A stretch of DNA of 56,441 bases from Pseudomonadota bacterium (lineage in GTDB: Bacteria > Desulfobacterota > WTBG01 > JAGOGO01), in NCBI GenBank assembly GCA_043798555.1, contig JAZDOO010000406.1, positions 1 to 56,441 on the forward strand, read 5' to 3'. Under the pieces are notes generated by a model that saw only the letters and a list, made by a program, of their open reading frames with translations, was not told the DNA's origin and did no database searches. Position numbers and translations under genes: made by a program. Positions 1-56,441 of this stretch are shown here, one piece after another. Numbering within the stretch: the stretch's first letter is position 1; the number at the start of each line of letters is the position of its first letter.

Positions 1-255
1 CCTGGCAACTTCAGGTATTTCCCTTACGTAGGTCGAGAGGACATCCTGATGGGAAATAAGCATTAAAAGCGGCTGAGTAAAATCCCGCTTTTTAAGCGTA
101 TATATTTTTTTTATCGCCTCCCCGTTTAATGCATCAACTCCCAATCCGTAGAAGGTTTCAGTAGGATACGCCACTACCCCTCCGGCCTTGATGACTTGAA
201 CGGCTGGCGCTATTGATTCTCTCCAAGGTTTTTGGGGATCACTTCGAATGATCAC
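1..255 (-). CDS. tsaC: L-threonylcarbamoyladenylate synthase, YrdC/TsaC/Sua5 family (N-terminal part; continues beyond the left edge)
   Basis: Hand translation of the minus strand gives (V)IIRSDPQKPWRESIAPAVQVIKAGGVVAYPTETFYGLGVDALNGEAIKKIYTLKKRDFTQPLLMLISHQDVLSTYVREIPEVA. AYPTETxYGLG and K.R....PL are YrdC-domain hallmarks. It is absent from the ORF track because it has no stop in the window. The GTG start at 255 is a guess; it overlaps the GNAT 3' end by 17 nt. Confidence 0.6.
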   Translation of the reverse strand, partial: MIIRSDPQKPWRESIAPAVQVIKAGGVVAYPTETFYGLGVDALNGEAIKKIYTLKKRDFTQPLLMLISHQDVLSTYVREIPEVAR

Positions 256-805
256 TTGTTCCCAGCCCTTGCTTTCGGTCTGGCCTCCATTCGGTTTCCA
301 GAATACTCATCAAATAAGTGCTCCAGTATTCATTATCAACCCTAACTGCTTCCCGAAGCAGTCCTTCTTTGATAAACCCCATCTTTTCATAGCAACCAAT
401 GGCACTTTTGTTAAAATCAAATACATAGAGATCGATGCGATGTAATTTTAGCTGTTGAAAAGCTATTTGCAGCATTTTATATACCATCTTGCTCCCAATA
501 CCCCTTCCTCGTAATCCAGGATTACCAATGAGAATCGGGCCTAAATGGCCAGACCGGTGCTCAGAGTTAATAATGTGAAAACTGATTTGACCTACCATGC
601 TATTATCTTTTCGGCATACCGCTTTAAAAGCCAATCTTTTAGGCGGGTGTCCAGCACATCCCTGCAGATACCTCTCAAATTGCTCTCCATCCAAAGGATA
701 TCTAAAAATAGTCCCGCACCACTGGACGTGAAATTTTTTGGTAGGAATCCACATAGCCAGTTGGTTAAAATCTTCTTTTTCTAAAGGCTTTAATAGTATC
801 TCCAT
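239..805 (-). CDS. GNAT family N-acetyltransferase
   Basis: ORF 239..862. The acetyl-CoA-binding core LRGRGIGSKMVYKMLQIAF and NKSAIGCYEKMGFIKEG are typical of RimJ/RimL-like GNATs. The track start at 862 is TTG. The first ATG (MEILLKPLEKEDF, 805) matches the usual GNAT N-terminus. Confidence 0.8.
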   Translation of the reverse strand: MEILLKPLEKEDFNQLAMWIPTKKFHVQWCGTIFRYPLDGEQFERYLQGCAGHPPKRLAFKAVCRKDNSMVGQISFHIINSEHRSGHLGPILIGNPGLRGRGIGSKMVYKMLQIAFQQLKLHRIDLYVFDFNKSAIGCYEKMGFIKEGLLREAVRVDNEYWSTYLMSILETEWRPDRKQGLGTSDHSK

Positions 806-892
806 CCCATTCCCAAACTTTTGCTTACACAAGATGGTGTCTTCAAGAGGAGGATGAGGCAATCACTCGTAAATATAAGGAGTTCTTAATGC

Positions 893-2110
893 CTATATTT
901 TCCTCACTGCAGCTTTTGCTCCGGTCTCCATCAAAAAGAGTGTGAGCACTACTATCCCGCCAAGGATCAACGCAGTAACCAGAAAGCCGGTACTATACGC
1001 AGCCGGTGTCCCGGCTGCCACCAAGGGAGAGGTAATGAGGAGGGGTATAAAAAATCCTCCGGCGTTCAATAGGGTAGCTACCAGTCCTGATGCACCACCC
1101 ATACATTCGGGACCAATCTCAGGAATCTCCACCAGAATGGTAAATAATACCGGCTGGATACTTCCAAAAACAATACCGCCAATAAATATGAGGGTCCAGG
1201 TAGCAGCACCTGGTGCGAAATACCAGGCAAAGAAGAAGCATACTGCCGAGACCACTGCCCCGATATGGACAAAAGGCTTTCTCCATCCTATCCGGTCAGA
1301 CAACATGGGAAGGAAAAAGTTCCCGATCACCAGCCCCCAGGTAAGCAGTGATGAGATAGCCCCTGCAGTTTTTGGACTTACCTGATGGACATTTTGTAAC
1401 GCTGTCGGAAAGTTGCCTGAGAAACCAACGAATGCCCCCAAATAGAGGCATTGTCCCATAGCTATCAGCCAGACATTCTTACTCCTTATTCCTCTCGTGA
1501 TGCCAGTAACAAGATGTGGCATATGTATTTCCACACCTATGGGAGTATTTTTTGCAAAGAGTGTCCATAAAATAGCTGCCCCCAACATAATGATGCCGCT
1601 AGTAATGAAAGCAGGTTTCCATTCTCCGAAGAGAGGCCCCGTGAGTAATCCGAGGGCAGCTCCGATGTTCAAACCGGTCATATAAATACCGGAGGCGAGA
1701 CCGGCCTGTTTAGGGGGGAACCAGATTCCCACTAACTTGGGGAGGTTAGGCATGACAATCCCATAGGCAATCCCGAACAGGCACATAAGAAAAAACATCC
1801 CCTGGAAGCTCGGGGTAAAAACCCTGGTAATGCCAGTCAACCCTGCCAGAAAGGCAGCTACTGCAACTATTAACCGAATGCCGAAACGGTCACCTAAAGC
1901 TCCGCCGATAATAGGAGTCAAAACACCTATTAAAAATGGCGCGGTTAAAATGAGGGTGAACTGTGCATGGGTAAGCTTGAGCTCGGGAAAGAGACGATAA
2001 GCCAGCGAGGGGATCAAAAACCAGGACCAGACCAGACATACAAGTACGAGCCACGCCAATCCTAGAATCATCCAGCGATATTCCGGATATCTTTCCTTTT
2101 CATTGATCAT
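893..2110 (-). CDS. MFS transporter
   Basis: 405 aa and hydrophobic throughout, with about 12 helices by eye. The loop 2-3 signature GGALGDRFGIR is present. Confidence 0.8.
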   Translation of the reverse strand: MINEKERYPEYRWMILGLAWLVLVCLVWSWFLIPSLAYRLFPELKLTHAQFTLILTAPFLIGVLTPIIGGALGDRFGIRLIVAVAAFLAGLTGITRVFTPSFQGMFFLMCLFGIAYGIVMPNLPKLVGIWFPPKQAGLASGIYMTGLNIGAALGLLTGPLFGEWKPAFITSGIIMLGAAILWTLFAKNTPIGVEIHMPHLVTGITRGIRSKNVWLIAMGQCLYLGAFVGFSGNFPTALQNVHQVSPKTAGAISSLLTWGLVIGNFFLPMLSDRIGWRKPFVHIGAVVSAVCFFFAWYFAPGAATWTLIFIGGIVFGSIQPVLFTILVEIPEIGPECMGGASGLVATLLNAGGFFIPLLITSPLVAAGTPAAYSTGFLVTALILGGIVVLTLFLMETGAKAAVRKI

Positions 2111-2256
2111 TTCACACCTCCTCCTTTTAAATCTTGTTAAACGTAAGCAAAGCAGATTCCTCTGCTAAGTATATTTAACGTCTTGCTTCATTATTTTTCG
2201 TTGCGTTTAATCATTAATCACCCAGTGGGCTCACCCTGGAGGGAACCATGCTCTGA

Positions 2257-5085
2257 CTAAATCTGACGTGTCTCCAATCTTGCGAAGTCTCTTTTGAATT
2301 GGTCCGGTGTGAGCGGGAGCCTCGATGCTCTCACTCCACACGCGTTGGCGACTGCATTTACGATTGCCGCTGCCGGACCAACTGCAGGTACCTCTCCAAT
2401 CCCTTTAGCGCCGAATGGACCATCCGGATATTGGTCCTCAATGATGAGATTAACGATCTCTGGAAGGTCAGTTGTTCTCGGTAGTTTGTAGTGTGACCAT
2501 TTATGGGTAACCCCTGGTTTAAATTCTTCTTTTAGGGCAAAGCCTAATGCCATTATCAACCCTCCTTCTATCTGTCCTTCTAAGGTAAGAGGATTGATAG
2601 CCCTCCCTACATCGTGCGCCGCAACTAACTTTACGATCTTCACCAAGCCTGAGTCCATGTCAACTTCCACCTGAGCAAGATGTGAGGCGAACGCATACAC
2701 GAGATGTGGTTTACCTTTGCCAGTCTTGTCGATTGGCTGGATGTCCGGTTTAAAGGAGCCAAAATATTCTACCGGAATTCCTTTTCGCATGCATAAATCA
2801 TAAAAATAGCAAAGATACTCTCTCCATGATGACTTCTGATTCTCACCTCTGAACGCAAGCGATTCCAAAGCCTTCTTGAGAGAATTTGCTGCTTCCTGGG
2901 TAGCGCGCCCGGAAAATAGTGTCTGTCTACTTGCCTCAGTAGGTCCAGCATTGGGAGTGAGATGCGTATCGGGAGTAAGGACCCGAAAAAATTCGATGGG
3001 AATTTCGAGTGTTTCAGCCGCAATTTGTGTGAGAGTGGAATAAACACCCTGCCCCATATCCGCTGCCCCGCTTAAAAGCTCAATCCAGCCATCAGGAGTG
3101 AGTCGGATACCAATCCGGGATGGATTTTTCCAGCCCGCTTCTCCAATCCCGAAAAATATCGTTGCTAATCCCACTCCACGTTTACTATATGACGAAATTA
3201 GTCGATTTTCTGAGTCACCTGCCCAAGAAACTGCCTGGCGATAATAGGGCTCAATCGCCCTTAACGTTTCCTCTGCCCCCACACTTGCTTCAAGCTTCTG
3301 GCCGGTAGCGGTAAGTGAACCCTTACGAAATATATTGATCCGACGGAGATCAAAGGGATCAATCCTGAGCTTGTTTGCCAGCATATCCATTTGAGATTCC
3401 ACAGCAAAGGAGACCTGGGGCGCACCGAAACCGCGCATGGCTCCGGCAGGAGCCGTATTGGTATAGACACAGCTTCCTCTAACAAGTACATGGGGAATCT
3501 CATAGGGACCAGTGGCATGAATATGAGCCCGTTCGAGAACAGCTTTTCCGTAGGAAGCATACGCCCCGGTATTGGCTATAAGTTCCGCCTCCAGGGCAGT
3601 AAGTTTCCCATTTTTGGTTGCGCCCGTTTTGAACGTGAGTTTAAATGGATGACGCTTTTCCGTGGAAATAAGGGACTCGGAAGCCCTATAAACGAGCTTA
3701 GCCGGTCTCCCGAGTTTAAGAACCGCTAAGGCAAGAATTGCCGCCACATGGTGATTCATTTTCCCTCCAAAGCTTCCCCCCGTAGGCGCCTGAATAACCC
3801 TCACCTTCTCCGGCTCAAGACCCAGGGCGGCGGCAACCTGAGCCTGATTTTCGTGGGGGTTTTGGGTAGAAAGCCGGATGACTATACGACCTTCGTTATC
3901 CCTCCAGGCAACGCCAGCTTCAGGTTCCAGATAACCGTGGGCATTGAACGGTGTTTCATAGGAATATTCTACCATGACATCCGCTTGAGCAAATCCTTCC
4001 TGAATATTACCTTTTTGTATCTGCATGCCGGAAAGCAGGTTGGTATTTCCGTGAAGTTTAGGGCTTTGTGGCTGCAGCGCCTCCACCGGGTCAAACACGG
4101 AGTTGAGCTCTTGATAGTTAAGCGCAACCTTCAAGGCGGCCTTCTCTGCTGTTTCCAGAGTTTCGGCTGCTACCACTGCAACTGCCTCGCCAAAATACCT
4201 GACCTTTTCGTCAGCAAGTACCGGCTGATCTCGCAGGATCGGTCCAATGCGATTTGAACCCTCAATATCCTTGGCGGTAAACACTGCCAGCACGCCAGGA
4301 AAAAAAAGCGCCTCCTTTGGGTCAATGTCTAAGATCAACGCATGACTTTTATCACTCCTCACCACCTTAAGGTGCACACATTTTGCAGGGGTTATATCGG
4401 CCGCGAATTTGGTTAACCCCAGGGCTTTTTCCCAGGCCCCTAAAGGCATCACCCTGGTACCAATCTGACTCCCGCTTGGGGGCTTCGTTTCCGCGCGGTC
4501 TACAGTCAAAAAAGAGACATAGTGCATTTCCTGGGCATAATCCCCACCAGCGGGTTTCACTGACGTGGTATGATGGCTGGGCATGGGAGCGGGCGAATGC
4601 TGGCGAATTTTTTCAGCCGCAGCCAGGACTGCCTCGGTGATTTTTTTGTACCCGGTGCACCGGCAAAGATTAGGGGCGAGGGTCTGGATTACTTCGGTAT
4701 GCGAAGGGTTTGCATGCTCATCTAAAAATGCCTTGGCCCTCATTATCATGCCCGGGGTACAGAAGCCACATTGAATAGCGCCAGCCTCAACAAATGCTTG
4801 CTGCAGGGGATGAGGAACATCTATGGAACCAACTCCTTCAATCGTAGTTACTTCCCGGCCCTCCACTTTGGATAGGGGAGTCGCACAGGACTTAATTGGT
4901 TTTCCCTCAAGGAGAACCGTGCAGGTGCCGCAAACCCCTTCACTGCATCCCTCTTTCGTGCCAGTAAGTTCGAGGTCATTACGGAGAGCATCGATAAGTC
5001 GTTTTTGCGGATCACAGACAACGGTCACCGGTGTCCGGTTAACCGAAAAGGATAGAGCGCCTGGGGCCTGAGCATCCTTGGCCAT
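2257..5085 (-). CDS. Xanthine-dehydrogenase-family molybdoenzyme with fused N-terminal double [2Fe-2S] domain (aldehyde oxidoreductase / Mop-like architecture)
   Basis: 942 aa. The N-terminus carries CSEGVCGTCTV, CGFCTPGM and CRCTGY (two [2Fe-2S] motifs). The rest is an aldehyde oxidase/xanthine dehydrogenase MoCo domain (APTGGSFGGK, GEVPAVGPAAAIVNAV). No FAD subunit gene lies adjacent. Confidence 0.85.
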   Translation of the reverse strand: MAKDAQAPGALSFSVNRTPVTVVCDPQKRLIDALRNDLELTGTKEGCSEGVCGTCTVLLEGKPIKSCATPLSKVEGREVTTIEGVGSIDVPHPLQQAFVEAGAIQCGFCTPGMIMRAKAFLDEHANPSHTEVIQTLAPNLCRCTGYKKITEAVLAAAEKIRQHSPAPMPSHHTTSVKPAGGDYAQEMHYVSFLTVDRAETKPPSGSQIGTRVMPLGAWEKALGLTKFAADITPAKCVHLKVVRSDKSHALILDIDPKEALFFPGVLAVFTAKDIEGSNRIGPILRDQPVLADEKVRYFGEAVAVVAAETLETAEKAALKVALNYQELNSVFDPVEALQPQSPKLHGNTNLLSGMQIQKGNIQEGFAQADVMVEYSYETPFNAHGYLEPEAGVAWRDNEGRIVIRLSTQNPHENQAQVAAALGLEPEKVRVIQAPTGGSFGGKMNHHVAAILALAVLKLGRPAKLVYRASESLISTEKRHPFKLTFKTGATKNGKLTALEAELIANTGAYASYGKAVLERAHIHATGPYEIPHVLVRGSCVYTNTAPAGAMRGFGAPQVSFAVESQMDMLANKLRIDPFDLRRINIFRKGSLTATGQKLEASVGAEETLRAIEPYYRQAVSWAGDSENRLISSYSKRGVGLATIFFGIGEAGWKNPSRIGIRLTPDGWIELLSGAADMGQGVYSTLTQIAAETLEIPIEFFRVLTPDTHLTPNAGPTEASRQTLFSGRATQEAANSLKKALESLAFRGENQKSSWREYLCYFYDLCMRKGIPVEYFGSFKPDIQPIDKTGKGKPHLVYAFASHLAQVEVDMDSGLVKIVKLVAAHDVGRAINPLTLEGQIEGGLIMALGFALKEEFKPGVTHKWSHYKLPRTTDLPEIVNLIIEDQYPDGPFGAKGIGEVPAVGPAAAIVNAVANACGVRASRLPLTPDQFKRDFARLETRQI

Positions 5086-5112
5086 GAGATTACCTCCTCA
5101 TTATTGGTTACA

Positions 5113-5565
5113 TTATTGAGGCATCTGGATCAACTCCAGAGGGTGGCCTTCAGGATCCTGGAAGTAAAGCACCTTTGTGCCGGCGAAAATGGGGTGGTCT
5201 TTGGGCACCGTCTGAGGCCCGCCTTTAGAGATAATTCTTACCCCTTTTGCTTTGAGCCTGGCATAGTCTCGTTCCATGTCATCGGTTTGAAAAGCCAGAT
5301 GAACACCAAAAAGGTCATTACTTTTATAATCATCCGGGTAGCCTCTTCCCATCGGGCGATATTCGAGTAATTCGATTTGCATCCCCCCCCGTTCCATGAC
5401 CACGATTCTTTCGTTTTCCACGGGAAAATTGACAATATTATTCGTTTCCGTCCCGCTCACCGTGGTATCCAGAACTACCTGGAAGCCAAAGGTATCCCCG
5501 TAAAAAGCAATCATTTTTTCCATATCGTTTACCACTATGCCCGTGTGGCCTAAACTGGTAATCAT
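5113..5565 (-). CDS. VOC (glyoxalase/bleomycin-resistance/dioxygenase) family protein
   Basis: Motifs LGHTGIVVNDMEKMIAFY and GVHLAFQTDDMERDY, with a C-terminal FQDPEGHPLELIQ. I moved the start to the ATG at 5565 because AAGGAGG lies 7 nt upstream. The longer track ORF would overlap the RidA gene. Confidence 0.8.
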   Translation of the reverse strand: MITSLGHTGIVVNDMEKMIAFYGDTFGFQVVLDTTVSGTETNNIVNFPVENERIVVMERGGMQIELLEYRPMGRGYPDDYKSNDLFGVHLAFQTDDMERDYARLKAKGVRIISKGGPQTVPKDHPIFAGTKVLYFQDPEGHPLELIQMPQ

Positions 5566-5593
5566 TTTTAACCCCTCCTTTGCTATTGTTGTT

Positions 5594-5983
5594 TTATACC
5601 ACCGCAATCGCCTCCACTTCAATCATCATTCCCGGGAGTGCTAAGGAACTTACCTGTACCGCGGTCTGAGCCGGCATCCTGCCTTTAAAGAATTCCGCCT
5701 GCACGGCGCCATAATCCAGGAGGTTTCCCATGTCCACAAGATACACTCCCAGCTTCACAATATTTTCAAGGGAAGCACCCGCTTGCTCAAGTACGGTTTT
5801 GAGGTTCTCAAAGGTGAGCCGGGCTTGCGCCTGAAAATCTCCCGCATGCATGACCTCGCCTTCCGCCGAAATGCCCGCCTGCCCGGAAATGAAAATAATT
5901 GACTGAGCGCCATCGACTTTCCAGGCTTGAGAAAATCCGAAATTATCTTGCCAAAGCCAGGGATTAATTTGGGTCTTATTCAT
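5594..5983 (-). CDS. RidA/YjgF/endoribonuclease L-PSP family protein
   Basis: 129 aa. FISGQAG, ARLTFENLKTVLEQAGASLENIVKLGVYL and the C-terminal IEVEAIAVV are typical of the RidA fold family. Confidence 0.8.
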   Translation of the reverse strand: MNKTQINPWLWQDNFGFSQAWKVDGAQSIIFISGQAGISAEGEVMHAGDFQAQARLTFENLKTVLEQAGASLENIVKLGVYLVDMGNLLDYGAVQAEFFKGRMPAQTAVQVSSLALPGMMIEVEAIAVV

Positions 5984-6203
5984 AGCGTCCTCCTCCTATG
6001 GTCTAATTGCGAAAAGATAGAAAGATGTAACAATTTCCTGGATTTACCCCAATGATATGATAAATTTATCTAATAGTCAATCAATTAAGAACCATTTCTT
6101 TTTACCTTATTTGCCTCTTGCATTGCCCATTTTTTTAGGCTAAAGTTGTTAAGGACCAGAAATAAATTACCGGAGAAAACAAAAACAAGGAGGAGGACGG
6201 ATT

Positions 6204-7781
6204 ATGGAAAAAGATGCAGATGTAATCATCATTGGAGCAGGGCATAATAGCCTCACCGCCGCCTTATATCTTCAAAAGGCTGGGCATAAAGTGCTCATTA
6301 TTGAGCTATCGCAGGTCCCTGGGGGAGCAGCCAAGACCGGAGAAATTCTTGAACCGGGATTTAAACACGACATTTATGCCACCAACATTGGCCAGTTTTT
6401 GGGTTCCCGCGTGTATGCTGATTTCAAGGATAAGTTTCACCAAAACGGTTTTGACATCATAGCGGTCAATCAGCCTTTCTCCAACGTTTTTCCCGATAAA
6501 AAATGTATCCGGGTATATACTGACCCTGCTAAGACATATCAGGAATTCAAGCGGTTTTCTTCCCGCGATGCGGAAGCCTGGAATGAAATGGTTGCCTATT
6601 TCAAGAAAGTTGCCCCTTACATGTTTCCGATACTGCAGTTGCCGATCCCTTCGATGCAGATGCTCCGTCACTTCTGGAAAATATACCGGGGACTAGGTGT
6701 GCACGAGATGCTCGATTTAGTCCGGATCCTATTGATGCCCACGCGGTATTTTCTTAATGAACGGTTTGAAAGTGAGGAGCCAAAAGCGCTCATTGCGCCA
6801 TGGGCATTTCACCTGGGGTTAAGCCCTGACCTTGCTGGCGGAGCAACTTTTTCTTTCCTTGAATCAGCGGCTGACCACCTTAATGGCCTTGCCTTATCAA
6901 AAGGCGGTACCGGAAAGCTCATCGAGGCCATGGTGAAAGTAATCAAGGAAGGGGGTGGCGAGCTCTTATTAGGACAAGCGGTAACTGAAATCGTGGTTAA
7001 AAACGGTATGGCGGTTGGGGTGAAGACTGCCAACGGACAAACCTATCAGGCAAAAAAGGCAGTGTTAGCCAATGTTACGCCCCATCAGTTCATCACCCTG
7101 GTAAAGGAAAAGGAGCTTCCGGGAAATTTCGTCACCCGGTGCAGAAACTTCCAGTTTGGGCCAGGGACACTCATGATCCATCTCACCCTGGATAAGCCTT
7201 TGGTTTGGGAAGCTGCCGAAGATCTCACCGATTCAGCGTATGTCCACGTTGCCCCTTACATGTCAGATATCGCTGCCACCTACAACCAGATTGTGGAGGG
7301 GCTGCTTCCCGGGAGTCCTATGCTCTGTATAGCCCAGCAGTCTCGTCACGACCCGGAAAGGGCTCCGGAAGGAAAACACGTGTTATGGGTCCAGGTGCGG
7401 GCTTTTCCGAGACGTCCGAGAGGCGACGCCTTAGGTCAGATAAAAACCGGGAACTGGGAGGAAATGAAAGAGCCGATTTGTGATCGAATCATCAACAAAA
7501 TCACGCACTATGCACCCAGCATCAGGAGCATTATCAGGAAGGCAGTTGTTCACACGCCCCAGGACCTTGAAGATGACGACCCTAATCTCTATGGTGGTGA
7601 TATGGTGGGTGGCCACCACCAGATGCACCAGTTTTTCTTCTTTCGACCAGTGCCCGGGTGGTCAAGGTATAAGACTCCCATAAAACGTCTGTATTTGACT
7701 GGCCAATCAACCTGGCCAGGCTGCGGCATGAATGCTGCCTCGGGCCATCTGGCAGCCATGCAAATGCTGAAAGATTTATAA
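6204..7781 (+). CDS. FAD/NAD(P)-dependent oxidoreductase, phytoene-desaturase (CrtI/CrtD)-like
   Basis: The N-terminal Rossmann motif is DVIIIGAGHNSLTAALYLQKAGHKVLIIE. Length is 525 aa, and the C-terminal LYLTGQSTWPGCGMNAASG is typical of the CrtI-like amine-oxidase fold. RBS AAGGAGGAGG precedes the ATG. Confidence 0.75.
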   Translation: MEKDADVIIIGAGHNSLTAALYLQKAGHKVLIIELSQVPGGAAKTGEILEPGFKHDIYATNIGQFLGSRVYADFKDKFHQNGFDIIAVNQPFSNVFPDKKCIRVYTDPAKTYQEFKRFSSRDAEAWNEMVAYFKKVAPYMFPILQLPIPSMQMLRHFWKIYRGLGVHEMLDLVRILLMPTRYFLNERFESEEPKALIAPWAFHLGLSPDLAGGATFSFLESAADHLNGLALSKGGTGKLIEAMVKVIKEGGGELLLGQAVTEIVVKNGMAVGVKTANGQTYQAKKAVLANVTPHQFITLVKEKELPGNFVTRCRNFQFGPGTLMIHLTLDKPLVWEAAEDLTDSAYVHVAPYMSDIAATYNQIVEGLLPGSPMLCIAQQSRHDPERAPEGKHVLWVQVRAFPRRPRGDALGQIKTGNWEEMKEPICDRIINKITHYAPSIRSIIRKAVVHTPQDLEDDDPNLYGGDMVGGHHQMHQFFFFRPVPGWSRYKTPIKRLYLTGQSTWPGCGMNAASGHLAAMQMLKDL

Positions 7782-7800
7782 ACCAGATCTGGAGAGCTAT

Positions 7801-8075
7801 TTAATCTATAGAAGTGGCATTGCGAATCGCGGTGCGGTGAAGGGTATCGAAATCCTTGAAGGGGATACTTTCGTCTTTCTCCTTCAGCTTTGCAGCGTCC
7901 GTCGGAGAATGGCGGAAAGCCGGGGGGGGGCAAAACGCCACTTCCGCCTCTTTTGGGGTAATGGTCTTCTTCAAAACCTCTAAAAACTCATCACTCTGGG
8001 GATACCCCAGATTTCTACCTTTCCTAAGTGCTTCATGAGCTTTAGATAAACTTCAGTTTCCGCTTATCTCTCCAT
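7801..8075 (-). pseudogene. Decayed, internally deleted paralogue of the Cys-rich ferredoxin-domain gene at 8126..9238
   Basis: Hand translation gives MER*AETEVYLKLMKHLGKVEIWGIP, then, after a 1-nt shift in the G4 run at 7998..8001, QSDEFLEVLKKTITPKEAEVAFCPPPAFRHSPTDAAKLKEKDESIPFKDFDTLHRTAIRNATSID*. The first part aligns to residues about 6-45 of the neighbour (YHNLMKHLGNVGIGYPQMGKDDFIKVLRKKITPEEAEIA). The last part aligns to its C-terminus (HCPTGAAKVKEKDESVPFPDFTTLHHTAL). The junction sits at a G9 run (7922..7930). Confidence 0.7.
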
Positions 8076-8125
8076 GTATTTGGCAAGGATAACGATAGAA
8101 AGCTGTCTACTTATTTAAAGGTAGT

Positions 8126-9238
8126 TCAGCCTTCTTTTCCTTTACCCACATCCTGAAGAGCAGTATGGTGCAACGTAGTAAAATCGGGGAAAGGAACACT
8201 TTCATCTTTTTCCTTCACCTTAGCCGCGCCAGTCGGGCAATGAAGAAGGCACACTCCACATCCTATGCAAATACTCTCATCTACGACTGGTTTATCATCT
8301 TTAATGGTGATGATTTCGAGCGGACAATCATCAGCACATTGCCCGCAGCCAGTGCATGCTTCCTCATCAGTTGTCCTAAGGTAATATGTGGCCATCATGG
8401 AATCCCGAGGAACTAAGCGATTTTTGATAGGCATGGTAAAACAACAACAGCAAGAGCAACAATTGCAGTTGTGCTGAATTTCACCTTGACAATTATCCAC
8501 AAAATGGATTAACCCTTCTTCCTCTGCTTTTCTTGTGATCTCGAGAGCCTCCTCTCTTGAAATCTCTCGGCCTAATCCATGCTCTAAGGCATAATCGGCC
8601 ATCTTGTTAAACTTGATACAATTTTCTAAGGAGTGTTTACATTTTGTATCAAAAAAAAGCTTTCCCGCCATTCGACAAGGACAATGACAAACAGCAATCC
8701 TTCTTGCCCTCTGTATTACCTCCTTCATCATGTCATAGCTATAGACCGCTGTCACAGATCGGTCTACAGCCAGATTAACGGGAACATAGCGAAACAAACG
8801 TACATTTTTCGTGTTTTGGGCATCCCACCCTCCTTCTTTGAGGTACTTGTACATGGGCCGGGCTATCTCTTCCTTGACGTGATCATCAGGTTCCCCCTTC
8901 CACATGAAAAGCTGGGGGATTCCAAACCCTATTTGGATAAAGGCGTAACCGGTTTTGCCTAAGGCTGTTTTTTGTTTGAAAAGAAACCCCTTCTTGGCCA
9001 GCCCCGCCAGAATTTCTTCAACTTTATCCGCTGGTTTTCCAATCCGGCGGGCAATTACCTCTACCTCCTCCACTTCAAAGGGTGGCAAACGGGTCGGAAG
9101 ACCAAGCGCTATTTCGGCTTCCTCTGGTGTGATCTTTTTCCTCAGAACTTTTATAAAATCATCTTTACCCATCTGAGGATATCCTATTCCTACGTTTCCT
9201 AAATGTTTCATGAGATTGTGATAAATATCCTGTCCCAT
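8126..9238 (-). CDS. Cys-rich iron-sulfur protein with C-terminal 2x[4Fe-4S] ferredoxin domain
   Basis: 370 aa. The C-terminus has CTGCGQCADDCP and CIGCGVCLLHCP (a dicluster ferredoxin). Upstream are CHCPCR...C...C and the run CNCCSCCCC (8441..8467). The N-terminal 90 aa looks like a small helical or winged-helix module (KKITPEEAEIAL...LAGLAKKGFLF). RBS GAGGAGG. Confidence 0.7.
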   Translation of the reverse strand: MGQDIYHNLMKHLGNVGIGYPQMGKDDFIKVLRKKITPEEAEIALGLPTRLPPFEVEEVEVIARRIGKPADKVEEILAGLAKKGFLFKQKTALGKTGYAFIQIGFGIPQLFMWKGEPDDHVKEEIARPMYKYLKEGGWDAQNTKNVRLFRYVPVNLAVDRSVTAVYSYDMMKEVIQRARRIAVCHCPCRMAGKLFFDTKCKHSLENCIKFNKMADYALEHGLGREISREEALEITRKAEEEGLIHFVDNCQGEIQHNCNCCSCCCCFTMPIKNRLVPRDSMMATYYLRTTDEEACTGCGQCADDCPLEIITIKDDKPVVDESICIGCGVCLLHCPTGAAKVKEKDESVPFPDFTTLHHTALQDVGKGKEG

Positions 9239-9359
9239 AAAATCCTCCTCTCAATAAGTAAAATGATAAGAGACGTAAACAAGCTCCTAAGTGTCTCTGC
9301 GAGACCCTCTTTGGCCGGTCAGCAGAATAAAACCCCGAGCATATTGATTTGATGCCCTA

Positions 9360-11541
9360 TCAAATCTTTTCTACCTGACAGAGAAGCGCTTTTAGAACCG
9401 GAAAGCCAGAGATGGGATCGCGATTCTGGTCATCTGTGAGCAGGTTCACGTTGCTTTCTCTCCACCCTTCAGCCTGGATGGGTGATCCGCCTCCCATATT
9501 CACATCCACCACCCCTTCAAAGATATCGTCAGTAACGCGCGCGGTAAATTCCGCCTCTCCTCGCATCGTTTTTACCCGAACTGTATCACCCGTGGAAATA
9601 TTTCGCGGATGAGCATCCGTGGGGTGGATAAGCACCTCGGCATGAGGTTGCAACTTCAGAAGTCCGGGGATATTGAGGTGTTGGCTCCTAAACGTGGATT
9701 GGATTCTTGTCCCTGTGGTCAGGGTCAAGGGATGATCGTTTACCAGGTTCAAATTCTGGGGTCCTTCCTTTACTTCCTCATAAGTGGGGAGGTGATCATA
9801 CCCGTACTCTTTTAGCACAGAAGAGCTGATCTCCCATTTTCCCGACGGGGTTGGAAACCCCAGCTTTCCATCGGGGCGGAGTTTTCCTGAGAGCCATTTC
9901 TTTTCCTCGTCTTCTTTGGCTGCGGGGGAGGAAGGTTTAGAGGGATCTTCCAGTAGAATGGGGCCTTTTTCAGACCGGTGTTTGAACTCTTCCAAACCAA
10001 AGGGGAGAGGGCAATCACGTATCGAACCATTTCTTCTTCGCTCTGGGGATATAGGTGCCCGTACTCAAGCCTCTCCGCCAACTTGGCGTAAATTAAGTAG
10101 TCATTCATTGCCTCCCCAAGGGGCTCAATTATTTTTTTTCGATACTGGAGTGCCAGTGGAGGAGCAAGCGCAGGATAACCACAAAAGGAGGCGATTTCGT
10201 AATAAGTAGTTGCGGGGAGAACGATGTCAGCGTAAAGCGAGTCGGCATTGAGAAATCTATCCACCGAAACTTGATAGTCCAGCGCTTTGAGCGCTTGAGT
10301 GAAAAGGGTGGGATTGGGAAAGCTGGTTAAAATGGAAGCTCCCCCGACGAGAAGAAAGCGGATTTTATAGGGGTCTTCGTTGAGGACGGAACGGGGAAAG
10401 TCCATGAATTGTCCGCTTTGAAATGTTTTGCAATAGTAGGGGTAGGTATCCATCCCAATAGGGGACACCTCAGTGGGAAACAGTACCTCTGGCTTCCGCA
10501 AGGGTACACGAGGAGGAAGCTGGAAACGCTGACCCCCCTTTCCACATCGAGATGACCAGTCAAAGCCCAGAGCGTCAAAAGGGCGCGTATAGACTGGACT
10601 CCAGAGTTGGAATACTCTAACCCGGTGTAAGAAAGAAAAGCAACTCGCTTTGATGAGGCTAATATGTCAGCTAATTCAACAATGGTTCTTGCCGGGACAC
10701 GGGTAACAGTCTCGATCCGTTCCAGTTGAAATTGTTGCACATATTCTTCCAGTTCTAAAAATCCCTCGCAGAATTTCTCCCCAAATTCGCGATCAACGGT
10801 GCCATTGTTAAAGCATTGGTACAAGATACCATTAATGAGTGCCCCATCGGTTCCCGGCTGGATGGGAACCCACAGATCCGCCATTTTAGCCGCGGGAGTA
10901 TGTAGCGGATCAACGGCAATGATCCTGGCGCCTCGCTTCTTAGCTGCCTGGAGGCGAACCATCCTGGTAATGGGAGAATCCGTGGCGGGATTAGTTCCCC
11001 AGACAAAAATGACCTCGGCATTTTCCAGGTCAGGCTGGAGTATGCTTATACCTGACCCAAAGGTTGTATAGGGAGCTAAGATACCATAAGAATGAAAACA
11101 GATACTTCCCACTGAAAAAGCATTAGGGGAGCCAAGGGGCATGAAGATTGAGTTCCCAATAGCATACCCCTCTTTCTTGGGAGAAAACATTTGCCAGAGC
11201 GATTGTTCAAAATTCCCCCGGCCAAAAAAAGAAGCGATGCACTCAGGGCCGTATTGACTCTTCAAAGTAAGAATTACTTTAGCAATCTCATCAAAGGCCT
11301 GATCCCACAAGATCTCTGTGAAGGCGAGAGTCCCCTTAGGCCCGCTTCGTTTTAGCGGCCTCCTAAGGCGATCGGCTGAATAAACAATTTCGGGTGCATG
11401 GCGGCCCCGGACACACGGGATTCCCTGAATGTGGCCTTTCCAAGGATGAACTGCCACAATACGATCATTTTCTAAACTGATTTCTACGCCACAGTTGGCA
11501 GGACAAATACCACAAATACCCTTCTCAATTCGTTTGGACAT
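9360..11541 (-). pseudogene. Molybdopterin (bis-PGD) oxidoreductase, cytoplasmic type, interrupted by two 1-nt frameshifts
   Basis: Three overlapping track ORFs (10327..11553, 9812..10501, 9360..9995) carry, in order, the N-terminal [4Fe-4S] motif CGICPANCGV....C, the middle PGD-binding region, and the C-terminal molybdopterin-dinucleotide beta-barrel (VLIHPTDA...GDTVRVKTMRGE). All three are colinear with the intact paralogues at 15820..17910 and 27378..29588. The frame changes are at the C6 run 10533..10538 and at the G runs 10002..10011. The likely start is the ATG at 11541 (MSKRIEKG). Confidence 0.8.
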
Positions 11542-11639
11542 TTTTGCAACCACCTTTTAGCTCGTAGCTTGATTCCAAATTAATCTTGCAGTATAAGGCA
11601 ACTTAACACGCAAGTAGGTTCTTGGAGCTTATCACTGTC

Positions 11640-11685
11640 AAAAAAAATTTCCCTTTTATTCCCCTTTAAGAAAGGGGGAAATTGA
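11640..11685 (-). terminator. Rho-independent terminator candidate downstream of the MBL gene
   Basis: The minus strand reads AATTTCCC-cctttcttaaaggggaataaaa-GGGAAATT followed by TTTTTT. An alternative inner hairpin is CCCCTTT-ctt-AAAGGGG. It lies 60 nt after the stop at 11744. Confidence 0.45.
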
Positions 11686-11743
11686 GCATTCCGTAGCGCA
11701 TCAACTTTATAAGCCTTGTTACAGAAGCTTGTCCCTCCAGCTT

Positions 11744-12631
11744 CTACATTTTTGTTGGTTTAAGAGACTTCTGGCCCTTAGCTCGATTTATTTCGGCAAT
11801 AGGATTTTTCCCTGCTACCCAATTTGTATGCTTGGCATAAATCTCGTAATCGTGCCCTGGTATAATTCTCCGTAAATCTCCGCCCACAGCTTCCTTCACT
11901 TTGTCGTAGAGAAAGAGTAGGTTAAACGAGTCCCCTTGACCATATCCAGGAGGCCACATATTTTCTATGTTGGCATACCAGTATATAGCGTCTCCAGTTA
12001 TAGCATAGGGTCCGTTCTGGGTTGAGACTTTCCACCAGCATGAGCCAAAGGTATGGCAACGGGTAGCCAGATTGGCAATTATTCCAGGAAATACTTCTAC
12101 ATCACCTTCTAGCAATGTGACTCGCCCCTCAACTTCTGCTTTAGCTATGGAGATAATATCGTTAGGCTCAAATGATGAATAAATCCACGGGATGTCGCCA
12201 GGCTTGAACTTTGACGGAAGGTTTACAGCCATAGACCACCCGTTAAACTCTTCTCGTTGGATATAAATCTGTGCCTTTGGAAAATCCTCGATCTGATTTA
12301 TGTGGTCAAAATGCATGTGGGTAACAAATATAGCCTCGATATCTTCTGGTTTTACACCTACTTTACCAAGAATAGTTGTTGGATCCTCCCAGTCGTAAAA
12401 AGGATATCTTTCAAACCATACGGGAGCCTTGAAGCCGCAGTCAACCAAGTACAAGTGATCTTCCCCAGGTAACCCTCCCCTGATTAACGTGTAATGCATG
12501 GCAATTGTCTGGTTACCTTGATTGCTCATGATGCCAGATCCACCAAAGAAATCCTTTGCCATATCCGCCTTGGCATAACAAAGACTCCATAGTGAATAGT
12601 CTGCCTTGGTTGTAAATATATTTACCATCAT
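11744..12631 (-). CDS. MBL-fold metallo-hydrolase (lactonase-like)
   Basis: 295 aa. The metal motif is FVTHMHFDHIN (HxHxDH), with a later PGHD. RBS AGAGGAAGGG. Confidence 0.75.
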   Translation of the reverse strand: MMVNIFTTKADYSLWSLCYAKADMAKDFFGGSGIMSNQGNQTIAMHYTLIRGGLPGEDHLYLVDCGFKAPVWFERYPFYDWEDPTTILGKVGVKPEDIEAIFVTHMHFDHINQIEDFPKAQIYIQREEFNGWSMAVNLPSKFKPGDIPWIYSSFEPNDIISIAKAEVEGRVTLLEGDVEVFPGIIANLATRCHTFGSCWWKVSTQNGPYAITGDAIYWYANIENMWPPGYGQGDSFNLLFLYDKVKEAVGGDLRRIIPGHDYEIYAKHTNWVAGKNPIAEINRAKGQKSLKPTKM

Positions 12632-12918
12632 CCCTTCCTCTTTATTGGTCGGCTATTTCAATGAGTAATTTAACCACAAGACGATTACTTCCACCTAAGC
12701 AACTGCTGATATTAACCGCGTTCACTTCTCCTTCACTTATAGATCATACTCTCATCATGCGAGCTATTTAATTTAACGTTTTAAGTATGAAAGAAAAAAT
12801 GCGTCTTGTCTTTTATGTAGCCTAATTGCTCGTCCGACAGAACGTTTCGACAATCTCAAAATAAAGTCGCGTACCTCTACACTTCATCATCTTACTCTTA
12901 AGATAAGCCTCGATTTTC

Positions 12919-13659
12919 CTAAGGGATTGTCGCCTTGTCTATGAGGTCAGCTTCGTGAATTGGCACTATCATATCTGCAAGTTTTTTCACCCTCTCCACA
13001 CTTTCGTATGCTTGCAGTGCATTCAAGTTGATACCAGGTGCGATCAAGGGCATTCGGTCTTTAATCGCTGGCGGAGGGTCAAAGTTCTCCCGAATACAAC
13101 AGAAGCCAGCAATGATGGCTGTGCCTTGATTGGTGTTTATAGCTACGGATTGAGTTCCCGCGCTATGTCCCGGGGTTAGCAGAAGCTCTACTCCGTCATC
13201 TACCCTCGTGTCTCCTTCAACCACCCTAAACTGCAACCCCACGAGCAATTCTCTGTAATCCGCTGGCCACATCTGGGCGATCATAGGGTGTGGGTTACGG
13301 GCAAACTGGATCTCCGCCTCTTGGACAATCACTTCGGCTCTGGGAAATTCATGAGCTAGATAAAAATGATCATGATGAAGATGGGTAGCAATAATGAGAT
13401 CTACATCACCAACGGTGAGCCCCACCCTGCTAAGCCCATCGGCTAAACTCTGTATGGGTTCTACCTTATAACCGCGTTTGATAAGCCTCTCTGGTGTTAT
13501 GCCGGCATCTACAATTATAGTCCTTTCCCCGCCTTCCAAAAACCAGACATAGATAACAATAGGAATCGTCTCCCCGAAATTCATCAAGTACGTCATCTTA
13601 GGTTTAGGGAATTCCACTTTCATCAGAGGGATAGGGTGGATAATATAATTTCGTGGCAC
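12919..13659 (-). CDS. MBL-fold metallo-hydrolase (N-acyl-homoserine-lactonase-like)
   Basis: 246 aa. Motifs are IIATHLHHDHF and TPGHSAG. GTG start with AAGGAG upstream. Confidence 0.75.
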   Translation of the reverse strand: MPRNYIIHPIPLMKVEFPKPKMTYLMNFGETIPIVIYVWFLEGGERTIIVDAGITPERLIKRGYKVEPIQSLADGLSRVGLTVGDVDLIIATHLHHDHFYLAHEFPRAEVIVQEAEIQFARNPHPMIAQMWPADYRELLVGLQFRVVEGDTRVDDGVELLLTPGHSAGTQSVAINTNQGTAIIAGFCCIRENFDPPPAIKDRMPLIAPGINLNALQAYESVERVKKLADMIVPIHEADLIDKATIP

Positions 13660-13974
13660 CTCTTTTCTCCTTTTGTTATCCTTTATCCAGTTGTTGAATT
13701 ACTCAATGGGGATACAAGCCTCCAAGGAATAAATGGGCTGAACTTTTAGACCTACCATATCTTTAAATTTTCAATGTGCACTACACCTCTATATTCTTAC
13801 AATTACACTACATCCTACCGAAAGTGTTCATCGTCTTTTCTATTTCTGCCCTTTTCTATGGATCTCCCTTAAATGGGCGCAGTTCTTACCCGCCGAATCA
13901 TTGGTTTCCAGCCTGATCTCATCAAACCAAAATTGCTACTTGTCTGCCATTACTCCTTGGTTTCAATTTTCCTG

Positions 13975-15624
13975 CTATAGAACGTAGACTACCATGTTAT
14001 CTCCATCAACCCTGATCCTTTGCCCGGTCTTGATCTTTTTCGTCCCCTCGAGTGTGCCAGTGACAACAGGGATGCCAAACTCCCGCCCCATAATAATAGC
14101 ATGTGACATACCCCCACCCATATCGGTAACTACGCCGCTGACTATATGAAAAACGGCGATCCAAGGAGCAGCTGTAAACGGAGCCACCAGGATTTCTCCT
14201 AGCTGTACCTTAGCGAGATCGCTTTCATTCATTACTACTCGAGCATTTCCCTCCACAATGCCAGGGGCTCCGCCGGCGCCACAGATGTGAGCCATAAAAT
14301 TTGGCCGAACTTTACGAGATGCTCCAACTACCCCAATTAGGGGGTCTTTCTTTACCAATTGATCAAGCTTCGCTATCTGACCAAGAAATGGCGGCGGCTC
14401 GACCTTGAGTGCTTTGTGCCACTCCTCTTTGCGCCATCGGGCAAGCCGACGGTAGTCAACCCTTTCCAAGGGGACGATCGCCTTTCTTATCTCCCACGGC
14501 ATTAGCATAAAGACATCAAACGGCTCATCAATTACTCCCGCACGGGCAAACCTCTTACCGACTTCCCAAATCACTTTACGCGTTACCGCATTTTGTGCTA
14601 ATTCACAATAAGGCGTATGGTCTTCGCTCCACGAGGCAGACATCTCTGCCGCCTTCAATAACTTGCCAAACCATTCTTTTTTCTGCATGGGCACCTTTGC
14701 CATGACCGTACTCTCTGCCTGCTCCCTTTCTTTAGCCAGACGCTCCCTTTCGACATCGGGGGCAAAAGCCTCTTTGGCTATCGTTCGCCTTATGTCCGGT
14801 AGCCCCAAACTTGGCTGCTCAATCCAAGACGGAGTCGCCCAATCCACCATGCGCTGACATCTCCAACCTCGAGACTTAAGGAATTCCAAGTATTCAGTGA
14901 GCCACTTTCTGCCAGAATCGCTTGACTTGAGTTGGGCCATTAGTTGCTCGTCATCGACAGTTGCCGTGAAAAGGCCAGCAAGCCCCATTTCATCCGCCTT
15001 CTTGCCAAGAAGCCACATTTCCTTACTTATTTGAAATAGCGTATTGTCGAAGCCACTTCTCAGTTTATTGTGTATCGGATCATCAGGCTTAATCCCTATG
15101 AACTCCTCACAGGCGCTGGTAAAGAGCTGATCAATGCTGTATAGCCCATACTGCCAGTAAAAGTGTATTTCGTGGACCTTGAGAAAGACGTCCCAGACCT
15201 CAAAAATCAACTCCCGGAGTTTGCAGGCACTCACCGTCTCAATATCCACCTCCTGGATGTTCCTGTAAAGGCTCCAGATTCGCCCTCGATCTCGATTCCA
15301 GTTACCTTCAGGGTCCTCTAGTAATGCTGACATTCGCTCCTGGAAATGCTTTCCCCGGGACAGAACCTCCTCAGGTTTGGGCTCTATGGCCGTGATATAG
15401 ACATAACCATTATGGATCTTCCACTCCCAACCTTTGGTCTCAGGGCATGACAACAGCTCTGCAGCGTGCTGCATGCCATAAGAAGTCAACTCGCAGAACA
15501 TGAACGCGTAAAGCGGAGTCCATGCCGGATACCCATGAACTACATCGCAGATCCACACTGTATAATTCTTAAGGTCCACTTCTTCGTCTAACACAACCCC
15601 GGTCAAACCGTAGTCAATAGGCAT
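13975..15624 (-). CDS. Phenylphosphate-synthase alpha-like protein (PEP-utilising enzyme, mobile phosphohistidine domain), second copy
   Basis: 549 aa. The C-terminus GAPGIVEGNARVV...ILVAPFTAAPW...TDMGGGMSHAIIMGREFGIPVV...DGDNMVVYVL is a PEP-utiliser swivel domain with the His motif. The N-terminal region is colinear with the 618-aa copy at 21166..23019. Confidence 0.7.
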   Translation of the reverse strand: MPIDYGLTGVVLDEEVDLKNYTVWICDVVHGYPAWTPLYAFMFCELTSYGMQHAAELLSCPETKGWEWKIHNGYVYITAIEPKPEEVLSRGKHFQERMSALLEDPEGNWNRDRGRIWSLYRNIQEVDIETVSACKLRELIFEVWDVFLKVHEIHFYWQYGLYSIDQLFTSACEEFIGIKPDDPIHNKLRSGFDNTLFQISKEMWLLGKKADEMGLAGLFTATVDDEQLMAQLKSSDSGRKWLTEYLEFLKSRGWRCQRMVDWATPSWIEQPSLGLPDIRRTIAKEAFAPDVERERLAKEREQAESTVMAKVPMQKKEWFGKLLKAAEMSASWSEDHTPYCELAQNAVTRKVIWEVGKRFARAGVIDEPFDVFMLMPWEIRKAIVPLERVDYRRLARWRKEEWHKALKVEPPPFLGQIAKLDQLVKKDPLIGVVGASRKVRPNFMAHICGAGGAPGIVEGNARVVMNESDLAKVQLGEILVAPFTAAPWIAVFHIVSGVVTDMGGGMSHAIIMGREFGIPVVTGTLEGTKKIKTGQRIRVDGDNMVVYVL

Positions 15625-15819
15625 ACTCCACCTCTTGAAGTGAAAACAAATTAATCCCCCGACGTCTTCTTTTCAACTCTTCCGTGTCATCCGTAAATGT
15701 AAAATGCTAAAAGGCCAATCTGAAGGACAGAAGGCTCAATTTAAAACTGACCCAAACAATGCGGTAAGAACAGCTATGCACATTAGAGGATAGTTCTCAT
15801 GGTCTCAAAGGAAGAGCGA

Positions 15820-17910
15820 TCAGTTCGCTTTATATACCTTGCAAACGATTCCTCTCAATATAGGCGAACCCATCTCTTTGTTAAACGGTGGTTCGTCATT
15901 CGTGAGGATATTGAGATTCGATTCTCTCCAGCCATACATATCTGAGTCTCTTCTTTCAGGAAACCACCAGCCAAAGTCCACACCCACTACTCGTGGATCA
16001 ATATCACCTGAAAAGAAAGCTTTTTGTTTAATCCTCCCGCGTTTAGTTTCTATGTAGACCCAATCACCATTGCTTATGTGAAGGCCCCTTGCGGTTTCCG
16101 GGTGGATGTGGACAACCGGTTCAGGATGTAACCCGCGTAGCGTTCTAATTTCCCTGCCTCCAGTATGGCGGTAGGAGTCTAATTTCCAGTTGGTAAAAAT
16201 CAGTGGATATTCTTTAGCCAGTTCAGCATCACTGTAAGGTGTCTCAGGGTTTTCATAATATATAGGCAACGGATCAAACCCCCATTCCTTAAGCCGACTG
16301 GAATATAATTCAACTTTACCCGACTCCGTTTTGAAACCTTCTTTCTCATACTGTCTATAAAGCTTAGACCCCGCTATTACTCCTATTTTCCTCGCTTCGT
16401 CAAAGGTAATACCCGCTGGTGCCACGATAACATCAAGAACTTGGGTAATATCTTCCCAGAAGTATTCTCCTAAACCCATCTTCTTTGCCAGATCTCTTAA
16501 AATGTCATAGTCTGATCGGCTTTCACCTACCTGTCCAACCCTTTGTTGAACCGATGCTATTTCATAGTATGGTAAGGGTAAAATTCCATCACATTCAAGG
16601 AAGCTCGCTACTGGTAGCACTACATCAGCCAAAGCTGCAGTGGGAGTCATAAACATGTCCGCTACTACCAAAAAGTCCAATTTGTTTAGCGCCTCATATA
16701 TTTTTTTTGAATTATTCAACGAAATCACTGGATTGCATCCCTGAACATAACCAACACGGATAGGGTAAGGATCATTGTTTAGGATGGCTTTGACTATATC
16801 TTGAGGTAAAGCATAGAAGGCTATTGGTAATAGATTCTCTTTGGCACTGACTCTTCGTTTACGCAGTTCTGGCGATATTCTGTCAACCATACTAATTTCC
16901 GGCGAATGCCGAGCCAATATTGGTAAGGGTGACCATTTCAGTTCCCCGCCAGGAACACCGAGATTACCTGTGATGGCCCTAAGAATACAGATAGCACGAG
17001 CACTCTGGAAACTATTTATTCCTTGGTCAATACCGTTACCCCACTGTATACAGGCAGGCCTGTTCATCGCATAAAGGCGAGCGGTAGCTCTTATTGTTTC
17101 CGCCGGCACCCAGGTTATTTCAGCTACCTTCTCTGGAGAGAAATTTCCAACATGGGACTTTAGCTCGTCAAAACCCACTGTCCACTTGCTAACAAAATTC
17201 TTGTCATAAAGCTCCCCGTTTACTATAAAATTTATCATACCCAGAGCTAAAGCTAAGTCTGAGCCTGGCCTGAGCTGAAGCCAAATCTCTGCCCCATCAA
17301 CCAGTCTATTTTTTCTAGGGTCAATCACTATCAGCTTCGTGCTTCTGCCTAATGCCTCATTAATTTTTCCAAAATCCCCAACACATGTATCAAATGGGCT
17401 TGTACCCCATAATATCAGACAGGATGGTGGATATTCATAATCTGGCCGCGCAAGGTAGCCATAAGTGAGCAATGAAGCATTCTTCCTAGGAACGAAGCAA
17501 AGGTGAGCCATCGAAGAAATATTCGGTGAGCCAAAAAGATTGGCGAACCTCGTCATATAATCTTCCTGCAAGCCCTTAGCTGCGCCACGGATGAATGCCA
17601 CTGATTCGACACCATACTGATCCTTGGCTTTTTTTAATTCCGCGGCTACGGTATCCAAGGCCTCGTCCCAACTGACTTTTTGCCATTTTCCTTCTCCCCT
17701 CTCTCCTACCCTCTTCACTGGGTGCTTGAGCCGATCAGGATGGTACAGGAGTTGTAGGCCAGCTTCACCTTTTACACATAATATACCCCTATTTATTGGG
17801 CTATCAGGATCACCTGTTATCCTGACGGGGTTACCATCCGCCAGATGTATTAAAATACCACAAGCCATGTGGCACATGCCACAAGTGCTGTTTACTAATT
17901 CTTTTGCCAT
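15820..17910 (-). CDS. Molybdopterin (bis-PGD) oxidoreductase family enzyme, no Tat signal
   Basis: 696 aa. The N-terminus is CGMCHMACGI...C (a [4Fe-4S] motif). The candidate metal ligand is Cys in SSMAHLCFVP. The C-terminal dinucleotide-binding barrel is VHIHPETARGLHISNGDWVYIETKRG. No twin-arginine leader. Confidence 0.85.
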   Translation of the reverse strand: MAKELVNSTCGMCHMACGILIHLADGNPVRITGDPDSPINRGILCVKGEAGLQLLYHPDRLKHPVKRVGERGEGKWQKVSWDEALDTVAAELKKAKDQYGVESVAFIRGAAKGLQEDYMTRFANLFGSPNISSMAHLCFVPRKNASLLTYGYLARPDYEYPPSCLILWGTSPFDTCVGDFGKINEALGRSTKLIVIDPRKNRLVDGAEIWLQLRPGSDLALALGMINFIVNGELYDKNFVSKWTVGFDELKSHVGNFSPEKVAEITWVPAETIRATARLYAMNRPACIQWGNGIDQGINSFQSARAICILRAITGNLGVPGGELKWSPLPILARHSPEISMVDRISPELRKRRVSAKENLLPIAFYALPQDIVKAILNNDPYPIRVGYVQGCNPVISLNNSKKIYEALNKLDFLVVADMFMTPTAALADVVLPVASFLECDGILPLPYYEIASVQQRVGQVGESRSDYDILRDLAKKMGLGEYFWEDITQVLDVIVAPAGITFDEARKIGVIAGSKLYRQYEKEGFKTESGKVELYSSRLKEWGFDPLPIYYENPETPYSDAELAKEYPLIFTNWKLDSYRHTGGREIRTLRGLHPEPVVHIHPETARGLHISNGDWVYIETKRGRIKQKAFFSGDIDPRVVGVDFGWWFPERRDSDMYGWRESNLNILTNDEPPFNKEMGSPILRGIVCKVYKAN

Positions 17911-18260
17911 TTCTTTCCTACCTCATAGTATAACATCTGCATTGATGTATCCCTTACTACCTTTTTTAGTTATGCTAATGAAAAGTCTCTCAGCTCTCGT
18001 CATACACGACGTGCTATTAGTAAATGACTTAAACGAAATCAAACCCTAAACTGGCCACCAAGGTCTAATGACAAAATACCAAATTAGAACGATGAGAGGA
18101 AGGTTGAGAACTTCACCGAATCCCGAAACAATTTTATGATTAATACCCCAACCTAAATATACCATCCAACGTTTTATTGTATAGATTATACCGTACTTGA
18201 AATTCACTGATATGTATTATCTAAGCTAATATAAGAAAATCCATACCCAGACCAACTCTC

Positions 18261-19661
18261 CTATTTTTCAACATATTTCACTCTTTCCAACCCCTTAATC
18301 CTCTCGTCTATCCAGCGTCTCACTTTATACTCAAAGCGAGGCAAACTTCCATGGGGAACCTCTTCGACTCTCATACTTACATAGGTCTTTTCTTTTATTT
18401 TATCAGCCAGTTTCTTAAGTATCTCAGCTTTTGTTTTTTCATCTAAAGGCATCTTCCTAAATTCCACAGTTACCATGGCGATTTCAAGGCCGTTCTCATC
18501 TATAAAGACTCTCCCATTATACTCTTCTATTTCTCGGAAAGAAAATACTGCTTCATCAACCGTTTGGGGCCATACATTGGTAGCCTTTATTTTGATCATA
18601 TCATCGTACCTTGAAATTGTACCTACCTCCCACAAAGCTGATTCCCTACCACAATCACAAAGCCTCGGTGGAAGTAACTTTACTCGATCATTTGACCTAA
18701 AGCGAATGAGTGGCATGGCTTCCCTGGAAAAAGTTGTTATGACAGGTTCTCCCCATTCGCCGTATTTGACGGGCTTATCCGTAGCCTTGTCCAATACTTC
18801 AACCAAGGCAAAATAGTCTGCCAGGTGATAGTATCCAAATTGCCCGTCAGGTACGACCCCATATTTACAGGTAATTGCATAGTTCAAGTTTAATTGAGTG
18901 GACCCATAAATGTCATGAATCACTGTACCCCATATTCCCTCCATACTCAGTGCCCAGGGAACTGAAAAAGGTTCTGTAGAAACAGTAATACCTTTTAATC
19001 GAGGGAATTCTTTCTTAGGGTCTAATCCTCCCTCCATGCAGATGGTTGTTATGCGGGTGAGATAAGCCGGTGTAGTGAGAATATGGTGGACCTTGAACCT
19101 CCTCATCATATCGATTCTTTGATTGGTATTGAAGACTGCCAGAGGTAATGGGGTGGCTCCGAAAATTCGAAGAGCTTCATAAGACAACATGCCACCGGTC
19201 ATGGTGCCCAGGGGGTATAAGACGGCTGATATATCTCCCTTCTTTAATCCAATTGCCGCAAAATGAGTTGCTGTTGAAGCATTGGCCGCCCAGATCGCTT
19301 TTTCATCATGGCAGTGCACCTCCTGCCCCATCCCTGACGTGCCACTGGTCACATTAATCCGACGGATCTTATGTAGTGGTACACAAACTCTCCTTCCGAA
19401 AGGGGGGGTTGATTCTTGATCTTCTACCAATATTTGTTTATCTATGAATGGAAATCTGGCTATATCTTCAAGCTTCTTAAAATTTTCCGGTTTTACTTTT
19501 GCCTTATCAAAGACTTCACGATAAAATTCACTTTTATGATAGGCCCTTTCTAAAGTTTCTTTAGTTTTTTGGAACTGTAGTGTCTTTACTTGATCTATAG
19601 ACATAGTTTCCAATTTTTTAATAAAATAATTATTTTGTCTTGGTATCCTTCTTCGATCCAT
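18261..19661 (-). CDS. Phenylacetate-CoA ligase (PaaK)-family adenylate-forming CoA ligase
   Basis: 466 aa. LETMSIDQVKTLQFQK...FYREVF is a PaaK-type N-terminus, with the nucleotide loop VTSGTSGMGQE. The length is typical of the short PaaK-type ligases. Confidence 0.75.
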   Translation of the reverse strand: MDRRRIPRQNNYFIKKLETMSIDQVKTLQFQKTKETLERAYHKSEFYREVFDKAKVKPENFKKLEDIARFPFIDKQILVEDQESTPPFGRRVCVPLHKIRRINVTSGTSGMGQEVHCHDEKAIWAANASTATHFAAIGLKKGDISAVLYPLGTMTGGMLSYEALRIFGATPLPLAVFNTNQRIDMMRRFKVHHILTTPAYLTRITTICMEGGLDPKKEFPRLKGITVSTEPFSVPWALSMEGIWGTVIHDIYGSTQLNLNYAITCKYGVVPDGQFGYYHLADYFALVEVLDKATDKPVKYGEWGEPVITTFSREAMPLIRFRSNDRVKLLPPRLCDCGRESALWEVGTISRYDDMIKIKATNVWPQTVDEAVFSFREIEEYNGRVFIDENGLEIAMVTVEFRKMPLDEKTKAEILKKLADKIKEKTYVSMRVEEVPHGSLPRFEYKVRRWIDERIKGLERVKYVEK

Positions 19662-20081
19662 TAACTTCTCCTTTTTTGGTCTTTTAATTTTAGCCTATAA
19701 CCTGAGAAGATGTTTTCTTGTTTGTGATTTAATGCCATATCTGGGAAAAACATTCGATTCGATGACATTTACTAACACTGAGCTTTATAGATTTTGCAAT
19801 GTAAATTCCGAAATGCCCATCCTCCACTAACATTGTTAAAAATATCATATCATCCATCAACATGTTACATCTTGATTTTAGCGCTGATGTTTGGTTGTTT
19901 CCGAAATTCCAGAAGTGATTGGAGCACAATATCTCCAGAGTCGTTAAGTGTAGCTGCGAGCTACAAGCATAAGGCGTGTTGCACGGGTGGTATTCATAAA
20001 TTTAAGGTTAGGAAACGACCCGTAAGGTTCCATTCCTATTTTTTCGGTTCACATTAGTAACTCAGCCTTTTGTAAAGGAAG

Positions 20082-21152
20082 TTATCTTTTTATGTGAGTA
20101 AGACGATGGACCATGGTTTTAATTGCTGAGCTTTGAGTTCCCAAGACCGGTTTTTTTTCAACCTTACTCCAAATGGTCTCCGGCCTCGTTTGTAACAAGA
20201 AGACGTTTCTCGGAAACTCCAAGTCTTGGTCAATAGCCCATTCTATATCCTGCGCACAACCGTAATGTTTTTCTATTTCTTTGCCCAGCCTGGCCAACTC
20301 GATAACTTCTTCACTGGTTAGGCAAAGTATATCTTGCATTTCCGGCGGGATATCCTCAAAAACAGCACTTTTGGTCTTCAAGTCATACACGCATTGCGTT
20401 AATTTCTTTTTGGTTATAACTTTAGTGATTTCAAGTCTTACCTTGTCCACCATCCAGTAATCTGGAACAACTCTGCCCGACACCACACTCTCACCTAAGC
20501 CCCAACTCCCTTCTATCGTAATTTTAGAATTATCTCCATTGGTGGTGTTTAAGGTAAACATAACACCAGCCACTCTGGCATTTGTCATTTTAAGCACACC
20601 AACGCCTATCGGGTCATACTCCAGCAATAACCCTCCACGGGCACGCGCCATTAAAGATCGAGTATTAAAGGTGCTTGCCCACACCTTGACTATTTTTTGA
20701 ATCACGTCTGACTCACCTCTAACGTGAAGAAAAGTCTCATACTGTCCCGGGTGGCTTTCTGGTCCTGCAGAGCGGGTGGCGACGGGGACAGCATCGATGC
20801 CAGTTCTTTGACACAACTCATCATAATATGCGACTATTTCATCTTGCATATCTGTAGGCATCGCTTTTGATTCCACTATACCACGAATTACTTTAGATGC
20901 TTCCTCATATTTTGGTATATCCCGAGGGTTATTAGGATCGGCAGTGAAGGTATCCAGATATCGGCGGATTTCTTCAATAGCACCAGTTCTGGTTAAGAAC
21001 CTCTTATAAGCTTCCAAAACTAGCGCAAACCCAGGAGGTACCCTAAATCCCCCCTTAGTTAGTTCTCCTAAATTAGCACATTTTTTCCCCACTAAACCGC
21101 TGTGTTCCTTGCCTAACTCATCAAACCAATATATCCATTTGGTCAAACTCAT
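20082..21152 (-). CDS. Phenylphosphate-synthase beta-like protein (PPDK/PEP-synthase N-terminal ATP-grasp domain)
   Basis: 356 aa. VGKKCANLGEL...GFRVPPGFAL and AVPVATRSAGPESHPGQYETFL are typical of the nucleotide-binding domain of PEP synthase/PPDK. It is encoded as a separate polypeptide directly after the alpha-like gene (13-nt gap). Confidence 0.75.
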   Translation of the reverse strand: MSLTKWIYWFDELGKEHSGLVGKKCANLGELTKGGFRVPPGFALVLEAYKRFLTRTGAIEEIRRYLDTFTADPNNPRDIPKYEEASKVIRGIVESKAMPTDMQDEIVAYYDELCQRTGIDAVPVATRSAGPESHPGQYETFLHVRGESDVIQKIVKVWASTFNTRSLMARARGGLLLEYDPIGVGVLKMTNARVAGVMFTLNTTNGDNSKITIEGSWGLGESVVSGRVVPDYWMVDKVRLEITKVITKKKLTQCVYDLKTKSAVFEDIPPEMQDILCLTSEEVIELARLGKEIEKHYGCAQDIEWAIDQDLEFPRNVFLLQTRPETIWSKVEKKPVLGTQSSAIKTMVHRLTHIKR

Positions 21153-21165
21153 TTACTCAGTTTCC

Positions 21166-23019
21166 TTATTGTGCTTTCTCTATTATATTAACGATCCCAT
21201 TATCTCCATCTACCCTAATCCTATCACCAGTCTTGATGGTTTTAGTGGCAATACCTGTTCCCACTACGGCTGGAATGTGGTATTCACGAGCAACGATGGC
21301 GGCATGACAGAATACTCCACCGAGATCGGTAACACATCCTTTAATACTCCCAAAGGCTGGTGACCACATAGGGGATGCAGTTGGGGCGACTAAAATATCA
21401 CCTACCTCAAGTTGGGGCAAGTCATCGGCTGACATGATAACTTTAGCCAGCCCTTCCGTAACACCAGTGGAACCAGGCATGCCTTTTAGCTTGACTACTT
21501 TAAAATAGTCAACTTCTTTTTGCTCCAACCAGCTATCCACCACCTCAGTGGTGATTCCCCAGAGAGCAATGGTCTCCGGTTCGGTAACTACTTCAGGTGC
21601 AAGACCTAAAGCCGGATCTGGACGGTTTTTCCTAAATATTTCGAGTATCTTTTTTCGTTTCTCGATTTTCTTTGGGACTAAATATTTGGCGACTGGTTTC
21701 ACGCCGGTAGCCCAAGCAGCGCAGACATCATATAACACTTGGTAGAGTTCAAACCGATTCAGATACCAAATGTCCTCTTTATCTTCTACGCATTTATGGT
21801 TGGCAAGTATCTCACCCAACTGCCTCATTTTTCTCCAGAAGAATACGTGGAACCGATTTTCCACATAGAAGATATGGTTTTCAGGATATGGAGCAACTAG
21901 CCGCGCCAACTGTAAAAGTTGATCAAACCCCTTCCTGTCTTCGTCGGTTGGAATAAGGCTTCGATACTCTGCCGTAATGCGGTCTCTTTCTGCAATGACT
22001 TGCTCCCTGGGTCTGTCGATAGTTCCACCAGCTTGTAGAGCTTCGATATATCGTTTTACGATGCTAAAGGGATAGTTCAGATCGTCGTTCCAAGCAATAT
22101 CCGTGTGATACCAGCCAGTACCAATAGACATTTCAAACCACGGATCACGAGCCCTCTCCCATGCATCAAGCCATTTTTGGCCATTCCCTAACTGCTTTAG
22201 ATTAGACTCTACCTTCTCCCAGGAATTAGTGGCTGTGAAAGCCTTTTCTAACCTGAGTACCATGGCCAGTTTGGCCAACTTCTGAAGTTCCTCGGCAGGG
22301 CGAAAGATCAGACCATCGAAGGCCTTAGAAGTTTCAGTGATTGCCTTATCGGTGATATCGGGTAGGAGTGCCTTAAAGCCATCGGTATAAGCAACATAGG
22401 CTCCATAAGTCAAATTGTCGAATTCCATGTGATACTGCCATGCCCTCTGTGCCAACTGGATAAGCTTGTCATAAGTTCTTAAAAATCCATCGGTTGAACC
22501 GTAGCCCCTTGCCTCAAAGACTATTGATTCTGGTTCGACATCAGGGAGGTCTTTCACCTCAACGGCCTTCAATTCATCTAGTAACTTTTCAAATTTCTTT
22601 TCCCAATTCTCATAAAGCTCATTCCAGTGATCATAATAATAAGTTGCTCTCTTCTCGAATAAAGGAATTCGCTCTTTTATCTCCTCCGGGTCCGTAACCT
22701 CGATAGCATTAAGGTAGATATAGCCGTTGTGGATTCTGTGGTCAATCCCCTTAGCTGTTGGTATCAAGAACAGCCGGGTATTGTTTTGTGATAATGTAAT
22801 ATGCCACATATCATCCCATAATAAATCGAATGGGTACATCGGCTCGGGGTAGTGCAAACCATCGTAAAACCAGAAACGGTTATCTTCATAAGCGTTTTTT
22901 TCTGGGTTATCACCACCGAATAAATAGTAATAGGGATACATCTCCCGCCAACCTTCTGCCCCAGGAATGTCCACGAGTTTTGACGGACTTTTAAATCTCT
23001 TTTCTTGTTTCGCCACCAT
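21166..23019 (-). CDS. Phenylphosphate-synthase alpha-like protein (PEP-utilising enzyme with phosphohistidine swivel domain)
   Basis: The C-terminus GMPGSTGVTEGLAKVI...ILVAPTASPMW...TDLGGVFCHAAIVAREYHIPAV...DGDNGIVNII carries the His motif. The start is set at the ATG at 23019 (MVAKQEKRF), preceded by GAGGAG. The track ORF extends to 23091. Confidence 0.75.
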   Translation of the reverse strand: MVAKQEKRFKSPSKLVDIPGAEGWREMYPYYYLFGGDNPEKNAYEDNRFWFYDGLHYPEPMYPFDLLWDDMWHITLSQNNTRLFLIPTAKGIDHRIHNGYIYLNAIEVTDPEEIKERIPLFEKRATYYYDHWNELYENWEKKFEKLLDELKAVEVKDLPDVEPESIVFEARGYGSTDGFLRTYDKLIQLAQRAWQYHMEFDNLTYGAYVAYTDGFKALLPDITDKAITETSKAFDGLIFRPAEELQKLAKLAMVLRLEKAFTATNSWEKVESNLKQLGNGQKWLDAWERARDPWFEMSIGTGWYHTDIAWNDDLNYPFSIVKRYIEALQAGGTIDRPREQVIAERDRITAEYRSLIPTDEDRKGFDQLLQLARLVAPYPENHIFYVENRFHVFFWRKMRQLGEILANHKCVEDKEDIWYLNRFELYQVLYDVCAAWATGVKPVAKYLVPKKIEKRKKILEIFRKNRPDPALGLAPEVVTEPETIALWGITTEVVDSWLEQKEVDYFKVVKLKGMPGSTGVTEGLAKVIMSADDLPQLEVGDILVAPTASPMWSPAFGSIKGCVTDLGGVFCHAAIVAREYHIPAVVGTGIATKTIKTGDRIRVDGDNGIVNIIEKAQ

Positions 23020-23132
23020 CTTTATTCTCTCCTCTTTCAATCTTTCAATATTAAACCCCAGTCTAGTACTACAGCGCCGGTTAGTTGACATTTAATATAT
23101 TTTATGAAGATAAAGTACTATTGAATGCGAGC

Positions 23133-23639
23133 TTATAACATTTTTTCTAATAGAAGTGTGATAAATCCAACAACCTCATCTTGCTTTTTACTTGCCACAA
23201 TATGTACAGCTTTCGCGATATTTTCAATTTCTTTAAATCGCTCCAAATGAGGCTTTGAGAGGACATCTCTCGCTGAAATGCCTTTCTTTGCAAGGGCTTC
23301 TTTAACATTATTGCTTAGTTCCTCGATAAAAGCTCCCGGGCTTTTTTGAAGTTCATAGTTATACTCTAACTTGTTACCTTCTCTGTAAGTTGATGATTGC
23401 TTCAAGCTTCGTTCATCATCTTCATCCATCAATACAATTTTTTCTACTTCCATTGGTGCTCGATCAATAACGATCAATCCGGGATAATCTCCTTTTGGCC
23501 GCTTAATAACCAGTCGCCCGAAATGTTCTATTCGTTCAATCACATAATATTTATCAAAACATATGGCATCTGCTTCAACAGCTACAACTTCCTGCCATCC
23601 ATCTTTCCATTTTATCAAAACATGCTTCTGATCAGACAT
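23133..23639 (-). CDS. Hypothetical protein (168 aa), operon-embedded
   Basis: A good RBS (AAGGGGG) precedes it, and spacing to both neighbours is tight (13 nt and 41 nt). I recognise no family. The N-terminal half looks beta-rich, the middle is acidic (LMDEDDERS), and the C-terminal half looks helical. Confidence 0.6.
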   Translation of the reverse strand: MSDQKHVLIKWKDGWQEVVAVEADAICFDKYYVIERIEHFGRLVIKRPKGDYPGLIVIDRAPMEVEKIVLMDEDDERSLKQSSTYREGNKLEYNYELQKSPGAFIEELSNNVKEALAKKGISARDVLSKPHLERFKEIENIAKAVHIVASKKQDEVVGFITLLLEKML

Positions 23640-23652
23640 TTAGCCCCCTTTG

Positions 23653-24396
23653 TTAAAACATCCTTTTCATTATTTCTTTCACCTCAAACCAGTCCTTTGC
23701 ATAGTAATCGCTCGACTCGCATGGACCCATATCAATATGACCAATATATTGTATAGTGATCCATCCTCGCTTCTTTGGTGGAATAATATCCGTACTCACT
23801 TTGTCACCGATCATAAGACAGTCTTGTGGCTTAATCTCCTCTAATGCAAGCTCTTCGATTAGGAGATCGTATAAGGTCCCCGACTCTTTTGATGTTCCTC
23901 GATAAGCCTCAAACCTCTCACCGGTACCAAGATCCATCTTGCCCTGAGGTGTTATGAAGTATTTAAAGTACTGAATTATCTTTTTGTTCATCAAAAACAT
24001 AGTAATCGCATCAGCTCCCACCGGACCAAGTGTTTTTTTTAGCTCAGAGATTATGCTTGGCCTAATTCCTTGCTCGCTCAACCACATTATGAACTCATAG
24101 GCTCCTGGCGCCAACGCAAGGAGCTCCTGTTCCTTTTGATTAAATATTTCGTATGCTTCGTGATCGCCATCCAAGACATATGATTCAATCTCATCTTTGT
24201 GGCCTTCCTTGATTCCGCTGTAACTCCCGTATTTTTCTTTTAGCCTTCGCATCCGATCAATCCACACCGGAATCATCTCATGCTTTCCGATCAGTTTGCC
24301 GATCTCGCTAAACATCCTGGGATTACGTAACGATGACGGGGTCATCAAACACTGTCCATAATCGATTCCGACCCATTTGATTTTCTTTGCTGTCAT
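23653..24396 (-). CDS. HAD-superfamily hydrolase-like protein
   Basis: 247 aa. Motif I is WVGIDYGQC, with the nucleophile Asp present but the second Asp replaced. Motif IV is LMIGDKVSTDI. Confidence 0.6.
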   Translation of the reverse strand: MTAKKIKWVGIDYGQCLMTPSSLRNPRMFSEIGKLIGKHEMIPVWIDRMRRLKEKYGSYSGIKEGHKDEIESYVLDGDHEAYEIFNQKEQELLALAPGAYEFIMWLSEQGIRPSIISELKKTLGPVGADAITMFLMNKKIIQYFKYFITPQGKMDLGTGERFEAYRGTSKESGTLYDLLIEELALEEIKPQDCLMIGDKVSTDIIPPKKRGWITIQYIGHIDMGPCESSDYYAKDWFEVKEIMKRMF

Positions 24397-24501
24397 GACT
24401 ATAACCCTTTCTTACCTATGCAAAGGTATTGGCCACAGTTTGATATTGGCATATAACGGGCTGGAAAGGTTATCGAGACAAGATTCTGCGCGGTATAGCC
24501 T

Positions 24502-25938
24502 TTACATAAATAACTCAGGAAACTTCTCCTTGATCGCTCGCGTTGATTGGTCAGACGCTCTCGCTGATTTTGGAAACTTATTTCTCCAATGCCATGGTTT
24601 ACATGCATCAATCAGCATCTTAGCCTGAGTGATCTCACCATTTGCCCTCTTCTTGGGGCTAAGAGACGGGTCCAGAGGGCTGTTCTGGAAGCCCCTCACG
24701 ATATCAACAGAATTTTCTATATCACATCGCATACAAACCACAGTTACTACTTGTTCGAGATTTGAAGGATCAACATCCTCATCAACCACAATAATGAACT
24801 TACCAACAGCGGCGCCACCGGTGAGTAATCCAGCAGCTACGGTAGCCACCTGTTTGGCATGTCCCTGGAATCTTTGCTCAATTGAAATCACACACACAGG
24901 CCGGTTGCCTGGTCCATGAATATAAACCCCTTTTATTCCTTGAAGCCCTGCTGCCAGAAGACTATTCCACAGAGTGGGTACAGTATGCACCGGTATCGGA
25001 TAAAATGTATGTGCAGGGGGTGGCACTGGTGCCTGACCTTGAAGGATAGGATCATTGCGATGATAGATCGCCTTAATTTTTGCCACTGGATATTCCTTAG
25101 GGACGCTGGCGTAGTAGCCAGTCCATTCTCCAAAAGGTCCCTCTACCATTTCCTCTCCCTGAGTCATCAGACATTCAACAGCAATCTCTGCCGTGGCCGG
25201 AATGGGTAACCCGGTTATTGGACCTTTAATAACTTCTACGGGTCGTCCTTTGAAAAAACCTGTAGCCTCAAACTCACCCATCCCCCAGGGGAGTGACATC
25301 ATGCTAAACCCTAGTAAAAGCGGATCTTGTCCAAAAGTTATCACCACTGGAAATTCCTTGCCGTTTGCCCAGTACTTACTTCTCATGATTGTAGCATGCT
25401 TACCTGGGCCTGAATATACATTAATAGTACTTTCGTTTTGAACCATACAACGATATGTTCCGCTATTGACAAAATCTCCATCTAATTCTTTAGTAATAAC
25501 ACAGTTCGCGGTTCCTATGTACCTTCCCCCGTCTTCTTCATGCCACTTCGGTACTGGAAATCTTAAGATATTGACATCATTACCAGTAATAACATTTTCC
25601 ATAACCGGACCCGTATTGACATATTTAGGGGGTACCGGCTTCTGCTTCGCAAACTTATCCGCCCAATCTTTGATAATTTCGGTAGCTGATACCTTTTCAT
25701 CCATACCAAAAGCAATCCTTTGTCCAATTTGGTTCTGAACAACATTCGTCAGTACTCGATATCCAGGATAACCAGGGATCTCATTAAAAAGGATCGCCTC
25801 TCCACTTCTCATCGCAATCATTTCGCTAATCGTCCCAATCTCAAGATCCCAATGCGCTCCGTCGACCTTCTTCAGGTTTCCCGCCTTCTCCAGAGTATCA
25901 ATCAAACTCCTCAACTCATCATAATAAACATCTTTCAT
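24502..25938 (-). CDS. UbiD-family (de)carboxylase
   Basis: 478 aa. The N-terminus is LKKVDGAHWDLEIGTISEM...GEAILFNEIPGYPGYRVLTNV. Length and architecture are typical of UbiD and the phenylphosphate-carboxylase alpha/beta subunits. Confidence 0.8.
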   Translation of the reverse strand: MKDVYYDELRSLIDTLEKAGNLKKVDGAHWDLEIGTISEMIAMRSGEAILFNEIPGYPGYRVLTNVVQNQIGQRIAFGMDEKVSATEIIKDWADKFAKQKPVPPKYVNTGPVMENVITGNDVNILRFPVPKWHEEDGGRYIGTANCVITKELDGDFVNSGTYRCMVQNESTINVYSGPGKHATIMRSKYWANGKEFPVVITFGQDPLLLGFSMMSLPWGMGEFEATGFFKGRPVEVIKGPITGLPIPATAEIAVECLMTQGEEMVEGPFGEWTGYYASVPKEYPVAKIKAIYHRNDPILQGQAPVPPPAHTFYPIPVHTVPTLWNSLLAAGLQGIKGVYIHGPGNRPVCVISIEQRFQGHAKQVATVAAGLLTGGAAVGKFIIVVDEDVDPSNLEQVVTVVCMRCDIENSVDIVRGFQNSPLDPSLSPKKRANGEITQAKMLIDACKPWHWRNKFPKSARASDQSTRAIKEKFPELFM

Positions 25939-26173
25939 TTTGACCCCCTCTTACTGTGGTTTCACTTTTTCTTAAGAATGACAGGGTTATAAAGCCTTGC
26001 GCCCATCTGAACGGTAGCCACAGGCTGTGCCAAAAAAATATTATCTCGTAAACTCTCCCCACGTTTTCTGTAATCACTGCCCCCCCTAAACTCACTCAGG
26101 AAAGAAGTAACCCCTAGCGTTGCGTACAAAATTATTGAACATCGAAGGGGGAAAAGTGTCAATTCATTTTTAT

Positions 26174-26210
26174 TTATGATATTAATAAGAAAAAGTTATG
26201 ATCTTTATAA
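26174..26210. promoter_or_regulatory. Two tandem TTATGAT-N4-ATAA (T-N11-A type) boxes, candidate LysR binding sites
   Basis: TTATGATATTAATAA (26174..26188) and TTATGATCTTTATAA (26196..26210). They lie 22 bp apart centre to centre, in the divergent UbiD/LysR intergenic region. Confidence 0.4.
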
Positions 26211-26268
26211 TAGTAAAGTAAAAAAGCCGTCATTGAAAACCCTTTTGGGGTCTTTAGGAGGGATACAA

Positions 26269-27246
26269 ATGCTTAATTTGAATCAGTTGCGGGTATTTCA
26301 CCAAGTAGCAAGATCGCTGAATTTCACCATTGCTGCGAAAAATCTATTCGTGAGCCAGCCTGCCGTAACTGCTCAAGTTAAATTATTTGAGAAACTTTGT
26401 AACCTCGAACTATTTAGAAAAAAGGGTCATCAGATAGTTCTTACTGATGAGGGACAAACAATCTTTCGGTACGCCTCAAAAATATTCGAACTGGAAAGGG
26501 AGATGGAGCAGGTCATTGAGGACCTGAGAAAGGTAAAACAAGGCTATCTCCATCTTGCTACCAGCAAAACCTATGCTCGGTATTTGATGCCTAGTCTTCT
26601 TGCAGCCTTTCATAAATCTTTTCCTGGTATAGCAATCGATTTGAATGAGGGAAGTTCTCTGGATATGACCCGGAGCCTGATAGATTTCAGGAATTCGGTT
26701 GCTATCGTGGCCAAAGTTGAGGATAATTCCAATATAAATTTTATCCCTTTTATTCGTGAAGAAGTATTGTTGATAGCTGCTTCGGATTATCACTTAACTA
26801 ATAGAGATGAGATAGGTTTTGAGGAATTGATTGGTGAACCTATCATAATGAAAGAAGTCGGTTCTGGAACTAGGAAATTAATAGAAGAATGTTTCAAAAA
26901 GAAAGTAGAGAGGCTAAATATAATAGCCGAAACCAGCAACGTAGAATTTATCAAGGAACTAGTAAAACAAGGTGTGGGGATCTCATTTCTGGTTAGGACG
27001 TCAGTCAAAAGGGAACTAAGTCAGGGAGAGCTTGTAACCATCCCCATAAAGGATAGTAGCATATTTTTAGATGTTTATCTTGCCTATTTACGTGACTGTC
27101 ATCTTCCTATGACTGCAAAGGCTTTTCTAGTAGATTTCCTACTGCCAATGATCCCGAAAGAGTGCCCTTATCTTGGGGTGGATAGCTTTGTGGCCGAGAT
27201 AACGGGAAAAAGGTGTAAAGAGGGGTTGAGAACCTTGCAGAATTAG
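26269..27246 (+). CDS. LysR-family transcriptional regulator
   Basis: MLNLNQLRVFHQVARSLNFTIAAKNLFVSQPAVTAQVK is the LysR HTH, followed by a substrate-binding domain. The start is set at 26269, behind AGGAGGG. It is divergent from the UbiD operon. Confidence 0.85.
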   Translation: MLNLNQLRVFHQVARSLNFTIAAKNLFVSQPAVTAQVKLFEKLCNLELFRKKGHQIVLTDEGQTIFRYASKIFELEREMEQVIEDLRKVKQGYLHLATSKTYARYLMPSLLAAFHKSFPGIAIDLNEGSSLDMTRSLIDFRNSVAIVAKVEDNSNINFIPFIREEVLLIAASDYHLTNRDEIGFEELIGEPIIMKEVGSGTRKLIEECFKKKVERLNIIAETSNVEFIKELVKQGVGISFLVRTSVKRELSQGELVTIPIKDSSIFLDVYLAYLRDCHLPMTAKAFLVDFLLPMIPKECPYLGVDSFVAEITGKRCKEGLRTLQN

Positions 27247-27377
27247 CTTATTCCAGATTCAAGGCAATTAGATTCGAGGAGAAAAGAATTTGTAAGGCAA
27301 TGAAGGTGGAAGCGTACACCTATCACCTTGCCGTGTAGAAGATCATCGCGAAGCGGTAGGATTCATCTATGAAACAT

Positions 27378-29588
27378 CTATTTTTCATGCTCCTCACATG
27401 GATAAACCTTGCAGAGCAATGCTCGTAGCGGCCACCCGCCGTTTATAGAGTTACAATTATCCGGATCATCATCAGTAAGGATATTAATGTTAGATTTCCA
27501 GACTCCGTAGAGCGATGGTTCTTCACCTGGATCTTCCGGAAACCACCAGCCATGCTGAGCATGGACAACTCGGGGGTCGATTCCATCAAAGTATTTCAAT
27601 ATATGCCTGCATCGCCCCCGGGGAGATTCGATCCAAACCCAGTCACCATCTCTAATTTCTAGCTTTTTCGCTGCCTCTGGATTCATTTCCATTATTGGCC
27701 AAGGGTAGTTTTTCCGGTGCTTTTCTATCTGGCGATGTTCGGAATTATAGTAGGGGAGAAACCTTCCGCCGGTAATGAGGATAAAAGGATATTCTTTCGC
27801 CAACTCCGGAGTATTCACCGGGCTTTCCGGAGGTTCCTTGAAAACCGGAAGCGGATCGTATCCGAGTCGTTCTAAGACCGTTGAGTAAAGTTCTATTTTA
27901 CCGGTTTGGGTACCAAATCCTGTCTTTTCATACCTTTTATATCCCCCTTTGCTGGCAGCGAATCCTCCCCTGGCCATGAACTCCTTAAAGGTCACCCCCG
28001 AACGTCTCAGTCGATAATCATATACCTCTTCTAAATCCTCCCACGGCCAATATTCTTTCTGTCCTAATCGGTCTCCTAATCCCTTCCAGAATTTATAATC
28101 AGACCACCGCTCATATTTTCCCGGTACGACCGGGGACATCGTCCTCTCGCTTCCCACAATCATCGCATAAGCCCAGATCCACGGTCTTTCTAAGTACGTG
28201 GTTCCAGGAAGAACATAATCGGCAAGTTGTGCACTCGGAGTCATGAAAAAATCTACCACTACATAAAGCTCGAGACGTTTCAAAGCCTCATAGACCAGTT
28301 TAGTGTTAGCCTGGGTTACCATGGGATTGCTGGAAAGAGTAATTATCCCTTTTATTGGATAGGGTTTACCGGTAATGGCGGCTCGGTAAAAAGTCGGTGC
28401 ATGGGCATACCGTTGAAACTGGCCTGAACGATTCAAGGCCAGCTTTCCCCAGGCCATTGGAATGAATTCCTGGATAGTATCGAACCCCTCACAGGAGAGG
28501 ATTCGAAATCGGTCCGCACCGAGCTGTTTTCTTCTTTGTTCTGGGGGAAGCATATGAAGGAGTTCCATATCCTGCTCAGGAATGATATCAGGATACGGAG
28601 TAGTGAAGATATCCCCCCCCTTTACATCAATATTCCCGGTTAATGCTCGCAATGTAAAAACGGCGTGGAGCGTTTCCATGGAATTTGCAGTGTGTTCAAT
28701 GCCAAGACCGTGGGTCAAGGCTGCCGGTTTGAGCGTAGCATACCATTCAACAGCCTGGCGAATCTTTTCTTCGGGAATCCAGGTAATCTCAGCTACCTTT
28801 TTCAAGGTAAATGGCTCCACTCTTTCTCGTAACTCATTAAATCCGAAACACCATTTTTCCACAAAGTCCTGGTCGTAAAAATTCGCTTCAATGACATAGC
28901 GAATCATTCCCAGAGCCAAAGCACAATCGGTGCCAGGTCTGACTTGAAGCCAGAGGTCAGCATGCCTGACCGTATCAATACCTCGAGGGTCGATAACGAT
29001 TACTTTTGTCCCTTCTTTATGGGCCTTGATAATGTTCCTCCAGAGGGCATTCCAGTAACGTGGACCGCCGCCACCCCAGACGATAATACACTGTGTCTCA
29101 GACTGCACGACCGGAAAAAGTTTCCATCCAAACATGGCGTACATTAAGGCCAAGTATTCTCCGTAGCAAATCTCACCCTGACCCACCATATTGGGACTTC
29201 CCATCAGGTTAAAAAACCGCCATCGAAACTCATCCGTAGTTCTCCCCGTGCCAGCGGTGGTACCTATGGTTTCCGGTCCATAGTGCTCAATCAATTGCTG
29301 CAACTTCCCTGCGATTTCATCTAAAGCCTGATCCCAGGATATTTGTTTCCACCTATTTTCTCCTCGCCCTCCGGCCCTTTTAAGGGGATAATTTAAACGG
29401 CTTGGATGATAAAAATAATCTACGATTGCATTTGCCCGAGGGCACCCTCTGACAATGGGTGCAAATAGCTCGGCCTTAGGAAAATCCATGTCAGGCTCCA
29501 CTCCAAGTAATCTTCCATCTTCGATGATTGCTGCTTGCCGACAGCCAGAATGACACTGAATACACACAACTTTCTTTCTTTCCTTCAT
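27378..29588 (-). CDS. Molybdopterin (bis-PGD) oxidoreductase family enzyme, no Tat signal (third paralogue)
   Basis: 736 aa. The N-terminus is CIQCHSGCRQ...C. The candidate ligand is Cys in GQGEICYGE. The C-terminal barrel is MEMNPEAAKKLEIRDGDWVWIESPRGR. RBS AAGGAGG. Confidence 0.85.
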   Translation of the reverse strand: MKERKKVVCIQCHSGCRQAAIIEDGRLLGVEPDMDFPKAELFAPIVRGCPRANAIVDYFYHPSRLNYPLKRAGGRGENRWKQISWDQALDEIAGKLQQLIEHYGPETIGTTAGTGRTTDEFRWRFFNLMGSPNMVGQGEICYGEYLALMYAMFGWKLFPVVQSETQCIIVWGGGGPRYWNALWRNIIKAHKEGTKVIVIDPRGIDTVRHADLWLQVRPGTDCALALGMIRYVIEANFYDQDFVEKWCFGFNELRERVEPFTLKKVAEITWIPEEKIRQAVEWYATLKPAALTHGLGIEHTANSMETLHAVFTLRALTGNIDVKGGDIFTTPYPDIIPEQDMELLHMLPPEQRRKQLGADRFRILSCEGFDTIQEFIPMAWGKLALNRSGQFQRYAHAPTFYRAAITGKPYPIKGIITLSSNPMVTQANTKLVYEALKRLELYVVVDFFMTPSAQLADYVLPGTTYLERPWIWAYAMIVGSERTMSPVVPGKYERWSDYKFWKGLGDRLGQKEYWPWEDLEEVYDYRLRRSGVTFKEFMARGGFAASKGGYKRYEKTGFGTQTGKIELYSTVLERLGYDPLPVFKEPPESPVNTPELAKEYPFILITGGRFLPYYNSEHRQIEKHRKNYPWPIMEMNPEAAKKLEIRDGDWVWIESPRGRCRHILKYFDGIDPRVVHAQHGWWFPEDPGEEPSLYGVWKSNINILTDDDPDNCNSINGGWPLRALLCKVYPCEEHEK

Positions 29589-29721
29589 GGGAACCCCTCC
29601 TTATCGTTTTATCGATTCTTTGAAAAGAGAGATAAAAAAGATAATGCTTACAATGCCGCCTCGTATGACGAAAATTTAGAAATTTTGATGATTTTTTCCA
29701 TTGAAAATCGCTTGCACTTTA

Positions 29722-29750
29722 TTTCTAAGGTCCTATTGCAGATAAGTCAA
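29722..29750 (-). promoter_or_regulatory. Sigma70-type promoter candidate for the 27378..29588 gene
   Basis: The minus strand reads TTGACT - 17 nt - TAGAAA, about 130 nt upstream of the ATG. The IS630 end lies 14 bp further upstream. Confidence 0.3.
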
Positions 29751-29762
29751 TAGAAAAGGTAT

Positions 29763-30872
29763 TAATACAAACGCAATAAATATTTTGACATATAAGATAT
29801 TGCCATGATATGCTCTAGGCATGAAGAATCCAACGTTGACTTTAATGCATCCCGAAGCAAACCGAGAGAGTCTTTTGTCCTTTGCCCGAAGAATCCCAGG
29901 GGCCTATATCGGGTTAAAGATAGCGGCCCTGTTGCTGATATTGGAGGGTCAGCGTCCGGGGTGGATAATCGAGGTATTGGGGCTGACGCGTCAGAGTTTG
30001 AATCAATGGATGCACAAAGTAAACCAAGAAGGGTTGGAAGCCTTAAAAACAAAACCCAGGCCTGGACGCCCTCCTCGATTGGATCCGAAAATCGCTGCCG
30101 AATTGGAGGATCACTTGGAGAGGTCTCCCCAGGATTTTGAGATAAATCGAATTCGGTGGGATGGCCCGACCCTGGTGGTTCACCTGAGTCGACACTTTGG
30201 CATAAAGATAAAGATGCGTCAGGCTCAGTACTGGCTTCATCAATTGGGCTACCGTTTAAAAAGGGCGAGTTACACCTATTTGCAGGCTCGGCAAGAAGAA
30301 GCCAGAAGGTTTCAGAGGGCGTTAAAAAAAAAAACTCCAAAATCTTAAGCCTCGGGAGACCATTGTTTTTGAAGATGAAACGGGGTTTACCCTGCATCCC
30401 CGGTTGGAGGAGAGGATGGGCCAAGCGTGGTGTGCGGTTGCGTATTCCCACCAATAGCCAGCATCGTAAGAGGCTCAATATTTTTGGATGGGTGGCTCCT
30501 CTTCTGGGGCGACTTGGTCTGATTAAATTGATGGTAACTGAGAAGGATTTCTGGATTGTCTCAGAGACCTTTACGGCAAGCTTAGGGCGTATACCATATG
30601 GCTGTATGTTGACCAGGCAAGATGGCATCTGGGGAAAGAGGTAGAGATTTTTATAAGGACGCATAAACGTTTGCATATAGAGTATTTACCCCGTTACCAA
30701 CCTGGATCGAACATGCAAGAAAGGATATGGCGCCGGATTCGATATGAGGCGACAACCAACGGTTGGTTTGAGGATTTGGATATCATATGGGAAACAGTTC
30801 AAGATACTGCTCATTCCTGGACCCGGGCCAAAATCAAGCGGTTATGTCAAATTACTTAATGCGTTCGTATTA
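29763..30872 (+). mobile_element. IS630-family insertion sequence (1106 bp) with flanking TA duplication
   Basis: The terminal inverted repeats are 29765..29792 (ATACAAACGCAATAAATATTTTGACATA) and 30843..30870 (reverse complement ATACGAACGCATTAAGTAATTTGACATA), with 24 of 28 positions identical by eye. TA lies at 29763-64 and at 30871-72. Size, TA target and transposase type all fit IS630/Tc1-mariner. Confidence 0.8.
29821..30859 (+). pseudogene. IS630-family DDE transposase, disrupted by at least three frame changes
   Basis: Frame 1 holds the HTH region (LGLTRQSLNQWMHKVNQEGLEAL...PGRPPRL). After the A11 run (30325..30335) the frame changes: KKKLQNLKPRETIVFEDETGFTLHPRL. It changes again near 30400: RGWAKRGVRLRIPTNSQHRKRLNIFGW. 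It changes a third time near 30530, with a TGA: EGFLDCLRDLYGKLRAYTIWLYVDQARWH...LPRYQPGSNMQERIWRRIR. Confidence 0.8.
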
Positions 30873-31023
30873 GTTTGGAATCGGTATGAATTCCGCCATT
30901 GTTTATAGATAAACTAATTCTTTCTTTTTTGTTTTTGAAGATTTGTACCATTCGGCTATATTGACTATTTAATAGTTACATCATCGCGGCACCGATTTTG
31001 CGCAGATTCTTCAAAGAAAGATC

Positions 31024-31440
31024 ATGGCTCTCAAGAAGTGGAAAGAAACCTCAGAAGGGATTGAGGCGGCAAAGTTCACCTTTCAGCATCACGACCAAAA
31101 GTGGAAGAACGAGCGGAGGTATGTGGTGGTGAGACAAATGATTAACCGGCGGCCTAAGGTGATTCATTCCCTCAACCGGAATATTCTGAATGCAAAAGGA
31201 CCTTTTGAACAGTTCACGACACTTCGGTCCAAATACTTTATCATACCGGCAGTGCTTGAAGGGGAGGGGGTTATCCAGTGCTTCGTCTTTCGGTTCGTTC
31301 TCCTTTCCTTCATTGAGTTCGCAGCTATGGTCACACAAAATCGAAGGCCCCAAGAAGTTGGGGCCTTCGATCAGCTTTTCAATTCCTCAGTTACTTTCCA
31401 AACTTCTGGAGATAACCAATGGAGAACCGTTCCGGGGTAA
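31024..31440 (+). pseudogene. Possible remnant of a second DDE transposase (IS1380/IS4-like)
   Basis: FQHHDQKWKNERRYVVVRQ resembles the conserved ...W...RRVVV.E patch of IS1380/IS4-type transposases, and TLRSKYFIIPAVL resembles their C-terminal helix. The rest is missing or scrambled. The 3' end overlaps the DUF1329-like gene. This call rests on weak recollection only. Confidence 0.3.
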
Positions 31441-32737
31441 AGCCCACATTGAACTTCCGGCCCGGGAGGTTGACCGGCCAGGGGCTGGAATGGTCAATCT
31501 GGTTGTCATAGCAGCCGTAACACATTTCATAGAAGATGTCTTCTGTCCCCTGCGGCTGTTCGGGATCCCCATAGCCATACCATGAGTTCCAGCATGACTT
31601 CATAAGTTTCCCCGAAATATCATAGGCTACTGAATAGAGGGTTCGCCAGGTTCGATGAACTGGTTCCATCGGCGCAGTGTTTCCGATTACCCCGGCAATG
31701 AAAACAACCTTCTTGCTGTAAATGGGGCAGTCCTTGGGGTCTTTAGGCATACACTCTACACCGTATACCTCCGGTACCACCTCCCACTTTACCCTCAGGA
31801 ATTTATATCCCTCGGTAAAGGGAGGCAATACTTTTTCCTCCATGGTTCCCTTGGTTTTGCTCCAAACTCCACCGTGTATCATCGCCAGCATCGGTTTCAT
31901 GCTCACGAGCTTATATTTCCAGGTAGCAGTGGGAACATCGAGCTGGCGGAAATCACCCAGCGTAGCATCACTCCCTACGAAAGCATCAAACCTCTGAGCA
32001 CTGGCAAGGCGGCGAACCCTTCTCATGGCCGGGATGTACGCGTAGCTGTCATCGCGCTGGGTAGAGTCGTTGTACCGGATGCCCAGGTTTCCAAAGCCCT
32101 TGAGATCAAAGGGTTCCTGGACATAAGCAAACTGTTTGAACATCAGCTCTTTATATTTCTCCGCGTACGTAGGCTTGGGATCTAACTTCTCGCGGGCGGT
32201 GAGATAGATTCGGTCCCAGCTCATCTTAATCGTTCTCTCCAGCTTGCCGTCACTGCCTACATAGAATGGGTTCGTTTCATCATGGGTGAAGTCATCACCC
32301 TCATAGGAGTGAAGGTCATTGTACATCACCTTGAGCCCGGCCTGGGGATCATCAAGCTTCACATCGGGGAAGGGCGCCCCTCCATCCCACCAGTTCCCCT
32401 CTTTGGTTCTCAAGTTATCCTTTTCATCAATCACTGCCCGCCCCATGTTCTTCTTCGTGACCTCCACAAAAAATCCCGGAGTATGCCAGGGCCCCGGATC
32501 AGCGATCACCAGTTCCATCCCCTTCCCCACCATATCTACGTAACCATCCGGGATAAGGTCTTTTACCAGAGCAACATTACTTTTGTTAATGACATCCCCT
32601 GGTTTTACCTTGCCACCAGTCAGTTCCTGGATGGTTTGCCGGTCTCCCGCATATCCCGGAATAAAACAAATCCCCACAATGAAGGCGATACTCAAGAACC
32701 CGATAAACAACTTCCTCATTGTCATTACTTTTCTCAT
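31391..32737 (-). CDS. DUF1329-like (LolA-like fold) periplasmic/outer-membrane-associated protein
   Basis: Signal peptide MRKLFIGFLSIAFIVGICFIPGYAG. About 450 aa, with the patch YIPAMRRVRRLASAQRFDAFVGSDATLGDF that I associate with DUF1329. The start is set at 32737, behind AGGAGG. Confidence 0.55.
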   Translation of the reverse strand: MRKVMTMRKLFIGFLSIAFIVGICFIPGYAGDRQTIQELTGGKVKPGDVINKSNVALVKDLIPDGYVDMVGKGMELVIADPGPWHTPGFFVEVTKKNMGRAVIDEKDNLRTKEGNWWDGGAPFPDVKLDDPQAGLKVMYNDLHSYEGDDFTHDETNPFYVGSDGKLERTIKMSWDRIYLTAREKLDPKPTYAEKYKELMFKQFAYVQEPFDLKGFGNLGIRYNDSTQRDDSYAYIPAMRRVRRLASAQRFDAFVGSDATLGDFRQLDVPTATWKYKLVSMKPMLAMIHGGVWSKTKGTMEEKVLPPFTEGYKFLRVKWEVVPEVYGVECMPKDPKDCPIYSKKVVFIAGVIGNTAPMEPVHRTWRTLYSVAYDISGKLMKSCWNSWYGYGDPEQPQGTEDIFYEMCYGCYDNQIDHSSPWPVNLPGRKFNVGFTPERFSIGYLQKFGK

Positions 32738-32817
32738 AATTACCTCCTTTGGATATATACTTTCAGGGCGGCCTTGATGATGGACCGCCCTCAATCGGTT
32801 CTTTTTACCCCATGTAA

Positions 32818-34362
32818 TTAGAACTGGTAGGTGACCCGGAACATGAGTTCATCCCACCAGTAGAGCCCTCCGAGACCATCGTTCGCGGCGTTGCGGTCCT
32901 CGCCGCCAACCCAGGTGCCCAAGAGATAAAATCGCCAGTGGTCGCCGTATTGAAATTCGCACTGGGGAGCCAGCCAGAAGCCGCCTCTCGGGTCCCAGGC
33001 AAAGAAAAGGATGGGGTGAATTCTGTCCTGCTTGTACTGAGTATCCAGGCTTAAGGTGAAGGTAGTGGTAAGGGTTTGCACCTTATGACCACCTGAAAGG
33101 GTAATAATGTTTTCATCTAACTTGTCTTTCCCTTCCACCACAAACCGCTGAAAAACCTGGAACCCAAAGCCGAACGTTCTCCTGGGATTCAGAGCTCGCA
33201 GCCAGAAGGGCCGGTCAATTCCCAGACAGTATTTCACTGTCCCCAGTTTCTCTATCATGGCATTGGTGAATGAGCCAATGCCGGGGATGGTAATCCCTCG
33301 CTCGTACGGTTTATCCGGCTCGTAGAGGAACTCAAACCTATAGACTCCCTTGGTGAAACTGCTCTCATCATAATTGAACGAGAAACCAATATGACTCATA
33401 AGGGGATGGTGGCCGTATGCATTGAGCCTCATCAGGTCTTCCCGGCCGATTCCTGCCGGAGGAATAATATCCCCTGCTAACGGCACACCCCAGGTACGGT
33501 CAAAAACCACGGTACCCGGCACCAGGTAAACACCGTAATCACTGTGAGCCCGGAAATAATTGAGGGTGATTTCCGCCCGTTTCCAGATCCCGGAAAGTTT
33601 TACTCCCACTTCCGGCCCGTCCGGTTGCTCTTCATGGACTTTAACAACTGTAGGGAGCACATTGTAGGGAGCGCCATCCGAAGCGAGCTGGTCACCTACA
33701 AACTTCCCCGGGAGGATCAGGAGCTCGAGCTGGGGATTATCAACAAACGTAATACAGGGGATGTTGTAATTGGCCCGGACCATCCAGAGGGACTCCCGGA
33801 CGTTATCGTGCCCCTCATACATGGCATCGAAGATCAACCGCCAGCTTAGATCCAGGGGGTTGATTACGTCGAGGAGCCGGAACCCGTCCGTTTGGCCCCA
33901 GGATACCTGTTGTTTCCCCAGCCGGAGCCAAAGAGGGCCCATGGTAAGATCAGCATAAAGCTCCTGGATCTGGGCCATATTATCATCGTCCTCCAGCTTG
34001 AGATCCCCGGGGTATTCCAGAGGAAAGGCTTCGTACTGCCGGAGATTAGAGTCGAGCCCTCCGGAGGATTCATTGATGTATTTTATTTTGGAGAAAAGGC
34101 TAAACGTATCCGAGGCAGCATAGTTAAGTTCCAGTTGCAGCATGTTCCGGAACATGTTGACTTTGTGGTTGCCCTCGCTCAAGGGACGAAACTGGTTATT
34201 ATTGGGATTTTGCCCTCCAATGTGTAATCTGAACTGCGATTGGAGAAACCCATTAACCGTGAACTTCCCATCCATATACTGAAGAGTACACCATCCCTCT
34301 TGCCCAACAAGCAATACCATGAAGGCAATGAGGATGATTAGAATTTTATGTTTCTTTTCCAT
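32818..34362 (-). CDS. DUF1302-like outer-membrane beta-barrel protein
   Basis: A signal peptide, an alternating beta-strand pattern, the C-terminal ...FRVTYQF (terminal Phe, an OMP signature), and QVSWGQTDGFRLLDVINPLD. Confidence 0.55.
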   Translation of the reverse strand: MEKKHKILIILIAFMVLLVGQEGWCTLQYMDGKFTVNGFLQSQFRLHIGGQNPNNNQFRPLSEGNHKVNMFRNMLQLELNYAASDTFSLFSKIKYINESSGGLDSNLRQYEAFPLEYPGDLKLEDDDNMAQIQELYADLTMGPLWLRLGKQQVSWGQTDGFRLLDVINPLDLSWRLIFDAMYEGHDNVRESLWMVRANYNIPCITFVDNPQLELLILPGKFVGDQLASDGAPYNVLPTVVKVHEEQPDGPEVGVKLSGIWKRAEITLNYFRAHSDYGVYLVPGTVVFDRTWGVPLAGDIIPPAGIGREDLMRLNAYGHHPLMSHIGFSFNYDESSFTKGVYRFEFLYEPDKPYERGITIPGIGSFTNAMIEKLGTVKYCLGIDRPFWLRALNPRRTFGFGFQVFQRFVVEGKDKLDENIITLSGGHKVQTLTTTFTLSLDTQYKQDRIHPILFFAWDPRGGFWLAPQCEFQYGDHWRFYLLGTWVGGEDRNAANDGLGGLYWWDELMFRVTYQF

Positions 34363-34518
34363 TGGACCTCCTCCTTAAAAAGGTTAACTTTTACCATTTA
34401 CCATTCACGATCTTCTTACCCGTAAAAAACCAGGTAATCAGGTTGCACCACCTCCTTCTTTGCTGAATTAGTTTTACTACCGCCAACGTCCAGTTACCTA
34501 TCTTCATCATGCCTTCTT

Positions 34519-36870
34519 TTATTCTTCCTCCCGCACAAACAGTGACGCCCAACCCACAAATTTAGGTTTGAATACATACACCAGGGCAGGTATGAGCAAC
34601 AGCGATAAAACCATGTTGATCAAGAGGAGCAGGGATAATAAGAGGCCCATCTCTGCCTGAAAGCGCATGGAAGAGAGAAAAAACCACAGGAAAATACCTC
34701 CCACTGCGGTAGTGGCGGTGAACACCACTGCCTTCCCTGTGGTTTTCAATGCCGTCTGGATGGCGGTTTTATAATCCCGGTAATGCATAAACTCCTCACA
34801 GATCCGGGAGAGTACATACACCGAATAGTCAACTCCCACTCCGATTCCGATTGACGCCACGGGAATGGTGTTAACATTCAAACTGATCTGATTCATTACC
34901 ATCACTACCATGGTGAGGAAGTTCGCCAGCAATAAGGGGCAGAGAAGTATGAGCGCTGCCACGATTGACCGGTAGGTGATCATAGTGATGAGCATGGTAA
35001 ACCCGAGGATTAACGCCATATTTTGCGCCTGGGCCGCAGTTACCGTCTCATTGACTGCTGCAAGAATGCCCAGGTATCCGCTGGCGAGTCTGAACTTGAT
35101 TTTCTCATACATTTTGTTCAGTTCAATCCACTCCCGGGCTCTTTTTATCACTTCCCGAATGGTATCGCCCTTGTGGTCCTTACACCAGATAACAATATTG
35201 GCATCCTTATGATCCCGGCTCATCATCCGGTCAAAGTCGCCGGTTGAGGCGCCGCTGATAATAATATTCATGATGCTCCCCATCATATAGGGGTCCAACG
35301 GTACAACTTCCCACAGGGGGTCGCCGGAATGAAGGAACTTGTTCACCACCGGGGCATAATCCGCAAACGACTGGGACCCTCCCACCGCCGGGCTCGCTTC
35401 CATGAACAACTGACACTCCCGCATCTTTTGCTGAATTTCCGGAAACCGGATCAGTCCAGGTTCGCTTCCTTCGACAATGAAAAAGAGTTCATCGGTCCCG
35501 GCAAAGTTCTGATTAATGTTTTGGACTCCAATATTGTAAATGGAATCAGGTTTGAGGAGGGGTGAACCAGGGTGCAAATCTCCGATCTCGAGACGGGAGG
35601 CGACAATCCCCGAACCCACGGCTACGATCGCCAATCCGATTACTACGGCGAGAGAACCCCGCTTTCCGGTGGTCAGGTTTCCGAGTCCAAAAAGGAAGCT
35701 GCGGAGTAGAATATTCTCCCTCTCTGGTCTTACAATTGCCGCAATATTGCGGGGAAGGGGAAAATAATAGAAAAAGATGGGGTTAAGAATCATGGCACTT
35801 AAAATAACACTCATAAGCCAGAAGGAGCAGAAAAATGCCATCTTTTGCAAAAGCGGAATCGGGGCTATGGAAATCAGGAAAATCCCGGCAATATCCGTGA
35901 TGAGACTGAGCATGCCGGGGGGAAGGATACTTTGGATGACATAGGTACAGGCTTTCTTTTTGTCGCCAAGCTCGTCACAGAGCTCAAAATACCGTTCGCA
36001 CATTTGTACTGAATGGGTCATGGTCATAGCGGTGACTAATAACGGAATAACTAAGATAACTGGATCCAGGCTATACCCTAAGGCGCCCGCAAAACCAAGT
36101 CCCCAGATGGCGCTAATGAATCCGGTGAGCATGGGAATCACCATGCCGGCGAGATTGCGGAAGTAAAGGAAAAGCAGAATAAACATCACCGCCACGGTGA
36201 ATAGGAGGATATTCACGCTCTCAATGCGGTAGTGAAAAATCCAGCCCGTGAGCATTGGTTCGCCCGCAGCGTACACCTCGGTATTCTCATCAGCCAATTC
36301 TTTTACCAGTTCATTGACCTTACTAAAAACATGGTCATAGTCGAACTGCCCCTCCAGGAAATTAGCGGTTATGAGCGCACACTTGTCATCAAACGAGACC
36401 AGGGGCCCAAAAACATTTTCGTTGGCATGGACAGTCTTTTTCAGAATTCCAATCTCCGCTTCATTTTTCGGCACGTCACGCATTACTGCCATTAAGATAA
36501 GTCCACTCCCGGCTCCCACCACCACCTGTTTTACTTTGGGTGAGGAAAGGGATAAAACCTGGTAATGATTTACTCCCGGCAATGAATCCAGAAAATACTG
36601 GGCCCGCTCGATCTTCTTGAGGGTTGGGATAGTGAAAATATCGCCCTCCTTCACCTTGAGCATCAACATCACCATGTGCGATCCGCCCAGCTTTTCTTTG
36701 TATTTTTCATGAATTGTCCGGAAGGGGTGATTCGTTGGAAGCTGATCATCATAATTTGTTTTAATTACAATTTTTAAAGCATGATAGACAAAAAAACCCG
36801 TTACCGCTATCATGATCACAAGCAAGAGTAAGCGAAAGCGGATGACGAATTGAGCGAATTTTCTAATCAT
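34519..36870 (-). CDS. RND-superfamily (MMPL/HpnN-like) transporter
   Basis: About 784 aa with two blocks of about 6 TM helices, each preceded by a large soluble loop (1+5 / 1+5 topology by eye). The start is set at 36870 (MIRKF), behind GGAGGAG. The track ORF begins at 36888. Confidence 0.75.
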   Translation of the reverse strand: MIRKFAQFVIRFRLLLLVIMIAVTGFFVYHALKIVIKTNYDDQLPTNHPFRTIHEKYKEKLGGSHMVMLMLKVKEGDIFTIPTLKKIERAQYFLDSLPGVNHYQVLSLSSPKVKQVVVGAGSGLILMAVMRDVPKNEAEIGILKKTVHANENVFGPLVSFDDKCALITANFLEGQFDYDHVFSKVNELVKELADENTEVYAAGEPMLTGWIFHYRIESVNILLFTVAVMFILLFLYFRNLAGMVIPMLTGFISAIWGLGFAGALGYSLDPVILVIPLLVTAMTMTHSVQMCERYFELCDELGDKKKACTYVIQSILPPGMLSLITDIAGIFLISIAPIPLLQKMAFFCSFWLMSVILSAMILNPIFFYYFPLPRNIAAIVRPERENILLRSFLFGLGNLTTGKRGSLAVVIGLAIVAVGSGIVASRLEIGDLHPGSPLLKPDSIYNIGVQNINQNFAGTDELFFIVEGSEPGLIRFPEIQQKMRECQLFMEASPAVGGSQSFADYAPVVNKFLHSGDPLWEVVPLDPYMMGSIMNIIISGASTGDFDRMMSRDHKDANIVIWCKDHKGDTIREVIKRAREWIELNKMYEKIKFRLASGYLGILAAVNETVTAAQAQNMALILGFTMLITMITYRSIVAALILLCPLLLANFLTMVVMVMNQISLNVNTIPVASIGIGVGVDYSVYVLSRICEEFMHYRDYKTAIQTALKTTGKAVVFTATTAVGGIFLWFFLSSMRFQAEMGLLLSLLLLINMVLSLLLIPALVYVFKPKFVGWASLFVREEE

Positions 36871-36891
36871 ACCTTCTCCTCCCATCAATGA

Positions 36892-37989
36892 CTAAGTGAT
36901 TTGTTTCCATTTTTCCCCTTCATTATCGCTCAGTAAAACCGTACCCAACGCCCCGATAACCACAAACTTACCATTGATTACTTTGATGTCCCTCAACCAG
37001 GAAAAGAGGCTAATCCCCTCCGGTTTAAAGAGCTCCCACGTCTTTCCGCCGTCGTTGGTTCTGATGATTGAAGCCGCATTTCCCACCGCATATCCCCGGG
37101 ACCCGGAAACGACGATGCGAAAAAGCGTCTGCTTGGTCGGGCACTCCTGTTGATTCCAGGTATTGCCGCCATCTTCGGTATGCAAAAGGATGCCATTCAG
37201 TCCCGTGATCCAGCCCTCCCGGGTATCCTTGAAGCAGATACCGAACAGGTCATCCTCTACCCCGCTCTCTTTTTTCTGCCACGTACCTCCCCCATCGCTG
37301 GTATGGAAGACATTACCTTCCTCCCCCACAATCCATCCATTTTGGGGGTCAATAAAATAAACATCATTCAAGAGCGGTTCCAGAACCGGCATCCCTTCCT
37401 CAGAAACACTCTCTTCCGCCACCTCTTCGGCGCCAGTATCAGTTTCCGTCTCTTGCAGGGCCTCTTGGTCAATAAAGAACTTCACCTCTTTTTCCGGTTC
37501 TTTTACTTTCTGGGAAATATCCTGCCAGGTTTGCCCCCCATCTTCCGTGGTAAGCAGGGAAGCAAATTTCCCCATGACAAATCCCTTTTGAGCATTGAGG
37601 AATTTCACCCTGGTCAAATGTTCCTTAATCCCGCTCTCCTGCTTTACCCAGGTTTTCCCACCGTCGGACGTATGGAGAATGATACCCTGATCCCCCACTG
37701 CCCAGCCATTGGAGGTGTCCACAAAACTGACTCCTCGCAAAGGAAGAATCGTATTCGTCGTTTGCGGAGCCCATGTCTCTCCCCCATCACTGGTCTTGAT
37801 GAGTAGGCCATAATCCCCTGAAATCCACCCGTTCTTACTGTCCGCAAAGTCAACCCCAAAGAGCTTGTGGCGGTAACCCGCTACTTGAAATGGCCTCGTT
37901 TTTGAAGGGCTTTTATCCGCACAGCCGTAAAAACCAATGCCGATAATGAAACACAGAATACCAAGAGAAAATAACTTTAATTTTTTCAT
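36892..37989 (-). CDS. BNR/Asp-box repeat (Ycf48-like beta-propeller) lipoprotein
   Basis: The lipobox is IGFYGC. S/TxDGGxTW repeats recur: TSDGGETW, TSDGGKTW, TEDGGQTW, TSDGGGTW, TEDGGNTW, TNDGGKTW. Confidence 0.8.
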   Translation of the reverse strand: MKKLKLFSLGILCFIIGIGFYGCADKSPSKTRPFQVAGYRHKLFGVDFADSKNGWISGDYGLLIKTSDGGETWAPQTTNTILPLRGVSFVDTSNGWAVGDQGIILHTSDGGKTWVKQESGIKEHLTRVKFLNAQKGFVMGKFASLLTTEDGGQTWQDISQKVKEPEKEVKFFIDQEALQETETDTGAEEVAEESVSEEGMPVLEPLLNDVYFIDPQNGWIVGEEGNVFHTSDGGGTWQKKESGVEDDLFGICFKDTREGWITGLNGILLHTEDGGNTWNQQECPTKQTLFRIVVSGSRGYAVGNAASIIRTNDGGKTWELFKPEGISLFSWLRDIKVINGKFVVIGALGTVLLSDNEGEKWKQIT

Positions 37990-38103
37990 CCCAAATTTCT
38001 CCTCTCAATGCCACTTTCGACCAAAACTTAATAAAGAATATACTTTATTTTTTTGATTTTCAATACATTTTTTATTAAATATATTTTTAGACAAGCAAGT
38101 AAA

Positions 38104-38115
38104 TATAGATAGTTA
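38104..38115 (+). promoter_or_regulatory. Motif copy TATAGATAGTTA (YATAGATARTYA)
   Basis: One of four related 12-mers in the two promoter regions flanking the two-component system. Confidence 0.3.
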
Positions 38116-38144
38116 GAAGAAAAAAGTGAACTATCCTCCTCAGT

Positions 38145-38156
38145 GAGCATATGCTC
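38145..38156. promoter_or_regulatory. Perfect 12-bp palindrome GAGCATATGCTC
   Basis: Read directly. It lies in the AT-rich hub between the envelope operon and the kinase gene. Confidence 0.3.
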
Positions 38157-38352
38157 GGAAACGATTTTTATCAAAGTTTTTTCTATTTGTCAAATATTTT
38201 CTATACGTAATGTTATTGCAGCATGATTATGTTACCTTCCTTTGATTAACATGCAACCGGTTGAAAACAATATGGTGAATTTACGATAGCCTAAAAACAT
38301 AAACAAAACAACTGGATAACGTTATGAATAAAAATTTATAATTTACGCACGA

Positions 38353-38364
38353 CATAGATAATTA
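38353..38364 (+). promoter_or_regulatory. Motif copy CATAGATAATTA
   Basis: Same motif family and same orientation as the copy at 38104. Confidence 0.3.
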
Positions 38365-38502
38365 ATATACTTTTTAATAGAAAAATAGTGAATCCCTTGT
38401 TCCTATGGTATTTGAAAATTGATTAGATTTATAATTAATAAGTAATTGTATATTTTTTAAGCTTTATTGGGAAGTGAAGTCAGTTTTACAATTATAAACC
38501 TA

Positions 38503-38514
38503 CATAGATAGTTA
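38503..38514 (+). promoter_or_regulatory. Motif copy CATAGATAGTTA
   Basis: It ends 57 nt upstream of the kinase ATG. It matches the copy at 41026..41035 in 10 of 10 core positions. Confidence 0.35.
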
Positions 38515-38570
38515 AAATGAGAGCCTTACCTCTAATGGTATTACCCAATACCACAGGAATGACGTAGAAA

Positions 38571-40160
38571 ATGACGAAGATCATAAATACGCCTAAAAAA
38601 CATAGCCAGAGTAGTAATGTTCGATTGACCACCTCAACTAAGGGATTGCCTGGAGAAGCCAAACCTGGTCATGGAAGAAAGGATGATCCCTTAAAGGGCG
38701 AAGGACTCTACCGAAAACTGGTGGAAACGATGAATGACGGTCTGATTGTCGTAGACCAAAAGGGGGTAATCACTTACGTTAATAACAAATTTTGTGAAAT
38801 ATCAGGATATTCGCGAGGGGAACTTATCGATCATCCTGTAATAGATTTCTTCGAAGATTCTTCTGGAAAGATGCTCATAGAGCAAGGGCTAAGGCTTAGA
38901 AAAGGCGAGAATGTGTCTTACGAAATTACATGGTTGACAAAGGGAGGACACCGGGTTTTTTCTATCCAGTCTTCAGCACCCCTTATGGATGCAAATGGGG
39001 GCTTCAGGGGAAGTTTTGCAGTCGTTACGGATATTACGAAACAAAAAAAAGCGGAGGAAGCACTGAGGGAACGTGAGAAACATTTTCGTTCCCTCCTCCA
39101 AACAGCAGGAAGCGCAATCATTCTTCTCTCACCAGAACGTAAGATCCTCGAATTCAATAAAGAAGCAGAACGCATATACGGATATGAAAAGGAAGAGGTC
39201 TTGGGGAAAGACTATGTTGAATTGGTTTTTCCTGAAGAGGAACGAGAGGTCCAAGCAGAGATTATAGACCGAATCTTAAATGGAGAGGCCCTGAGGGGTT
39301 TTGAGAATGTAGTACGAGCGCGCGATGGAACCGAGCGGGAAATGCTCTGGAATGCTATTCCTTGGTTTGACGCTGAAGGAAGGACTATAGGTTGCATAGG
39401 AATCGGAATCGACATAACGAGGCAAAAGAAGATTGAGAAAGCACTGAGGGAATCGGAAAAGAAGCTTAGACACCTTTCATCTGAACTCCTTAATGCCCAG
39501 GAGAAAGAACGAAAGCGGATTTCTATAGAACTCCACGATGAGCTGGGACAATCTTTGACAACCCTGAAATTGCAGTTACGGGCGATTGAAACAAAATTGG
39601 GTAGGGCGCTCTACCCTTTGAAGAGAGACTGGACAGAAGCATTCCGAAGCCTTGATCAAGTCATCAAAAATACCCGTAACCTTTCTCGCGGTTTAAGTCC
39701 GATTATCCTGGAAGATCTTGGCCTCACGTCCACCCTGAAATGGCTGATAGATGACTTTAGCAGACGGTGTAATATTGAATGCTCAGTTAATCTGATAAAT
39801 CTCGATGATTTTTTTATGCCAGAAGCACAAATTGTCATTTACAGGATCTTTCAAGAATGTCTCGTAAATATTGCCAAGCATGCCAATGCCACTCAGGTAT
39901 CCATTGTAGTCAAAGATAATGGAGATAGCTTTTCTTTCTACATTAAAGACAATGGTAAGGGTTTTGAGATAGAAGAAGTTTCTCAGAGGAATACTAAGGC
40001 AACAGGAATGGGCTTTGTGGTAATGGAGGAGCGAGTAAACATGTTAAGAGGTTGCCTCGAATTAATAAGTCAGAAGGGGTTCGGCACCACGGTAAATATC
40101 AGCCTCCCCAAAATTAGAAAGGAGATTGATAATGCAACCTTATCTTTTGGTACTTGCTGA
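38571..40160 (+). CDS. Cytoplasmic dual-PAS sensor histidine kinase (HisKA_3 / NarX-DegS type)
   Basis: No TM segment. There are two PAS modules (LVETMNDGLIVVDQKGVITYVN... and LLQTAGSAIILLSPERKILEFN...), each ending in DIT.QKK.E. The H-box is ISIELHDELGQSL. The ATPase boxes are NIAKHANA, DNGKGF and GMGFVVMEER. Confidence 0.85.
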   Translation: MTKIINTPKKHSQSSNVRLTTSTKGLPGEAKPGHGRKDDPLKGEGLYRKLVETMNDGLIVVDQKGVITYVNNKFCEISGYSRGELIDHPVIDFFEDSSGKMLIEQGLRLRKGENVSYEITWLTKGGHRVFSIQSSAPLMDANGGFRGSFAVVTDITKQKKAEEALREREKHFRSLLQTAGSAIILLSPERKILEFNKEAERIYGYEKEEVLGKDYVELVFPEEEREVQAEIIDRILNGEALRGFENVVRARDGTEREMLWNAIPWFDAEGRTIGCIGIGIDITRQKKIEKALRESEKKLRHLSSELLNAQEKERKRISIELHDELGQSLTTLKLQLRAIETKLGRALYPLKRDWTEAFRSLDQVIKNTRNLSRGLSPIILEDLGLTSTLKWLIDDFSRRCNIECSVNLINLDDFFMPEAQIVIYRIFQECLVNIAKHANATQVSIVVKDNGDSFSFYIKDNGKGFEIEEVSQRNTKATGMGFVVMEERVNMLRGCLELISQKGFGTTVNISLPKIRKEIDNATLSFGTC

Positions 40161-40791
40161 CGATCACACCATGTTTCGCCAGGGAATCAAGAAAATTATC
40201 GAAACAAGGGATGACCTGAAAATAATTGGTGAAGCAAACGACGGCCTTGAACTTCTCGAACTTTTGAAAAAAGTGAAACCCAACCTGGTTATCCTTGACA
40301 TTTCTATGCCGAACCTTAGAGGCTTAGAAGCGACCCGTGAGATTAAGGTGCGCTATCCTGAAATTAAGATACTCGTACTAACCATGCATAAAAGCAGAGC
40401 GTACCTTCACCATGCGATTTTGGAGGGTGTTGAAGGGTATCTTTTAAAAGAAGATGCCGACACAGAATTTTTTGCCGCAATAAATGCCATTCGACAGGGG
40501 AAAACGTATATTTCACATCTCTTCTCATGTGAATTAATGTCCCTTTTGGCGACAGGGCCTTATGGAAGCGGAGACCAATCTTGCTCTGATCCCCTAACAG
40601 TCAGGGAAAGACAAGTAGTGAAGCTTATTGCAGAAGGAAAATCAAACAAGGAAATTGCCCAATTGCTTTTCGTCAGTGTACGAACGGTTGAACACCATCG
40701 AACCAACGCAATGAGAAAGTTAAATCTCAAGAAAACTGCTGATCTTGTGAAGTACGCCATCCAGGAGGGTTACATTGCCGTTACCACCTAA
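40132..40791 (+). CDS. NarL/FixJ (LuxR-type HTH) response regulator
   Basis: The receiver is LLVLADDH...LVILDISMP. The C-terminus is LTVRERQVVKLIAEGKSNKEIAQLLFVSVRTVEHHRTNAMRKL. The ATG at 40132 sits behind GGAG. It overlaps the kinase 3' end by 29 nt. Confidence 0.85.
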   Translation: MQPYLLVLADDHTMFRQGIKKIIETRDDLKIIGEANDGLELLELLKKVKPNLVILDISMPNLRGLEATREIKVRYPEIKILVLTMHKSRAYLHHAILEGVEGYLLKEDADTEFFAAINAIRQGKTYISHLFSCELMSLLATGPYGSGDQSCSDPLTVRERQVVKLIAEGKSNKEIAQLLFVSVRTVEHHRTNAMRKLNLKKTADLVKYAIQEGYIAVTT

Positions 40792-40824
40792 TCCTCAGGA
40801 TCCCTTTCTTTCACTTTTTCCGCC

Positions 40825-40867
40825 TTTAGGTAGTTTTTCCTATCCCATTTTAGGTAGTATATCCTAT
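40825..40867 (+). repeat. Tandem direct repeat TTTAGGTAGT(T/A)T(T/A)TCCTAT, period 24 bp
   Basis: Copies at 40825..40843 and 40849..40867, identical at 17 of 19 positions. It starts 34 nt after the response-regulator stop and lies upstream of the carboxylase operon. The reverse complement contains TACCTAA, close to the NarL heptamer TACYYMT. Confidence 0.45.
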
Positions 40868-40952
40868 TGCGTTCGACGCCAATTTGGAATTAAATCGCCT
40901 GGTATAAGATTAACAAGGTTTAGCTGTTTATGGATCAAAGCCTTTAAGCCTA

Positions 40953-40969
40953 TGGGAACCGCAATTGCA
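40953..40969 (+). promoter_or_regulatory. Weak sigma54-like -24/-12 element
   Basis: In TGGGAACCGCAATTGCA, reading GGGAAC-N5-TTGCA gives correct GG-N10-GC spacing, about 100 nt upstream of the ATG at 41070. No enhancer-binding protein gene is in the window. Confidence 0.2.
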
Positions 40970-41025
40970 TAATTTCTCAAGTGAAGCTTATCATTTTATG
41001 ACAATGAGCGTGCATCTTATCCATG

Positions 41026-41035
41026 ACTATCTATG
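41026..41035 (-). promoter_or_regulatory. Motif copy CATAGATAGT (inverted orientation)
   Basis: The plus strand reads ACTATCTATG, embedded in ATGACtatctATGAC, 35 nt upstream of the first carboxylase gene. Confidence 0.35.
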
Positions 41036-41069
41036 ACACTACATTTTTTAAAAGAGAGGGATTGGGAAA

Positions 41070-43058
41070 ATGGGGTATACGATAGATGTAGATACTGGCG
41101 GAACCTGCACCGACGGACTTTTTAGCGATGGGAAAAACTTAATTTGGATCAAAGTTGACACTACCCCTCACGATTTGACGATTGCTTTTAACGAGTGCCT
41201 GGAACAGGGGTCTAAAAAGCTCGGCTTTAGTAACCCATCAGAATTTCTCGATCACGTTAATATTATCCGCTGGTCAAGCACAATCGCAATCAATGCCATT
41301 GCCGAAAAGACTGGTCCGAAAGTGGGTCTGTTTGTCTCAAAGGGGTATGAGGAAACCCTTTATACTAGCACCACCTCACCAGCTATCGGTTATCTCGTTG
41401 ATCGGTCCAATATCGCCGGATTACCTCAACCAGTGAATGTTCCTGAATTTTTAAAAATGCTTAAGGAACTATTAGCAAAGGGAGTTCGAAGAATAGTCAT
41501 TTCTCTTAAAAACAGCTTTTACAATAACCGGAATGAGTTAGAAGCCAAAAGTATCATTTCCGAACAATATCCAGAACATTATTTGGGTAGTGTGCCAATT
41601 TTGACCGGAGAGGACATATGTAAGCATCCCGACGATATGACAAGAACCCATGCTGCACTCCTAAACACTTATGTGCATGGACCGATGGCTACCTCGTTAT
41701 TTAGGGAGGAAGACTATTTAAGAAAGAAGGGGTACACTCGGCCTCTCCTCATAGGTCACATTGACGGTGGAGTTGCCAGAGTATCAAAAACCAAGCCTAT
41801 AGACACGATTGAATCGGGACCTATTTTTGGCATCCACGGAAGTGTCTATTTTTCAAAACTCTACGGCTTGGATAGAGTAGTCACCTTGGACGTTGGTGGA
41901 ACCACAAGCAAAACTGGCTGGATTCTTGATGGCAGGCCTATTACTTCTACTGAAAACAGCATTTTTGGCATTCCTTTGAAAATTCCACTGGTTAGCCTGA
42001 GCAGCATTGCTTTAGGAGGAGGCACTGTTGCATTCCTAGAAAGCAAAAAGATAGTCCTTGGTCCCCGGAGTATGGGAGCATACCCCGGTCCTGCTTGCTA
42101 TAATCTGGGGGGCACAGAAGCGACGTTAACAGACGCTTTTGCCATTCTTGGGTACCTGAATCCGGACTACTTTGCTGGTGGAACTAAAAAGCTCGATTCG
42201 GGAAAGGCTGAGTCTGTGGTGCGGGAACGGATTGCCAACCCCCTCAATATAACGCTAGAAAAGTCCGCACAGTTGATTGCCAATGAGTCCTTCGACAAGG
42301 TAGCAAAACTTATCAAAACGAATACCACGCATAGTAGAGAATTACAAGACTACGTGTTATTTGCATTTGGTGGAAACGGTGGACTTTTTGCGTGCTTCGT
42401 GGCTGAAAAACTTGGAGTCGGTAAGGTGTATACCTTTTTTATTGGCCCCGTTTTTAGTGCCTTTGGATCGTCAGCCGCTGAAATTGCTCATAGTTATGAA
42501 TATGCACCATTTTTAGCATTAGCTGAATATAGCAGGTTACAGGAAATCATTGAAAATTTGAGAAACCGTGCTATACGGGATATGGAAGGCGAGGGGCTAA
42601 ACCTGGAAGATGTTAAACTTAGCCTCTCTTTTCTCATCAGTGACGGGATAAACTCCCCTCTTACGATAGAGTCTGAATATCTGAACTTTAACAGCAAGGA
42701 TGACGAGAAAAAAGTCAGAGAACTATTTAATAACAAAGCTCCTTCTAATTACAGCCGTGACAAACTGATCATAGAATTATTAAAAGTAACAGCCAAGCAT
42801 CCCTCCCCCACCCCTGAGCTAACAATTTTTCCTTTGGGAATTGCTGATTCAAAAGACGCCCTAAAAGAAAAGAGAGATGTTTATTGGAGTAACGGTTATT
42901 TTGCAACAAATGTTTATAACTGGGATTTGCTTCACGCTGGCAATGTAGTCAAAGGGCCGGCGATTATCGAAAGTGCTCATACAAATTATGTAATTCCACC
43001 ACTTTGGGAGTTGACGGTGGACGAGCACAAAAATGGAATCATGCAAAAATGGAGGTAG
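41070..43058 (+). CDS. Hydantoinase/oxoprolinase A (HyuA)-family subunit, divergent copy (acetophenone-carboxylase alpha-prime-like position)
   Basis: 662 aa. The N-terminus is TIDVDTGGTCTDGLF, a degenerate version of the DxGGTFTD phosphate-1 motif. The second ASKHA motif is LDVGGTTSK. Confidence 0.75.
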   Translation: MGYTIDVDTGGTCTDGLFSDGKNLIWIKVDTTPHDLTIAFNECLEQGSKKLGFSNPSEFLDHVNIIRWSSTIAINAIAEKTGPKVGLFVSKGYEETLYTSTTSPAIGYLVDRSNIAGLPQPVNVPEFLKMLKELLAKGVRRIVISLKNSFYNNRNELEAKSIISEQYPEHYLGSVPILTGEDICKHPDDMTRTHAALLNTYVHGPMATSLFREEDYLRKKGYTRPLLIGHIDGGVARVSKTKPIDTIESGPIFGIHGSVYFSKLYGLDRVVTLDVGGTTSKTGWILDGRPITSTENSIFGIPLKIPLVSLSSIALGGGTVAFLESKKIVLGPRSMGAYPGPACYNLGGTEATLTDAFAILGYLNPDYFAGGTKKLDSGKAESVVRERIANPLNITLEKSAQLIANESFDKVAKLIKTNTTHSRELQDYVLFAFGGNGGLFACFVAEKLGVGKVYTFFIGPVFSAFGSSAAEIAHSYEYAPFLALAEYSRLQEIIENLRNRAIRDMEGEGLNLEDVKLSLSFLISDGINSPLTIESEYLNFNSKDDEKKVRELFNNKAPSNYSRDKLIIELLKVTAKHPSPTPELTIFPLGIADSKDALKEKRDVYWSNGYFATNVYNWDLLHAGNVVKGPAIIESAHTNYVIPPLWELTVDEHKNGIMQKWR

Positions 43059-43064
43059 AGAGTC

Positions 43065-43439
43065 ATGGGGGAAAGAATACAAGTAACCGAATACTTGGGC
43101 TTGGACCTCGGGGAAGACTTCTGGTTTTGCAGACAATGTAATCATAAATTAATCTCCGCTCGGGAAAACTACAAGAAGGGCTGCCTTGTATATGATCGAG
43201 ACCCAATGGACATTCATCCCCCTCTCATTGATGAAGAGATCAATTTTGCACCAGATCCTGCCTGGATTCGGATCCTGGAATTTTATTGTCCGAAGTGCGG
43301 AACCCAGATAGAAACTGAATATCTCCCACCTGGACATCCGATAACTCATGACCTTGAAATTGATATAGACCGATTAAAAGAACGGTTAAGCAATGGCGAA
43401 TACGTTATTAAAGATAAGAGGATTGAGGTAAGCGAGTGA
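43065..43439 (+). CDS. Acetone/acetophenone-carboxylase small (gamma-type) Zn-ribbon subunit
   Basis: 124 aa with two Cys pairs, CRQCNHKL and CPKCGTQIE. Its position between two HyuA genes and its size of about 14.5 kDa fit the gamma-type subunit. Confidence 0.65.
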   Translation: MGERIQVTEYLGLDLGEDFWFCRQCNHKLISARENYKKGCLVYDRDPMDIHPPLIDEEINFAPDPAWIRILEFYCPKCGTQIETEYLPPGHPITHDLEIDIDRLKERLSNGEYVIKDKRIEVSE

Positions 43440-45559
43440 ATACTTTAGATATAGATGTGGGCGGAACGTTCACCGATGCCGTTTTAAACTTCGATGGAAA
43501 GGTTATGCTTAAAAAGGTTCCAACAACCCCGTATGACCTTTCCGTATGTTTTGTCAATGTCATTGAAGAAGGGGCTAAAGAAATTAACATCACGCTTGAA
43601 AAATTTCTGCCAAGATTAGATGTTATAAGGTATTCCACGACCATTGCTATGAATAGGCTTCTGGAAAGGAAAGGGCCCGCTTTGGGTCTCATTACTACCG
43701 AAGGGCATGAAGATGCGATCCTTATTGGGAAAGGGGCACAGTGGACAGATGGAAAGAGGGTTACGGAAAGGAGGAACCTCGCAGTCCAAGAAAAACCAGT
43801 CCCATTGATTCCCCGGGATATGATAGTAGGAGTCAAAGAAAGAGTAGATTCATTTGGGAAGGTGCTCCGTCCTCTGGATGAAAATGACGTTCGAAGGAAA
43901 GTCTACTATTTGATTGACAAAGGAACCCGAGGCTTTGTTGTTTCCCTCCTTTGGTCTCATATAAATCCCATCCATGAAAAAAGGGTAAAAAAAATCATTA
44001 GAGAAGAATACAAAGAATACTACTTAGGTTATTTGCCAATAGTGTTAGCTCATGAGGTCATAGGTCGATCGGGAGAATACCAAAGAACCATGACCGCTAT
44101 CCTCGATGCTTATCTCCACCGGGCGATGCAGATTGAGCTTTCAGCGATGTGGGATAAATTGCGAGAATATGGTTACGCCGGTCCTTTCATGATGGTTCAT
44201 AATTCTGGGGGAATGGCTGAAGTTTTTAAGACTGATGCTATTCGAACGTACAATGCAGGGCCGGTTTCTGGATTGATAGGATCTTATTACTTGGGCCAAG
44301 AATTAGGGTACCGGAATATAATTGGCACTGATGTGGGTGGAACCAGTTTTGATATCGGTTTGGTTGTCGAGCAGGACGTGAGGAATTATGAATTCAGGCC
44401 AATCATTGATACCTGGATGGTTGGAATAACGATGCTTCAAACTTTTTCAATAGGTGCAGGTGGTGGTTCTATCGCTCGGATTAACGAATCAGCGGGTAAT
44501 ATTTTGGAAGTGGGGCCCCAAAGTGCGGGCTCTTACCCTGGCCCAGTTTCCTATAATCTTGGAGGGTCAGAACCAACAGTAACAGACGCAGACCTGGTTC
44601 TTGGATATATCAATCCGGATTTCTATTACGGGGGAAGGATGCAATTGCATCCAGAGTTGGCTCTGGATGCAATTAAAGAAAAAATCGCTACCCCTTTAGG
44701 GATCGATGTAATCGAAGCCGCATACCTTATAAAAAAGGTAGTAGATAGCAATATGGCATCCGCAATTCGGAAAGAAATCAACTTGCGAGGTTATGACCCT
44801 AAAGAGTTCATCCTTTTCGCCTTTGGGGGTGGAGGGCCGACCCACGTTGCCGGCTATTTGCAAGATATTCCACTGGCTATTATTTTCCCCTTTTCGCCGG
44901 TATTTTCTGCTATAGGTTCTTCCTTTATGGATATCGTTCATATATACGAGTTCTCCCGTCGCTTTATGCTTATGGAACCCATCACAAGAAAATTCGTTGG
45001 AGATTACACGGAATTTAATAACGTAGTGAGAGCGTTAATAGATAGAGCAAAAAAAGAGGTCGAAGGAGAAGGACTCGCAGCAGCTCAGGTTATTTTTAAG
45101 GTTGAATTAGATATGCTTTATGGAGGCCAGGCGCAACGAAAAAGGTCGCTTTCTCCGGTAATATTTATTGAGACCGAGAAAGATGCGGAAGCGATTTATT
45201 ATGAATTTGAAAAGGAGTTTAGCGAAACATTCAGTCCCTTGGTCGTTCATCCTGAGGGCGGAGTGTACATAGAAAACATAGTCCTAAGAGCAACTATCCC
45301 TACAAAAAAAACAAAATTCTCAAAACATCCTGTAGAAAAAGAAGATCCTTCACTTGCCCTAAAAGGTACAAGAAGGGTTTACTGGGGAGACAGGGTCTTC
45401 ACTGAGACAAAAATCTTTGCTCAAGAACTGCTCCGCCCCGGAAACGTAGTGAACGGGCCAGCTATTATCGAGGCCGACTATACAACTATTTCGGTTCCAC
45501 CAGAATTTCTCTTTAGGATAGATGAGTTTAGTTTTGGAAGACTTAATCGAAAATCATAA
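43436..45559 (+). CDS. Hydantoinase/oxoprolinase A (HyuA)-family ATPase subunit
   Basis: 707 aa. Canonical LDIDVGGTFTDAVL and GTDVGGTSFD. The GTG start overlaps the preceding stop (GTGA, 43436..43439). Confidence 0.8.
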   Translation: MNTLDIDVGGTFTDAVLNFDGKVMLKKVPTTPYDLSVCFVNVIEEGAKEINITLEKFLPRLDVIRYSTTIAMNRLLERKGPALGLITTEGHEDAILIGKGAQWTDGKRVTERRNLAVQEKPVPLIPRDMIVGVKERVDSFGKVLRPLDENDVRRKVYYLIDKGTRGFVVSLLWSHINPIHEKRVKKIIREEYKEYYLGYLPIVLAHEVIGRSGEYQRTMTAILDAYLHRAMQIELSAMWDKLREYGYAGPFMMVHNSGGMAEVFKTDAIRTYNAGPVSGLIGSYYLGQELGYRNIIGTDVGGTSFDIGLVVEQDVRNYEFRPIIDTWMVGITMLQTFSIGAGGGSIARINESAGNILEVGPQSAGSYPGPVSYNLGGSEPTVTDADLVLGYINPDFYYGGRMQLHPELALDAIKEKIATPLGIDVIEAAYLIKKVVDSNMASAIRKEINLRGYDPKEFILFAFGGGGPTHVAGYLQDIPLAIIFPFSPVFSAIGSSFMDIVHIYEFSRRFMLMEPITRKFVGDYTEFNNVVRALIDRAKKEVEGEGLAAAQVIFKVELDMLYGGQAQRKRSLSPVIFIETEKDAEAIYYEFEKEFSETFSPLVVHPEGGVYIENIVLRATIPTKKTKFSKHPVEKEDPSLALKGTRRVYWGDRVFTETKIFAQELLRPGNVVNGPAIIEADYTTISVPPEFLFRIDEFSFGRLNRKS

Positions 45560-45571
45560 TGAGGAGCGAAG

Positions 45572-47635
45572 ATGTCCATACCAACCGCTGAGCAAAAACT
45601 CCAATGGTTGAAGCCAGCTCCCTTGGCAAAAAACGAGTCGGAGTGCGTAGATAAGCTTGCAACGGGAGAGTTTGAAGTTGGGTTTGAAAGAACCAATAAT
45701 ATCCTGGATGAGGCTATGGAAGTCTTTGAACGATCTGCTCGAACATCTATGGGAATTGCGGGCGATTCCATGGTAGCCCTTTTTACCGCAAGTGGAGATT
45801 TAGCCAATGCGAGTTGTGGCACTTATCTTCATGCAGTTATTCAACCTGTATTAATCAAGTTTATTCTTAACAACTATGCTGAGAATCCTGGAATCAACGA
45901 TGGAGATATTTGGTTCACTAATGACGCACTCTATGGAGGAATTCACAACCCCGATCAGGTATGTGTAATGCCCATCTTTTACAAAGACGAGCTTATCGGG
46001 TGGGCAGGAGCTGCTAATCACACAACCGAGACCGGAGCGATAGAGCCTGGTGGGATGCCAATTACCGCAACAAGCAGGTTTGCAGAGGGAATGAATTTCC
46101 CTCCTATTAAAATAGGAGAAAATTTTAGAATTAAGAACGATTTTTTAGAATTGCTATCAGCCTTTGCAATTCGAGCTCCTCAGATGGTGATCATAGATCT
46201 TAAAGCAAGAGCCTCTGCTGCAGATAGAGTCAGAAAAAGAATCGTGGAGATGGCAGAAGATAAGGGCGGTGATTATGTAAAAGGTTTGCTAAGGAAAATG
46301 TTGATGGCGGCGGAAAATGGGGCGAGGAAAAGAATTCGTTCATTTCCTGATGGGAAGTACAGGTGTGTGAATTTCGCTGACAGTGTTGGTTTTGAGTCGG
46401 GTTTACTGCGTACGGCCTACTTAACTTTGACGAAAGAAGATGACCAGATTACCCTGGATTTTTCAGGAACCTCCCCTGAAACTCCCTATTCATACAATGC
46501 CCATGTTCAGGCTGTCGTTGGGCATATTTCAAACTTTGTTTTTGAGTATGTTTTCCATGACCTGCCTATAAGTAATGCCACCTTTGCCTCTATTAATTTC
46601 ATTTTCCCTAAGGGAAGTTGTTTAAATCCAGACATAAGGGCAGCCACCAGTAATTCAGTAATGATCTCAACCGGCGTCATGAGTAGCTTGCATAACTGTT
46701 TTAGCAAAATGATGATGGTGACCAACGAGCATTGGAAGCAAGTATCTGCCTCACAAGGTAATGCAGGGAATGCGATGGTTCTTTCCGGGCTTTCTCAGTG
46801 GAAACTCCCCTTTGCTGACATGTTGGCCTATTCACTAAACAGCGAAGGCCAAGGCGCAAGGGCCACGAAGGATGGCGTCAATGCCTTTGGTTTTCCCTGG
46901 TGTGTATTTGGGAGGACACCAGATGTTGAGGAAATGGAAAATGAATTTCCCATAACCATTCCGCTCTCCAATCATTGGAAGGATTCCTGTGGGCACGGAA
47001 AATATCGGGGTGGTGTGGGGACCATACAAGTCTGGGTGGCACACCATACGCAACGGGTCTATTTTATGGCTATAGCTGACAATAGTAAAATCCAGACACC
47101 GCAACCCCTTTTTGGCGGGTATGCCCCCGGTACAGTTCCTGGAATTTCTGCAACTAACACAGATTTTTATGAGAAAATGTCTTCCGGATCTCCTGATTTA
47201 ACCTGGGATTTCCGAGAATTAATTAAAAATAAAACTATCAAAGGTCAATGGTCCTATGAATACTTTGCGAGAGCCACCAGACCATTCAGCGAGGGGGATA
47301 TTATAACCTTTGGATTTGCTACCGGTGGTTCTGGTTATGGCGACCCATTGGACAGGGATCCTGAACTGGTCATAAAGGATCTAAGGGATGAGGTCATTTC
47401 TCACTGGTCAGCCAAAAATATTTACAAAGTCGCCTACGATGAAAAGCGGCTTAAAGTCAATCAGGAAGAAACGAGGAAGCTTAGGGAAGAAGAAAAGAAG
47501 GCCCGGCTTAAAAGAGGAAAGCCTTACAGCGAATTTGGAAAGGAATGGGTGAAAAAGAAACCACCTGAAGCGATCCTAAAGTTTTATGGTTCATGGCCTG
47601 ATGCCAAGGTACTGACCCACATCTTTAGGCCTTGA
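45572..47635 (+). CDS. Hydantoinase B/oxoprolinase (HyuB)-family subunit
   Basis: 687 aa. DGDIWFTNDALYGGIHNPDQ and GGSGYGDPLDRDPELV are typical HyuB blocks. RBS GAGGAG. Confidence 0.8.
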   Translation: MSIPTAEQKLQWLKPAPLAKNESECVDKLATGEFEVGFERTNNILDEAMEVFERSARTSMGIAGDSMVALFTASGDLANASCGTYLHAVIQPVLIKFILNNYAENPGINDGDIWFTNDALYGGIHNPDQVCVMPIFYKDELIGWAGAANHTTETGAIEPGGMPITATSRFAEGMNFPPIKIGENFRIKNDFLELLSAFAIRAPQMVIIDLKARASAADRVRKRIVEMAEDKGGDYVKGLLRKMLMAAENGARKRIRSFPDGKYRCVNFADSVGFESGLLRTAYLTLTKEDDQITLDFSGTSPETPYSYNAHVQAVVGHISNFVFEYVFHDLPISNATFASINFIFPKGSCLNPDIRAATSNSVMISTGVMSSLHNCFSKMMMVTNEHWKQVSASQGNAGNAMVLSGLSQWKLPFADMLAYSLNSEGQGARATKDGVNAFGFPWCVFGRTPDVEEMENEFPITIPLSNHWKDSCGHGKYRGGVGTIQVWVAHHTQRVYFMAIADNSKIQTPQPLFGGYAPGTVPGISATNTDFYEKMSSGSPDLTWDFRELIKNKTIKGQWSYEYFARATRPFSEGDIITFGFATGGSGYGDPLDRDPELVIKDLRDEVISHWSAKNIYKVAYDEKRLKVNQEETRKLREEEKKARLKRGKPYSEFGKEWVKKKPPEAILKFYGSWPDAKVLTHIFRP

Positions 47636-47645
47636 GAGTACCTCA

Positions 47646-48599
47646 ATGTCTCGGGTTAAGAACGAGTGTCTCAGGAAAGGTAAGCTTTTTGTCCCGATAA
47701 TCTTTTCGTTCGGTGCGGGGCTAGAAAACTTACCTTTGAAGGAATTCTTGGAGGACCCAACAAAGATTTCCAATTCCCTCCGAACGATCCATAACTATTT
47801 TCGCGTTGATGGTGTGGTTTGCGCTGATAAGACAATCTTACCTGAGGCCCTCGGATGTCATGTTGACTGGAGCAAATCCCCCCCCTTAATCCAACCCTCG
47901 TCAGCGAAAATAGATGAATTGGGTACCTGTGCGACGAACCTTTTTGAAAAAGGACGGGTGAAGACCGCTGTAGAAGTGACGCGAAGGCTCAGCATTCTTT
48001 TACCCGAAGCTTTCTTGATGGGTTTAGTTACAGGGCCATTGACACTGGCTGGCCAACTCACAGGACTCTCAGAAGCTGAGATTTTTGGTCATCGAGATCT
48101 CTTATCAATAACCAGTAATGCAATACTTACCTATTCTAAAGGTCTTTGCGACGCAGGTATTGACCTCCTTCTTTTTTCAGAAAGAGAGCTTCCGGGTTTA
48201 GACGAACAATCCCTAAAACAGTTGCGCCGATGTTATTCCCCGATCTGGAATACGGTTAGGTTCTATGAGGCTTTCCCTCTCCTGATGGTCGAAAACTTCT
48301 CACCGGAAGATGTCAACCTCATTAGTAAGGTTGTGGACGACCTAATCTTACCTGGTGGCTACGTTCCCGATAACTTGCAAAAGTTTAAGAGACTTTCGTT
48401 CGCTTTACCCGTTTCATTGCTTGAAAATGAGCCCGAAGACATTGAATCTTTTCTCGTAAAAAGCAGCATTGTCGCTGCCTTGAATTCTTCGACTCTCTTT
48501 CTATTGACAACCGACTCTGAGGTCCCCGGAAGCATTCATAAAGAATTTTTGATCAGAGGAGTTCAATCGATCAGGGACTTCCTGAAAAAAGGACCATAG
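47646..48599 (+). CDS. Uroporphyrinogen-decarboxylase (URO-D/MtaA)-fold family protein
   Basis: 317 aa. FLEDPTKISNSLRTIHNYFRVDGVVCADKTILPEALGCHVDWSKSPPLI follows the URO-D family N-terminal pattern (accessory helix, D..., ..EA.G). It starts 10 nt after the HyuB stop. Confidence 0.5.
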   Translation: MSRVKNECLRKGKLFVPIIFSFGAGLENLPLKEFLEDPTKISNSLRTIHNYFRVDGVVCADKTILPEALGCHVDWSKSPPLIQPSSAKIDELGTCATNLFEKGRVKTAVEVTRRLSILLPEAFLMGLVTGPLTLAGQLTGLSEAEIFGHRDLLSITSNAILTYSKGLCDAGIDLLLFSERELPGLDEQSLKQLRRCYSPIWNTVRFYEAFPLLMVENFSPEDVNLISKVVDDLILPGGYVPDNLQKFKRLSFALPVSLLENEPEDIESFLVKSSIVAALNSSTLFLLTTDSEVPGSIHKEFLIRGVQSIRDFLKKGP

Positions 48600-48773
48600 G
48601 GCGGCGCCGATACGGCCCTTTCCCTCTGGCGCATATTCGTTAGAGGGAAATGAGATTCTCCTATGTAAAGGCTCCGTCGGTAACTGCTTGGGCAGTGAAT
48701 CACTGCTGCCAATAAGTTAACGTTTTCATAGTCAACACAAGATAACCAAACCCTGCATACAAGGAGGAACGCC

Positions 48774-50120
48774 ATGAATATTACTTTGGAGAAGGCTACG
48801 GAAACCTTTAAGAAAAAGTTCAAAAAATCAGGGGGACTATGTGAGAGGGGGAGCAAATGGATTCCTGGAGGGTACAGCAGACATAGTCTTACCTTTGGGC
48901 CGCACGCTATCTATGTGGATCATGGGGAAGGCCAGTTCATTTACACGGTGGACGGGCATCGATTGCTTGACTTTCACAATAATTTTAGTTGCAGTGTCCT
49001 TGGACATAACCACCCCAAAATTAGACAGGCCCTGCTGGAATTAGTTCCGAGGGGGTTTTCTTTCGGCAACCCGATGGAACATGAGCACCGCTTAGCAGAG
49101 ATAATTTGTGAGCGGATCGAGTCGGTGGAGAAGGTTATATTTTCGTGTTCTGCAAGTGAGTCATGTCTCAGCGCGATTCGAATAGCCAGGGGAAATACCG
49201 GGAAAGACAAGATTGCTAAATTCGAGGGAGGTTATCATGGTATGGGTGATGAGTTTATGTTGTCACTCCATCCTTACCCGTACTTTTTCAGGGGTCCGGC
49301 AACTCGACCGATAGGATGGCCAAATACTGCGGGGATTCCATCGCATATTCAGCAAAATGTAGTTATTTTACCCCAGAACGATCTCGAAAGTTGTGAGCGG
49401 ATCCTGAAGGATGATGCTAAAGACTTAGCCTGCGTTATAATCGAGCTCCAGACAAGTGCGGGTGGTGCAATGGTGATGGAAAAAGAATTCGTGCATGGGC
49501 TTCGAGCAATTACTCAAGAGTTAGGTATCCTCCTGATTATAGATGAGACTGTGACCTTACGTACCTTCTATCACGGCATGCAAGGCTTCTATGGAGTCAA
49601 GCCCGATTTAACGGTGATGGGGAAAGTAATAGGGGGCGGTTTACCAATAGGGGCGGTAGGGGGACAGGAGAAATATTTCCATATGCACGAAACCGGGAAA
49701 GTCTATCACTCAGGTACTCATCATGGCCATCCCCTTGCAACTGCCGCTGGTATTGCCTGTATGGAAGTACTGGATGAGGTGACGTGTAATCGTATCAATA
49801 AAATGGGAGACCGACTTGCGCATGAACTCAACACCTGGGCTACTGAGAATACTTATCCATTTTATGTAATCGGTCATGGAGGTCATTTAGGATACGAATT
49901 TACCGATAAGCCAGGAAGAGTCTACCGGTCATGCCGTGATATGTTGGAGTATTCTAATGAAGAGCGTATGGCGACGTTTGCCTTTGAAATGGCAAATCGT
50001 GATATCTTCCCAATGTATCGAGGACTGATTGCTCTGTCAGAGCCAATGAATGATAATGATATTGACCTTTTTATCAATACCAGCAAGGAGCTTGTAGAAG
50101 GTATTCTTGCCGCTTCGTGA
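48774..50120 (+). CDS. Class III PLP aminotransferase, glutamate-1-semialdehyde aminomutase-like
   Basis: 448 aa. Motifs are LLDFHNNFSCSVLGHNHP and LIIDETVTLR, with the Schiff-base Lys in MGKVIGGGLPIGAVGG. RBS AAGGAGG. Confidence 0.8.
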   Translation: MNITLEKATETFKKKFKKSGGLCERGSKWIPGGYSRHSLTFGPHAIYVDHGEGQFIYTVDGHRLLDFHNNFSCSVLGHNHPKIRQALLELVPRGFSFGNPMEHEHRLAEIICERIESVEKVIFSCSASESCLSAIRIARGNTGKDKIAKFEGGYHGMGDEFMLSLHPYPYFFRGPATRPIGWPNTAGIPSHIQQNVVILPQNDLESCERILKDDAKDLACVIIELQTSAGGAMVMEKEFVHGLRAITQELGILLIIDETVTLRTFYHGMQGFYGVKPDLTVMGKVIGGGLPIGAVGGQEKYFHMHETGKVYHSGTHHGHPLATAAGIACMEVLDEVTCNRINKMGDRLAHELNTWATENTYPFYVIGHGGHLGYEFTDKPGRVYRSCRDMLEYSNEERMATFAFEMANRDIFPMYRGLIALSEPMNDNDIDLFINTSKELVEGILAAS

Positions 50121-50273
50121 GTTACATGCCAAGGGCTGATGAAAATTAGTTAAAGAAGGTAGTAAACCAAGATTTGCCTTTTGGTCTGAAGAAGGCTATA
50201 ATTTTGAAAAAAGGAAGCCTAATCAAGGTGCCGAGCCGAGTGATTAAGCTTGGGCATAAAAGGGAGGAAGAGC

Positions 50274-51602
50274 ATGCAAGAATATGGAAAATACTGGAAC
50301 GAACGCCTGGAAAGGTTGTCGCTGGAAGAATTCCATGAGGTCCAAGAAAAGGCGCTCTTGAGACAGCTTAAGTACGTAGGGGAGAATTCTGCTTTTTATC
50401 AGAGGAAATTCCGTAAAGCTGGACTTAAATTAGGAGACGTGAGAAGACTTGAAGACTTATCCAAGCTTCCCTTCACCGAGAAAAGTGAACTTCGTGACAG
50501 TCAAATGGAGAGTCCTCCTTTGGGTACTCATATTAGCTGTCCTATGAGCAAGGTAAAGAGGATATATTCCACGAGTGGGACTACTGGCAGGCCAACTTTT
50601 ATAGGCCTCACCGAGCATGACATAGATATGTGGCGTGAGACCGCTTGCAGGTCATTTTGGACTTGTGGACTCCGTGCTGATAGCATTGTGCCGCTCGTCG
50701 TGGCCCCCTTTTTAATAGCCGCCTCATACGCAGACGCTCTGCAAAAAATCGGTATGGTCGTTCCTATAGGAGTGGGAGCGACTGAAAGACTTATTGGGAC
50801 CTTTCAGTATATTGGGGCCAACGCCCTTTTGTCTACTTCCTCTTTCCCCTTACATTTTGCTGACTCCCTTGAGAAAAGAGGCATCGAACCAAAAAGCCTG
50901 GGGATTAAAATAATAGTGGCTGGAGGTGAGCCTGGGGCAGCTATTCCATCGGTCCGTCAGAAAGTTGAAGATATCTTCGGCTGCATATTCCTCGAAACGA
51001 TGGGAAACGGGGACATGTGTGGCCAAATGTGGGCGGAATGCGAATATAAACAGGGAATGCACTTCATTGCCCAAGGAATTGTTCACCCAGAAATAGTCGA
51101 CCCTGATACGGGCGAGGTGTTAGATATAAGGGAGGGAACTAAGGGCGAGTTAGTCTACACTGCTCTTGAGCGAGAGTGTATTCCCTTGGTTCGCTTTAGG
51201 ACGCGGGATCATATCGAAGTCACGCAGACAACGTGTAAGTGTGGGCGAACAGGATTTGGCATACGTGTTTTCGGGAGAACGGATGACATGATTATTGTTC
51301 AAGGAGTTAATGTATATCCTGCGGCAGTTCGGGATATAGTAGCAAGTTTAGCTCCTCGAACAACTGGTATTATCGAGGTTCAGTTATACGCTCCTCCTCC
51401 AAAAGGATGGGAGCCACCGATTCACATAAAGGTAGAATACGGGGAAGAGTCAGGGGATTTGGGTTCTCTCAAGAAGGAGACTGAATCTTTGATAAGGGAA
51501 AATCTAATCTTTCGTGCTGATGTTGAGCTAGTACCGGCAGGGAGCCTGCCGAGATACGAATACAAAGCTAAGTTAGTAAGAAAGCTGTATGAGAAAAAAT
51601 AG
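50274..51602 (+). CDS. Phenylacetate-CoA ligase (PaaK)-family CoA ligase, second copy
   Basis: LERLSLEEFHEVQEKALLRQL...FYQRKF is the N-terminal pattern and STSGTTGRPTF the nucleotide loop. The start is set at the ATG at 50274, behind GGGAGGAAG. Confidence 0.75.
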   Translation: MQEYGKYWNERLERLSLEEFHEVQEKALLRQLKYVGENSAFYQRKFRKAGLKLGDVRRLEDLSKLPFTEKSELRDSQMESPPLGTHISCPMSKVKRIYSTSGTTGRPTFIGLTEHDIDMWRETACRSFWTCGLRADSIVPLVVAPFLIAASYADALQKIGMVVPIGVGATERLIGTFQYIGANALLSTSSFPLHFADSLEKRGIEPKSLGIKIIVAGGEPGAAIPSVRQKVEDIFGCIFLETMGNGDMCGQMWAECEYKQGMHFIAQGIVHPEIVDPDTGEVLDIREGTKGELVYTALERECIPLVRFRTRDHIEVTQTTCKCGRTGFGIRVFGRTDDMIIVQGVNVYPAAVRDIVASLAPRTTGIIEVQLYAPPPKGWEPPIHIKVEYGEESGDLGSLKKETESLIRENLIFRADVELVPAGSLPRYEYKAKLVRKLYEKK

Positions 51603-51727
51603 AAATCAGTCAATCTGAGAAGACTTAGGAGAACGGGTTCATTCAATGCTCCCGAAAATCGAATGAATTTTAAGAGTAAGCATTGAGATAATAAGAAAAT
51701 AATGCCAAAAGGTAAGGAGATAAATAA

Positions 51728-53815
51728 ATGGGCAATAAAGGATATGCGGTTGGAGTAGATATCGGAGGGACATTCACAGATTTAGTCGCGATAGACGAAG
51801 AAGGAAATAGAACGGTCATTAAGACACCCAGTACCCCAGAAGATCCTTCTCTCGGAATGGTTAACGCACTCAAATTGGCAGCCGAAAGTTTAGAGATAGA
51901 TTTCAGTGAATTCTTAGGGAAGGTTTCGAGGATCTGCCATGGAACAACGGTCACGACCAATGCGGTCATTACTCGTTCTGGAGCCAAAATGGGCATGCTT
52001 ACCACAAAAGGGGTGAGAGACACGATAGAAGTCCGCCGAGGAATGAGAGAGCTCGAATACTTATATGATTACACATACTCCCAGCCTGAGCCATTATGTC
52101 CAAGAAATTTGAGAATCCCCATCGAAGAGAGGGTACAAGCTGATGGTTCAGTATATATTCCATTGAACGAGGATCAGGTTCGTAATGGAATAAAAAAATT
52201 TAGAAAAGAAGGGGTAGAGGCAATAGCAATCTGTTTTCTGTGGTCCTTTAGAAATCCAAGACATGAGCTGCGGGCAGCGGAGATATGTCGAGAGGAATTT
52301 CCAGAAGCTTACCTAAGTCTTTCCCATGAAGTTGCTCCAATCTTAGGAGAGTATCTCCGATTTCAGTCCACAACGATAAATGGGTACGTAGGTCCTATCA
52401 TCAAAAGATATATGACCTCTATGCGAAAAACACTGAATGATGCCGGGTATAAGGGGGCACTCCTCATTGTAACTTCCAGTGGAGGGGTGATGAGTCCTGA
52501 GGCAATTATGGAAAAAGCTGGCGTTACCCTGACGTCAGGTCCGGCAACTGGTCCGGTCGCTGGCATCTGGTATGGAGATCTTTACGGCATTGGCAGTTTA
52601 ATAACCATGGACATGGGCGGTACTAGCTTTGATACTTCTCTGGTCAAGAATCGGGAGATCTCAATTAGAGCTGGTCAAGTAGTGGCAGGAGTTTACCATA
52701 TTGGCTTACCCACAGTAGATGTTCATGCTATCGGTGCTGGCGGAGGAACTGTCGCCTGGTTGGATGAGGCAGGGGGAATCCATGTGGGGCCTCAAAGTGC
52801 CGGAGCTGATCCGGGGCCGGCTTGCTATATGAAAGGGGGTACAGAACCTACCGTCACCGATGCCAATTTAGTGCTGGGACGGTTAAACCCCGATTATTTT
52901 GTAGGTGGAAAGATCAAACTAAACAAAGACGCTTCAATAAAGGCCATTAAAAAAATTGCCGAGCCTAAAGGCATGACAGTGGAAGAAATTGCGAGGGCAA
53001 TTATCACTATTGCTGTTGTGAATATGACTGATGCTACCGAGGTCATAACAATTCGGCGAGGTGAAAATCCAAAAGATTACGGATTGCTTGTTGGTGGAGG
53101 AGCAGGCCCAGGCCATGCAGCTCAACTTGCTAAGACATTAGAGATTAAAAAGGTCATCATCCCTAGAGAATCTTCCATTTTCTGTGCCATGGGAGGAATT
53201 ATCTCGGATATTAGACATGATTATATTACCAGTTTAGAAACGCCCACTGAGGAGTTAGACTGGCGAAAAATAAATAACATAGTGAAAAGCATGAAAGCTG
53301 ACGCAAATAAAATGTTGACTGAAGAGAATGTCCCCATAGAAGAACGGTCGTATAGATTCTCTGCGGATATGAAATATATCGGGCAGTATCACGAAATCGA
53401 TGTCCAATGGCCTGATAAACAGAACTTCGCATATTCAGAAAAGGACATACCTGAAATTGTCGACCGGTTTCATGAAAGGCATGAGACCCTCTATGCCCAC
53501 CGCGATGAGGAAGGAAAAACATTTACTTCAAATCTTAAGTTAGCTGCTTTCGGTCACGTATCAAAAATAACGGCCAGGTTGATGCCTATTGGTGATAAAG
53601 ATACCAGTAAATACCAAAAAGGTACCCGCGATGTTTGGTTTGAAGAAACAGGCTTTACCCCCACACCAATCTATGATGGTGATGCCATGTTGCCAGGAGT
53701 GAAAGTTAAAGGACCTTGTGTCATTGAGCAAAGGACAACTACTATCGTTGTTCCACCTGAACACAGTGTTGAGGTTAGTGAATATGGAGATTTTATGATG
53801 AACGTACCAGTTTAG
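51728..53815 (+). CDS. Hydantoinase/oxoprolinase A (HyuA)-family ATPase subunit (second module)
   Basis: 695 aa. Motifs are VGVDIGGTFTDLVA and TMDMGGTSFD. Confidence 0.8.
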   Translation: MGNKGYAVGVDIGGTFTDLVAIDEEGNRTVIKTPSTPEDPSLGMVNALKLAAESLEIDFSEFLGKVSRICHGTTVTTNAVITRSGAKMGMLTTKGVRDTIEVRRGMRELEYLYDYTYSQPEPLCPRNLRIPIEERVQADGSVYIPLNEDQVRNGIKKFRKEGVEAIAICFLWSFRNPRHELRAAEICREEFPEAYLSLSHEVAPILGEYLRFQSTTINGYVGPIIKRYMTSMRKTLNDAGYKGALLIVTSSGGVMSPEAIMEKAGVTLTSGPATGPVAGIWYGDLYGIGSLITMDMGGTSFDTSLVKNREISIRAGQVVAGVYHIGLPTVDVHAIGAGGGTVAWLDEAGGIHVGPQSAGADPGPACYMKGGTEPTVTDANLVLGRLNPDYFVGGKIKLNKDASIKAIKKIAEPKGMTVEEIARAIITIAVVNMTDATEVITIRRGENPKDYGLLVGGGAGPGHAAQLAKTLEIKKVIIPRESSIFCAMGGIISDIRHDYITSLETPTEELDWRKINNIVKSMKADANKMLTEENVPIEERSYRFSADMKYIGQYHEIDVQWPDKQNFAYSEKDIPEIVDRFHERHETLYAHRDEEGKTFTSNLKLAAFGHVSKITARLMPIGDKDTSKYQKGTRDVWFEETGFTPTPIYDGDAMLPGVKVKGPCVIEQRTTTIVVPPEHSVEVSEYGDFMMNVPV

Positions 53816-53844
53816 AAAAATTTAAGGGAGGAGGTAATATAATT

Positions 53845-55626
53845 ATGAAAGTAAAAGATATGATACAAACAAGGATAGATCCTTTAGATTTTGAGGTAAT
53901 TAGCTGTGGGTTGAGGTCTGTTACTGAACAAATGACAGCAACAATGGAGCGAACAGCCCGTTCCCCTGAACATTTTGCAGGGCGAGACTATTCTATAGGA
54001 ATATTCGATAATAAGGGAAATACGGCTGCGATCTTTGAAGGCAACCCTATCCATGTTTATGCAATCCCTTTTTCGGCCAGGTCAGTGATAAAATTCTTCG
54101 GGGATGATTTAAGACCTGGGGATCAAATCTGGACAAATGATCCCTACTTCATTACTGGTAGCTGTGGCAGTCACTTACAAGATTGTACTATGTTATGCCC
54201 GGTCTTCTATAAAGATGAACTAATATTTTGGGCGGCTAATAGAGCCCATCAGGCAGATGTGGGTGGGTCGGTTGCAGGCGGTTACAATCCATCGGCAACC
54301 GACATTTATACTGAGGGAGTCCGGTATTCGCCGGTTAAAATTATGGAAAATTACAAAATCAGAAAAGATGTCTTCCATCTTCTCCTCTCAAACATGAGGT
54401 TTGCATATAAACAGAGGGGAGATTTACTTGCCATGATGGGATCAAACAGAAAGGGAGAAGAGGGCATGCTCAAAGTTATTGAACGGTATGGCCCAGAAAC
54501 GATTAGGACGTACCTCGAAGATTTATATGATTATAGTGAAAAGTTATTGCGAATTGAAATAGAGAAGTTACCTGATGGAACGTATTATGGTGAAGCGAAA
54601 GGTGAAGGCGGCCCTCGCTGCCCGCTGTTTACTGTGCGTGCTAAAGTCACTATTAAGGGGAGTGATATAACCATTGATTTCAGTGAGTCAGACCCCCAGG
54701 CACCAAGCTACATTAACAGTCCCTACTGTAATACGGTGAGCGCCAGCTGGATTGCATTGCTCACCACAGTGGGGAAGAAAATCCGTTATCTATCACAAGG
54801 GATAGAACGACCGGTGAAGATTATCACCAAACGAGGTACAGTGGTTGACCCAGTGGCCCCTGCACCAGTGAGTGCATGTACAAATTTTGCTGCCAAGCAA
54901 GTACTCAGTTCTATTTGGGTTGCCCTCGCTCAGATCGCTCCAGAAATTACTCCGGGTGGGTGGGGGACGATACCTTTTGAAATAATTACTGGTACCGACC
55001 CGAAGAAAGACAATGCCCCTTACGGTTCAATCGACTTCTTGACGTGCGGAAGTGGAACCGGAGCGATATGGGGAGTAGATGGTTGGGCTACCGGTACCCC
55101 GGAGATATGTAGTGGGACCCTCCATTATCCTGATATAGAATATTATGAAGACTTTATGCCCAATCGCTGGGATGTCTGGGAGATAGAACAAGACTCAGGT
55201 GCACCTGGGAAGTGGCGGGGGGGATTAGCTATGAGGACAGTCATTACTAATATTGGTGGTGAGGGATGGATTCACTCCGGTGGTCAGGGCTTTAAAGAAG
55301 AAACGAAGCCGGTTCCGGTTATTGCCAAAGGGAAACAACCCGAGCCGGTTAAAAGGTGGATTAAAGAGCCTGACGGATCAATAACTGATGCAAATGACTG
55401 TATTAGTTATCCATGGCATCCTGGCGCGGAGATGACCGTTATTTGCCAAGGAGGGTGCGGAGTAGGAGACCCTTTTGAGAGAGATGTCAAAAAAGTAAGA
55501 AAAGATGTAATTGAAGAAAAAGTATCGATAGGAGCGGCGAAAAGAGATTATGGGGTGGTGATTGACCCGGACACCTCGGAAATAAATTATGAAGAAACTG
55601 AAAAGACCCGTTCTTCGAGAAGATAA
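53845..55626 (+). CDS. Hydantoinase B/oxoprolinase (HyuB)-family subunit (second module)
   Basis: 593 aa. Motifs are GDQIWTNDPYFITGSCGSHLQD and CQGGCGVGDPFERD. RBS GGGAGGAGG. Confidence 0.8.
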   Translation: MKVKDMIQTRIDPLDFEVISCGLRSVTEQMTATMERTARSPEHFAGRDYSIGIFDNKGNTAAIFEGNPIHVYAIPFSARSVIKFFGDDLRPGDQIWTNDPYFITGSCGSHLQDCTMLCPVFYKDELIFWAANRAHQADVGGSVAGGYNPSATDIYTEGVRYSPVKIMENYKIRKDVFHLLLSNMRFAYKQRGDLLAMMGSNRKGEEGMLKVIERYGPETIRTYLEDLYDYSEKLLRIEIEKLPDGTYYGEAKGEGGPRCPLFTVRAKVTIKGSDITIDFSESDPQAPSYINSPYCNTVSASWIALLTTVGKKIRYLSQGIERPVKIITKRGTVVDPVAPAPVSACTNFAAKQVLSSIWVALAQIAPEITPGGWGTIPFEIITGTDPKKDNAPYGSIDFLTCGSGTGAIWGVDGWATGTPEICSGTLHYPDIEYYEDFMPNRWDVWEIEQDSGAPGKWRGGLAMRTVITNIGGEGWIHSGGQGFKEETKPVPVIAKGKQPEPVKRWIKEPDGSITDANDCISYPWHPGAEMTVICQGGCGVGDPFERDVKKVRKDVIEEKVSIGAAKRDYGVVIDPDTSEINYEETEKTRSSRR

Positions 55627-55751
55627 AGGAATTTACTCATAAAATTTGTGTTCGTAGGTTAGTTAACTTATACCTCATATTATTCACATTATACACATTG
55701 AAGGAGTTATTTCCTTCTGTCAATCAATCGTTGAACGAGGGGAATTGTGCC

Positions 55752-56441
55752 ATGGCAACTAAAAGTAAGTATAAAAAACTATTCGAGCCAGGCTTAATAG
55801 GAAATTTAGAGGTTGCTAATCGTATTGTTAAATCTCCCTTGACTACCGGAATGGGCAATATCGATGGGACCTTAAATGAGCGAGTAATAAGACACTATAG
55901 GGAGATGGCCCGAGGAGGAGCTGGCCTGGTGGTAGTGGAGTCTTCCTGGGTCGATTTTCTCGGCAGCAAGCCGGGATGCCAAGGTATGCTTGGAGTTGCG
56001 GACAATCAACATATCCCTGGGTTAATGTGGCTAGCCCGGACGATCAAAGATAACGGGGCGAAAGCCGCCCTCCAGTTAGAACACGCCGGGAGGCAAAAAA
56101 TGTTGGGAAACCCACCTATAAAAGCACCATCCCGGGTGCCGTGGGAGGAAGCAAAGATGATGGGGTTTCCTGTTCCGGAAGAACTCACTTTCGAAGAGAT
56201 TGAAGGGGTCATAGAGGCATTCGGAGATGCGGCCCTTCGCACTCAAATGGCTGGCTTTGATCTGGTCGAGCTTCAGGGCGCCCACGGATATTTAATCACT
56301 AACTTTCTTTCTTCCCGGACGAACAAACGTACCGACTGGTACGGAGGTAGCTTAGAAAACCGGATGCGTTTTTTACTCGAAGTCATAGCCAATATTCGGA
56401 AAAAGGTCGGGTCGAATTACCCTTTAAGCGTAAGGTTAAGC
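55752..56441 (+). CDS. Old Yellow Enzyme / 2,4-dienoyl-CoA-reductase-type FMN oxidoreductase (5' part; runs off the right edge)
   Basis: Hand translation from the ATG at 55752 gives MATKSKYKKLFEPGLIGNLEVANRIVKSPLTTG...ALQLEHAGRQ...GFDLVELQGAHGYLITNFLSSRTNKRTDWYGGSLENRMRFLLEV. It stays in frame to the last base. It is absent from the ORF track because it has no stop. Confidence 0.8.
   Translation, partial: MATKSKYKKLFEPGLIGNLEVANRIVKSPLTTGMGNIDGTLNERVIRHYREMARGGAGLVVVESSWVDFLGSKPGCQGMLGVADNQHIPGLMWLARTIKDNGAKAALQLEHAGRQKMLGNPPIKAPSRVPWEEAKMMGFPVPEELTFEEIEGVIEAFGDAALRTQMAGFDLVELQGAHGYLITNFLSSRTNKRTDWYGGSLENRMRFLLEVIANIRKKVGSNYPLSVRLS

Follow-up and report, generated by a model that had tools for sequence, protein, structure and literature searches.

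Gene organization of the locus

The stretch of DNA analysed here, 56,441 nucleotides at its full length and referred to below as the window, is part of an anaerobic aromatic-degradation island. From 41070 to 56441 it carries a single co-directional run of genes encoding an ApcABCDE-like carboxylase, a class III transaminase, a PaaK-like ligase, a hydantoinase-type pair (HyuA2/HyuB2) and an OYE-type reductase, with every gene of the operon on the plus strand (Table 1). Open reading frames and profile matches agree with a preliminary description of this DNA, which had placed the transaminase and a PaaK-type ligase co-directionally between an Apc-like module and a HyuA/HyuB pair. The gaps flanking the transaminase and ligase genes measure 125-175 bp. 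Promoter-like and terminator-like matches in the operon, including one promoter-like match at 50174-50202, are not commoner than in shuffled sequence, and co-transcription of the operon genes is therefore only plausible.

Table 1. Features of the window discussed in the text, with positions, strand and supporting evidence
Feature	Position	Strand	Evidence
Putative hydrophobic-substrate uptake set	31391-37989	-	Pfam matches; divergent from operon
DUF1329 protein (uptake set)	31391-32794	-	Pfam
DUF1302 protein (uptake set)	32818-34362	-	Pfam
MMPL/RND-like protein (uptake set)	34519-36888	-	Pfam
BNR/YCF48-like protein (uptake set)	36892-37989	-	Pfam
Two-component system, PAS histidine kinase	38571-40160	+	Sequence features
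Two-component system, LuxR-type response regulator	40126-40791	+	Sequence features
ApcA-like subunit (alpha', HyuA-type)	41070-43058	+	NF042960, 608.6 bits (cut-off 1250); Pfam Hydantoinase_A with N- and C-terminal domains
ApcB-like small gamma subunit (Acetone_carb_G)	43065-43439	+	NF042974, 193.8 bits (cut-off 250)
ApcC-like subunit (alpha, proposed ketone-activating)	43436-45559	+	989.6 bits, 60% identity over 698 aa to A. aromaticum 5l9w_B
ApcD-like subunit (beta, HyuB-type)	45572-47635	+	976.8 bits full length to 5l9w_A; NF042976, 1067.7 bits (cut-off 1500)
ApcE-like subunit (URO-D/MtaA fold)	47646-48599	+	NF042977, 1.1e-16, 61 bits (cut-off 450); Pfam URO-D, 2.4e-09
Class III PLP transaminase, 448 aa	48774-50120	+	Pfam Aminotran_3; AAGGAGG ribosome-binding site 7 nt upstream
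PaaK-like acyl-CoA ligase	50274-51602 (program ORF from TTG 50250)	+	AMP-binding_C_2; PaaK models and structures
HyuA2, alpha subunit of caprolactamase/hydantoinase-type ATP-dependent hydrolase	51728-53815	+	NF050156 (CapA), 659.8 bits (cut-off 1000)
HyuB2, beta subunit of HyuA2B2	53845-55626	+	Best solved structure caprolactamase 6yra_B, 300.8 bits
OYE/FadH-type Fe-S flavoenzyme, N-terminal 230 aa	55752-56441, cut by window end	+	Pfam Oxidored_FMN, 1e-55

Carboxylase, ligase and second hydantoinase-type pair

The five Apc-like genes (41070-48599) form a complete set in the order apcABCDE, and the best NCBIfam match of each ORF is the model of the corresponding Apc subunit. All five remain below the NCBIfam equivalog cut-offs (the ApcC-like subunit, for example, with 1058.8 bits against 1500), and the Apc branch so far holds a single characterised enzyme (PMC5214803). 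Cys22, Cys25, Cys75 and Cys78 of the ApcB-like protein coincide in position with the Zn site of Apc-gamma when the sequence is compared with the published one (PMC5214803). In the ApcC-like subunit five of the seven acetophenone-pocket residues are identical and the other two are conservatively replaced (L81M, F281Y), the pocket being a structural proposal only in the source paper.

The best NCBIfam models of the ligase are those of PaaK (TIGR02155, 230.2 bits against a cut-off of 646.3; NF041878, 242.4 bits against 700), and its best solved structures are the PaaK entries 4r1l and 2y27. Judged from these scores, the predicted enzyme is PaaK-like in fold only and does not reach equivalog level. 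It belongs to a subfamily that is very abundant in uncultured anaerobes, where it elsewhere follows HyuA-HyuB-UbiD genes. Its gene probably starts at ATG 50274 rather than TTG 50250, since a GGGAGG site is found there and the homologues are 441-444 aa long.

HyuB2 scores 369.6 bits against the CapB model (cut-off 1000); after caprolactamase, its structural matches include N-methylhydantoinase (184 bits) and ApcD (98.6 bits). Pfam and NCBIfam searches found no gamma subunit for HyuA2B2 among the window ORFs, and this two-subunit architecture matches that of caprolactamase (CapAB), with both subunits scoring below the cut-off of 1000. The closest relative (locus L086 and its duplicate contigs) is alone in sharing the pair and the OYE gene with the window; the block transaminase-ligase-HyuA2-HyuB2-OYE is retained there with identities of 75-87%: HyuA2 is 75% identical to its counterpart, and the OYE fragment is 87% identical to a 667-aa gene product that is BaiCD/bilirubin-reductase/FadH-like.

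A transaminase family distinct from HemL

The assignment of the central gene to the class III PLP enzymes, with an active-site lysine, made in the preliminary description is borne out by a match to Pfam Aminotran_3 (PF00202) of 1.6e-47 (162.6 bits, cut-off 30.5). The protein contains MGKVIGGGLPIG, and in all the HemLs and transaminases that were compared the PLP lysine lines up with its Lys284. This Schiff-base lysine and Asp257, which binds the pyridine nitrogen, are invariant in the family and aligned across all relatives. The AF2 model (pLDDT 90.8) superimposes on solved class III members with TM-scores of 0.87-0.88.

The highest raw scores belong to glutamate-1-semialdehyde aminomutases (308 bits in NCBIfam, 246 bits in the PDB), and several sources automatically annotate homologues of the transaminase as GSA aminomutase. 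That the gene encodes HemL itself, or a paralogue serving tetrapyrrole synthesis that lies here by chance, is nevertheless extremely improbable. The scores lie under all HemL cut-offs (287.1 bits against 527.3 for the hemL model TIGR00713; 308.4 against 398 for PRK00062). Phylogenetic placement, suggested in the preliminary description as a check, was carried out by neighbour joining on 103 sequences; the 35 members of the transaminase family group together as a separate clade (bootstrap 100/100) and lie outside a HemL clade that is spanned by three solved HemLs and holds 50 sequences, none of them from the family, its own bootstrap being negligible. The HemL signatures NSGTE, AGTLSGNP and DEVxT are replaced by CSASE, the three-histidine motif SGTHHGHP and DETxT, and G127, T128, V259, L316 and N319 are present in all 50 HemL-clade sequences. 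Arg416 is invariant in the family (35/35) and aligns with the switching arginine of the V. paradoxus beta-Phe transaminase, whereas the HemL clade has Ser in this column in 49 of 50 sequences with one gapped (MAFFT), and Glu is aligned there in the HMMER alignment. An insertion of eight residues is found at the HemL gating-loop region. None of 79 HemL-type control loci shares the window's neighbours, and profile searches of the window ORFs found no haem-synthesis genes within the 56 kb. HemL was accordingly rejected as the identity of this gene, and sequence comparison assigns the transaminase to a distinct, uncharacterised family inside the HemL-like subgroup of class III.

The top Foldseek match is StoTA (6K8H), a beta/gamma-amino acid transaminase, which also ranks third by sequence (242.9 bits), with two HemL structures 3 bits ahead of it; VpAT and MesAT, both beta-Phe transaminases, are likewise among the closest solved structures and sequences. 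StoTA, VpAT, MesAT, ForI and HemL, the nearest characterised relatives, all use carboxylate-bearing substrates. A comparison of active sites, also proposed in the preliminary description, gave a divided answer. Arg36, the N-terminal carboxylate binder (R41 in VpAT, R54 in MesAT), and Arg416 do not vary in any of the 35 members and align with the two VpAT arginines; Arg36 is shared with HemL too, and therefore Arg416 alone discriminates. Residue 70, on the other hand, is Asn in 34 of 35 members, as in StoTA, where VpAT has the Glu of the Crismaru aromatic beta-transaminase motif. The enzyme carries both arginines used by VpAT/MesAT-type beta-amino acid transaminases and may have such an activity; it shares 31% identity with VpAT, and its family, as a separate clade, falls outside that of VpAT and MesAT.

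Conservation of the gene neighbourhood

In many loci the transaminase remains linked to genes for a ketone carboxylase and for a PaaK-like ligase. Among 29 non-redundant family loci, 11 contain a hydantoinase-/Apc-type gene and five a PaaK-like ligase, compared with none of the 79 HemL-type control loci in either case (Fisher p = 1e-7 and p = 0.001, respectively). Carboxylase genes in Apc or Acx order adjoin a family member in L004, L006, L086, L088, L089, L095, L096, L098, L099 and L106, and an ApcE-like gene follows the carboxylase in L004, L006, L096 and L099 as well as in the window. Because it is seen again in unrelated contigs, the arrangement is no chance juxtaposition. About 60% of the family loci are without a carboxylase; short contigs account for many of these, and in one subclade the link is to a permease. 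A synteny search for the full combination, again suggested in the preliminary description, recovered the carboxylase and ligase partners, but the second HyuAB pair only in the closest relative.

The transaminase gene lies next to the ligase gene, not to the first carboxylase gene, in both the window and L086; in L086 a gamma-containing carboxylase of a different type from that of the window directly precedes it. The gene order in L006 is amidase-transaminase-ApcABCDE-ligase, with a conventional amidase at the equivalent position. A PQQ alcohol dehydrogenase gene adjoins the transaminase in L005 and L088 and lies within the same locus in L096. DUF1302/DUF1329/MMPL uptake genes occur in the window and beside the transaminase-carboxylase clusters of L004 and L006, and TonB-dependent receptors in L088, L089 and L099. 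A LuxR-type response regulator is also present in L099, after the ligase gene. In cultured isolates a family member is paired with an APC permease (amino-acid-type). The Priestia homologue has, in addition, an aldehyde dehydrogenase beside it, which is of a generic type and not a malonate-semialdehyde dehydrogenase.

Proposed pathway and alternatives

The cluster points to an undescribed route that brings amino compounds into anaerobic ketone breakdown. Our preferred reading, to which we give a probability of roughly 45%, is that the operon encodes an Apc-Bal-type ketone catabolic pathway with an added amino-group entry, leading from amine to ketone and, through carboxylation, to a beta-ketoacyl-CoA. 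The class III transaminase would take the amino group off a hydrophobic amine and hand it to a 2-oxo acid, the carbon skeleton of the amine being the ketone of the carboxylase, an acetophenone-like methyl ketone. The five-subunit Apc-type enzyme would then convert this ketone to a beta-keto acid with expenditure of ATP, and the PaaK-like ligase would turn the unstable beta-keto acid into a CoA thioester for thiolytic cleavage. HyuA2B2 and the OYE-type enzyme probably act upstream of the transaminase step, where they may release the amine from a cyclic amide, a role suggested by a single independent related contig and by analogy with the amidase of L006.

The analysis establishes what the genes are, that the transaminase is not HemL and that its linkage is conserved; from this we infer the direction of flow and the substrate class, like the roles of HyuA2B2 and the OYE-type enzyme. 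The position of the transaminase gene beside the ligase and not the first carboxylase gene counts against the preferred reading, as do the family loci that lack a carboxylase. A ketone is the likely hub of the pathway because PQQ alcohol dehydrogenases lie near the transaminase, comparable to the alcohol dehydrogenase Ped that feeds Apc in Aromatoleum (PMC4729919). The DUF1302/DUF1329/MMPL sets and TonB-dependent receptors nearby suggest a neutral or hydrophobic substrate, the identity of the ApcC-like subunit to Apc-alpha and its conserved pocket residues suggest an acetophenone-like ketone, and the pairing with APC permeases in isolates, and with an aldehyde dehydrogenase in Priestia, suggests an amine-to-carbonyl role. 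The first of two readings offered in the preliminary description, amine to ketone to carboxylation to CoA ester, fits the conserved link to carboxylase and ligase and is the one retained here.

The nearest characterised relatives raise a third option that the preliminary description missed, in which the transaminase may act on the beta-keto acid that the carboxylase produces and not on the ketone. Given the invariant carboxylate-binding Arg36, a simple amine is no better a fit as substrate than a beta- or gamma-amino acid. In this option the transaminase would interconvert a beta-amino acid such as beta-phenylalanine and a beta-keto acid such as benzoylacetate, the ligase would trap the keto acid as its CoA ester, and the carboxylase would recover ketone formed by spontaneous decarboxylation and also permit growth on free ketone. 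Transamination of beta-Phe does give benzoylacetate, which decarboxylates spontaneously to acetophenone (PMC6150868), the type of substrate suggested for the window's Apc. The kinship with StoTA, VpAT and MesAT, the two invariant arginines, the StoTA-like Asn70, the adjacency of transaminase and ligase genes and the amino-acid-type permeases of the isolates all argue for this main rival. We nevertheless consider it somewhat unlikely: a five-gene, two-ATP carboxylase would be uneconomical for salvage, the Apc-linked loci have genes for hydrophobic-substrate uptake and TonB-dependent receptors rather than amino acid transporters, the PQQ alcohol dehydrogenases and the amidase indicate a ketone or amine hub, and the Priestia aldehyde dehydrogenase is not of the malonate-semialdehyde type.

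The second reading of the preliminary description was a lactam route, in which lactam opening by HyuA2B2 would give an omega-amino acid, the transaminase would form the oxo acid and the ligase would activate it, leaving the Apc-like module as an unrelated neighbour. HyuB2 is indeed nearest to the caprolactamase subunit CapB and has no gamma partner, the block from transaminase to OYE is kept in L086 in spite of the other upstream carboxylase type, and CapAB is clustered with an omega-transaminase in P. jessenii (PMC6061476). Against this, the recurrent partner across the family is a gamma-subunit carboxylase and not a CapAB-like pair, and such a carboxylase directly precedes the transaminase even in L086. 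Orthologues of HyuB2 (at least 62% identity) fall into no more than 14 clusters, and neither a transaminase nor a ligase is present in the single long context that was inspected. The lactam reading fails for the widely conserved core because beyond the closest relative the second HyuAB pair is not found with the transaminase, and as an account of the window we consider it decidedly improbable.

A broader reading, which we consider improbable, would make the whole run one undescribed anaerobic pathway for neutral N-compounds: the OYE-type enzyme would saturate a lactam, HyuA2B2 would open the ring with ATP, the transaminase would yield a methyl ketone or keto acid, and Apc-type carboxylation would be followed by activation of the beta-keto acid for thiolysis. 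If true, this would give every biochemically odd gene of the operon a job, with an amidase substituting for the lactamase in relatives; it would imply a widespread catabolic logic that runs from an amide through amine and ketone to a beta-keto acid, and a new functional class of HemL-like transaminases.

Implications

Apc-type carboxylases of many uncultured bacteria are accompanied by a dedicated transaminase and a PaaK-like ligase, which implies amines or beta-amino acids as a substrate range so far overlooked for anaerobic ketone metabolism. The public label "glutamate-1-semialdehyde 2,1-aminomutase" on members of this family inflates apparent hemL counts and masks a predicted catabolic function. 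A carboxylase-coupled transaminase, whether acting before the ketone or at the beta-keto acid, is of interest in biocatalysis as a way of obtaining chiral amines or beta-amino acids with ketones and CO2 as starting materials. For bioremediation, the pathway may be relevant to what becomes of aromatic amines, amides or N-heterocycles where sediments and aquifers are anoxic.

Comparison with known systems

In line with the preliminary description, which knew of no such single operon, a search of the accessible literature found no published cluster of Apc with an aminotransferase. Its background statements hold as well: the benzoylacetate-CoA ligase gene bal follows the acetophenone carboxylase genes apcABCDE in Aromatoleum (PMC4729919), and the caprolactamase genes capAB are clustered with an omega-aminotransferase gene in P. 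jessenii (PMC6061476).

The apcABCDE-bal cluster of Aromatoleum aromaticum EbN1 has its five carboxylase genes in the identical order. The window's ApcC is 60% identical to its counterpart, ApcD matches at 977 bits over the full length, and the four-cysteine site of the gamma subunit is kept; an ApcE-like gene and a downstream CoA ligase are likewise shared, and the upstream sensor kinase and LuxR-type regulator stand at the position of AdiRS, the two-component system beside apc-bal (PMC4729919). In the window, by contrast, a transaminase gene separates apcE from the ligase gene, another HyuAB pair and an OYE gene lie downstream, and all five subunits score under the equivalog cut-offs.

The transaminase has the fold of StoTA (6K8H), VpAT (4AO9) and MesAT (2YKU), with TM-scores of 0.87-0.88, the PGGxSR motif with Arg36, Asn69-Asn70 as in StoTA, and Arg416 at the VpAT switch, but at 31-35% identity its family forms its own clade with its own CSASE, DETxT and SGTHHGHP motifs, and with Asn70 in place of the VpAT Glu. 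It is about 35% identical to HemL, belongs to the same subgroup with the same fold, and has both the PLP lysine and the N-terminal arginine in common with it; it differs in falling short of the hemL cut-off, in lying outside the clade, in Arg416 for Ser/Glu, in a longer gating-loop region and in its neighbourhood.

The caprolactam cluster of P. jessenii (CapAB, PjAT and 6-oxohexanoate dehydrogenase) likewise combines a gamma-less HyuAB-type ATP-dependent enzyme with a class III transaminase. The window's pair, however, scores 660 and 370 bits for CapA and CapB against cut-offs of 1000, its transaminase is of another class III subgroup, and it has a CoA ligase instead of an aldehyde dehydrogenase, as well as a ketone carboxylase. 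The ligase, finally, is a short (~440 aa) adenylate-forming enzyme with AMP-binding_C_2, like PaaK, its best solved relative, but differs from it in scoring 230-242 bits against cut-offs of 646-700 and in belonging to an abundant subfamily of uncultured anaerobes.

Gene arrangement

From the histidine kinase gene to the end of the window all genes run in one direction, with the Apc-like carboxylase genes followed by the aminotransferase, the ligase, a second HyuA/HyuB pair (HyuA2B2) and an Old Yellow Enzyme-type reductase (OYE). Gaps around the aminotransferase and ligase genes measure 125-175 bp, and promoter-like and terminator-like matches showed no excess over shuffled sequence in a scan in which the counts were equal, so that co-transcription is plausible but unproven. 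The preliminary description had located the aminotransferase and its motif MGKVIGGGLPIG (Lys284) correctly; the coordinates of its aminotransferase-ligase span (48774-51602) also stand, except that ATG 50274 is the likelier start of the ligase, as a GGGAGG site is found there and homologues have 441-444 residues.

Features of the window and of related loci (positions refer to the window unless a locus is named)
Feature	Position	Strand	Remark
Xanthine-dehydrogenase-family molybdenum hydroxylase	2257-5085	-	942 aa, fused 2Fe-2S domains
Amine-oxidase-like flavoprotein	6204-7781
Split molybdopterin oxidoreductase	9360-11553	-	~730 aa; three overlapping ORFs, different frames
Split-gene ORF	9360-9995	-	Molydop_binding
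Split-gene ORF	9812-10501	-	end of Molybdopterin domain
Split-gene ORF	10327-11553	-	Fe4S4 and N-terminal Molybdopterin domain
MBL-fold gene	11744-12631
MBL-fold gene	12919-13659
Activation and carboxylation module	13975-25938	-	phenol- or aniline-type
PpsA-like, weaker	13975-15624	-
Molybdopterin oxidoreductase	15820-17910	-
Second PaaK-like ligase	18261-19661	-
PpsB-like	20082-21152	-
PpsA-like	21166-23091	-	above PRK08296 cut-offs
HAD hydrolase	23653-24396	-
UbiD-family carboxylase	24502-25938	-	phenylphosphate-carboxylase-beta-like, 244 bits, below cut-off
PAS histidine kinase, then LuxR-type response regulator	from 38571	+	start of co-directional run to 56441
ApcA, ApcB, ApcC, ApcD, ApcE-like genes, in that order	within 38571-56441	+	best NCBIfam models
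Class III aminotransferase	48774-50120	+
PaaK-like ligase	50274 (probable start)-51602	+
HyuA2, HyuB2	51728-53815, 53845-55626	+	3' of ligase; no gamma subunit
OYE-family flavoenzyme	55752-56441	+	first 230 codons, to window end
L004, three family paralogues	3714-5054, 10001-11344, 20156-21344		62%, 68%, 53% identical to the window's
L122, family member and neighbours	7581-11235		52% identical
L002, homologue and downstream genes	13172-21341
L113, HyuAB-UbiD cluster	4372-13967

Elsewhere the window resembles an island for anaerobic aromatic degradation, with phenylphosphate-synthase-like genes, a UbiD-family carboxylase, a second PaaK-like ligase, molybdenum enzymes and a DUF1329/DUF1302/MMPL/BNR uptake set. 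One molybdopterin oxidoreductase gene is broken into three reading frames, either because two frameshifts have made it a pseudogene or because the assembly is wrong at this point.

The Apc-like carboxylase

ApcC aligns with Apc-alpha of A. aromaticum over 698 residues at 60% identity (989.6 bits), and ApcD with its Aromatoleum counterpart over the full length (976.8 bits), while the small subunit carries Cys22, Cys25, Cys75 and Cys78 at the metal-site positions of Apc-gamma. Of the seven residues that Weidenweber et al. proposed to line the acetophenone site, five are identical in ApcC and two conservatively replaced (L81M, F281Y). We nevertheless call the enzyme Apc-like, because all five subunits score below the NCBI equivalog cut-offs; it probably acts on a hydrophobic methyl ketone resembling acetophenone.

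A transaminase family distinct from HemL

Ranked by raw score, the best matches of the aminotransferase are HemL models and structures, and its relatives are often mis-annotated as HemL. The hemL model, however, gives 287 bits against a cut-off of 527, and the window enzyme is 50-87% identical to more than 120 protein clusters but about 35% identical to HemLs. A neighbour-joining tree built from 35 family members, six solved structures and 62 HemL-like genes taken from genomes recovers the family as monophyletic (100/100 bootstrap), outside the clade that three solved HemLs span; the placement asked for in the preliminary description separates it from HemL, and that the enzyme is a HemL is highly improbable. 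Midpoint rooting does not settle whether HemL or the beta-transaminases are the sister group of the family, and the enzyme is 31-35% identical to both alike.

Column by column, the family has CSASE, DETxT and SGTHHGHP where HemL has NSGTE, DEVxT and AGTLSGNP. In SGTHHGHP, three histidines directly follow the phosphate-binding threonine in the family alignment, and the class III motifs replaced are otherwise universal. In relatives the corresponding positions line the active site, and the histidine cluster is a candidate ligand for a metal or an anionic group.

The active-site comparison, also proposed earlier, finds two arginines aligned with those of beta-transaminases, of which only Arg416 is absent from HemL. 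Invariant in the family, Arg416 aligns with the switching arginine of the V. paradoxus beta-phenylalanine transaminase, and its position is never Arg in HemL-clade sequences (Ser with MAFFT, Glu in the HMMER alignment). Arg36, in the motif PGGxSR, and Asn69-Asn70 match StoTA, a beta/gamma-amino acid transaminase from Sphaerobacter in which R36 is the proposed holder of the substrate carboxylate; as Arg36 also aligns with the HemL substrate arginine, it does not discriminate. A replacement of HemL Arg32 by Leu, read from the HMMER alignment, was dropped as alignment-dependent, since MAFFT pairs the HemL arginine with Arg36. The AlphaFold model (pLDDT 90.8) has StoTA as its top Foldseek match, followed at the same TM score by HemLs, VpAT, MesAT and D-phenylglycine transaminase; with all matches at TM 0.83-0.89, Foldseek does not discriminate between HemL and beta-transaminases. 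Judged by its sequence, the enzyme is a true transaminase whose family, new within the HemL-like subgroup, stands equally far from HemL and from beta-transaminases.

Conservation of the neighbourhood

The combination of HyuAB, class III aminotransferase and PaaK for which a synteny search had been suggested does recur. Of 29 non-redundant family loci (359 kb), 11 contain a hydantoinase- or Apc-type gene and five a PaaK-like ligase, whereas the 79 HemL-type control loci (1.49 Mb) have neither (Fisher p = 1e-7 and p = 0.001, respectively), although both values somewhat overstate the evidence because the loci are phylogenetically non-independent. The controls derive from a scan of genome contigs with the full-length family alignment, which was overwhelmed by true HemLs, since the shared GKxIGGGLP motif was among the two patterns it chose; only one of its 80 loci (L006) belonged to the family, and the others were reused.

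Locus L006 is Apc-ordered, reading DUF1302-DUF1329-amidase-transaminase-ApcABCDE-ligase. The transaminase accompanies ApcA-B(-C) in L088 and L089, follows ApcABCDE in L096, where a second paralogue lies opposite, and stands in L099 after ApcCDE-ligase, a response regulator and a TonB-dependent receptor; Apc genes lie beside it in L095, L098 and L106. Two loci are Acx-ordered: L004, with HyuA-HyuB-gamma-transaminase-ApcE-like-ligase and three paralogues in 21 kb, and L086, with HyuA-HyuB-gamma-transaminase-ligase-HyuA2-HyuB2-197 aa-OYE. From transaminase to OYE, L086 is 75-87% identical to the window, whereas the carboxylase upstream of it belongs to another type (34% and 28% identity); the block is thus a module that combines with more than one kind of ketone carboxylase. 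On the 42 kb metagenome contig L004 the paralogues are interleaved with two HyuA/HyuB sets, a TetR and a sigma-54 regulator and DUF1302/DUF1329/MMPL uptake genes.

The context-annotated tree has three subclades, two of them carboxylase-linked. The third comprises cultured Agrobacterium, Mesorhizobium, Pseudomonas, Priestia and Desulfoscipio, mostly with an APC-family permease as partner, and was the only one recovered by a plasmid search. The Priestia homologue additionally has an aldehyde dehydrogenase, which proved to be of a generic type and not the malonate-semialdehyde dehydrogenase that would have pointed to a beta-alanine-type substrate. The Desulfoscipio homologue has no adjacent partner; on the D. 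gibsoniae chromosome (L002) an amino acid permease lies downstream, followed by glutamine-synthetase-like, GATase, GXGXG and glutamate-synthase-like genes that resemble the gamma-glutamyl-amide/N-methylglutamate route of amine utilisation. On an IncFII conjugative plasmid of Enterobacter sp. JJBC (L122), MBL-fold metallo-hydrolase genes flank the family member on both sides; the window also has MBL-fold genes.

The hydrolase and ligase branches

HyuA2B2 is assigned by sequence comparison to the hydrolase branch, its best solved relative being the caprolactamase CapB (300.8 bits), followed by N-methylhydantoinase, with ApcD at 98.6 bits. The one long context examined for a HyuB2 orthologue (TRAP transporter, luciferase-like monooxygenase, Rieske oxygenase) offered nothing that could be carried over to the window operon. 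Xanthine-dehydrogenase-family molybdenum hydroxylases convert N-heterocycles to lactams, which would be compatible with HyuA2B2 acting on a lactam. The window's hydroxylase of this family, encoded 45 kb away from the operon, neighbours genes for an MFS transporter, a GNAT acetyltransferase, a glyoxalase-fold protein and the amine-oxidase-like flavoprotein.

The ligase belongs to a PaaK-like subfamily very abundant in uncultured anaerobes. Ligases 73-77% identical to it occur in six other contigs, 3' of HyuA-HyuB-UbiD and 5' of ferredoxin and aldehyde:ferredoxin oxidoreductase genes, where the HyuAB are only 35% and 28% identical to HyuA2B2. A cluster conserved in several metagenomes (L113-L118; at least 9 and at least 23 contigs for the two ligase proteins queried) encodes a PaaK-like ligase 73-77% identical to that of the window, together with a TRAP transporter, HyuA (685 aa), HyuB (646 aa), a UbiD-family enzyme, ferredoxin, aldehyde:ferredoxin oxidoreductase, a 90-aa protein and an ABC transporter. 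Its gamma-less HyuAB and UbiD carboxylase suggest an ATP-dependent activation and carboxylation system, of which we know of no prior description.

Proposed pathway

We favour, with a probability of about 0.45, the first route of the preliminary description, in which the transaminase would supply a ketone pool from an amine, the Apc-type enzyme would carboxylate the ketone to a beta-keto acid and the ligase would form its CoA ester. This reading is preferred because every gene then has a necessary step, because an amidase lies directly 5' of the transaminase in L006, and because the linked uptake genes are hydrophobic-substrate or TonB-dependent and not amino acid transporters. PQQ alcohol dehydrogenases in three related loci, adjoining the transaminase in two (L005, L088), likewise suggest a ketone as hub. 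The weakest link, based on one related contig, is the role of the last part of the operon: the lactamase-type HyuA2B2 could fill the amidase role for a cyclic amide whose ring OYE would first saturate. The alternative that takes this hydrolase as its start, lactam opening to an omega-amino acid followed by transamination and CoA ester formation, is distinctly unlikely.

The main rival, rated about half as probable, places the transaminase at the beta-keto acid node, interconverting, for example, beta-phenylalanine and benzoylacetate: the nearest characterised relatives perform exactly that chemistry, both of their arginines are conserved, and benzoylacetate yields acetophenone spontaneously (PMC6150868), which Apc could recover. 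The remaining probability falls to unrelated neighbours or some further function.

Relation to known systems

Taken singly, the parts are of known kinds, namely an Apc-like carboxylase, a class III transaminase, a PaaK-like ligase and a CapAB-like hydrolase; the gene combination is conserved and the transaminase family uncharacterised. Literature searches that paired acetone or acetophenone carboxylase with transaminases or isopropylamine, and hydantoinase with PaaK and UbiD, turned up nothing relevant except caprolactamase papers, and no report of such a carboxylase sharing a cluster with a transaminase. The cluster is of interest because it points to a testable and apparently widespread way for amino compounds to enter ATP-dependent ketone carboxylation. 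In the known system Apc converts a methyl ketone to a beta-keto acid, from which a ligase then forms the CoA ester (PMC4729919, PMC5214803), and the ligases following ApcE in L004, L006 and L099, PaaK-like as in the window, hold the position of bal in Aromatoleum (PMC4729919). We rate the window cluster as a variant, not described before in the literature found, of this Apc-Bal ketone pathway.
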